Position numbers and translations under genes: made by a program
Notes under the pieces: generated by a model
What the model was told of the DNA's origin: nothing
Seen by the model: the letters and a program-made list of their open reading frames with translations, nothing else
Database searches by the model: none
Part shown: positions 1-23,990 of the stretch, one piece after another
How the letters are laid out: each line of letters begins with the position of its first letter
Position numbering within the stretch: position 1 is the first letter of the stretch
From: a virus
Taxonomy: Duplodnaviria; Heunggongvirae; Uroviricota; Caudoviricetes
IMG/VR virus record: IMGVR_UViG_3300009502_000019
Reading direction: 5' to 3' (one strand)
Length of the DNA stretch: 23,990 nucleotides

Positions 1-90
1 AGCCACCTCTTCTTGGCTAGCGGCCTTGAAGACTGGATTACCGGACTCAACCATGCTCTTGATAAGTGTAATGTCCTTCTCTAAGCTCAC
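1..90 (-). CDS. Leader/VFKAA-motif protein, 5' part only (runs off left edge)
   Basis: Not in the ORF track. GTG at 88-90 overlaps the TGA of the upstream gene (GTGA). Translates MSLEKDITLIKSMVESGNPVFKAASQEEVA..., the same leader as neighbouring genes. Confidence 0.85.
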   Translation of the reverse strand, partial: MSLEKDITLIKSMVESGNPVFKAASQEEVA

Positions 91-605
91 GATGTGTATT
101 CCTCAGGGTATCCTGAATCAAGCACGTCGAAGATCTTCACGTCCTGTGCGCTGTGCATGTCATCTGAAAACAGGTCGATCTCTTCAAACCTGCTCTGGGC
201 ATCTTCCGGGCTTGCCGCTTCGATAACTGCATAGCACTTGTAGATGAAACGGTAGAGCTTAGTCCCGCGGGCCGCCCGGCGCTTATTTAGCTCCGCCTGG
301 TCAGCTGCCTTGAAAACTGGCTTAGCTTCAGTTACACTAGCTTTGTAAGCATTAACCGCATTTACAATTAACTTTCCGTTCGCTTCCATTTCATCAGAGT
401 CGTACTCATCCCCAAACAACTTAGCAATACGATACTTGCCATCTGCAGACTCAATGATCTTTGGAGATCTCTTAGAAATAGCCCAAGGCCTCTGAGTTGC
501 CGTCACATTTCTACGTGCTTGTGCTTCTTCAGGGCTAGCCGCCTTAAATACAGGCTTAGCTTCCACCATCTTCTTGATCTCTGCTGCGTCTTTAGACAGG
601 CTCAT
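87..605 (-). CDS. Leader/VFKAA-motif protein with two motif copies, each followed by a different small domain
   Basis: MSLSKDAAEIKKMVEAKPVFKAASPEEAQARR..., with an internal VTEAKPVFKAADQAELNKRR. ATGA overlap with the upstream gene. Confidence 0.85.
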   Translation of the reverse strand: MSLSKDAAEIKKMVEAKPVFKAASPEEAQARRNVTATQRPWAISKRSPKIIESADGKYRIAKLFGDEYDSDEMEANGKLIVNAVNAYKASVTEAKPVFKAADQAELNKRRAARGTKLYRFIYKCYAVIEAASPEDAQSRFEEIDLFSDDMHSAQDVKIFDVLDSGYPEEYTS

Positions 606-1294
606 TTAGTCACCATGTTCTTTCTTCTAGTCTCCCAGCCACGTTTAGCTGAGTCACTCTTACCAAACATCGGATTGGCGCTTCCATACCGGTGAACCCC
701 AAACATACCATTGCTTTTGCCTGACTGGTCTGGCCGATTCTCCTTCATTCCCTTCCTAGCTTTCTCTGTATGCCGTCTACCGTACATACCATTATTCTTG
801 CCAACCCTACTCCCAGTAGAGCATCTAACCCAGCCGGCAATAATGTATTCACTAAGCATCTCAGGAGCAATCATACGTCTTTCACCAGTAGCCTTGTTAC
901 GAACATATCGATACGTTTTGCCATACCTAGGACAGTTAGACCCACTCAACTCTCCACGCTTACCCATGCAAAAACAGCACACACAATCACTAGAGTGACG
1001 AGTAAGGCCGCCGCCTCCGTCGCCACCCTCAGATATGTTGTAGAGCTTGTCTGCCCCATACGTAGCTTTGTACTTGGCTATGTGCTCTACTTCAAGCTCG
1101 TTAAGCTCATCCTTAGTTCTTGCATAAGCAATTGGCCTTGTTGTAAAAGCTTTCTTACCATATTTTTTAATTGCACGGTTTATACGCGTGCCCCCTCCGT
1201 GATACCAAGACTCAAAAGCGCCCTTATGCTTACCGACATAAAGCATCCCCGTCGCACTATTTATCGTTTCATATATGTACCCGTAGTTATTCAT
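602..1294 (-). CDS. Free-standing GIY-YIG homing endonuclease (T4 Seg-like) with NUMOD3-like C-terminal repeats
   Basis: GYIYETIN...LYVGKH, AIKKYG, ELNELE...YNISEGGDGG catalytic-domain pattern. C-terminal GKNNGMYGRRHT / GKSNGMFG / GSANPMFGK repeats. Confidence 0.9.
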   Translation of the reverse strand: MNNYGYIYETINSATGMLYVGKHKGAFESWYHGGGTRINRAIKKYGKKAFTTRPIAYARTKDELNELEVEHIAKYKATYGADKLYNISEGGDGGGGLTRHSSDCVCCFCMGKRGELSGSNCPRYGKTYRYVRNKATGERRMIAPEMLSEYIIAGWVRCSTGSRVGKNNGMYGRRHTEKARKGMKENRPDQSGKSNGMFGVHRYGSANPMFGKSDSAKRGWETRRKNMVTK

Positions 1295-1300
1295 AGAGTC

Positions 1301-1576
1301 CTATCGGTAAAAATAGCACATGTTCTCTTCTGGGCTGTAGCACCAACATAAATCTTCTTGGTCGTTGTACCCCCACCGAGGGTTGTGAATGTTCTCGTGT
1401 ACTTCCTCAACTTCACACATCTCGCTAAAAAGATTGCTTGTAAGCTCCATGCTCTCTCTAATAACCTCAGAGAGCTGCTCGTCTGTATAGCCGATCTCTT
1501 CTTCAGCATTGATGCTGTCGGCAACGAAGTACTTCTTCCTGGATTCGATGAGTTCTTTTAATAGTTCCGCGTACAT
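1301..1576 (-). CDS. Hypothetical acidic protein (likely start MYAELLKELIES at 1576)
   Basis: Fills the gap between flanking genes. AGGA Shine-Dalgarno-like sequence upstream of the ATG at 1576; the track's longer start at 1630 overlaps the upstream gene. Confidence 0.7.
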   Translation of the reverse strand: MYAELLKELIESRKKYFVADSINAEEEIGYTDEQLSEVIRESMELTSNLFSEMCEVEEVHENIHNPRWGYNDQEDLCWCYSPEENMCYFYR

Positions 1577-1589
1577 AATTATTCCTATT

Positions 1590-1865
1590 TTATTCAGCAA
1601 CGTAAGTGGCATCGACTGTAACAACGCCATCCGGAGTTATTCTTAAAAACTTATACGTAATGTCTGACGGCATTTCATTCCCAACTAAAGAATCAAGGTG
1701 TTCGTTAAGCTCGTTCACATCCACAAGATTCCAAAGATCAAACTTAAACCTGTGCGTCTTAAAGGGATTGGGTCTCTTAGCCACTTCTTCCCTACTAGCT
1801 GCTTTGAACACAGGCTTAGCTTCAACAAGTTTCTTTATCTCTGAGACATCTTTAGATAGGCTCAT
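1590..1865 (-). CDS. Leader/VFKAA-motif protein (start MSLSKD at 1865)
   Basis: MSLSKDVSEIKKLVEAKPVFKAASREEVAKR followed by a unique ~60-aa domain. The ATG sits 1 nt after the upstream TGA. Confidence 0.85.
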   Translation of the reverse strand: MSLSKDVSEIKKLVEAKPVFKAASREEVAKRPNPFKTHRFKFDLWNLVDVNELNEHLDSLVGNEMPSDITYKFLRITPDGVVTVDATYVAE

Positions 1866-1866
1866 A

Positions 1867-2205
1867 TCACCACACAACCTTATCCATGTTTTCTAAGTCA
1901 TACTCGTAACACTCGCCGCAGCTGGTCGCACTGCGATCGCCTGTCTCGTCGACACCACAATACCCGTCAACAAACTTGCCGTCCTTGAGCTTAGCGTTTT
2001 CTGTAGCCCATTCGTAAGTACACGAGAGAGACGTCGGAACAGCCTCGCAGACGTTGCACCACACCTTGCCTTCTGCTAACGCCTTCTGCTTCGCTGAGGA
2101 CATCACACTCTTACGCTTATCCATATCCTCTGGCCCGGCAGCTTTGAAGACTGGACTTGCCTCAAACATTCTCTTAAGTGATGTCACTGCTTCGTGTAAG
2201 CTCAT
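1867..2205 (-). CDS. Leader/VFKAA-motif protein with a putative Zn-binding domain (CxxC...CxxC)
   Basis: MSLHEAVTSLKRMFEASPVFKAAGPEDMDKR, then EGKVWCNVC...SCGEC. Paralog of 3716..4069. Confidence 0.85.
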   Translation of the reverse strand: MSLHEAVTSLKRMFEASPVFKAAGPEDMDKRKSVMSSAKQKALAEGKVWCNVCEAVPTSLSCTYEWATENAKLKDGKFVDGYCGVDETGDRSATSCGECYEYDLENMDKVVW

Positions 2206-2627
2206 AATGCTATAGCTCCGAGTTCTTTCAGCTCCTGCTTAGCCGTCTCTTCAGGAATAACAGTGTTATCTTCCGAGTAATACTCTATGTCGGTTGAATC
2301 GGCATCAGGAGGAGGAATACTTACTACCATTCGCTTGCCTGATCTTTTGTTAAAGACAATGTAAAATGAATAGCCAAGTGCGTAATATCTAGAGAACGTA
2401 TTCCTTGACGCGTCAGGGCTTGAGATTTCCCACTTAGTACCCTTGCCGTACTCGATCGCAAGTTCCTTAGACTCAAGCTCAACAACCCTCACATCAGCAG
2501 TATCCAGTACGACCCAGGACTTGTAGATCTCCCGACGCGCCACAACCTCTTCCGGGTCGGCCGCTCTAAACACCCAGTTCGCTTCAAACATCTTCTTAAG
2601 TGATGTCACTGCTTCGTATAGATTCAT
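2202..2627 (-). CDS. Leader/VFRAA-motif protein with one copy of a 'YGKGTKW' phage domain of unknown function
   Basis: MNLYEAVTSLKKMFEANWVFRAADPEEVVARR, then AIEYGKGTKW...FSRYYALGYSFYIVFNK, which aligns with both repeats in 2624..3715. Confidence 0.85.
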   Translation of the reverse strand: MNLYEAVTSLKKMFEANWVFRAADPEEVVARREIYKSWVVLDTADVRVVELESKELAIEYGKGTKWEISSPDASRNTFSRYYALGYSFYIVFNKRSGKRMVVSIPPPDADSTDIEYYSEDNTVIPEETAKQELKELGAIAL

Positions 2628-3715
2628 GCAGGAACTCCATATTTAGCCGCCATCTTTTTAAAATTAGCGGGAATCATTCGTTCGTCCCACAGTGTCACCT
2701 TACTGCCACCATCAGCAGGCGGCTGAAGCATCAAGTATTTATGATCATCAATCTTTGAAAACCAGTAATATATGTTGTATCCGCTCATTCCGTAGTAATT
2801 ACCAAATTGATTATCGGAAGGAGCGGCCACAAACCATTCAGTACCCTTACCGAGCTCGATCGCAGTATCCACATCATCTATGTAGTAGATTTTTATCTTA
2901 GGCGAGTCATACACTACACTGGCTTCACCTATTGTGAACTCTTTTGGAGCATACTTATCAAACATCCCAGCTAAATCACTAGCAGACAACCCTAGTTGAC
3001 TAAGGATGGTATCTACCCCCCTGTCATTGCGGTAATAGCCACGGTCTTCCTTTGTCCATAATATCCATTCATACCTAGGCGTGCTAGATGGATCCTCGTG
3101 CCCAAACACGCGAGGTGAAAGCAACCTGTAGGATACCGCAAACTTGTCTGATTCCTCATTAGTAGGATTCTTAGCTAAAATGTAATAGAGCCTCTTGTTT
3201 GCAGTATGGTAGTTACTAAACAGATTGCCTCTTCCCATAGCGGCCGTGCACCACTTAGACCCTCTTCCATAGTAAATAGCTTCGTTCTTATCACGGGGTT
3301 CAATAATCACAACCTTGTCATTGTCAAGTCTCACAATATCTGCTGGGATCTTACCAATCTCTTTAGACCCTTTCCTAAGAGAAGATCCGGTAAATATACC
3401 TTGGGAATCCTCCACTGCTTTCTCCACATCTTGGATGCTTTTATAAGAATATATATCGCTATTCTTAATAATCCCCCGAAAAGCCAAGTCGTGGAACTGC
3501 CGGATAATATCGAACTTTCCTAACTCGGGTGTGGTAATGTATTGCCTGCACATCCACACAAGGTACTTCTTCTGACTGGTCGGATCTTTCTCAGAAAGCT
3601 GCTCAAATGCATCCTCAGCAATCTTCCCCAAGTCAACAAACGTACGTTTAGCGTCTGCATACCCTTCATGCAGCTGAGCCATCACCTGAGTAACGTCGTT
3701 TTCTAAGCTCATCAA
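2624..3715 (-). CDS. Uncharacterised phage protein with a leader-like N-terminus, a DPT..KKY..W domain and two 'YG(R/K)G(S/T)xW' domains
   Basis: MSLENDVTQVMAQLHE leader without VFKAA. Contains KDPTSQKKYLVW, AIYYGRGSKWCTAA...NLFSNY...LYYIL and AIELGKGTEWF...FGNYY...IYYWF. Start is TTG 3715 or ATG 3712. Confidence 0.8.
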   Translation of the reverse strand: MMSLENDVTQVMAQLHEGYADAKRTFVDLGKIAEDAFEQLSEKDPTSQKKYLVWMCRQYITTPELGKFDIIRQFHDLAFRGIIKNSDIYSYKSIQDVEKAVEDSQGIFTGSSLRKGSKEIGKIPADIVRLDNDKVVIIEPRDKNEAIYYGRGSKWCTAAMGRGNLFSNYHTANKRLYYILAKNPTNEESDKFAVSYRLLSPRVFGHEDPSSTPRYEWILWTKEDRGYYRNDRGVDTILSQLGLSASDLAGMFDKYAPKEFTIGEASVVYDSPKIKIYYIDDVDTAIELGKGTEWFVAAPSDNQFGNYYGMSGYNIYYWFSKIDDHKYLMLQPPADGGSKVTLWDERMIPANFKKMAAKYGVPA

Positions 3716-4069
3716 TCACCAATCATTCAGCTTGTCTATTATTTGCTTCTCATTCACTAAATTACCCTGGTAGCAGTCAACGCAGACAATGTAGTTAGGC
3801 TCCTGAACGTTCACCTCTCCCAAGCTAGCGATGGACTTGCCATCGTCTTTAAGCCGTACCTTCTGATTAGCTATACCAAACTCAACCATAAGCGCTCTAG
3901 GAACCTTCATGCAGTCATTGCACCATACCTTGCCCTCGGCAATAGCGGCCTTCTTCTCAGCGGCTATAGGTCCCATGCGCCTGGTTAGTTCATCACCACC
4001 AGCAGCCTTGAAGACGTTGTCAGCTTCCATGATCTTCTTGAGTGATGTAATGTCTTTTTCCAGGCTCAT
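3716..4069 (-). CDS. Leader/VFKAA-motif protein with a putative Zn-binding domain (CxxC...CxxC)
   Basis: MSLEKDITSLKKIMEADNVFKAAGGDELTRR, then EGKVWCNDC...VCVDC. Paralog of 1867..2205. Confidence 0.85.
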   Translation of the reverse strand: MSLEKDITSLKKIMEADNVFKAAGGDELTRRMGPIAAEKKAAIAEGKVWCNDCMKVPRALMVEFGIANQKVRLKDDGKSIASLGEVNVQEPNYIVCVDCYQGNLVNEKQIIDKLNDW

Positions 4070-5763
4070 TGAAAAATCTTCTCCAAGTGATCAACATCCA
4101 CATTCCTAAGTCCCTTACCATCCTGGAACTTGATGTCGGCCCTGACATCGTGCACTACCCAGTTAGTCCCGTAAGTATTTGTGCGCATGTCAGTAACTTT
4201 GCAAAACCTGCGGTAGTACTTGCTTGATGGATTTCCGCCCATGTACATTGCTGTGTCCCCAACCTGAATCTTTGACTCAGGACGCTTAGCTACATCTTCT
4301 GGACTTGCTGCTTTGAACACTTCCTCAGCCGCTTCATTCGTCACAGGAGTCAGGTAATCCTCAGTAGTCCACCTAAAGAAAATAAATGGGTGCACGAACT
4401 TAACTTCGTAACGGTAAAGCACCCCGCCTGTTGAGTCTTCAACAGGGCGATACATCGCTATCGTTCCAATGCGCCCATCCAAGTAATCATCAATGCCGCG
4501 TATTGAAGTGTGGTAGACAACCCGCTGACCATTTTGGAACTTAGGCTGCTTGATCCCACGCCTTGCAAGCTCTTCCTGGTTAGCAGCCTTAAATACTGGC
4601 TTGTTGACTGACTGATGCTTGTAGTCCGTTCCGCTAAGAGTCTCGTGGCTGATCAGATTCTCATCCCCTGCGTTAGGCATCACACCCGCCTCTTCGATCT
4701 TCTCGCCGCGAGCATGTATCGTAGCCGCGATCCAGTCCATGATCGTATCCATGCACTGTGCGCCTATTGCTGACCTGTTCTCATCCCCACCGTGCAGTAC
4801 TAGACCCACCCCGCGACAGCCCACCCTGCGGTAATGTCCAATCCTCTCATCCTTCCCAAAGATTGTGCTTACGTAATACCCGCCGTGGTAGCCATTGTCG
4901 AACTCAACTGTCCACTTAGGAGCATCTGAGTCTGACCAGTCCGACCGGCGCTTGTATAGTAAAACGTCCACGTTCCTCTTGTACTCAGCGTCGTAGAAAG
5001 ACTTGCTTACTTCCCCCGTCTTCCGGTCCAGATCTTCCCTGCGCTTGGCCACATCCTCAGCGCTAGCCGCTTTGAACACATGATCAGCCTCAAAGATACT
5101 CTTTAGGTCCGCAGTCATCCTGCCTACGTTCTTAACTGACTCGTTGTGGACAGGCTCATTATCTTCAGCGTTGTCTCTGTAGACATAAGTACCCTTCTTC
5201 TCGTCGTATACATACTCATCCGCGCCATACCCCTTAACATCAAACGCTAGCTCATAGGCTTCCTTGCTTCCTTCCTCTATGCCAGCGTTGTAGGTCTCAC
5301 TGCCTCCACGATACTCGAGCTCCCCGCAGTTCTGGCCAAAGTCCTCGTCAGCATACCTAACTTTGATAGTGACATCCGGGAACTTCTCGCTAAGTGCTCT
5401 AAAGATAGCGTAAGGAGCCCCCCAAGCAGTATCAAACCGCATCGTATGGTCATCTACCTTCTCTTGGCTGTAGGCATTCCACTTAGTGTCCCAATGCTCA
5501 ATGTTCCAGTTGTACCATCCCTGGTTCCTATATGCCTTCGTCTTAGGAGCCGGGATGATCTTGCCGAAGTCAATCTCGTGGATGTCTACTTTTCTGCGGG
5601 CCACCTCTTCTTCAGAGGCCGCAGCAAATACCACACCAGCCTTGCGAGCCGGAAGTGGCTTACTGGCAAGCGTTGGGTCCACAGGAGAGATGGCAGCAAA
5701 GATCTCTTTTACTCTCTTGGTAGGGCCTTCTATGGTGAGTATGTTCGTTACGTGATTAGGCAT
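4066..5763 (-). CDS. Mosaic multidomain protein: N-terminal YubB/Api92-like (DUF1281-type ferredoxin-like) domain plus three further domains, with four VF(K/A)AA motifs
   Basis: MPNHVTNILTI...IDFGKIIP...WYNWNIEHWDTKWNA...FDTAWGAP...LSEKFP...YADED pattern. Motifs at aa 45, 229, 390 and 482. The last two domains look SH3/KOW-like (KFQNGQRVVY..., KIQVGDTAMY...). Confidence 0.8.
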   Translation of the reverse strand: MPNHVTNILTIEGPTKRVKEIFAAISPVDPTLASKPLPARKAGVVFAAASEEEVARRKVDIHEIDFGKIIPAPKTKAYRNQGWYNWNIEHWDTKWNAYSQEKVDDHTMRFDTAWGAPYAIFRALSEKFPDVTIKVRYADEDFGQNCGELEYRGGSETYNAGIEEGSKEAYELAFDVKGYGADEYVYDEKKGTYVYRDNAEDNEPVHNESVKNVGRMTADLKSIFEADHVFKAASAEDVAKRREDLDRKTGEVSKSFYDAEYKRNVDVLLYKRRSDWSDSDAPKWTVEFDNGYHGGYYVSTIFGKDERIGHYRRVGCRGVGLVLHGGDENRSAIGAQCMDTIMDWIAATIHARGEKIEEAGVMPNAGDENLISHETLSGTDYKHQSVNKPVFKAANQEELARRGIKQPKFQNGQRVVYHTSIRGIDDYLDGRIGTIAMYRPVEDSTGGVLYRYEVKFVHPFIFFRWTTEDYLTPVTNEAAEEVFKAASPEDVAKRPESKIQVGDTAMYMGGNPSSKYYRRFCKVTDMRTNTYGTNWVVHDVRADIKFQDGKGLRNVDVDHLEKIFQ

Positions 5764-5922
5764 CTACTTCTTGTCCTCATTGGCTTTCATAACGTTAAGG
5801 CTAAGCTCCTTAAACGCCTTCTGAAGATCCGCATGATCTCCCACAGCGGTTAACTTGCACTCTAGTGGGTTCTTCTTGTCGTCGTACTTCGTAACTTCAA
5901 ATGTCAGCTCTCTTACAGCCAT
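5764..5922 (-). CDS. Small hypothetical protein, 52 aa (below track cut-off)
   Basis: MAVRELTFEVTKYDDKKNPLECKLTAVGDHADLQKAFKELSLNVMKANEDKK. Its TAG directly abuts the ATG of 4066..5763, and there is an AGGGGG SD upstream. Confidence 0.75.
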   Translation of the reverse strand: MAVRELTFEVTKYDDKKNPLECKLTAVGDHADLQKAFKELSLNVMKANEDKK

Positions 5923-5993
5923 TATTTCCCCCTATCCGGACAGTCTGTCCTAGGGCAACTGCCGCACCTCTTGGAATCGTGAATACAGGACAC
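5922..5993 (-). CDS. Possible 23-aa Cys-rich micro-ORF bridging the portal stop and the next start
   Basis: GTG overlaps the portal TAG (TAGTG). Translates MSCIHDSKRCGSCPRTDCPDRGK. Its TAA overlaps the next ATG (TAATG). Confidence 0.4.
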   Translation of the reverse strand: MSCIHDSKRCGSCPRTDCPDRGK

Positions 5994-8900
5994 TACTTTG
6001 TCCCTTCGTTCAGGGAGGTAACGTTAATGGGAGCATCCTTCCACTGGCTCTCCCACAACTGTCCTGTCTTGTGGTTTGGAAGGGGCGAGCTCAAGTCACT
6101 GATTCGTAGCGACTCCTTACTTTCTCTAAATGGGTTGGTTGCCTCTTGCTCCTCTTCTCCACCTTCAGCTGCTGGCTCTTCTACACCAGGTACAGGAACA
6201 TCTCTATGGTCTCCCTGTATGGCCTTAGCATCACCCTTCAGGTACAAGGTGTCTAAGTCAAGGTCTGACAGCTTAAAGAACTTCTCATTGAAGTACGTAA
6301 GGAGCTCTTTCTTGTTGAGGTCTACTCCAACCATATCCTGAAGCATGTCGTACAAACCGCGGGTGGCATCCACAGACTTCCCTAGTGCGTCCTGGAGCTC
6401 TACCTCTTCTGCACTGGAAGATTGCGACATGTGGATCTGGAAAAGGTCTAGGTCAGGATCGAGGCCTTGCCAAGCAAGGTGTATCTGTGCCATCCTGGTG
6501 AGCCCGTTGATCAAACTTCTCTGTACTCTACGTGCTTGTCTGGCGAACCGGATGTCCATACGCTCTAAGGCTGTACCGCCTTCGAAGCCCCCACCGCCTT
6601 CACCTGAGAATCCCGCGAGGAGCTGCTTTGGGACTTTTAGAGCGGTAATCAACTGATTCTCAAGTTTATCTACGTCAGCGATCCACTTAATATCCGTATC
6701 TCCACCTAGGGTCTCTACCGTGAGGTTGTTGCTGTCTCCCCATACCGGGAATATCAAATCCTCACAACTTGCCATAGCGTTGAAGCGATCCAAGTAGCCT
6801 GGGTTGTTGGAGTCGAGATTGAGTGCTCTAGAGTTATGGACAAAAATACCACAACTCAATGCAAAGTTGTGGTTCTTCTCTGTAGAAATATCATACGTAT
6901 CAACTGTATACGGCAGAACTTCTACACTTATTACTTTATGGTTGAGAACTGTGTGTTTCCGCTTAGCCCAACTAATTTTTCCGCCCAAACTTATTTTCTT
7001 CCTCGATTCAAATGTTTGTTTATGCCCGGGCTTTCCAATATGTGATAATGCAATCTTACGATTATGATCCTGACTATTTTTCTTATTCTTCCTGTGATGG
7101 TATTGAACATACGCTTGATCTGAACTTATCTTACATTCGAATGTTTCACCACAACCGCACCCACAAACCCGAGTCTCTTTAGGTGCTACTGGTTTATTGT
7201 GGTTACCCATCTTTGACTTAGACGCTTTGGCACGAACCTCGGGGCGACCCATCGGATTACTCTGTTTAACTTTATCCGATATTACTTGCATTCGACGGTC
7301 AGTTTCTTTAGTTAATCCGTCATTCCAACTTTTTCTAAAACCTAAGTCATATTGTACCTGTTGGGTCTCCGAAACACTTTTAGCATACTTTGCAACTCTT
7401 TCATCGGTTTCTTTAGTCAATCCTTTATTCCACGCTTGTATAGACCCTCGCTTAGCAATAATCTTATCCGTGAATAAGTGATGAATAGACATGTGGTCAT
7501 GCTTGGTAACAATCTTCAGATTAGACGGGTCATCGTCCAGCTTGTTTTCGTTTTCGTGGTGAACTACACAATCTTTAGGAGTTTTCCCGTCTATACATTC
7601 CGAAACAAGCTTATACACCAACGGGAATTTTCCAGTCTTGGGGTTAAGAACCTGCCGTCTGCCTTCGCTGCTTACCTTAGTATACAATGGCATCAGGCTA
7701 TCACCCTGAACCAAGTCCTTGGCTTCTTTGAAGCTCCCGTCCCTCATCATAAACCTGTGGTCTGGAGTGCATTCGACATACTCTTCATTGTCTAAATGAA
7801 CTCTCATAACAGTAGCATCAACAACTGTCTTAGCGACATCTACAATCTTGTCAGGCTCAATAGCCTTCGTTATTGGATTAACACTGTATACGTATTTTCC
7901 AACATACTTCTCCTTATTTTCAGCCATTTCCTTAATTGTAGGATTAGTATTGTTCAACAAAGCTATTTTGGTGTCACCAACCAAGCAACGTTTGATCTCA
8001 GTCATGTACTGGTCTACCAGGTTAGCTACAGCTTCCGCGTTTGCATTATCTTCTGGGATCGTCACTTTGAAGAGGAAGCGTTGAGGACTTTTCATAATTC
8101 GCGCCATCATGATAGAGTCTTCTGCGAGCCTAAGGCGTTTCCAAATTGGGAGGGCGTCTGCGAGGATGCTTGTGCCGTACTTGGAGGTTAATCGGCGTGC
8201 ATCTGGGGTCATTATACTCACCGTCCTGAACTCGCTGTTGGAAATAAACACACCCGCTGTTACTGGAAAATTGTGGTTGCCTGAAATTTCTATATCGTAA
8301 GTATCCTCTCTTTCAGTTAGCCACTCAACTATGACTACCTTGTGGTTTAGAACAGCGGCCTTCTCTAAATTCTTGGGGCTCACCTTGCATCCCTTGGCAT
8401 GCCCTGCTAATCCTGGATATTTTCCTACCCATTTCTTTCCACAATATTTGCAGGTTAGTTCTTTTATCTCATTTACAGCTTCTTTTATTAGGTTTGTACA
8501 ATGGTGTCTAAATGCTGGGTCTGAGTATGCTTTTTGTTGACCTTCTTTCGTCCTTTTTGCCTGCTTATCGTGATACTCTTTATCGCTCCAAACCTTCTTC
8601 GAGCCTTCTCCAATGTTTCTTTTCCACTCAGTATTTTCATTTCGCTCTTCCATAGCCCGGTTAAACTTATCTCTATAAGCAGGGTCTTCAAATCGTTCTA
8701 CCGCTTTCTGACTAATTTTCTTGCCGTGCTCATCCCACAGCTCAGGATTCTCAGCTTTACTTCGTGCGACCCCATCCTTAACTGACTTTCTATGGGCCTC
8801 TTTCCATTCGGGATCCTGCCTAAGCTCATCTAAGTTATTTGCATGTATCTCCATGTGCTTAGCCTTAGTAACAACCTCTAAACACTTGGGATCATTATTC

Positions 8901-11900
8901 TTCTTATCAAACAACTTTCGTTCATCCCCCCAGTGGTGGACAATACTGCCTTTTGGAGTCTTACCATATGTTTGCTTGGCAACCAGCCTATGAATAAAAT
9001 GCCATTCTCCATCTGCTGGGTTATATACCTGCTGGTAATCCTTAAATCTCTTTCTGGAATCTTCTCGAGTATACAACGGCATTAGGCTCTCTCCCTGGAA
9101 AAGATCCTGCGCTTCCTTGTAGCTACCATCCCTAAGCATAAACTTATGATCTGGTGTGCAGTCAATATGTTGTTCATTATCAAGATGAACACGTACCAGT
9201 TGAGCATCTAGGCGGGTTTTCTTTGCATCTACAATTTGCCCAACCTCAAGATTAAGGGTCTGCGGATTGATTGTTAGTACAGATTTTCCTTTATAGAAAG
9301 CGAGGTTCTCTGTGATTTCTTTTATGGTTGGGGTTGTATTATCTAGAAGATTTATTCGTGTATTTCCAGCTATACAATATTGTTGATCGGCGTATAGTGG
9401 CCTCCGCTTCTTGGCTCCTAAGAGTCTGAAGTGTACATGGTCCCACGGTGCTAGTAACTTACGGGTGTCTGTAGTTGCGTAGCCGAGTGGAGTCTGGAAA
9501 AACCCCACTAATCTTCCGTTGTGATCTACCCTGCTGACGTTGATTGGATGGTTATCATCGTTGACGCATATGAGTCCTACGCCTGGTTCTCCAAAACACT
9601 CTACAAAGAGATCACCGAAAGCTGCTGTAGTCCAGGCCCAATCGTATATGACTTCCTCGATGTTGATCACGTCCAGCATCTTCTCCAGCTGGTAGCGATA
9701 TTCTTTATTGTCAGAAGTTACCCACACAGTTGAACCGTGTAGTGGGGAGCGCTGACAAGCTGTGTCTGCAAATGCGACACACGCCGCGCTATTGTGAACA
9801 AACACTCCGGCGGACAAAGCAAAATTGTGGAATGGCTCTATTGTTAGATCATAGACGTCTGCCACAGCGTTTAGCCTTACAACTTCTTTTACCTTGTGAT
9901 TCCTAATCCCCTTATTCCACGGTGTCCCACCAACCTTAGACTCCGCCATATGCATGACGCGCTCGTCTGTCTCTTTTGTGAGCCCGACGTTCCAACGCGG
10001 CTTAGTCGCATACTTAGCAACTCTAATGTCTTCTTTTGTCAGCCCTTTGTTCCAAGCCGTCTGCCCGATCTTACCCTTATTGTGAGGAGCCCTGCCTCTC
10101 ATTGCGGAGTTCCTACACTCATACGAACACGTCTTACGACGTGGATCCATCAGATCCGTGCATACAGGGCAAGGAACTTTCTTGTGATTGAACTCATAGA
10201 TCCTAATGGCTTCTTCGCGGCTAACCCCATAATGGTTCTGAATGGTACGAATAGCCTGGGCGAACCTGGCTTCCTGTGGCTTCGTGTGAACTGCACTGTG
10301 GTCTTTTTTGGAGAGGATGGAGTGGTTCTCCGGAGAGTCATCTAGTTTATTTAATGCGGAGTCTTTGAAATTTGTGTAAGAGTGGTGGACATGATTACCT
10401 GTACCGCGGTTCTTGTTGAAGTATGTGTACTGGACGCTATAGTGCTTTGGCTCTGCCTGGCGTGCGTTAAATGGGTCGTAGAGCCGCCAATACCCCTTGC
10501 GGTACTCCTTATCCACATACCGGTATAGAGGCATAAGGGAGTCATCTGGCTTAAGCTGCTGGGCTTCCTTGTATGATCCGTCCCTAAGCATGAACCTATG
10601 GTCTAGTGTGCAGCGGATCTCTTCGCCGTTGTCCAAGACAACCTTCAAGATCTCCTTAGTCCCAGTCTTCCAAGCTCGTTTAATCGGGCTACGAACGATC
10701 TTCTTACCGTCTAGGTCTATCGAATAAACATGGTTTACTTTACCCTGTTCATACTCTTTAGCCAACTGCTCCATTGACACATCCCTGCCGTCAAGCAGGG
10801 CGACCTTGGTGTCACCTGTGAAGCACATGAGGGCGTGGTTAAGTGAGCGATCGACTACCTGGTAAACCGAGTTGTGAACAAATACTCCGGCAACCGTTGG
10901 AAAATTGTGGTTACGTTCTGTTGAAATATCGTAAACATCTTCACGAACAGTAAGCGTCTCAACAAATAAAACTTTGTGGTTTTTGAGCGACTTGGTTTTC
11001 TTAACCCCAGTAGTTTTTCGTCTGATAAGCTCTATTACACAATCGCGCTTACTGCACGACTGGCGATTCCCCACTTTGGTCGTAAATTCACATCCGCACA
11101 CAACACACGTTTTAGTCAGGAGGGGTCTACGATATCTTTTGATATTCCAAATAGCCTTTGTTTGCTGTTCCCTGTATTCTGGACTGTTCCATAAAGCCTG
11201 TTGTGCATCTTTACGTTTTTGCAGCCAAAATGGCTTCTGTGCGTTTAGTTTGTTAGCACAGTCTCTGCACACCCTCCAGTCGCTTGTAACAATAACTGTC
11301 TTTGTAAGACCGCATCCGCCCAAACATTCTCTGGTTTCTCTGGGCTTGACCATCTTCCTATGAAGTTTCTGTAAATGCTCCTTGTGACTTACTTCGTTAA
11401 AATGTATCTTGTTGTGGTCGGACTTTGACATCCTTTCCAGACAAGATGGGTCATTGTTTACCTTATCATATTTGCACCGATCGTCTCCCTTGTGGTGCAC
11501 TATCACTCCCTTAGGGCGTTTGCCGTTGAAAAACTTATCAACTAGCCAATGAACGTATGTCCACCCACCCTTCGGCTTGTAAACCATTAAATAATCTTTT
11601 AAAACTTTTGCTGGTTTCTTTAGGTACAAAGGCATCAAACTTTCCCCTTGAGCCAAGTCCTTTGCTTCCTTAAAGGTCCCATTCCTAAGCATAAACTTAT
11701 GGTCTGGTGTGCAGTCAATGTGATTCTCATTGTCTAGATGAACGCGAATCATCTCTGCATTTAGGCGAGTTTTTGTTGCGGCTAATATCTTATCTGGCTC
11801 GATTTCAAGCGTGGTTGGATTAACTGAAAGAACGTACTTCCCAACATAGTCTTGGTTGTTCTCAGCCATCTCTTTGATTGTTGGAGTAGTTCCGTCTAGG

Positions 11901-12112
11901 AGGGAAATTCTAGTGTCCCCACGAAGGCAGCTGCGTTCGTAGATGATGAGGTTTTGGTCTGAGATGACCTGGCGGAGAGCTTCGTTGGATATCCCATACG
12001 CCTTCCACATATCCGCGTCTTCTTTGGAGGTTGCTACTTTCTTTACTTCTGGCGGGGTGACTGGGGTGCGTTCAGGAACTAACTTTTGGCGTAGAAACTT
12101 TAGGATATCCAT
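5993..12112 (-). CDS. Portal protein (T4 gp20-like) precursor containing four inteins; predicted mature protein 576 aa
   Basis: Joined exteins (61+15+138+83+279 aa) give T4 gp20-like motifs: LNHALMSAACVAFADTA, HVHFRL, YGTSILADALPIWKRLRLAEDSIMMARIMKSPQRFLFKV, EDLIFP...ETLGG, LITALKVP, IRFARQARRVQ. Confidence 0.9.
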   Translation of the reverse strand: MDILKFLRQKLVPERTPVTPPEVKKVATSKEDADMWKAYGISNEALRQVISDQNLIIYERSCLRGDTRISLLDGTTPTIKEMAENNQDYVGKYVLSVNPTTLEIEPDKILAATKTRLNAEMIRVHLDNENHIDCTPDHKFMLRNGTFKEAKDLAQGESLMPLYLKKPAKVLKDYLMVYKPKGGWTYVHWLVDKFFNGKRPKGVIVHHKGDDRCKYDKVNNDPSCLERMSKSDHNKIHFNEVSHKEHLQKLHRKMVKPRETRECLGGCGLTKTVIVTSDWRVCRDCANKLNAQKPFWLQKRKDAQQALWNSPEYREQQTKAIWNIKRYRRPLLTKTCVVCGCEFTTKVGNRQSCSKRDCVIELIRRKTTGVKKTKSLKNHKVLFVETLTVREDVYDISTERNHNFPTVAGVFVHNSVYQVVDRSLNHALMCFTGDTKVALLDGRDVSMEQLAKEYEQGKVNHVYSIDLDGKKIVRSPIKRAWKTGTKEILKVVLDNGEEIRCTLDHRFMLRDGSYKEAQQLKPDDSLMPLYRYVDKEYRKGYWRLYDPFNARQAEPKHYSVQYTYFNKNRGTGNHVHHSYTNFKDSALNKLDDSPENHSILSKKDHSAVHTKPQEARFAQAIRTIQNHYGVSREEAIRIYEFNHKKVPCPVCTDLMDPRRKTCSYECRNSAMRGRAPHNKGKIGQTAWNKGLTKEDIRVAKYATKPRWNVGLTKETDERVMHMAESKVGGTPWNKGIRNHKVKEVVRLNAVADVYDLTIEPFHNFALSAGVFVHNSAACVAFADTACQRSPLHGSTVWVTSDNKEYRYQLEKMLDVINIEEVIYDWAWTTAAFGDLFVECFGEPGVGLICVNDDNHPINVSRVDHNGRLVGFFQTPLGYATTDTRKLLAPWDHVHFRLLGAKKRRPLYADQQYCIAGNTRINLLDNTTPTIKEITENLAFYKGKSVLTINPQTLNLEVGQIVDAKKTRLDAQLVRVHLDNEQHIDCTPDHKFMLRDGSYKEAQDLFQGESLMPLYTREDSRKRFKDYQQVYNPADGEWHFIHRLVAKQTYGKTPKGSIVHHWGDERKLFDKKNNDPKCLEVVTKAKHMEIHANNLDELRQDPEWKEAHRKSVKDGVARSKAENPELWDEHGKKISQKAVERFEDPAYRDKFNRAMEERNENTEWKRNIGEGSKKVWSDKEYHDKQAKRTKEGQQKAYSDPAFRHHCTNLIKEAVNEIKELTCKYCGKKWVGKYPGLAGHAKGCKVSPKNLEKAAVLNHKVVIVEWLTEREDTYDIEISGNHNFPVTAGVFISNSEFRTVSIMTPDARRLTSKYGTSILADALPIWKRLRLAEDSIMMARIMKSPQRFLFKVTIPEDNANAEAVANLVDQYMTEIKRCLVGDTKIALLNNTNPTIKEMAENKEKYVGKYVYSVNPITKAIEPDKIVDVAKTVVDATVMRVHLDNEEYVECTPDHRFMMRDGSFKEAKDLVQGDSLMPLYTKVSSEGRRQVLNPKTGKFPLVYKLVSECIDGKTPKDCVVHHENENKLDDDPSNLKIVTKHDHMSIHHLFTDKIIAKRGSIQAWNKGLTKETDERVAKYAKSVSETQQVQYDLGFRKSWNDGLTKETDRRMQVISDKVKQSNPMGRPEVRAKASKSKMGNHNKPVAPKETRVCGCGCGETFECKISSDQAYVQYHHRKNKKNSQDHNRKIALSHIGKPGHKQTFESRKKISLGGKISWAKRKHTVLNHKVISVEVLPYTVDTYDISTEKNHNFALSCGIFVHNSRALNLDSNNPGYLDRFNAMASCEDLIFPVWGDSNNLTVETLGGDTDIKWIADVDKLENQLITALKVPKQLLAGFSGEGGGGFEGGTALERMDIRFARQARRVQRSLINGLTRMAQIHLAWQGLDPDLDLFQIHMSQSSSAEEVELQDALGKSVDATRGLYDMLQDMVGVDLNKKELLTYFNEKFFKLSDLDLDTLYLKGDAKAIQGDHRDVPVPGVEEPAAEGGEEEQEATNPFRESKESLRISDLSSPLPNHKTGQLWESQWKDAPINVTSLNEGTK
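6833..7987 (-). mobile_element. Intein 4 (385 aa, class 1) with an HNH-like endonuclease and WNKGLTKE repeats
   Basis: Begins CLVGDTKIALLN, has CTPDH, ends YDIST...HNF...VHN followed by Ser+1. Contains VVHHENENKLDDDPSNL...HMSIHH, WNKGLTKETDERV and CGCGCGETF. Confidence 0.93.
8237..9376 (-). mobile_element. Intein 3 (380 aa, class 1, non-canonical penultimate Ser) with an HNH endonuclease
   Basis: Begins CIAGNTRINLLD, has CTPDH, ends YDIEI...HNF...VFISN followed by Ser+1. HNH region IHRLVA...IVHH...NNDPKCLE...HMEIH, then helical repeats and CKYC...H...C. Confidence 0.92.
9791..10825 (-). mobile_element. Intein 2 (345 aa, class 1) with an HNH-like endonuclease and WNKGLTKE repeats
   Basis: Begins CFTGDTKVALLD, has block B CTLDH, ends YDLTI...HNF...VHN followed by Ser+1. 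Contains HVHH...NKLDDSPEN...HSAVH, CPVC/CSYEC and WNKGLTKE repeats. Confidence 0.93.
10871..11929 (-). mobile_element. Intein 1 (353 aa, class 1) with an HNH endonuclease and Cys-rich C-terminal module
   Basis: Begins C1 (CLRGDTRISLLD), has block B CTPDH, ends YDIS...HNF...VHN followed by Ser+1. HNH region VHWLV...VIVHH...NNDPSCLE...HNKIH. Also CLGGCG, CRDC, CVVCGC. Confidence 0.93.
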
Positions 12113-12127
12113 CTTCTTGGGGGCTCC

Positions 12128-12358
12128 CTATTGTGTCAGTTGTTCAATGCGTGCTTGCTTCCTTGCCCACTTACGTGCCACCTTAGCCGCTTCCACGCAC
12201 TCCTTACACATGCTGCGTGGCCTTCCCTGCTGGTAGGACTTGACTATTGGTGCTCCGCAGGTATCGCACTCGTCTACGTACAAGTAAGACTTACCCGCTA
12301 CCTTGAGCCTTGCCTGGTTAAGTTGCTTCGTTAACTCGTCAATATTCGGCCGGATCAC
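12128..12358 (-). CDS. Small putative Zn-finger protein, first gene of the portal operon
   Basis: GTG start. CDTCG...CKEC motif with a basic helical C-terminus. Confidence 0.7.
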   Translation of the reverse strand: MIRPNIDELTKQLNQARLKVAGKSYLYVDECDTCGAPIVKSYQQGRPRSMCKECVEAAKVARKWARKQARIEQLTQ

Positions 12359-12375
12359 GTTACTTCTCTTAAACC

Positions 12376-12382
12376 ATTTATA
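12376..12382 (-). promoter_or_regulatory. Candidate T4-type late promoter (-10-only TATAAAT)
   Basis: TATAAATG lies 17 nt upstream of the GTG opening the portal operon, in the only long AT-rich intergenic region. T4 late consensus is TATAAATA (7/8 match). Confidence 0.4.
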
Positions 12383-12529
12383 AAGGCCAAAAGAGCCCTT
12401 TTCTCACTGTTTTCACTTAAAAAGCCTTAGAAAACTAATCTTCGCATAACTACTCTTACCAAATAAGTATAACGGCGGACAAAAAAGATGGTACGTTTTT
12501 ATAAAAAATAGTTAAAAAAACTTAATGGC

Positions 12530-12572
12530 AAAGAAAAAGCCGGCACCAGGAAAGATACCCTGATACCGGCTT
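12530..12572 (-). terminator. Rho-independent terminator ending the nrdJ/small-gene operon
   Basis: Minus-strand GCCGGTATCAGG-GTATCTTT-CCTGGTGCCGGC (12-bp stem with two G.U pairs) followed by TTTTTCTTT. Confidence 0.85.
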
Positions 12573-12660
12573 CGTGGGGTAAAGCTAAATTGTTTTAATA
12601 AGTCTTGCACAGGTACTGACGTAAGTATTATGAGTGCTGTCTTGCGTTGGGTGGTGGCCC

Positions 12661-12930
12661 CTAGTACTCGTCGTCCTCGTCTTCTTCCTCAAACAGTTCA
12701 TCGAAGCAACAGGCACATATAAACTTCTCGTCTTCAAGGACCGGGTGCTCTTTTATGACCGCGACCTTGAACATTATGGCGCCGCTGCTCATAAGAGTAG
12801 TTGGATCCTGGTACCCCTTAGAAACTATGTGATAGTAGGCTGTCTCGTACCCTAAGCTGCCGTCCTCGTTATCACACTCAAACGGCTCCGGACTTCCTCC
12901 GCATCTGTCACAAACGCTTGAAAGGTTCAC
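12661..12930 (-). CDS. Small putative Zn-binding protein with an acidic tail (likely GTG start at 12930)
   Basis: CDRC...CACC and EEEDEDDEY tail. GTGA overlap with the upstream stop. Confidence 0.65.
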   Translation of the reverse strand: MNLSSVCDRCGGSPEPFECDNEDGSLGYETAYYHIVSKGYQDPTTLMSSGAIMFKVAVIKEHPVLEDEKFICACCFDELFEEEDEDDEY

Positions 12931-13139
12931 ATGTCGTCCTTTAGCCGGCAATACGCGACTATATCAAGAACTATCTTCTTACCATCTTTATCATCAAGGT
13001 ACGACCGTAACGTCCTCTGAACAGCTTGTATAGCCAACTTCTTCGATTCCTCCTGTTCCAGTGGTGATATCTGCTCGTTCAACGTATCCATACAACGGCC
13101 CCAAAACTCGTGCATCCTTGCTACGCCGGCTATTCTCAT
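12927..13139 (-). CDS. Hypothetical protein
   Basis: ORF in a tight ATGA-coupled operon; no recognised motif. Confidence 0.6.
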   Translation of the reverse strand: MRIAGVARMHEFWGRCMDTLNEQISPLEQEESKKLAIQAVQRTLRSYLDDKDGKKIVLDIVAYCRLKDDM

Positions 13140-13312
13140 TTTACATCCCTGTGCCCTCTCTTACTTGTTAGGATACCCTCATAACAGCTGGGGCATATAT
13201 GGTGCTTCCAAACACCACTTCCCATAGTCCTCCCTGATATGATTGGGGGACTGAAGAGCAATGCCCATTTACCACGCCTTACCTTGTCACACAGCTTGCA
13301 CTTATCCTTCAT
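13136..13312 (-). CDS. Small putative Zn-binding protein (likely start MKDKCKLC)
   Basis: CKLC...CPSC motif and operon packing. Confidence 0.55.
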   Translation of the reverse strand: MKDKCKLCDKVRRGKWALLFSPPIISGRTMGSGVWKHHICPSCYEGILTSKRGHRDVK

Positions 13313-13799
13313 TTTCACTCGCCCTATAGTCCAACTCATCTCCCTTATCGTCCTCGTAGTCCTCCTCTTTCATCAGCTGAACCTCAAACTCTGGGTGTCT
13401 CAGCCAGGTGTTGTCTCTCTCCCAGGATTTGTCCCAAAACTCCACAACCCTCAGGTCATAGCAGTTCATCGTATCCCCTATGCATCCGTGGTTCGGCGGA
13501 TCCCCGTAGTGGAGTGGTGACCATACCCCTAGCTTCTTGTCCTTGACGTACTGGGACATCCTCCTCGCGAAGCTACACTCCACTCTCTTCCATGCCCAGT
13601 TAGACATCTGAACCAGGAACTTCTTATGGCAATCCTGGCAGGCAATCTCAAGCAGAATCACTTCCTGGGCGTAGATGTCAGGGCAGAGCTCCGGAGTGAA
13701 CACAGCGAACCTCGGGCACCCATTCTCGTCAAACCAAACCGGCTCCAGAAGCTTCCCCTCAGAAGCCGCCATATAGATATCTTCGTAGTTGCTTTTCAT
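13302..13799 (-). CDS. Hypothetical phage protein
   Basis: 165-aa ORF with CQDC and LHYGDPP...GDTMN...VEFW. ATGA coupling. Confidence 0.7.
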   Translation of the reverse strand: MKSNYEDIYMAASEGKLLEPVWFDENGCPRFAVFTPELCPDIYAQEVILLEIACQDCHKKFLVQMSNWAWKRVECSFARRMSQYVKDKKLGVWSPLHYGDPPNHGCIGDTMNCYDLRVVEFWDKSWERDNTWLRHPEFEVQLMKEEDYEDDKGDELDYRASENEG

Positions 13800-14386
13800 G
13801 CCACAGCCTCCTTCTGCTGGTCTGCAAGGCCGGCGTCCTTCATACGCGTCTCTTTTGGAAAATAGTCCTCTTCAAACTTCCACTTGTGGTCATAAAACCC
13901 TTCGTTTAAGAAGCCCCTAAGATCTTTCAAGTCGCACACGATCTCGAGATCATCCTTAGAAAAAACGAGCGGGAAGTCCCTGTCGGCGATCGTCCTGGTC
14001 CCGTCAAGCCTGATCCGGTACTGCGGATGAAAATAACAGTGAATGGGCTCACCATGCTTAGCGTATATGTCTATCTCGAAATTGTTGTCGTAGTTAAACT
14101 CTACATGAACCTCGCCGTTACATGAAGGACACGTAAAGATCTCAAAACTCCTGTTGTTAAAGAACCCGAGGTTATCCATGCACCAACCGCACAACTCAAG
14201 AAGAACATTAGCCGCGAACTTCAGCGTCTTAACACTGACCTCTTCAGCGTTGTAGCTATCCCAGTTAGGCTCATTGCAGTCAATGACAAACGCCCCGACC
14301 CTCTTGATCTGCTCACTAAACTTCTTACGTATGAACTCCGTCTGCCAGGAGACATTTGTCATGTGAAGATTGTTATCTACGTTCAT
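13796..14386 (-). CDS. Hypothetical phage protein
   Basis: 196-aa ORF with an NWDSYNA motif and CPSC. ATGA coupling on both sides. Confidence 0.7.
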   Translation of the reverse strand: MNVDNNLHMTNVSWQTEFIRKKFSEQIKRVGAFVIDCNEPNWDSYNAEEVSVKTLKFAANVLLELCGWCMDNLGFFNNRSFEIFTCPSCNGEVHVEFNYDNNFEIDIYAKHGEPIHCYFHPQYRIRLDGTRTIADRDFPLVFSKDDLEIVCDLKDLRGFLNEGFYDHKWKFEEDYFPKETRMKDAGLADQQKEAVA

Positions 14387-14562
14387 GATTTACAACCTTT
14401 CCTGTTGCCGTACCGTTTTACTGGGGATCCCGGAACACCAAAATCAGACTCCTCGTACTTCCTCCACAAGACATCCAAAAAGTCCTTGTAGTGACTCACG
14501 AATCTAACATTACTCCCATACAACTGCACATAAGCCCCGACATCCGTCATTCCGTATTTCAT
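14383..14562 (-). CDS. Small hypothetical protein, 59 aa (below track cut-off)
   Basis: MKYGMTDVGAYVQLYGSNVRFVSHYKDFLDVLWRKYEESDFGVPGSPVKRYGNRKGCKS. Exact ATGA overlaps at both ends. Confidence 0.75.
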   Translation of the reverse strand: MKYGMTDVGAYVQLYGSNVRFVSHYKDFLDVLWRKYEESDFGVPGSPVKRYGNRKGCKS

Positions 14563-14825
14563 ATCTCACCCTTCGTCTCGTAAGACTCTGTGTCAACGTT
14601 GTATGCCTCAAGCCAGAACTCATTACCATCTGAGAAAACCTTAAGCATTCCTGTATCTATAAGCTGCATCAGTGCAGTCTCGGTAGCCTCCTTAGGAAGC
14701 CTAAGATATTCGTAAAATCCGTATGTGTCACAAAACAGCTCGATAAGATTCATCATGATAGTTCTCTCAGGCTCCTTGAGCTCTCCAACGCGACATTTAG
14801 GAATTTCCAGCTTTCGGTAGCCCAT
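14559..14825 (-). CDS. Hypothetical protein
   Basis: 88-aa ORF with operon packing; no function recognised. Confidence 0.65.
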   Translation of the reverse strand: MGYRKLEIPKCRVGELKEPERTIMMNLIELFCDTYGFYEYLRLPKEATETALMQLIDTGMLKVFSDGNEFWLEAYNVDTESYETKGEI

Positions 14826-14829
14826 AACT

Positions 14830-15015
14830 CTAATCCAGCACCATTCCGGTTGGCCCTTCTTTTCTGCGATTCATAATGTCTTCTAACGGCTTCTGTGAAA
14901 GTTCTGCTACGCGGCTGAAGAACGGGCACATCTCAGCTGCCGTGTGCGAGTGGGTCTCTTGAGGGTACATATACCGCCTACAAATTGGGCACATTGGAAT
15001 GTCTCCTGTACTCAT
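14830..15015 (-). CDS. Small hypothetical protein with CPIC...H.H...C
   Basis: The ATG directly follows the upstream TAG. Possible Zn ligands. Confidence 0.55.
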   Translation of the reverse strand: MSTGDIPMCPICRRYMYPQETHSHTAAEMCPFFSRVAELSQKPLEDIMNRRKEGPTGMVLD

Positions 15016-15285
15016 CTATACCTCGCCAGAAGTGCCACCGGAAGACCTCTTTTGGCGACTTATAACTGGCGTGAACCACGCCTTATCAATCCATCCGCTG
15101 ATCTTACTTACCTTAATCCACTGACCTGAGGTGCCTTCAAACGAAACCTTTCGTGTCTCTAAAACTTTCATTACCTCACTCTTTAAACAGGCGTATTTCA
15201 TTGCCTCCCCGGGGATCTGCTCGTCAAACGGGCACCCCACAAGCACAACCAACTCACCTACCTTTAGCTGCCTAGTCTTTTTCAT
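15016..15285 (-). CDS. Hypothetical protein, possibly SH3-like (likely start MKKTR at 15285)
   Basis: LKVGELVVLV...QWIKV...GWIDKAWF. ATGA overlap with the nrdJ stop. Confidence 0.6.
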   Translation of the reverse strand: MKKTRQLKVGELVVLVGCPFDEQIPGEAMKYACLKSEVMKVLETRKVSFEGTSGQWIKVSKISGWIDKAWFTPVISRQKRSSGGTSGEV

Positions 15286-17201
15286 TTGATTGGGCAAACT
15301 CCCTTTGAGCATTCTTCCACGTTCAAGTCCTCAGTACCGATATTTGTCTTTGTTATATCCTTGAGCCCGGCAGTAAGCTCCTTATACCTGTCTTCCGTTA
15401 TCTCTTCGTAAGGCGCCTGATCAAACCCATGCTCGCTGTGCAATAAGAAACTGACGCTCTTAATGTTCTCTTTGTAATGCTCCTTAAGCCACTTCTTTAT
15501 TTCCGGGATCTCCTCTTTCTTGTAGTACACCGTGACACTTACAGCATTATCGGCCCACACGGTCTGCATCTGCTTTACGAGATCCAGCTGCTTGATGGCT
15601 GTCATGTCCTTTGCGAGCATAACGTCATTCCCGGCAAAGCATGGAAACTCAACTACCATAGTCGCGTGATCAACTGTCCCATCAAAGTTCGATACGTAGT
15701 CAACCTTGTATCCTCGCTTCTTGCACACATCGATCAACTTATCATCTGAGGACATGCGTACGCGCCTAATGTAATACCTGCTATAGGCCGGGTGAATACC
15801 GGGAGTAGCTCCTGCGAGAAGGCTCAAAGTGCCGCTAGGCTTAACTGTAGTGAGCTTAATGCTCTCGTTATACCCCTGCTTCTTACTCCACTCCTTGTCA
15901 AACACTCGAAGAGCCTTGTATGCTTCATTTAGCCACTCGAGCTTGTGAAATGACTGGCAGATGCCCGTGCACCCAACTCCAATACGCATGTTCTTATGGA
16001 CGATCTTATTTGTCTCCTCATGGATAAAGTTAAGGTTGCAGACCGCTTTCTGCGCCTTGTATAGAAGCTTTGCGCAGTCAATCAGTTCCTCTTTAGACTG
16101 GACATTATTTAGATACAACTCAGACAGGTTGCAGCACTCCTTGTCAGCCAGTGCAATCTCAGCACATGGGTTGACCCCCTGGCAGTTGTCCTTGCGATGC
16201 TCACCCACGCGCCCGATCCTCTGAGCGAGCTTCACATTAAAGAGCCCGTAGGGCTCCCCATTACCGTGGTACCCTTCCCACACGTCGTTTGTGATATGAG
16301 TGTAGTCATCAGCAAAGATGGTATTGTTGGAAAGAGCTCTCCAGTTAGGGATGTGCCCCAAGTCCCACCTCTTTGCACGGATAAAGAGGTAATCATCCGG
16401 GTCGCCCAATGCGATCTGAGCGGATCTACGAATGTTCCCGGATACAACGATGCTCCCAATGATGTTACACACATCGAGCACATCGATCGACCGGAGCTTT
16501 TTACCCTCCCTCGACTGAAGTGTCTTCGTTATGTTTGCTATCCCCTCAACAAGAATACCCGGTCCTGACGCAGTGCCTCCGAAGCCCTGAATCTTCTCTC
16601 CGTACCCGCGAACGATTATGGTTGAGTAGCTAAAGGAACGTCCCGTTACAAAGAAAGACTTGAGCAAGCGACGCAACAACGCTACCCATCCCTCGCGACT
16701 ATCCGGTACAATGAAGTCGGCGTCCTTTGTGTTTAAATGAGTAATCTTTACCCCTTCCTGAACCTTAGGAAGCTCATAAACATCTTCGCGGCTTACAGAA
16801 AACCCAACTCCTCCGCCAAGCATCAAATTCTCAAACAAAAAACAGAAGTCCTCTGGCTCGTTCATCTGCACAAACCAGCAATTCAAAAGGCCGTTGCCTC
16901 CGTACCTCTTTATACCGGAAGTCCCAAGTTGCCAAAGCATTCGGCCGGCCATATTACATCTAAGATTAAACATGTGATCAAATAGCCGTTCCGCCTCATC
17001 TTTTGTATAGCCAGCACCGATCTCCTGAGCCCCGTTGATACAACGTGCAACGGTCTCATACCACTCCTCGTTACTTCCGTCCGGATTAATACGACTATAT
17101 GTCCTTTTGTATACAACATATCCAAGACCATTAAACCCAAATGGCGGGGTCTTGTCTTTGTATTTGGCTAAGAACCCGTCAGTAATTATCTTGTCAGTCA
17201 T
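15282..17201 (-). CDS. nrdJ: Class II (adenosylcobalamin-dependent) ribonucleotide reductase, RTPR-type; no ATP cone, no intein
   Basis: VYKRTYSR, LLNCWF, GGGVGFS, PDSREGW, GNIRRSA, NPCAEI, CNLSE, TTVKPSGT and C-terminal ECSKGVCPIK. The AGAAGGA SD spacing fits the ATG at 17201 better than 17210. Confidence 0.95.
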   Translation of the reverse strand: MTDKIITDGFLAKYKDKTPPFGFNGLGYVVYKRTYSRINPDGSNEEWYETVARCINGAQEIGAGYTKDEAERLFDHMFNLRCNMAGRMLWQLGTSGIKRYGGNGLLNCWFVQMNEPEDFCFLFENLMLGGGVGFSVSREDVYELPKVQEGVKITHLNTKDADFIVPDSREGWVALLRRLLKSFFVTGRSFSYSTIIVRGYGEKIQGFGGTASGPGILVEGIANITKTLQSREGKKLRSIDVLDVCNIIGSIVVSGNIRRSAQIALGDPDDYLFIRAKRWDLGHIPNWRALSNNTIFADDYTHITNDVWEGYHGNGEPYGLFNVKLAQRIGRVGEHRKDNCQGVNPCAEIALADKECCNLSELYLNNVQSKEELIDCAKLLYKAQKAVCNLNFIHEETNKIVHKNMRIGVGCTGICQSFHKLEWLNEAYKALRVFDKEWSKKQGYNESIKLTTVKPSGTLSLLAGATPGIHPAYSRYYIRRVRMSSDDKLIDVCKKRGYKVDYVSNFDGTVDHATMVVEFPCFAGNDVMLAKDMTAIKQLDLVKQMQTVWADNAVSVTVYYKKEEIPEIKKWLKEHYKENIKSVSFLLHSEHGFDQAPYEEITEDRYKELTAGLKDITKTNIGTEDLNVEECSKGVCPIK

Positions 17202-17250
17202 CTGTCTCATTCCTTCTCCACGGTGTCCGTGGTCTATGACTTAGTTTTAC

Positions 17251-17346
17251 TTACGACATTATCAGGAGCAGTACCATAAATAGTGTAACTGCAATGCACA
17301 CTCTGATCACAAGCCTATCCAATTCTGCTCCATCCCCGCCTGACAT
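17251..17346 (-). CDS. Putative single-TM microprotein, 31 aa
   Basis: MSGGDGAELDRLVIRVCIAVTLFMVLLLIMS. Starts by TGATG overlap with the upstream microprotein. Confidence 0.5.
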   Translation of the reverse strand: MSGGDGAELDRLVIRVCIAVTLFMVLLLIMS

Positions 17347-17435
17347 CAGTTGTCCTTGATGCCGTATCCGAAAACTCTTATTATGCAAAATACCACTAAG
17401 AGGTAGAGCACAACACCTACAATCAGTTTTATCAT
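17346..17435 (-). CDS. Putative single-TM microprotein, 29 aa
   Basis: MIKLIVGVVLYLLVVFCIIRVFGYGIKDN. AGGA upstream; starts 12 nt after the phosphoesterase stop. Confidence 0.55.
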   Translation of the reverse strand: MIKLIVGVVLYLLVVFCIIRVFGYGIKDN

Positions 17436-17447
17436 GGGTACATCATC

Positions 17448-18083
17448 CTATAGATCTAACATCATTGCCCTGTACTTCGGCTCGTAGTCCTCGGTACATA
17501 CAGACGCATTAACAAACCTGGTGTCTCCTATCTTCTCCTCACCAAACCCCCTATGAATGTGCCCGAACACGTGGACACGCGGACTTACTTCTTGTATCTT
17601 ACTAAGCAATGCCTTACAACCAACGTGGTGGTCTCCATAGGTGTGCATTACGTAGTCGCGTATTTTGTAAGGAGGTCCGTGTGTTACCAAAACATCCAAC
17701 CCCTTCTGTATCCCCTCCCAGTACCTTCCTATCTTGTCCCTGTCCTCCATAAAGTGCCAGTACATGAACCTAGGTGTCATCGGAGACCCCCAAAACTTTA
17801 AACCATCCAACACACAGCCTGTGTTCTCCAAGTACACACACCCGGACTCTACTATAAGCCCCTCTACAGTGCCAAAGCCCTTCTCAAGTACCTCGTCATG
17901 ATTTCCGGCAATGAACACCTTGTGCTTATGTGGCTGCTTCTTAAACCACGCTAGGAAGTTTATAAAGCTCTTGAATGAGCCATCCATAGTGACATCCCCG
18001 GCATGAACCAGAATATCCCCGTCTGGAACCTCAACGTGAGTGTGCAACCCGTGCGTGTCAGATATTGTTACTATCCGTGTCAT
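17448..18083 (-). CDS. Calcineurin-like metallophosphoesterase (likely start MTRIVTISD at 18083)
   Basis: Complete motif set: SDTHG, HAGD, AGNHDE, THGPP, FGHIH. Confidence 0.92.
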   Translation of the reverse strand: MTRIVTISDTHGLHTHVEVPDGDILVHAGDVTMDGSFKSFINFLAWFKKQPHKHKVFIAGNHDEVLEKGFGTVEGLIVESGCVYLENTGCVLDGLKFWGSPMTPRFMYWHFMEDRDKIGRYWEGIQKGLDVLVTHGPPYKIRDYVMHTYGDHHVGCKALLSKIQEVSPRVHVFGHIHRGFGEEKIGDTRFVNASVCTEDYEPKYRAMMLDL

Positions 18084-18091
18084 GTCAGTAC

Positions 18092-18325
18092 CTATGCAAG
18101 GATTGCCGTTCCGATGGACACACCAATCAACCCAGAAACCCACCCACAAAACCCTGAAAACATTACCCTAGCGATACCAAAAGCAATCCACGTTGCGTTA
18201 ACTGGAGTTGCCTTAACTCCGTTAATTAACTGAACTATCCCACCAACTAGCATGACCCATACCCCAAGCCATACACCTAACGCAACACCAACCGCCACTA
18301 CGGACAACCCTATTAACGTTCGCAT
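18092..18325 (-). CDS. Small membrane protein with two hydrophobic segments (likely start MRTLIG at 18325)
   Basis: Two ~25-30 aa hydrophobic Gly-rich stretches. AGGGGG SD. Confidence 0.7.
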   Translation of the reverse strand: MRTLIGLSVVAVGVALGVWLGVWVMLVGGIVQLINGVKATPVNATWIAFGIARVMFSGFCGWVSGLIGVSIGTAILA

Positions 18326-18344
18326 ACTACCCCCTATTTTGTTT

Positions 18345-18902
18345 TTAGTTTCCGATCTCATTTTTTACCTTAGCTATAACCTTTGCCAATCTCCTGGAAA
18401 CAGCCCGTCGGCTAACACCGATAACCTCACCCATCTCAAAAAAAGACATACCTTTTTCAAATCGAAGCGACAGCAGCTCCCGCTCCTTAACAGATAGATA
18501 CGGAGCATTAAAAATAAAGTGTGCCTCGAGTGCGTCATCAGATGGCCTGGTCACAACGGGCGCGTTCTCCAGGAGCCCCACAGGCTCCTCCGTCTTTATC
18601 GTAATGTACTTAGCTTCTATTTCACGCTTAACATACGCGCAGATAACCTTCATAATTATAAATGCCGGGGCATCTGGCTTAAACTGTGCCATAGCGTTTC
18701 CAAACCCAAGTATAGCCGTGTGATATACGTCCTCCAGAGAAACGTTCAACCTGTTACGATACCTCCACGCCAGCTTGACCAAGTACTTGTCATATTTAAG
18801 CAAAAGCAAATCAAATAACTTCTCATCCCTAGTTTCCTGGTACTTGTGGATAACTCTCTTACAGTGCTCCGGTGTCCAGTTTGTAAAATCAGCTATAGGC
18901 AT
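18345..18902 (-). CDS. Phage sigma70-family RNA polymerase sigma factor (regions 2 and 4; likely start MPIADF)
   Basis: LLLKYDKYLVKLAWRY...EDVYHTAILGF...F (region 2-like). LSVKERELLSLRFEKGMSFFEMGEVIGVSRRAVSR (region 4 HTH). Confidence 0.8.
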   Translation of the reverse strand: MPIADFTNWTPEHCKRVIHKYQETRDEKLFDLLLLKYDKYLVKLAWRYRNRLNVSLEDVYHTAILGFGNAMAQFKPDAPAFIIMKVICAYVKREIEAKYITIKTEEPVGLLENAPVVTRPSDDALEAHFIFNAPYLSVKERELLSLRFEKGMSFFEMGEVIGVSRRAVSRRLAKVIAKVKNEIGN

Positions 18903-18915
18903 ACACGTATCTCGA

Positions 18916-20868
18916 CTATCCCCGATTATGCATCCGTTTAAATATGTCATTTATCTTGTCGACTGTGTCTCCCTGCTTTGTTCCGACGATCGTCTCGCCC
19001 TTCTTAGTTTCGGTAAGCCTTGATATATTCTCGGTTGTGTCCTGCGCCTTTGTGGACGTCCGGTCCATCATCTTCGATATAAGGTCAAAGTTCATAGGCT
19101 TCTTAGACTTTAAGGCGTTGTGCACTGCACCGGCTGTAGCATCGGCCAAGTCTTTTGAACCCTTTAGCACCTTCTCTTCTCCTGAAGCATCCCTGTCGAT
19201 AAACCTGTCTGGGTGGTCGATCTTGCCCTCTATCTTGTCATGTTCGAGGTTATCCAGCTCGGTAATTAGCAAAGGAAGGTGGTGACATACCCAACGACCT
19301 TCCTGAACAACGTCTCTAAACGAGAAGTATGGCTGAAGTGTTCTGTCCAAGCTAAGATCATCTGTCGTAATTCCCGCGGCAGTAAGCAGCTGCTGAGTAT
19401 CCTCAGACATGTTCTTCAAGTCCGCTGTGAACAGCTCAATAAAGTACCCTGCAGCTCTTATGTCCAGCACAAGCTTACGGATCTTGTGAAACGGTATCCT
19501 ATCCCCAGGCCTAGCTTTAATCCTGACTGAAAAGTCTGTCTCAACTATAGGAACCATGTCCTTCCTGTAGGTCCCGTCCTCGTTCTGAATGTCGACTGAC
19601 CGCCATTCCTTAACTCCGGCCATAGACAAGGCACAAGCGTCACCCTCTCCAGAGAACGCAATGTCATAGTGGAAGAAGCGGTGCTTGTCCTTAGGTAGGC
19701 GTATCCGGCTTAGGTCAAAATACTTAATGTACTCACTCGGATCGTTTAACCCGGTCTCAATCACCTCAACCTTTACTGGATTCTGCTTAGTGTTGTCGAG
19801 ACAAGTTAAAATGTCCTGCCTGGATGCGAACAGCTTCGATTTTCTAACACCGGCAACGGTAACACCTGCAATTTCACGCAAAGCTCTTATAAGATCGCTT
19901 GCAAAGTTCGACTTGAACTCTACAGGAACATCAATGATGCTATATCCTTTGGCCACGTAGGCCGCCTGCTGCCCGTCATTGAGGATCTGTGGTGGGTTAA
20001 ACGAGTCCCCAACAGCAACTGGAAACGTCTTTCCTGAATACTTCATTGCTGGCTGTGCCTTCCACAGAGGAACGTCATAGATAGCTACCTCAGGAAACTT
20101 CTTGCGCTCGGCAATGAACGCGTCCATAAATGACATCTCGTCCATCTTAGACGATACGACGAAGAGCTTACCCAAGCTGTTCCCTTCACTCGCAAAGCTT
20201 GTCTTAAACCGGATCTCAGCAGCGTTGTAGACGTTTAAGACTCGCCTTTTCTGGGTGAGGGACTCGTCCTCGGTGTCAACTTCGTCCAGAATACCGGACA
20301 CAACGTCTGACCCGACGATACCGTAGCCTTTGGAGTACGGAGACGCTAATAGAAACTCAACATTAGGGAATACGAGCGTATCCCCGTACTTAGTCTGAGA
20401 AGTATACGACGCCTTACTCCTAAACCAAGTCGACTTGATGAGTGAAGCCTGCAACTTTGAAAACCCCCTTGATCCACCAAGCGTCTTGTTGAGGTTGAAG
20501 AAAATAATAGCCATGCGGCTTGAAGAAGTGAGCCCAAAGTAGTCCCATGGGTTCTTCAAAATAAGAAGCCGGTACAAAACGTAAGCAAGACCATACAGAG
20601 CAATTGTGGACTTTCCAGTACGAACTGACCCGGTAAGAACAATAGTGGTCTTGCTCATATCGTCAAAGATCTCAGTAAGCGCGTCCTTCCACACCGGAAA
20701 AATAGCCTTCCCGTTGTTTGTGCTCTTACCCAAGAATCTGTTATCAGTTAGAAAAGTCCAAACATCTACTGGCGACTCGTTGTAGTCCTTCGCCATTGCA
20801 AAATCATAGTGTGTTTGAATCCCCTCTATTGTCCGAGCCAGCTGAGCCTTCCTGTCTGTACTCTGCAT
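18916..20868 (-). CDS. terL: Terminase large subunit
   Basis: DY.E.PVD..TFL.D..FLG N-terminus. Walker A LTGSVRTGKS, Walker B GILDE, RNase H-like nuclease HYDIAFSGEGDA and SKDLADA. Start is uncertain (20868 or 20796). Confidence 0.92.
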   Translation of the reverse strand: MQSTDRKAQLARTIEGIQTHYDFAMAKDYNESPVDVWTFLTDNRFLGKSTNNGKAIFPVWKDALTEIFDDMSKTTIVLTGSVRTGKSTIALYGLAYVLYRLLILKNPWDYFGLTSSSRMAIIFFNLNKTLGGSRGFSKLQASLIKSTWFRSKASYTSQTKYGDTLVFPNVEFLLASPYSKGYGIVGSDVVSGILDEVDTEDESLTQKRRVLNVYNAAEIRFKTSFASEGNSLGKLFVVSSKMDEMSFMDAFIAERKKFPEVAIYDVPLWKAQPAMKYSGKTFPVAVGDSFNPPQILNDGQQAAYVAKGYSIIDVPVEFKSNFASDLIRALREIAGVTVAGVRKSKLFASRQDILTCLDNTKQNPVKVEVIETGLNDPSEYIKYFDLSRIRLPKDKHRFFHYDIAFSGEGDACALSMAGVKEWRSVDIQNEDGTYRKDMVPIVETDFSVRIKARPGDRIPFHKIRKLVLDIRAAGYFIELFTADLKNMSEDTQQLLTAAGITTDDLSLDRTLQPYFSFRDVVQEGRWVCHHLPLLITELDNLEHDKIEGKIDHPDRFIDRDASGEEKVLKGSKDLADATAGAVHNALKSKKPMNFDLISKMMDRTSTKAQDTTENISRLTETKKGETIVGTKQGDTVDKINDIFKRMHNRG

Positions 20869-21535
20869 ATAGGCGTACCAAATCCTTCCGTAGCTTCTCT
20901 ATAAAGATAGCTCTATCCAACGGCCTTAAGTTCATATACCCATCAACTATGTTCTTTTCTTCTACACTGTCGCCAATACTAGCCTGCCTTTTGTCCTCCA
21001 ACTGCCCGGCAGGCTTTTGGGGAGGTGGCTCCTCACCCACCAATGTTGGCGGAGTAGCTCTGATTAACAAATCCATCTTAGCCATATTGCTAATAAGCTT
21101 ATCGTTCTGAGCAGAAATAGCTCCGATTATTTCGAGTTCCAATTGTGCCATCTCTATAAAGTCTCGCAGTATCGTCTTAACGTGTGTTCCACACTTTGGG
21201 CAGTAAAACGCCGGAACTGACTGGGAAGTGTCTTCTCGAACATCTGAAGAACAGACCTCACACGACGGACGCTGCCCACGCTTCCTGTAGATTTCACGCA
21301 TCTCCCACAAGTTCCGCATAACCTGCATGTGGCCTTCCTTAATGAGAGCCGATATGTTCTCTGCAACCACAAGGCTCTCATCTGGGTTCTTTTTAAAATA
21401 CTGCTTCATCTTCTTACGTATATCTGCAACATAATCCAGGTCGAGCCCAAGCGACTGCGCCGTTAGTAATTCGTCGAACCCATGAAGAGCAAGCGCCCTT
21501 CGTGTCTCTTCCTCAATCCTATCCTTCTCTTCCAT
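20804..21535 (-). CDS. Probable terminase small subunit (N-terminal HTH-like region, Zn ribbon, helical oligomerisation region)
   Basis: Immediately upstream of and overlapping terL. TAQSLGLDLDYVADIR HTH-like; CEVC...CPKCG. AGAGGA SD. Call is mostly positional. Confidence 0.55.
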   Translation of the reverse strand: MEEKDRIEEETRRALALHGFDELLTAQSLGLDLDYVADIRKKMKQYFKKNPDESLVVAENISALIKEGHMQVMRNLWEMREIYRKRGQRPSCEVCSSDVREDTSQSVPAFYCPKCGTHVKTILRDFIEMAQLELEIIGAISAQNDKLISNMAKMDLLIRATPPTLVGEEPPPQKPAGQLEDKRQASIGDSVEEKNIVDGYMNLRPLDRAIFIEKLRKDLVRLYAEYRQEGSAGSDNRGDSNTL

Positions 21536-21550
21536 ACATATCCTCTTAAG

Positions 21551-21802
21551 TTAAAACGGAAACTCCATTTGAGTCTCACTATCCTTGCCAGTACTTGAAG
21601 CACCCAACCTGTTCTTAATATCGCAAAACTTCTTAATGTCACTAATACTGACATTGGTCGCGTGTACTTCCTTCTGGTTTAGGATGGACATAACAGTCGT
21701 GAACTCGTAAATGTACCCGCCCTTCACCTTAACAACTTTAGGCGGGGTCTTCGTGAACACGGTAACCTTCTCGACAGACTTTAGCGAAGATTTGTCCTTC
21801 AT
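21551..21802 (-). CDS. Hypothetical protein
   Basis: 83-aa ORF whose ATG directly follows the upstream TGA. Confidence 0.6.
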   Translation of the reverse strand: MKDKSSLKSVEKVTVFTKTPPKVVKVKGGYIYEFTTVMSILNQKEVHATNVSISDIKKFCDIKNRLGASSTGKDSETQMEFPF

Positions 21803-22543
21803 TCAGTCCCCCTTTTGTTGGAATCCGTGGTGCCCTAACTTCCATCCTTTTTGCATATAGGTGTCTAACAAGTCAGCTATAACACGCTCTCGCTTAAGTG
21901 TCTCCGGGTTATACACCCACCTAGTGCCTTTAGTCGCCTTACTTATCCTACCTTTTGAGTCGGTGGACATATTTTTATGTCCTTGATGGAGCTTCTCAAG
22001 ATGCTCTGGTGATATAATCTTACCTTTTTGAGCACGACTCATGGCTTGACGTGCACTATCTGACCGCTTCCTTCCGGTATGTGCTGCACTCATCTTCTGC
22101 AACTGCTCTTGGGTATGCTTGCGTCCAAACCACGTAGGGCCGCCGTCTCCGCCAGGAGTTAGATTTGTTAAGATGCCTCTCTTTACTCCTTGCACTACCG
22201 CTATAGTACCTAATTCTTTTATAACAAACTTTTCTATCGAACGGGCTAAGCTTGGAAGCAACCCCTCCTTCAAAATAAGCACAATTGGGCTTAAGCCATC
22301 CGCCTGAATACTACGAATTTTATTTACTTTTAGCTTGTTTGCATCATTAGACGTAAGATGCCTAAATCTACGTCCTTTTACCCCACACCCAACATAAAAC
22401 GGCTCAAAGGCTGCTTTACTGTGGTACACCACTTTGTTGTATGGTTTTCGAGGATCACAGTAGCAATAGACATAACTCGTAGACGAGTCATTCAAAACGT
22501 CCGAGTGCCCTTCTGGCTTAATAGGACCTTTGTAGTCACTCAT
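21803..22543 (-). CDS. Free-standing GIY-YIG homing endonuclease with NUMOD3-like repeats
   Basis: YVYCYCDPR...PFYVGCG...R...E...LTNLTPGGDG, then GRKHTQEQLQKMS, GRKRSDSARQAMS and GKIISPEHLEKL. Confidence 0.88.
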   Translation of the reverse strand: MSDYKGPIKPEGHSDVLNDSSTSYVYCYCDPRKPYNKVVYHSKAAFEPFYVGCGVKGRRFRHLTSNDANKLKVNKIRSIQADGLSPIVLILKEGLLPSLARSIEKFVIKELGTIAVVQGVKRGILTNLTPGGDGGPTWFGRKHTQEQLQKMSAAHTGRKRSDSARQAMSRAQKGKIISPEHLEKLHQGHKNMSTDSKGRISKATKGTRWVYNPETLKRERVIADLLDTYMQKGWKLGHHGFQQKGD

Positions 22544-22549
22544 TTTTCT

Positions 22550-22879
22550 TCATACTTTGCCCCTTCGAACGATAGCAAACAGGACTTGCTTGTATATGTT
22601 TGTAGGATCGTCTTCTATAACACACACGATGTCGCCAACCCTTGGGCGTAGCTTCCTCTCAAGACTCTTTGCTACCTTCCTGTCAAGTGCCACAGCGTCT
22701 CTCAAACAAGTAATACTTTTTGGAACGATAGCCAGGTTTACCATAGGTGGGGTTGTGTCTATCGACTTAACCTCGTTAACAAAGATCTTAACTGGCTCCG
22801 AGAATGGTGCGGTCTCTATGTCAGAAGACTCGGACCGCAAATGCTTCACACGCGTTCCAAAAAAATTCGACCAATCCAT
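22550..22879 (-). CDS. Hypothetical protein
   Basis: 109-aa ORF with an AGGAGA SD upstream. Confidence 0.65.
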   Translation of the reverse strand: MDWSNFFGTRVKHLRSESSDIETAPFSEPVKIFVNEVKSIDTTPPMVNLAIVPKSITCLRDAVALDRKVAKSLERKLRPRVGDIVCVIEDDPTNIYKQVLFAIVRRGKV

Positions 22880-22893
22880 GTTAACTACTTCTC

Positions 22894-23163
22894 CTAATCG
22901 AAATAAGTGTCTGTATTAAAAAATAATTTATCAACAAAGCGCTTAACATCGTGCCTGTACATAAGTGACTCGCCTTTAGGGCCAACCGCTACGGTGTTCG
23001 CCCCAGCGATACTGTAAAACTTCTCCACAATACCGCTGGGGCAAACGTCAACATCCTTACCTGTCACCGAGTTATAAACGTAAGTCAAATACTCGATGAT
23101 CTCATCCCCTGTAAGACCTTCGGGGTGCTTTCCAAACTTGTCGAGGTCTGGAATATAAATCAC
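22894..23163 (-). CDS. Hypothetical protein
   Basis: GTG start 1 nt after the groEL TAG; 89 aa. Confidence 0.65.
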   Translation of the reverse strand: MIYIPDLDKFGKHPEGLTGDEIIEYLTYVYNSVTGKDVDVCPSGIVEKFYSIAGANTVAVGPKGESLMYRHDVKRFVDKLFFNTDTYFD

Positions 23164-23164
23164 T

Positions 23165-23990
23165 CTAGTACATCCCCATCCCGCCCATACCAGGAGTTGC
23201 CGCTGCAGCTGGTGTCGTCGGCTCCGGCTTGTCCGTAACCACAGCTTCTGTGGTCAAAAGCAGGGCTGCAATAGAGGACGCATTCTGCAATGCCGACCGT
23301 GTTACTTTGGTGGGGTCGACAATACCGGATTCAATCATGTCAACGTAAGTGTCGTTGAACACGTCGTATCCGATGTTAACGTCCCTTTGCACAATGTTCA
23401 TGATCACCACAGAACCGTCAATTCCGGCGTTAAGAGCAAGCTGACGAATAGGCTCCTCTAATGCCCTCTTGATGATGTTCAAACCGATAAGCTCATCACC
23501 CTCAAGAGTAAGCTCAGCAAGCTTAGGAATAGTCCTAAGCAAGCCAACTCCTCCACCAGGGATAATGCCTTCCGCGACAGCCGCTCGCGTGGCATGAAGG
23601 GCGTCTTCTACACGCGCCTTCTTCTCTTTCATTTCGCTCTCGGTAGTAGCCCCGACATTGATAACAGCCACTCCGCCAGAAATCTTAGCAAGACGTTCCT
23701 TGTTCTGATCCCTGTCGTAATCGTTAGTGGATGTCTCAATCTGGGTCTTGATACGAGCAACACGAGCGTCAATGGTCTCCTTTGTGCCAAAACCCTCAAC
23801 GATCATGGTGATGTCCTTGGTCACCTTGATCTTCTTTGCTTGGCCAAGATCAGCAAGAGTAACGTTCTCAAGTGTTACTCCCGTCTCATCAGAGATGACC
23901 TTGCCACCTGTGATGATAGCAATATCCTCAAGGATCTCCTTCTTGCGGCTTCCAAACCCAGGAGACTTAACACAACACGCCGGAAGAATC
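23165..23990 (-). CDS. groEL: Chaperonin GroEL (group I), 3' part; frame is open to the window edge
   Basis: Reading upstream of the track ORF gives [23 protein letters not shown]. Also [63 protein letters not shown] and a GGM tail (PGMGGMGMY). Confidence 0.97.

Follow-up and report, generated by a model that had tools for sequence, protein, structure and literature searches.

Gene content of the array

The window analyzed here, a 23,990-nucleotide stretch of viral DNA (IMGVR_UViG_3300009502_000019), comes from an uncultured, T4-related phage of ~215 kb in which ~30 kb between the portal and capsid genes encode dozens of small proteins bearing a two-part label, termed here the leader and the tag. 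The genes nearest the window start, all on the minus strand, are as follows.

5993..12112 (-): portal gene of the T4 gp20 family with four HNH inteins inside (Portal_T4, PF07230, 3e-23; Intein_splicing, four matches, 2e-84)
5764..5922 (-): 52-aa ORF, first past the portal gene, leader and tag absent (ORF list, no family match)
4066..5763 (-): 565-aa multi-unit protein with four tags (Pfam DUF1281_C, 2e-16; profile matches)
3716..4069 (-): 117-aa cargo gene, leader 4025-4069, tag 3977-4015, small Cys-rich domain (profile E 3e-18)
2624..3712 (-): 362-aa leader-only gene, leader ending in LHE, tag absent (phrog_17056/28193)
2202..2627 (-): 141-aa cargo gene, variant leader MNLYEAVT...MFE, tag VFRAA 2535-2573 (profile E 2e-17)
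1867..2205 (-): 112-aa cargo gene, leader, tag 2113-2151, Cys-rich domain (profile E 5e-19)
1590..1865 (-): 91-aa cargo gene, leader plus tag 1773-1811 (profile E 2e-20)
1301..1630 (-): 109-aa ORF within the array, leader and tag absent (ORF list)
602..1294 (-): untagged GIY-YIG/NUMOD3 homing endonuclease gene inserted in the array (phrog_314, 1e-26; Pfam NUMOD3)
87..605 (-): 172-aa two-unit cargo gene, leader, tag 513-551, internal VTE/A junction, second tag 279-317
1..90 (-): 5' part of the next cargo gene, GTG start, leader plus tag, cut by the window edge

The seven genes that the initial annotation had grouped by a shared N-terminus are all present on the minus strand (3716-4069, 2202-2627, 1867-2205, 1590-1865, 87-605, 1-90, and 2624-3712), and the last of these, said to have only the first half of the label, does carry a leader and no tag. 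The window holds a total of 11 copies of the VFKAA tag, four of them in the 4066-5763 protein and two in the 87-605 protein. The N-terminal part of the former is a DUF1281/Api92-like domain with a degenerate tag (VFAAA, 5593-5631) within a loop, followed by three further junctions in which a hydrophobic-x-Glu (h-x-E) site is joined to a tag (5041-5079, 4558-4596, and 4282-4320), each with a small domain after it. The genes at 3716-4069 and 1867-2205 are paralogs, and a virus-only domain found in two copies in the 2624-3712 gene also occurs in the gene at 2202-2627.

The portal gene is the upstream border of the array, and the genes behind it are tightly packed on a single strand, on which a consensus scan gave no sigma-70-like promoters and one weak terminator-like site. 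The earlier placement of the array downstream of the portal was right, the adjoining gene being a portal of the gp20 family, but its supposed end at the window start was not, as a second IMG/VR contig (IMGVR_UViG_3300009502_002976) is joined to the contig end by an exact overlap of 73 bp and thus extends the array ~24 kb past the window start. The full array covers 29.5 kb, with tags in 23 of its 39 ORFs, and runs from the T4 gp20-type portal gene at one end to a protease-scaffold fusion and a gp23-type capsid gene at the other. The 5.8-kb stretch at the start of the window, which had no blastn match among cultured phages, is probably the opening part of a 29.5-kb head-cargo array of a T4-related jumbo phage.

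The leader and the tag

The leader is a 15-residue amphipathic helix (MS[LF]ExD[IV]TxIKK[LM]xE) at the start of stand-alone genes, in which position 15 is invariably Glu and P3 is L, M, I, V, or F, so that every leader ends in hydrophobic-x-Glu. It is found on ~20 genes per genome, on otherwise unrelated proteins. The tag lies 1-4 residues past the leader and has 13 residues, [VIL]-F-K-[AP]-A-x-x-[ED]-[EDQ]-h-x-x-R, with IFKPA as its commonest form in relatives and with Gln or Glu in place of Lys in some copies. Hence the VFKAA motif first read from the window is real, and it occurs internally as well, but it was drawn too narrowly for the general form [VIL]-F-K-[AP]-A. Multi-domain proteins have the h-x-E site plus tag repeated ahead of each domain. 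Leader and tag are separable elements; each genome has five leader-only genes in its array, and several conserved head proteins have leader-like N-termini and no tag.

Selection acts on the peptide of this label, whose pattern greatly exceeds what chance would give. Across 34 tag copies there is no variation in F(+1), A(+3), A(+4), or R(+12), while Ala is encoded through all four of its codons and Arg through five, which confirms the synonymous variation noticed initially in the VFKAA codons. Leader codons show the same scatter, and the DNA upstream of the genes is unconserved. In nine orthologs with 31-48% identity, the leader and tag residues M1, S2, D6, E15, F20, A23, and R31 show the same invariance as the Cys residues that bind zinc. 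In an AlphaFold2 model the leader is helical over residues 3-15, VFKAA is extended, and another helix starts at residue 25; leader and tag both lie apart from the well-folded domain. The tag is an extended [VIL]-F-K-[AP]-A stretch and then a capped helix that ends in the invariant Arg.

A 36-position profile of leader plus tag matched 219 representative proteins or clusters at E<=0.001 among 1.84 billion (best E 1e-64), with up to nine tags per protein. There are >40 profile matches and ~23 tagged genes per genome, with 13-14% of the genome occupied, and the cargo units (median ~110 aa) are small domains that are mostly unrelated to one another. In the complete 215-kb relative G002, 39 of the 47 matches are in the head module. 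Confinement to structural genes, which the initial annotation had named as support for its idea, holds for the leader, as all leader-including matches are within the head module both in G002 and in G000 plus G001, but not for the tag, since tag-only genes are found elsewhere (eight in G002 and two in this genome). These tag-only genes begin M-K-P-I-F-K-A-A or similar, with the tag 3-7 residues from the Met, a position that matches what cleavage at Glu would leave in the array proteins (E/A-K-P-V-F-K-A-A). Two of them are on the opposite strand of G002, and one is directly upstream of phage GroES/GroEL genes. The distant contig G005 also carries an array of tags, and its 70 kb, which is only a 39% fragment, includes no gene for a portal, a capsid protein, or a protease; distant members are mostly on short contigs. 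No Pfam family covers the leader or tag, ten multi-unit relatives had no Pfam match at E<=0.001, and literature searches on the tag strings returned no relevant paper. When the nine-tag protein was compared with cultured phages by tblastn, only single-domain homologs and no tagged arrays were found, and a scan of metagenome contigs for the tag DNA pattern gave single chance matches only.

The prohead protease and its predicted cleavage sites

The next large gene after the array encodes a 704-aa protease-scaffold fusion (phrog_207) that has tblastn matches to annotated prohead core scaffold/protease genes. A model of its protease domain had one significant match in the PDB, T4 gp21 (5JBL; E 1e-6, probability 1.00, TM by target 0.63), and this relation is visible by fold search only, as phmmer of the protease against PDB sequences gave no match. 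The Pfam S77 model likewise matched neither contig, and the protease domain had a single match in a word-index protein search. The capsid protein encoded after the array is of the gp23 family (PF07068, 2e-30), and the head machinery is therefore T4-type, with a gp20 portal, a gp21-type protease, and a gp23 capsid protein.

The published cleavage motif of gp21 is L/I-x-E (PMC9026906), and cleavage was first seen at a Glu-Ala bond. In the label proteins, an h-x-E site lies 1-6 residues upstream of 153 of 162 internal tags (94%; 150 representative proteins), compared with 27% at random positions, with V, L, or I at P3 in 133 of these sites and mostly A, D, or S at P1'. Five relatives all keep the capsid protein sites L8-V9-E10-S11 and L61-L62-E63 unchanged, E63 being approximately where the 65-residue propeptide of T4 gp23 ends, and L-L-E comes after the protease domain in five of five relatives. 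The initial annotation had proposed a cleavable MSL...(hydrophobic)xE propeptide, and this agrees with the leader ends and the encoded gp21-type protease, from which cleavage is predicted. The tag is not needed for cleavage because essential substrates, namely the capsid and protease sites, are without it. Its use as a protease exosite was considered and rejected in view of these untagged sites and of natively N-terminal tags with no preceding site. A single co-folding job that paired leader plus tag with the capsid protein and the protease domain scored 0.07 against a mark of 0.32, a result that counts neither for nor against binding.

In T4, cargo is directed to the core by propeptides of 10-19 residues that are later taken off, and the scaffold fragments and propeptides exit the head after cleavage. 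The capsid targeting sequence (CTS) of T4 IPI, IPII, IPIII, and Alt, which is cut by gp21, resembles the leader in that it is a short N-terminal propeptide on unrelated, fast-evolving proteins that ends in hydrophobic-x-Glu, and homologs of gp20, gp21, and gp23 are encoded here. The 15-residue leader of this genome has no significant similarity to the T4 sequence MKTYQEFIAE and cannot be aligned with it. Some relatives have 10-residue leaders such as MRELIEAIQE/A, which shares M1, E6, I8, and E10 with MKTYQEFIAE/A and has Ala at P1', although this is identity at 4 of only 10 positions, with K/R at position 2 in addition, over a length too short for statistics. The initial view of an independent tag system may need revising, as these leaders resemble the T4 signal. 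The differences from T4 are that there are ~23 tagged genes and >40 matches per genome rather than four proteins, a second, retained tag of 13 residues without T4 counterpart, multi-unit proteins with up to nine repeated junctions of site plus tag, and a location of the genes in one cluster that is flanked by the portal and protease genes. The IP and alt genes of T4 are located elsewhere.

Function of the label and its relation to other systems

We propose, with a probability of roughly 0.55, that the array encodes head-loaded cargo with T4-like targeting that the prohead protease cuts into single domains that retain the tag, where packaging, cleavage, and ejection are all deduced from sequence and gene context. 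The leader would act as a T4-style capsid targeting sequence that takes the protein into the prohead core, where the gp21-type protease would cut after the Glu of every hydrophobic-x-Glu site. Cutting would both strip the leader and reduce each multi-unit protein to single domains of a size that can be retained in the head and ejected, and each freed unit would bear the 13-residue tag within 1-4 residues of its start, as a separate N-terminal handle for a putative partner. The label system would most likely represent an enlarged version of T4-style head loading, cutting, and injection into the next host. This model leaves the purpose of the tag unexplained, and it has to accommodate essential substrates that lack a tag, together with the ten tag-only genes outside the head module and the G005 array without head genes.

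Several other readings put the tag rather than the leader at the center. The tag could be the true loading or retention signal, docking units to a conserved part of the head (for example the inner face of the capsid, the core, or the portal), with the leader as an accessory propeptide, and by analogy with encapsulin cargo peptides it might stop small units from leaking out after cleavage. The tag is on every unit, including internal units and leaderless genes, and is kept across lineages with wholly different leaders (MDIHTAI...NE, MRELIEAIQE). In addition, the stretch before the first tag in some relatives is only 4-9 residues (MLNE/D...), which runs counter to the main reading because it is too short for a targeting helix, and small units may need an anchor given that T4 scaffold fragments and propeptides leave the head. 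On the other hand, the leader-only array genes and the untagged head proteins with leader-like N-termini argue against such a signal, as does the degenerate tag inside a domain loop, and with a partner that is only putative we consider this reading unlikely. A cytoplasmic handle that needs a free N-terminus (a degron or unfoldase tag, or a chaperone or localization signal) would be native in the tag-only genes and, in the cargo, would be unmasked by the head protease to act after injection. It would explain why the distance from the tag to an N-terminus, whether real or predicted, is always 1-7 residues and why tag-only genes are in non-structural regions, including the one next to GroES/GroEL, and the strong conservation across lineages fits a conserved partner, possibly of the host. 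The tag may also resemble a class of ClpX recognition signal near the N-terminus, polar-hydrophobic-hydrophobic-basic-x, that Flynn et al. reportedly described in 2003, but this reading accounts for neither the Arg that is invariant at +12 nor the capped helix, and such a handle seems to us distinctly unlikely. We hold as doubtful, yet worth stating, a broader form in which the tag is a new N-terminal address independent of head loading, silent in precursors, unmasked by the prohead protease, and acting after injection. It might be a timer degron or might hand effectors over to a conserved host or phage hub, and it would also be used directly on non-packaged phage proteins, including tagged capsid-protein fragments, such that leader and address together would amount to a delivery code, modular and recombinable, that serves dozens of effectors.

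The remaining explanations dispense with head loading or with a peptide function. If the proteins were not virion cargo but cytoplasmic proteins or polyproteins encoded beside head genes and cut by another enzyme, with N-termini serving translation, folding, or another assembly, then tags outside the head module and the G005 array without nearby head genes would be expected, and packaging is itself deduced. However, the leader is strictly within the portal-to-capsid module of the complete genome G002, the hydrophobic-x-Glu rule fits the encoded gp21-type protease with the same sites invariant in the capsid propeptide, and the label is not a translation signal because upstream DNA and codons are unconserved, all of which makes this improbable. 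A papain-family (C1) peptidase gene in the array (G001 13816-14676; Pfam 3e-13), and another near a tagged polyprotein on an ENA contig, raise the idea that F-K/A-A is itself a cleavage site with Phe at P2 and Lys/Arg at P1. Phe-Arg/Lys is the classic P2-P1 pair of papain-type enzymes. We rejected this very improbable idea by co-occurrence, as G002 has 47 tag matches and no C1 peptidase while G003 has the peptidase and no tag in the parts examined; moreover, the commonest tag, F-K-P-A, would place Pro at P1', a poor site, and some copies have Gln/Glu for Lys. It is just as hard to credit that the shared 5' ends are merely DNA-level recombination substrates for cassette shuffling. Units have been shuffled between stand-alone and fused forms, and the leader-tag DNA is near-identical between the genes at window 3716-4069 and G001 16124-, but the invariant residues use all synonymous codons, the tag residues are kept in the orthologs at 31-48% identity, and the peptide motif of the internal junctions is kept across distant lineages. 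Recombination may ride on tags but cannot explain them.

T4 aside, the proposed head-loading system has partial parallels in other phages and in encapsulins. Many head-internal proteins of phiKZ, 201phi2-1, and SPN3US are likewise cut after Glu by a gp21-related protease (gp175/gp245, S/A/G-x-E), often at multiple sites, and paralogs have conserved N-termini (SPN3US gp53/gp54). In contrast, the propeptides of these giant phages, which are of another lineage, are mostly >100 residues and family-specific, and there is no universal short leader, retained tag, or chain of unrelated domains. Polyvalent proteins have 2-15 domains and are encoded beside genes for the virion; the prediction for them is packaging and injection, with cutting into active parts (Iyer, Burroughs, Anand, de Souza, Aravind 2017; PMC5512222). 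Their context of virion or late genes in a portal-terminase phage is also that of the array between the portal and protease/capsid genes, but theirs are recognizable effector families with their own peptidase domains and no described conserved junction peptide (PMC5512222), whereas here cutting would fall to the prohead protease, acting at a junction motif that recurs. Among the window units DUF1281_C is the sole Pfam match, and Pfam found no peptidase domain inside any tagged protein. Encapsulin cargo-loading peptides, which dock their cargo inside an HK97-fold shell, offer a possible analogy for the tag as short conserved peptides on unrelated cargo, but they are usually C-terminal, single, and uncleaved, and capsid docking of the tag is only putative. 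The P1 Dar proteins (DarA, DarB, Hdf, DdrA/B) are diverse host-directed, head-packaged proteins tied to capsid morphogenesis that are not known to have a common leader or tag and are loaded in order via specific protein-protein hierarchies.

Among the ways in which phages bring foreign proteins into their heads, the T4 CTS is, to our knowledge, the only one that is well understood, and engineered delivery particles already make use of it. Loading of this kind is known from T4, so the two-part label is, on balance, a new variation on the T4 theme. If our proposal is correct, then >40 units per genome operating on the same logic indicate how far phage-injected protein arsenals can reach, with chains of units that have a repeated cut-here junction and a second, retained tag. 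A simple sequence rule (a leader ending in h-x-E, then F-K-[AP]-A...R) would find injected effectors in uncultured jumbo phages, the compact junction module could serve in the engineering of multi-cargo packaging, and the putative partner of the tag becomes a well-defined question for follow-up. Tag plus domain behaves as a cassette, judging from the sequences of the two arrays, in which the same domain may stand alone in one genome and be inside a multi-unit protein in the other, and 53 of 105 units have no homolog in either array. Such fast turnover between two close genomes suggests that most units may be host-directed or counter-defense proteins.

Gene content and extent of the array

The genes of interest in the window all lie on the minus strand, and those downstream of the portal gene are close-packed, with 4-nt overlaps in most cases. 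Their arrangement is as follows.

5993-12112, minus strand: portal protein of the T4 gp20 family with four HNH inteins, a 2039-aa ORF
Next after the portal gene, minus strand, in order: a 52-aa ORF; a gene for a 565-aa protein; genes of 117, 362, 141, 112, and 91 aa
Continuing in order, minus strand: an untagged 109-aa ORF; a GIY-YIG homing endonuclease; a 172-aa gene; a gene whose start is cut at the window edge

Six of the window genes start with the leader that the initial annotation described, here taken as a predicted 15-residue N-terminal helix ending in hydrophobic-x-Glu (h-x-E), and a 13-residue VFKAA-type tag comes after it. In the 362-aa gene the leader stands by itself, in line with the half-motif seventh gene reported there, and 11 tag copies are present in the window if those inside proteins are counted. 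The consensus scan of the stretch picks up one weak terminator-like site and, on the coding strand, nothing resembling a sigma-70 promoter. Exteins make up only about 28% of the portal ORF, the rest being the four inteins with their HNH endonuclease domains. Relative to the stored genome record, the window has four single-base differences (5564, 13532, 14759, and 15373), one of which is a Gly to Asp change in the 565-aa protein.

The array of genes with a common leader and tag is confirmed and continues beyond the window to a total of 29.5 kb. The window is the terminal part of an 83.6-kb IMG/VR record, whose final 73 bp recur exactly as the opening 73 bp of IMGVR_UViG_3300009502_002976 (66.8 kb), a contig picked up through its many further tag copies, and with this exact overlap the two contigs represent 150 kb of one phage. 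Positions 1-22561 of the second contig (G001) hold the remainder of the array, and the same contig carries protease-scaffold, capsid, tail sheath, tube, and baseplate genes. The joined array, taken from the portal stop codon to the gene for a 704-aa protein, contains 39 ORFs by the approximate count of a simple purpose-written ORF caller, of which 15 have leader and tag, five the leader only, three the tag only, and 16 neither, the last including homing endonucleases and a papain-family peptidase. In the 150 kb recovered of this phage, a profile of leader and tag has 43 matches.

Anatomy of the label and the T4-like head machinery

The leader consensus is M-S-[LF]-E-x-D-[IV]-T-x-I-K-K-[LM]-x-E, in which Glu15 is invariant and P3 (taking this Glu as P1 of a presumed cut) is hydrophobic, and the tag, [VIL]-F-[KR]-[AP]-A-[SGT]-x-[ED]-[EDQ]-h-x-[KR]-R, begins 1-4 residues past it. 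The Phe, both Ala, and the Arg are invariant in the 34 tag copies of this phage, while Ala is written with each of its four codons and Arg with five; the leader codons show the same synonymous scatter, and the DNA upstream is not conserved. Selection therefore acts on the peptide, as had been argued from the window. AlphaFold2 models the leader of one tagged 126-aa protein as a helix over residues 3-15 and V-F-K-A-A as extended, with a new helix starting from a Gly/Ser-Pro cap and a separate, well-folded zinc-ribbon domain; across nine orthologues (31-48% identity) the tag residues are invariant to the same degree as the zinc-binding Cys.

The N-terminal domain of the 704-aa protein matches the PHROG "head maturation protease," and tblastn links it to genes of PA5oct, Rak2-like phages, SP-15, and a cyanophage that carry the annotation prohead core scaffold/protease. 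The single significant PDB match to an AlphaFold2 model of residues 1-215 (pLDDT 75) is the T4 gp21 protease (5JBL; E 1e-6, probability 1.00), and the remainder of the protein is charged, mostly helical, and scaffold-like. The gene that follows encodes a gp23-family major capsid protein in which the cleavage-type sites L8-V9-E10-S11 and L61-L62-E63 are invariant across five relatives; the position of E63 is about equal to that of the cut of the 65-residue T4 gp23 propeptide. An L-L-E directly after the protease domain is kept in five of five proteases.

Seven more h-x-E-[AS] sites are present in the scaffold-like region of the protease-scaffold fusion (L014:227-2341). In several untagged conserved head-module proteins the N-terminus is a different amphipathic stretch that also ends in h-x-E (MDLHKFIGETLKINE and MRINELFDELKKINLAE are two examples), and these look like further targeting propeptides. 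The gene directly after the capsid gene (L014:3931-4695, which is G001 26285-27049; L022:11905-12789 in the complete 215-kb relative, G002) has a leader without a tag and encodes NUMOD3 motifs and a TnsA-like endonuclease domain, a predicted nuclease and a candidate for head loading.

Distribution of leader and tag

A profile search of 1.84 billion proteins yielded 219 representatives at E<=0.001, 69 of them at E<=1e-10, with up to nine tags per protein, the commonest forms being IFKPA, IFKAA, VFKAA, VFKPA, and LFKPA. The leaders differ by lineage yet end in h-x-E throughout, and include the MSLEKDIT type, the MDIHTAI...NE type, stretches of only 4-9 residues, and 10-residue forms such as MRELIEAIQE, which resemble the T4 capsid targeting sequence MKTYQEFIAE. 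Searches of the cultured phages in the INPHARED set turned up no tag arrays of this kind, Pfam has no family for the label, and the tag strings are not mentioned in any paper of the searchable literature.

The same array lies between the portal and protease genes of G002, whose capsid protein is 82% identical. A profile scan had been suggested as a check on confinement to structural genes, and among the 47 matches in G002 the leader is indeed found only within the head module, whereas the tag also occurs in eight tag-only genes elsewhere, two on the opposite strand. In these genes the tag lies 3-7 residues from the start Met, as in M-K-P-I-F-K-A-A, the place expected in array proteins after Glu cleavage (E|A-K-P-V-F-K-A-A). 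The present genome has two tag-only genes, one immediately upstream of GroES, and a relative with 69-70% capsid identity has a 1345-aa chain with an IFKGA-form tag upstream of its protease.

Three consecutive small ORFs of G002 (111800-113200, L074; starts 444, 663, and 884), of a type absent from the present genome, each begin with the tag and continue with pieces homologous to separate parts of the major capsid protein that the phage itself encodes, namely residues 250-313, 18-61 (propeptide, 66% identical), and 435-463. A distant 70-kb fragment (G005, about 39% of a genome) has a tag array and no head genes, and a 368-aa neighbor of that array (65081-70075, L057, ORF 3559-4665) has a glycine-rich GSGQAG motif that is, by eye only, reminiscent of tubulin/FtsZ-like proteins.

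Internal junctions and the proposed processing

Among 150 representative proteins from the profile search, 153 of 162 internal tags have an h-x-E 1-6 residues upstream, compared with a background rate of 27% at random positions of the same proteins. P3 is V, L, or I at 133 of the 153 sites, P1' is mainly A, D, or S, and none of the 162 tags departs from F(+1) and R(+12). In T4, replacing the Glu of such sites by Asp stops processing and leaves targeting intact. The junctions agree with the published rule for T4 gp21, L/I-x-E, whose first known example was a Glu-Ala bond, and together the position of h-x-E and its fit to this rule identify the repeated module as a predicted cut site, a tag, and a small domain.

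The simplest reading, in which knowledge of T4 is joined to the anatomy of the label, is that the leader would work in the manner of the T4 capsid targeting sequence and that a gp21-type protease would cut after the Glu of each h-x-E, stripping the leaders and freeing single small units, each with a tag at its start, that would remain in the head and then be ejected. The packaging, cleavage, ejection, and expression timing of the array proteins are what we infer. The tag is a per-unit N-terminal handle conserved over lineages with differing leaders, which points to a conserved partner, and this candidate may be either a part of the head, with a role in retention or loading, or a factor encountered in the cytoplasm once the units are injected. 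The system would be a much enlarged, two-part, chainable form of T4 targeting-and-cleavage, with a previously undescribed tag that would be retained. The initial interpretation as a loading system with a cleavable leader and a retained tag is partly supported: the T4-like setting, the h-x-E sites, and the confinement of the leader to the head module speak for it, and the tags elsewhere call for revision.

The role of the tag can be narrowed. That cleavage requires it is ruled out by the capsid and protease sites, which have no tag, and natively N-terminal tags with no preceding site also argue against this. Nor is the tag a site for the array's papain-family peptidase, given that G002 has tags and lacks such an enzyme, and the commonest form, F-K-P-A, is likewise unfavorable. 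A DNA-level signal is excluded by the varied codons and unconserved upstream DNA. The papain-family (C1) cysteine peptidase gene itself (L005:3626-4486, G001 13816-14676) has neither leader nor tag; genes of its kind occur in G003, another of the genomes compared, and close to a tagged polyprotein on an ENA contig.

When the arrays of this phage and G002 are split at the tags they give 105 units with a median of about 110 aa, of which 53 have no homologue in either array, and several units that are single genes in one genome have their homologues within a multi-unit protein in the other. The gene at 3716-4069 of the window and that at L005:5934-6041, about 21 kb apart, have their first 23 codons (leader and tag) in common, with one synonymous difference within the first 16, which points to a recent event at the tags, either duplication or gene conversion. 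Hypothetical proteins of the T4-like Acinetobacter phages Acj9 and Acj61, of Aeromonas phages, and of Lak megaphages are homologous to the unit at residues 117-240 of a relative's 1150-aa chain (P0002).

Follow-up and report, generated by a model that had tools for sequence, protein, structure and literature searches.

A 565-aa ORF of a giant uncultured lake phage (P0001; 4066..5763, minus strand) contains several cassettes fused in a row, which is why its likely role is that of a polyprotein whose modules are packaged into the head as cargo. We lean towards the view that in P0001 three or four cassettes for head cargo of a T4-like giant phage have fused naturally, and that the head protease would resolve the fusion into products that retain a short tag. 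The ORF lies in a window of 23,990 nucleotides, by which the whole stretch of DNA analysed is meant, and all features located below by coordinates are on its minus strand. As the fused ORF recurs in independent assemblies, namely in P0003 (98% identical), in L015 and in a 97-kb contig, it is not an assembly artefact. Four things come directly from the data: the motif with its statistics, the place of the genes in the genome, the family of the protease and the homology of the modules.

A repeated tag behind a Glu site

The original prediction placed VF(K/A)AA motifs at aa 45, 229, 390 and 482 without stating the strand. All four are present in the minus-strand translation, where they follow the pattern VF(K/A)AA(S/N)xE(E/D)(V/L)AxR. 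Over all copies the consensus of this FK-tag is 13 residues long, h-F-K-A/P-A-S/G-x-E/D-E/D-h-x-x-R, with F and R invariant across 52 aligned copies. An 83.6-kb contig of the phage contains 15 copies against a mean of 0.015 expected from 200 shuffles, so the motif is not due to chance. In the whole phage, with two IMG/VR contigs joined, there are about 40 copies, mostly inside a block of about 27 kb. A codon comparison revealed that synonymous positions are free to vary among the copies, and thus it is the peptide, and not a DNA element, that is under selection. Lineage-specific variants, IFKPAS, IFKPPT and IFKGAS, are found in phages with proteases only 32-40% identical. Leaderless tags are present on two proteins whose genes are remote from the head genes, and P0004 bears a tag at its extreme C-terminus; the tag therefore does not require a new N-terminus. 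A literature search with the tag strings returned no relevant match and no description of the tag. Incidentally, a tag-like VFKVPEEQAKQ in the P0007 scaffold is probably a chance occurrence, as it is not conserved in relatives, and no weight was given to a weak NUP50 match on tag 3 or to a Lar-like zinc ribbon below threshold in P0151, both being regarded as chance or unproven.

A tripeptide [LIVM]-x-Glu lies 1-5 residues upstream of 56 of 67 tags from four phage loci (84%; background rate 12.9%), and in 40 of these 56 cases Ala occupies P1′. Judged by its residues, this Glu, usually followed by Ala, is the T4 gp21 type of site. The same type ends the N-terminal leaders, MSLEKDITxIKKhhE|A, that most cassette genes possess and that are conserved across phages; these genes thus have a short (10-20 aa) putative N-terminal propeptide ending in hydrophobic-x-Glu. 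Next to P0001, leader and tag occur together in cassette genes at 3716..4069 (MSLEKDITSLKKIME|ADNVFKAAG), 2202..2627, 1867..2205 and 1590..1877. A 363-aa gene (2624..3715) has the leader, ending in the same type of site (MSLENDVTQVMAQLHE|G), with no tag. The 172-aa P0002 (87..605) has two tags, the second behind SVTE|A, which agrees with the two-module layout that had been predicted for it.

Modules and junctions of P0001

Module 1 (aa 1-205; 5149..5763) has a DUF1281/Api92-like fold according to Pfam, AF2, Foldseek and stand-alone homologues. It matches Pfam DUF1281_C (PF18406) at 1.9e-16, with 60.2 bits against a cut-off of 22.8; its AF2 model has a pLDDT of 80-97, and the Foldseek match is Api92 (2ijr, E 7.7e-5), to whose family residues 1-200 belong. 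The stand-alone homologues P0009-P0013 are 212-238 aa long, and the closest of them have (P/I/V)FKPAS..A.R in the same surface loop as tag 1 (aa 45-57, VFAAASEEEVARR; 5593..5631), which has no cleavage-type site upstream. Within DUF1281 only the small clade of P0009-P0013 and P0001 has this FK-tag insert, in the loop after helix 1, together with a C-terminal NE|S leader-like helix, whereas distant DUF1281 proteins lack the insert. That helix starts at (V)HNE208|S (5137..5148), and its NE|S is conserved in the stand-alone homologues.

Tag 2 (aa 229-241, VFKAASAEDVAKR; 5041..5079) is the only tag of P0001 with a canonical site directly upstream, IFE225|A (5086..5097), three residues before it. 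The sequence in front, RMTADLKSIFE-A, had been described as a nearly complete leader, and it does match the N-terminal leaders of neighbouring genes. Module 2 follows (aa 242-355; 4699..5040), whose sole relative is an internal segment of P0005 and for which an ESM Atlas feature search gave no usable match. At its end is the second and last canonical site, IEE358|A (4687..4698), which in alignment coincides with the ends of the leaders of P0006 (KKMFE|Q) and P0004 (KKLFE|E). Within P0001 the counterparts of the leader site are IFE225|A and IEE358|A. Between the latter and tag 3 (aa 390-402, VFKAANQEELARR; 4558..4596), 31 residues downstream, is a fossil post-leader linker, AGVMPNAGDENLISHETLSGTDYKHQSVNKP (4597..4689), homologous to the post-leader segment of P0004 and P0006. 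Module 3 (aa 403-474; 4342..4557) is predicted to be a small beta unit. It is separated from tag 4 (aa 482-494, VFKAASPEDVAKR; 4282..4320) and module 4 (aa 495-565; 4069..4281) by TNE477|A (4330..4341), a non-canonical site with a non-hydrophobic P3, where the homologous position of P0004 reads LVE|S. The four E-[A/S] sites listed in the original prediction, VHNE208|S, IFE225|A, IEE358|A and TNE477|A, are accordingly all present.

P0004 is a separate 212-aa gene of another phage, with its own leader, colinear with modules 3 and 4 over P0001 residues 368-509, that is, the linker, tag 3, module 3, tag 4 and the start of module 4. Because BLASTP gave no alignment between modules 3 and 4, their paralogy is without support. 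The original proposal that separate cassette genes were fused, with its suggestion to search each module for stand-alone homologues, is well supported by these relatives: module 1 stands alone with the tag in the same loop in its closest homologues, modules 3 and 4 correspond to P0004, the fossil leader at the junction of modules 2 and 3 matches P0006 and P0004, and segments are shuffled across relatives. The expected coincidence of tags with domain boundaries was borne out in part. Tags 2-4 fall between predicted secondary-structure blocks, in a region (residues 200-565) where the AF2 pLDDT is below 50 and independent domains are neither shown nor excluded; tag 1 is not at a boundary but in a loop inside the confidently modelled DUF1281 domain.

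Proteins of the relatives have up to 9 tags, spaced 60-310 aa, and their inter-tag segments are shuffled, fused and split as units, so that a module with a gene of its own in one phage is internal to a longer protein in another. Such alternation is expected if fused and split forms give the same products. By sequence comparison, the segments between tags are the units of homology. As in a polyprotein, the modules of P0001 are separate homology units, with canonical sites at two of the three junctions and a non-canonical one at the third. Release of each module by a prohead protease, as originally proposed, is plausible and fits P0001 only in part.

Genomic setting, prohead protease and capsid protein

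A further contig (L015) joins the two IMG/VR contigs at 99.98-100% identity; they are thus one phage, and the gene order can be read. A T4-type portal gene with inteins (5993..12112) is directly upstream of the tagged cluster, and the order continues from the portal through about 27 kb of tagged genes, about two dozen of them, to P0007, in which protease and scaffold are fused, and the gp23-type capsid gene P0008. Portal-proximal tagged clusters also exist in L013 and L014, and P0011, one of the stand-alone module 1 homologues, is encoded about 2 kb downstream of a T4-type portal. On the other hand, about 40 of 46 loci with related proteases have no tag within 10 kb of the protease; xTNE|ATSFPPP in P0005 is a candidate for a different junction motif. 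Among GenBank phages, megablast with the window and tblastn with P0002 found no match, and relatives of the portal are distant only, with less than 35% identity. The cargo modules gave no informative family in Pfam and PHROGs.

Peptidase_S77, Gp23 and Portal_T4 HMMs had no match on the raw contigs; protein-level searches located the protease and the capsid protein in G001. Relatives of P0007 with 55-59% identity score above the Pfam Peptidase_S77 threshold. The AF2 model of the protease domain (pLDDT 89.9) has T4 gp21 as its sole fold match (5jbl, E 1.9e-8), H76, S140 and D172 are invariant in the alignment with relatives, and a PDB sequence search with the domain gave nothing meaningful. The phage encodes, as modelled, a gp21-family (S77) prohead protease whose fold resembles that of T4 gp21.

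T4-family proteases cut after Glu, and T4 Alt is cut in this way at both ends, at ITE-6 and LTE-619 (PMC5694885), in parallel with the C-terminal leader-like helix of the module 1 homologues. The protease of the phage has conserved L-N-E6, I-x-E16 and A-L-L-E210, and in the capsid propeptide the Gp23 core is immediately preceded by LVE|S, LLE|S and IFE|T. These Glu motifs fit the same specificity as the tag sites. Since the candidate sites in both proteins have no tag beside them, the tag would not be needed for cutting. When the protease domain (residues 17-212) was submitted to complex prediction with an alignment of leader-plus-tag peptides, the scores were 0.00 and 0.00, values that speak neither for nor against binding.

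Proposed processing, alternatives and known systems

From this setting we infer packaging, cleavage and a role of the tag as follows. A cassette would begin with a short amphipathic propeptide at the N-terminus, a counterpart of the T4 capsid-targeting sequence (CTS) with gp21-type hydrophobic-x-Glu|Ala at its end, and continue with the FK-tag and then a variable cargo domain. When cassettes fuse, the site-plus-tag unit would be kept at each junction. The P0001 precursor would be incorporated into the prohead core, where the gp21-type protease would cleave after Glu225 and Glu358, and possibly also after Glu208 and Glu477. The DUF1281 module, module 2 and modules 3 and 4 together would then become separate internal, probably ejected, proteins, each with an FK-tag left close to the new N-terminus, through which a head component would dock or retain it in a cargo-specific manner.

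Alternatively, P0001 could be an uncleaved multidomain protein, whose repeated tags dock a single shared partner (one in the head, or after infection a factor of host or phage) and gain avidity by repetition, and Glu-Ala could be a part of the motif or a helix cap rather than a cutting site. We consider this rather unlikely, although it would suit the occurrence of the tag in a loop (module 1 and its homologues), on leaderless N-termini and at the C-terminus of P0004, the short helix predicted for S-P-E-E..R of each tag, and the frequency of site-like tripeptides inside modules, where [LIVM]-x-E-[AS] shows no depletion (36 found, 34.4 expected) and [LIVM]xE only a weak one (z = -2.5). Against it, 84% of copies keep a hydrophobic P3 and Glu P1 with a spacer of anything from 1 to 5 residues before the tag, so that site and tag look like two separable elements, and there are leaders that end in the same site and lack a tag. 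Also against it, the cluster is inside the head-morphogenesis module beside a gp21-type protease, and the free fusion and fission at tag boundaries is easiest explained by equivalent products.

That head-gene proximity could itself be incidental if the cluster encoded early, non-virion proteins, with leader and tag directing turnover, localisation or recognition by the Peptidase_C1-like (papain-like) enzyme whose gene is inside the cluster. DUF1281 proteins do occur outside head modules in many phages and plasmids, and the genes of two tagged proteins lie at other places in the genome. It is nevertheless improbable, because at the four loci with a readable upstream region (the phage itself, L013, L014 and the protease-proximal L018) the clusters are co-stranded with portal or protease genes and between or adjoining them, and because the leaders look like the T4 CTS and close with the type of site that the neighbouring protease would cut. 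There is very little likelihood, finally, that leader and tag are conserved mainly as DNA homology for cassette recombination, with a peptide of little function. Modules are clearly shuffled, and the leaders of unrelated 117-aa and 535-aa genes of the same phage share 71 nt at 98.6%, but most copies differ freely at synonymous sites, for which reason a DNA element was rejected as the main explanation; moreover, the peptide pattern persists in the phages with divergent proteases, and F and R are constant in the aligned copies.

The protease-resolved cargo reading has a close precedent in T4, whose CTS is MKTYQEFIAE (PMC8442874) and whose diverse internal proteins (IPs) have only the CTS in common (PMC3012670). 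Like the putative cargo encoded by the tagged genes, T4 IPI, IPII, IPIII and Alt are unrelated proteins sharing a short N-terminal propeptide with hydrophobic-x-Glu and then Ala; in T4 the prohead protease gp21 cuts them. The FK leaders resemble the CTS in length and in an I-A-E ending, and head-module context and protease fold are shared as well. In contrast to T4, the tagged phage has a second conserved element, the 13-residue tag after the predicted cut site, which would stay on the mature protein; it repeats site plus tag up to nine times per protein, and it has its two dozen or so such genes in one block between portal and protease. In sequence the proteins of the tagged phage resemble neither the T4 CTS nor the IPs, and the small cassette proteins and P0001 have no PHROG or Pfam match to T4 IP families. 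The tagged system appears to vary the T4 internal-protein/CTS scheme in a new way.

In phiKZ, 201phi2-1 and SPN3US, inner-body or ejection proteins are many and paralogous, have conserved N-terminal propeptides and are cut after Glu by a gp21-related protease at multiple sites per protein (PMC5694885). Head-internal cargo, propeptides and cuts after Glu in a short motif are features that the tagged phage would have in common with them, whereas their sites are A/S/G-x-E, their propeptides exceed 100 residues, and neither a repeated post-cleavage tag nor a beads-on-a-string layout is described in PMC5694885. Capsid, portal and protease of the tagged phage are closer to the T4 type than to the phiKZ-type phages.

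We tentatively propose that T4-like giant phages may have a previously undescribed cargo system, in which a portable gp21-type site, together with the 13-residue FK-tag that stays on the product, would address dozens of unrelated proteins to the inside of the capsid. The phage could encode these either as single genes or, equally well, as polyproteins with as many as nine modules, to be resolved by the head protease. The tag left on the product would act as a signal of a new kind for retention in the capsid or for ejection, comparable in function to encapsulin cargo-loading peptides. Those are short conserved peptides that send unrelated cargo into an HK97-fold shell and work at termini or in linkers; unlike the FK-tag, they act without a protease step, and there is no sequence similarity between the two.

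The sequence rule for finding such cargo in metagenomes is hydrophobic-x-E, a short spacer and h-F-K-A/P-A-S..E-h..R. If the proposal is true, the block of about 27 kb would be a large, fast-shuffling arsenal of packaged, probably injected, proteins, which would be candidates for host-takeover factors of the first minute or anti-defence factors. Site plus tag would be a compact transferable signal that loads and separates several proteins inside a capsid, bearing on the head organisation of giant phages and on the engineering of capsids as protein carriers.

Tagged modules of the 565-residue ORF

Translation of 4066–5763 on the minus strand gives a 565-residue product, and the same fused ORF is carried by other assemblies. 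As originally predicted, it contains four copies of a motif, the 13-residue FK-tag h-F-K-A/P-A-S/G-x-E/D-E/D-h-x-x-R, which are VFAAASEEEVARR at aa 45, VFKAASAEDVAKR at aa 229, VFKAANQEELARR at aa 390 and VFKAASPEDVAKR at aa 482. All four Glu-Ala/Ser sites claimed for the linkers were found as well, at VHNE208/S, IFE225/A, IEE358/A and TNE477/A (a slash marks a predicted cut). Judged from sequence, E225 and E358 are predicted with confidence to be cut positions, and E208 and E477 are possible further candidates. Tag 1 has no associated cut.

The AlphaFold model of this ORF, built on a shallow alignment, is confident for residues 1–200 only, with pLDDT below 50 for residues 200–565. The motifs had been expected in linkers between domains. 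This applies to tags 2–4, which lie between predicted secondary-structure blocks and each have their S-P-E-E..R part as a short predicted helix (all at pLDDT below 50), but not to tag 1, which sits in a loop of module 1 and is modelled as extended at first and then as a short helix (residues 51–57), at pLDDT ~80–85. Beyond residue 200, the model is compatible with a beads-on-a-string layout, which is not proof of it.

Fusion of separate cassette genes into this ORF, also part of the original prediction, is borne out on module 1, modules 3 and 4, the 2/3 junction and module 2. Residues 1–200 form a DUF1281/Api92-like domain (Pfam 1.9e-16; AF2 pLDDT 80–97; Foldseek match 2ijr). Its closest relatives are stand-alone proteins, P0009–P0013 (212–238 aa, ~50% identity), whose copy of this loop holds a tag variant, FKPAS..A.R, and whose C-terminus is NE/S plus a leader-like helix (...LKERFDKLVE/T). 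For two of them, a T4-type portal lies a few kb upstream. Distant DUF1281 proteins have neither the loop tag nor this end. For modules 3 and 4, residues 368–509 align colinearly with P0004 (38% identity, E 6e-20), encoded by a 212-aa gene of another phage that is also downstream of a portal. P0004 has its own leader, a canonical LVE/S at the position of TNE/A, and the tag as its C-terminal end. The 2/3 junction, IEE/AGVMPNAGDENLISHETL, matches the stretch directly after the leaders of P0004 and another related protein, P0006. The sole relative of module 2 is an internal segment of P0005, a metagenomic protein of 678 aa that has no FK-tags and repeats a different junction, xTNE/ATSFPPP, possibly a tag system of another kind. 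When inter-tag segments were compared all against all, a module that forms a single-cassette gene in one phage could recur inside a longer protein of a different phage. The module of the present phage's 131-aa single-tag ORF, for example, matches the second of three modules in a protein from locus L013 and the third of four in another multi-tag protein, P0158.

The cassette cluster and its junction motif

In a six-frame scan, the same motif was seen at the N-termini of the minus-strand genes at 3716–4069, 2202–2627, 1867–2205 and 1590–1877, and twice in the gene at 87–605, in agreement with the two-module layout claimed for it. The neighbouring cassette genes have a common leader, MSL-x-KD(I/V)(T/S)x(I/L)KK-h-h-E-A, just ahead of the motif. 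The 83.6-kb IMG/VR contig containing the window has 15 motif copies, where 200 shuffles averaged 0.015. Because synonymous-position codons vary freely between tag copies, the peptide is what is conserved, not a DNA element.

Leader and tag also occur apart. The 363-aa gene at 2624–3715 has the leader without the tag. Two proteins whose genes lie in other parts of this genome, well away from the head module (L005 666–989 and L006 638–1282), have an N-terminal tag, followed in both by RRPKPP, without the leader; one adjoins a LemA-type membrane module and the other lies between GroES-like genes.

The 83.6-kb contig terminates within the cluster and lacks genes for protease and capsid. Scanning IMG/VR with the motif brought up one further contig with 24 additional tag copies, whose ORFs include those of 643 aa (five tags), 970 aa (five tags) and 535 aa (three tags). 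The metagenomic ENA sequence L015 matches the end of the first contig at 99.98% (L015 50–6880) and the start of the second, IMGVR_UViG_3300009502_002976, at 100% (6808–15301; overlap 73 nt). The two records therefore come from a single phage genome, in which one directly follows the other.

The cluster also contains a homing-endonuclease gene at 602–1294 on the minus strand (PHROG 314, 1.2e-26), and its continuation holds LAGLIDADG-like and GIY-YIG-like genes (L007 7700–8281 and 11257–11970). A papain-family cysteine peptidase gene in the cluster (L007 13678–14538; Pfam Peptidase_C1, 2.9e-13) is itself untagged and may encode either cargo or an additional processing enzyme. In a small minus-strand ORF at 1301–1630, an internal Met opens a short leader, MYAELLKELIE-S, that resembles the T4 capsid-targeting sequence; this ORF has no FK-tag. 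A leader-coding stretch of 71 nt is 98.6% identical between a 117-aa cassette gene (L015 1838–1908) and the 535-aa three-tag gene (16124–16194 of the second contig), which are otherwise unrelated, a sign that leaders have recently recombined or undergone gene conversion.

Tags were pooled from both contigs of the present phage and from L013 and L014, loci of other phages reached via homologues. Among these 67 tags, 56 (84%) have [LIVM]-x-E 1–5 residues upstream, compared with a background of 12.9% in the same proteins (binomial p = 5e-39, the copies being paralogous rather than independent), and 40 of these 56 have Ala directly after the Glu. In a profile search covering 5.8 billion proteins, single proteins had as many as nine tags (P0151, 1150 aa; P0152, 1364 aa). 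In multi-tag proteins the tags are spaced by 60–310 residues, nearly all with Glu 1–5 residues upstream and mostly with a hydrophobic P3. An alignment of 52 copies shows no variation at F and R of the tag, and conservation of at least 90% at the upstream E. The tag varies by lineage as IFKPAS, (I/V)FKA(A/P)(S/T)PENL, IFKPPT, IFKGAS and LFKP, and the phages with variant tags have proteases only 32–40% identical to that of the present phage. In one such distant relative, IMGVR_UViG_3300027863_000054 (protease 40% identical), five or more paralogous genes begin MKKLLESLLE-QDIFKPPTEEEL, showing that the unit of leader plus tag is old and diversifies from lineage to lineage.

Head protease and the proposed fate of tagged proteins

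A T4-type portal gene, interrupted by inteins, is directly upstream of the 565-aa ORF. The joined gene order is portal, ~27 kb of tagged genes, the protease-scaffold gene P0007 and the capsid gene P0008 (gp23-type major capsid protein; Pfam Gp23, 2.3e-30). On the T4 map, this position belongs to genes 67, 68, 21 and 22.

P0007 (L010 6552–8693) is a 714-aa fusion of a protease (PHROG 'head maturation protease', 4.6e-16) with a ~500-residue charged coiled-coil, scaffold-like region; its relatives range from 413 to 1195 aa. P0007 itself has no Pfam match, and relatives at 55–59% identity match Peptidase_S77, two exceeding the curated cut-off. The AlphaFold model of the protease domain (mean pLDDT 89.9) has three T4 gp21 chains as its sole significant PDB matches (5jbl, E 1.9e-8, target TM ~0.69), and H76, S140 and D172 are invariant among 20 relatives.

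Head proteases of the T4 family cleave behind the Glu of a short motif (PMC8442874; PMC5694885). The T4 capsid-targeting sequence is MKTYQEFIAE (PMC8442874), the Alt cut sites are ITE-6 and LTE-619, and SPN3US uses A-x-E (PMC5694885). In the protease alignment, L-N-E6 and I-x-E16 are conserved at the N-terminus and A-L-L-E210 exactly where the protease domain ends, the last suggesting self-release. The capsid protein has LVE/S, LLE/S and IFE/T within ~75 residues ahead of the Gp23 core. These conserved Glu sites are consistent with T4-family specificity. None of them has a tag; cutting in general therefore does not depend on the tag, which instead marks cargo.

The best reading of these sequences is that the tagged proteins would be T4-style internal head proteins. 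The leader would be a capsid-targeting propeptide, with the conserved Glu as the residue behind which the gp21-type protease would cut, so that fused cassettes would yield separate cargo proteins, each retaining an FK-tag that may act as a cargo-specific docking or retention peptide for a putative partner. In the main rival reading, the protein has several domains, stays uncleaved and carries repeated docking motifs. Counted against cleaved cargo are the occurrence of the tag in loops and at C-termini, the lack of depletion of site-like tripeptides inside modules, and the lack of a tag within 10 kb of the protease on most related-protease contigs.

No family in Pfam or PHROGs was found to include the leader and tag, and the tag strings turned up in no paper. 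T4 internal proteins are likewise unrelated cargo with a common short propeptide ending in a protease site (PMC3012670). New with respect to them are a tag that would be kept behind the predicted cut, its recurrence at as many as nine junctions within one protein, and the size of the cluster.

Follow-up and report, generated by a model that had tools for sequence, protein, structure and literature searches.

Four in-frame inteins in the portal protein gene of an uncultured giant phage from lake water

In an uncultured giant phage from lake water, the head-entry (portal) gene contains four complete in-frame inteins. The gene lies in a window of 23,990 nucleotides, the whole stretch of DNA analyzed here (IMG/VR record IMGVR_UViG_3300009502_000019), and is read as one open frame (5993..12112, minus strand) that encodes a precursor of 2039 aa and runs for 6.1 kb without a stop codon. 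It is highly probable that this single portal gene was invaded, through selfish homing, by four class-1 HNH inteins of one family, without whose splicing the phage would not be viable.

Results

Organization of the portal gene

We searched the whole precursor against Pfam, which gave matches to Portal_T4 (3.2e-23), Intein_splicing (2.2e-84 over four stretches) and HNH_3. The intein motifs placed the four inteins at aa 62–414, 430–774, 913–1292 and 1376–1760, with lengths of 353, 345, 380 and 385 aa, so that the inteins account for 1463 of the 2039 aa (71.7%). The exteins of 61, 15, 138, 83 and 279 aa join into a protein of 576 aa. These motif positions reproduce every figure of the original prediction for the frame, the inteins and the exteins.

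All parts of the gene lie on the minus strand. Extein 1 (aa 1–61; 11930..12112) forms the N-terminal part of the portal and corresponds to positions 1–64 of the portal profile. It is followed by intein 1 (10871..11929) at site s61, with Cys1, a His-Asn end, Ser+1 and an HNH insert. Extein 2 (aa 415–429; 10826..10870), delimited by the alignment to intein-free homologs, consists of only the 15 residues between inteins 1 and 2, a gap that could slow folding or splicing. Intein 2 (9791..10825) occupies site s76, and extein 3 (aa 775–912; 9377..9790) covers the wing region (profile positions 77–215, 7e-78). Intein 3 (8237..9376) is located at site s214, and extein 4 (aa 1293–1375; 7988..8236) was assigned by the alignment and the profile to the stem helix and the start of the clip. 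Intein 4 (6833..7987) is located at site s297. Extein 5 (aa 1761–2039 and the stop codon; 5993..6832) comprises clip, stem, tunnel loop, crown and an acidic tail; it matched Portal_T4 when searched alone (1.1e-15) and the portal profile at positions 296–590 (1e-106). No further intein was found in the 83.6-kb record outside the portal gene, and an Rfam search of the window gave no match.

Identity of the joined exteins

We compared the joined exteins with portals that lack inteins. Residues 1–574 of the 576 were aligned to the intein-free homolog P0004 with 57% identity, and all four extein junctions were free of gaps in the alignment to 17 intein-free homologs. Against Portal_T4 (PF07230, cut-off 22.9 bits), the precursor scored 82.6 bits, and extein 5 by itself scored 57.8 bits. 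Moreover, a profile built from the intein-free homologs matched the portal of phage P1 (8e-22) and T4 gp20 (1.7e-7). The 17 homologs thus confirm all four junctions, and the collinearity of the exteins with the portal profile bears out the gp20-like identity proposed from the sequence, which a mismatch to a portal HMM would have contradicted.

A first AF2 model, made from 17 sequences, was discarded for its pLDDT of 54. The model retained was that of P0004, a homolog 57% identical to the joined exteins and not the window protein itself, and it had a pLDDT of 80.7. Its best matches in the PDB were the P1 connector (9ums_C, E 1.9e-14) and T4 gp20, and the top 50 matches were portals only. As modeled, the family of the joined exteins has the portal fold, with wing, stem, clip and crown as in phage P1 and T4 gp20. 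The gene is most likely the single gp20/P1-type portal of a lake jumbo phage of ~200 kb.

Splicing residues of the four inteins

Each intein alone matched Intein_splicing (PF14890, cut-off 35.8 bits) with 73–87 bits, namely 86.9, 86.5, 73.2 and 75.9 bits for inteins 1 to 4, and each match ran from profile position 1–3 to position 153–155 of 155. All four begin with Cys and end with Asn, followed by Ser+1, and C1, T74 and H77 (the T..H of block B) were invariant in the four-way alignment. The end-to-end matches agree with the prediction of four complete inteins of this type. Inteins 1, 2 and 4 end in His-Asn, and intein 3 ends in Ser-Asn, without the penultimate His. Among 77 inteins of the portal family, Cys1, the block-B His and the terminal Asn were present in all 77, and the penultimate His in 73. 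These residues identify the window inteins as class-1 inteins, which would adopt the Hint fold, and all four are predicted to splice autocatalytically to give the 576-aa portal.

The Ser-Asn end of intein 3 could also mean that at least one intein is splicing-dead and that this portal allele is decaying or has lost its function, with a second portal elsewhere in the genome, of which the record represents 39%. This is very unlikely, since the remaining catalytic residues are intact, Ser-Asn or Ala-Asn ends recur in three other inteins of the family, a frame of 6.1 kb has been kept without a stop, the allele is nearly unchanged across four studies (see below), and no second portal gene was found in the 83.6-kb record.

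HNH endonuclease parts

The HNH_3 profile (PF13392, cut-off 24.8 bits) matched intein 3 with 28.5 bits and intein 4 with 29.3 bits, scored below the cut-off on intein 1 (20.5 bits) and gave no match on intein 2. The His-His ... His ... His positions of the HNH motif were nevertheless invariant across the four aligned inteins, intein 2 included. We compared dN values alone and dropped dN/dS ratios, because dS was saturated for nearly all pairs. The s297 intein had a dN of 0.11 (0.146 for its endonuclease part), compared with 0.16 in the exteins; dS was saturated for the intein and for its endonuclease part. These values indicate that selection maintains the s297 intein, including its endonuclease part. 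It is a reasonable expectation from the sequences that each infection would release four endonucleases at late times.

Occurrence of the allele in nature

The portal gene was present at ≥99% identity in contigs of four freshwater studies (2016–2020). Independent contigs of run X4, which carries no source flag, bridge all eight intein/extein boundaries with 0–1 differences per piece; one piece of 2181 nt (record 13 of this run) contains intein 2, the 15-aa extein 2 and part of intein 1. An identical protein is encoded on a contig of 202.6 kb. In RNA run X10, only 6% of the sampled words were present. When the whole window was compared by megablast with 50,697 phage records, no match was obtained; in tblastn, the matches to portals and inteins were all distant, and no isolate relative was available. 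A scan of viral contigs with extein 5 found relatives at 28% identity only, which were of no help with the junctions.

The inteins are paralogous, metagenome assemblers can misjoin repeats, and inteins 3 and 4 contain stray matches of 21–38 nt to other contigs, as might be seen if the layout were an assembly chimera of inteins from different co-occurring phages. We rejected this explanation as extremely improbable: the X4 contigs span every junction, which indicates that the four-intein layout is neither due to chance nor an assembly artefact, the same protein was recovered on the 202.6-kb contig, and the inteins, with mutual protein identities of 31–46%, are too divergent to be misassembled.

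Intein load across the portal family

The family profile gave 704 hits at E ≤ 1e-30, and we examined 69 representatives of the portal family for inteins. Inteins were present in 41 (59%) and absent from 28; twenty representatives carried one, 15 carried two, four carried three and two carried four. The inteins, both full-size and mini forms, occupy 29 distinct insertion positions and belong nearly all to one intein lineage. Several of the occupied sites are neighbours (69/70/71/76/77, 297/299 and 317/318/319). The window portal is joint first in intein count, and inteins make up more of it (72%) than of any other representative. Four-intein portals are therefore rare, as the original prediction required, but carrying inteins as such is the commonest state of the family, which lowers the novelty of the window portal: it is an extreme case of a known phenomenon, the heaviest load found in a family whose members mostly have one intein or more.

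Relationships and mobility of the inteins

In a tree of 77 inteins, intein 1 grouped with the P0057 intein at the same site (96/85), and intein 2 fell in a clade (100/98) with the P0032 and P0035 inteins at sites 71 and 69. Site s214 is also filled in P0015, P0034, P0040 and P0059, and intein 4 shares 76% identity (BLASTP) with the s297 intein of P0032. Three of the four inteins have a GC content of 40–43%, against 50% in the exteins; intein 2, with 48.7%, is near the exteins. A tree of 25 inteins paired the s61 and s214 inteins (84/90), and a recent duplication within this genome was considered; it was rejected, since the 77-intein tree places s61 with P0057 and leaves s214 unplaced.

The two closest relatives carry two and three inteins and have only one site in common with the window portal. 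Such patchy presence is as expected of mobile elements. Since the closest relatives are ~68–70% identical in extein DNA and no intein-less allele of the same phage was seen, we can only infer homing. Along the extein DNA, identity to P0032 and P0033 stayed flat at ~0.6–0.8, with no signal of co-conversion around the shared s297 intein. No intein-less joints were reported in the contigs of the lake runs, which omit rare variants and are uninformative either way.

Discussion

The results are best explained by selfish homing. The 2039-aa precursor would be translated late, and each intein would excise itself through an N-S acyl shift at Cys1, transesterification to Ser+1, Asn cyclisation and an O-N shift. 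Splicing would yield a 576-aa portal that can assemble into the dodecamer, along with four free inteins bearing endonucleases. In mixed infections, the endonucleases may cut portal alleles that lack the inteins, and repair would then copy the intein in. The inteins adjoin invariant portal residues, where the targets would be conserved and any imprecise deletion lethal; the inteins may thus persist as selfish passengers and not as regulators.

The original prediction had proposed that the inteins act as a gate on head assembly, that is, that they were co-opted so that splicing responsive to redox state, metals or temperature times the maturation of the portal. Conditional splicing is known elsewhere, one case being the zinc-inhibited DnaB intein (PMC7360933), a series of four splicing events must slow the maturation of the portal somewhat, and the allele has been stable over years. 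A conserved regulatory device is, however, expected at a conserved site, whereas 28 of the 69 representatives have no intein, the others carry theirs at 29 different positions, and intein presence and position differ completely between close relatives apart from the one site that the nearest two share with the window portal. Furthermore, no conserved candidate redox partner of Cys1 was found: there is no extein Cys near any Cys1, and the Cys beside block B is not conserved among the 77 family inteins. We consider such a gate improbable and retain selfish homing as the explanation.

The prediction that structural proteins such as portals are uncommon intein hosts was overstated, since portal inteins have been published. 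According to the available parts of these reports, SPP1-gp6-like prophage portals rank second in frequency among the intein hosts of the mobilome (Novikova et al. 2016, PMC4760082), and portal inteins occur in mycobacteriophages (Kelley et al. 2016, PMC5050341) and in actinophages, where they are polyphyletic and form several insertion groups (preprint of Gosselin, Arsenault and Gogarten, 10.1101/2025.01.02.630785). As in the window, an essential portal gene of a phage is interrupted in frame by class-1 inteins, so far as those parts describe these cases. The portals belong to other families, and the same parts make no mention of several inteins per portal, whereas the window gene is of the gp20/P1 type and has four. 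The phylogeny in the available part of the preprint concerns LAGLIDADG-type inteins, whereas the window inteins are of the HNH type.

Several inteins can be present in one essential gene, and neighbouring sites can be co-occupied, in cellular enzymes as well. The ribonucleotide reductase of Trichodesmium carries four inteins. In the haloarchaeal MCM helicase, the four insertion sites are neighbours (Turgeman-Grott et al. 2023, PMC10643990). These hosts are enzymes of replication or nucleotide metabolism, whereas the window gene encodes a virion structural protein, has two full-size inteins 15 codons apart and belongs to a family with 29 insertion positions. The crAss-like phages of the Zeta group, with up to three inteins per genome, mainly in TerL (PMC7886860), and the Jug phages (PMC12880540) are likewise large uncultured phages whose core genes are full of self-splicing elements and homing endonucleases. 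Unlike in the crAss-like phages, the four inteins here lie in one gene, with none elsewhere in the 83.6 kb.

The window portal does not alter the understanding of inteins or of portals. It is a virion protein in which four independent splicing reactions, in each of 12 subunits, would be needed before the head forms, and thus represents a stringent natural test of intein efficiency. Its four inteins, related but distinct, would have to work close to one another, a property of use in ligating proteins from several fragments. With regard to the family, we lean slightly toward the view that the gp20/P1-type portal of freshwater jumbo phages is the densest intein hotspot so far observed in any protein family (29 positions, 59% of representatives invaded), in which nearly all inteins represent one HNH lineage that moves between neighbouring codons; such shifts would imply that ectopic homing is frequent and the choice of targets relaxed. 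With its four full-size inteins, of which two lie 15 codons apart, the window allele would then be the most loaded natural example, stable for at least four years. The many sites, the single lineage, the shifts between adjacent codons and the full-size and mini forms make this family a compact data set on how inteins come to occupy new sites, a step that is rarely caught in nature.

Anatomy of the portal gene

The portal precursor is encoded in one uninterrupted frame of 2039 aa (5993–12112, minus strand), and the intein borders were set from motif positions. Inteins 1–4 occupy aa 62–414 (10871–11929), aa 430–774 (9791–10825), aa 913–1292 (8237–9376), and aa 1376–1760 (6833–7987), respectively, all on the minus strand, and are inserted at s61, s76, s214, and s297 in the residue numbering of the spliced portal. 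The remaining exteins are 61, 15, 138, 83, and 279 aa in length and sum to 576 aa. By the motif positions and the window coordinates, all intein and extein numbers of the original prediction are correct. Pfam matched Intein_splicing in four stretches (E = 2.2e-84), Portal_T4 (3.2e-23), and HNH_3, and PHROGs matched portal and HNH endonuclease families. The GC content was 50% in the exteins, 40–43% in inteins 1, 3, and 4, and 48.7% in intein 2.

Host protein and junctions

Homologs were gathered by a word-based protein search seeded with extein 5. They formed a family at 42–64% identity; many are intein-free (573–616 aa), and the rest are longer. The joined exteins aligned with 17 intein-free members with zero gaps at all four junctions, and with the homologous, intein-free portal P0004 over residues 1–574 of 576 (57% identity). 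Residues invariant in the family adjoin every junction: R69, H82/M85, E229/R231, and K309 in P0004 numbering. These results confirm all four junctions.

A profile of the intein-free members matched the solved structures of the phage P1 portal (9ums_C, 8.3e-22) and T4 gp20 (1.7e-7). An AF2 model was built for P0004, rather than for the window protein, from 77 intein-free sequences (pLDDT 80.7, pTM 0.77). All of its top 50 matches in the PDB were portals, with the P1 connector and T4 gp20 first. The predicted identity of the joined exteins as a gp20-like portal is therefore upheld. When domain names are taken from the canonical portal fold, the topology of the P0004 model would place s61 and s76 in the N-terminal wing helices, s214 in a conserved loop ahead of the descending stem helix, and s297 where the clip helix ends.

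Intein integrity and selection

Alignment of the four window inteins shows no variation at Cys1, at the block-B Thr or His, in the block F/G residues, at the terminal Asn, or at four histidines within the HNH region. The penultimate residue of intein 3 is Ser instead of His; of 77 family inteins, 73 end in His-Asn, three in Ser-Asn, and one in Ala-Asn. For Pfam HNH_3, inteins 3 and 4 scored above the cut-off, intein 1 fell short of it, and intein 2 gave no match. When the window s297 intein was compared with its same-site counterpart in P0032, another homologous portal, dN was 0.11 (0.146 in the endonuclease part; 0.16 for the exteins), while synonymous sites were saturated, which indicates purifying selection on the whole s297 intein.

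Occurrence in environmental DNA

The gene was present in freshwater and lake metagenome runs from four DNA studies (2016–2020). In the four runs aligned to the gene, nearly all contigs were at least 99% identical. Contigs of X4, a run not flagged as a possible source of the record, bridge all eight intein/extein boundaries, and a single 2181-nt piece reaches from within intein 1 across the 15-aa extein and through intein 2. An assembly chimera is thus excluded, and the four-intein portal is real, exactly as first described. Other contigs of runs X1 and X6 share stretches of only 21–38 nt before diverging (8355–8375 and 8709–8729 in intein 3; 7395–7432 in intein 4); they probably represent relatives of these inteins in other phages of those lakes.

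Genomic context

The IMG/VR record is an 83.6-kb fragment, estimated to be 39% complete, with no other portal gene and no other inteins. An identical portal protein is encoded on a 202.6-kb contig, and contigs of relatives reach 214.8 kb with the same neighbours (a sigma factor upstream and a DUF1281_C protein downstream), which indicates a jumbo phage. The gene directly downstream of the portal (4066–5763, minus strand) has a DUF1281_C ferredoxin-like domain and is kept in the 214.8-kb contig of a relative (L019, 13960–14676). A metallophosphoesterase (17448–18149), a sigma-70 region-4 protein (18345–18950), and a GroEL-like chaperonin that runs off the window end, leaving its C-terminal half (23165–23990), all on the minus strand, are typical jumbo-phage cargo. 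The class II (B12-type) ribonucleotide reductase (642 aa; 15282–17210, minus strand), a classic intein host, is intein-free, and the portal is the sole invaded gene within the 83.6 kb. Two free-standing ORFs with NUMOD3 and weak GIY-YIG matches (602–1294 and 21803–22543, minus strand) probably encode homing endonucleases, in which case the genome would harbour further mobile nucleases besides the inteins.

Inteins across the portal family

When 1.84 billion representatives were searched with a profile, 704 matched at E ≤ 1e-30. Inteins were located with HMMs of the N- and C-terminal splicing blocks and counted in 69 cluster representatives (50% identity) that are nearly full length and score 450 bits or more. 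No intein was found in 28 of the 69, one in 20, two in 15, three in 4, and four in 2, namely the window protein and P0036. The intein share of the window protein (72%) was the highest of the set, followed by 66%. P0036, a 1477-aa protein from a Logan assembly, contains three mini-inteins of 143–180 aa and one 401-aa intein at site 235 with LAGLIDADG-type Pfam matches, unrelated to the HNH lineage.

The 77 family inteins (58 full size, 19 mini) occupy 29 distinct positions, checked by local extein context, including the adjacent-codon sites 60/61, 69/70/71, 76/77, 130/131, 297/299, 313/314, and 317/318/319. Some intein-free portals (P0010, P0021, P0023, P0025) have Cys at the equivalents of window spliced residues 70 and 72, exactly the places of the +1 Cys of the s69 and s71 inteins in other members. 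Such residues may mark where an intein was precisely lost, or they may be nucleophiles that were already present and guided insertion.

All inteins in the tree except two at site 235 belong to a single family. The window s61 intein clusters with that of P0057 at s61 (96/85), and the s297 inteins of the window and P0032 pair (100/99) as sister to the s299 inteins (95/84). The window s76, P0032 s71, and P0035 s69 inteins form a clade (100/98) in which a single lineage occupies three positions within eight codons. These groupings indicate that, across the family, the lineage has spread from site to site; the tree gave no sign of a recent duplication inside this genome. The placement of the window s214 intein among the 77 was unresolved, and its pairing with s61 in a smaller tree was lost under wider sampling. 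In P0040 (sites 71 and 214; 96/79) and P0053 (sites 77 and 313; 85/66), the two inteins are mutual nearest relatives and are candidates for spread within one gene.

Interpretation

The simplest reading is that four selfish homing inteins reside in an essential gene and that each would have to splice for viable phage. The patchy distribution fits this reading, since the two closest relatives contain 2 and 3 inteins with only one of those sites common to the window; the many insertion sites, the mini-inteins left by decay, and the selection acting on the endonuclease also fit. The original prediction proposed that splicing could gate head assembly. This is unlikely, and nothing found supports it: every site is empty in part of the family, 41% of relatives do without inteins, and a search for a conserved candidate partner of Cys1 found none.

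Portal inteins have been published before: Novikova et al. (PMC4760082) give 14 in SPP1-gp6-like prophage portals, Kelley et al. (PMC5050341) give 6 in portals of cluster C1 mycobacteriophages, and a 2025 preprint (10.1101/2025.01.02.630785) describes actinophage portal inteins as polyphyletic. Large intein-rich phages are already known (PMC7886860, PMC12880540), and work on haloarchaeal MCM (PMC10643990) has dealt with neighbouring inteins within a single gene. No report of a four-intein portal, or of the gp20/P1-type family as a hotspot, was found in the literature searched, whose incomplete coverage makes this weak evidence. The window portal stands at the upper extreme of a known phenomenon, and the pattern of insertion sites at the family level is most worth pursuing.
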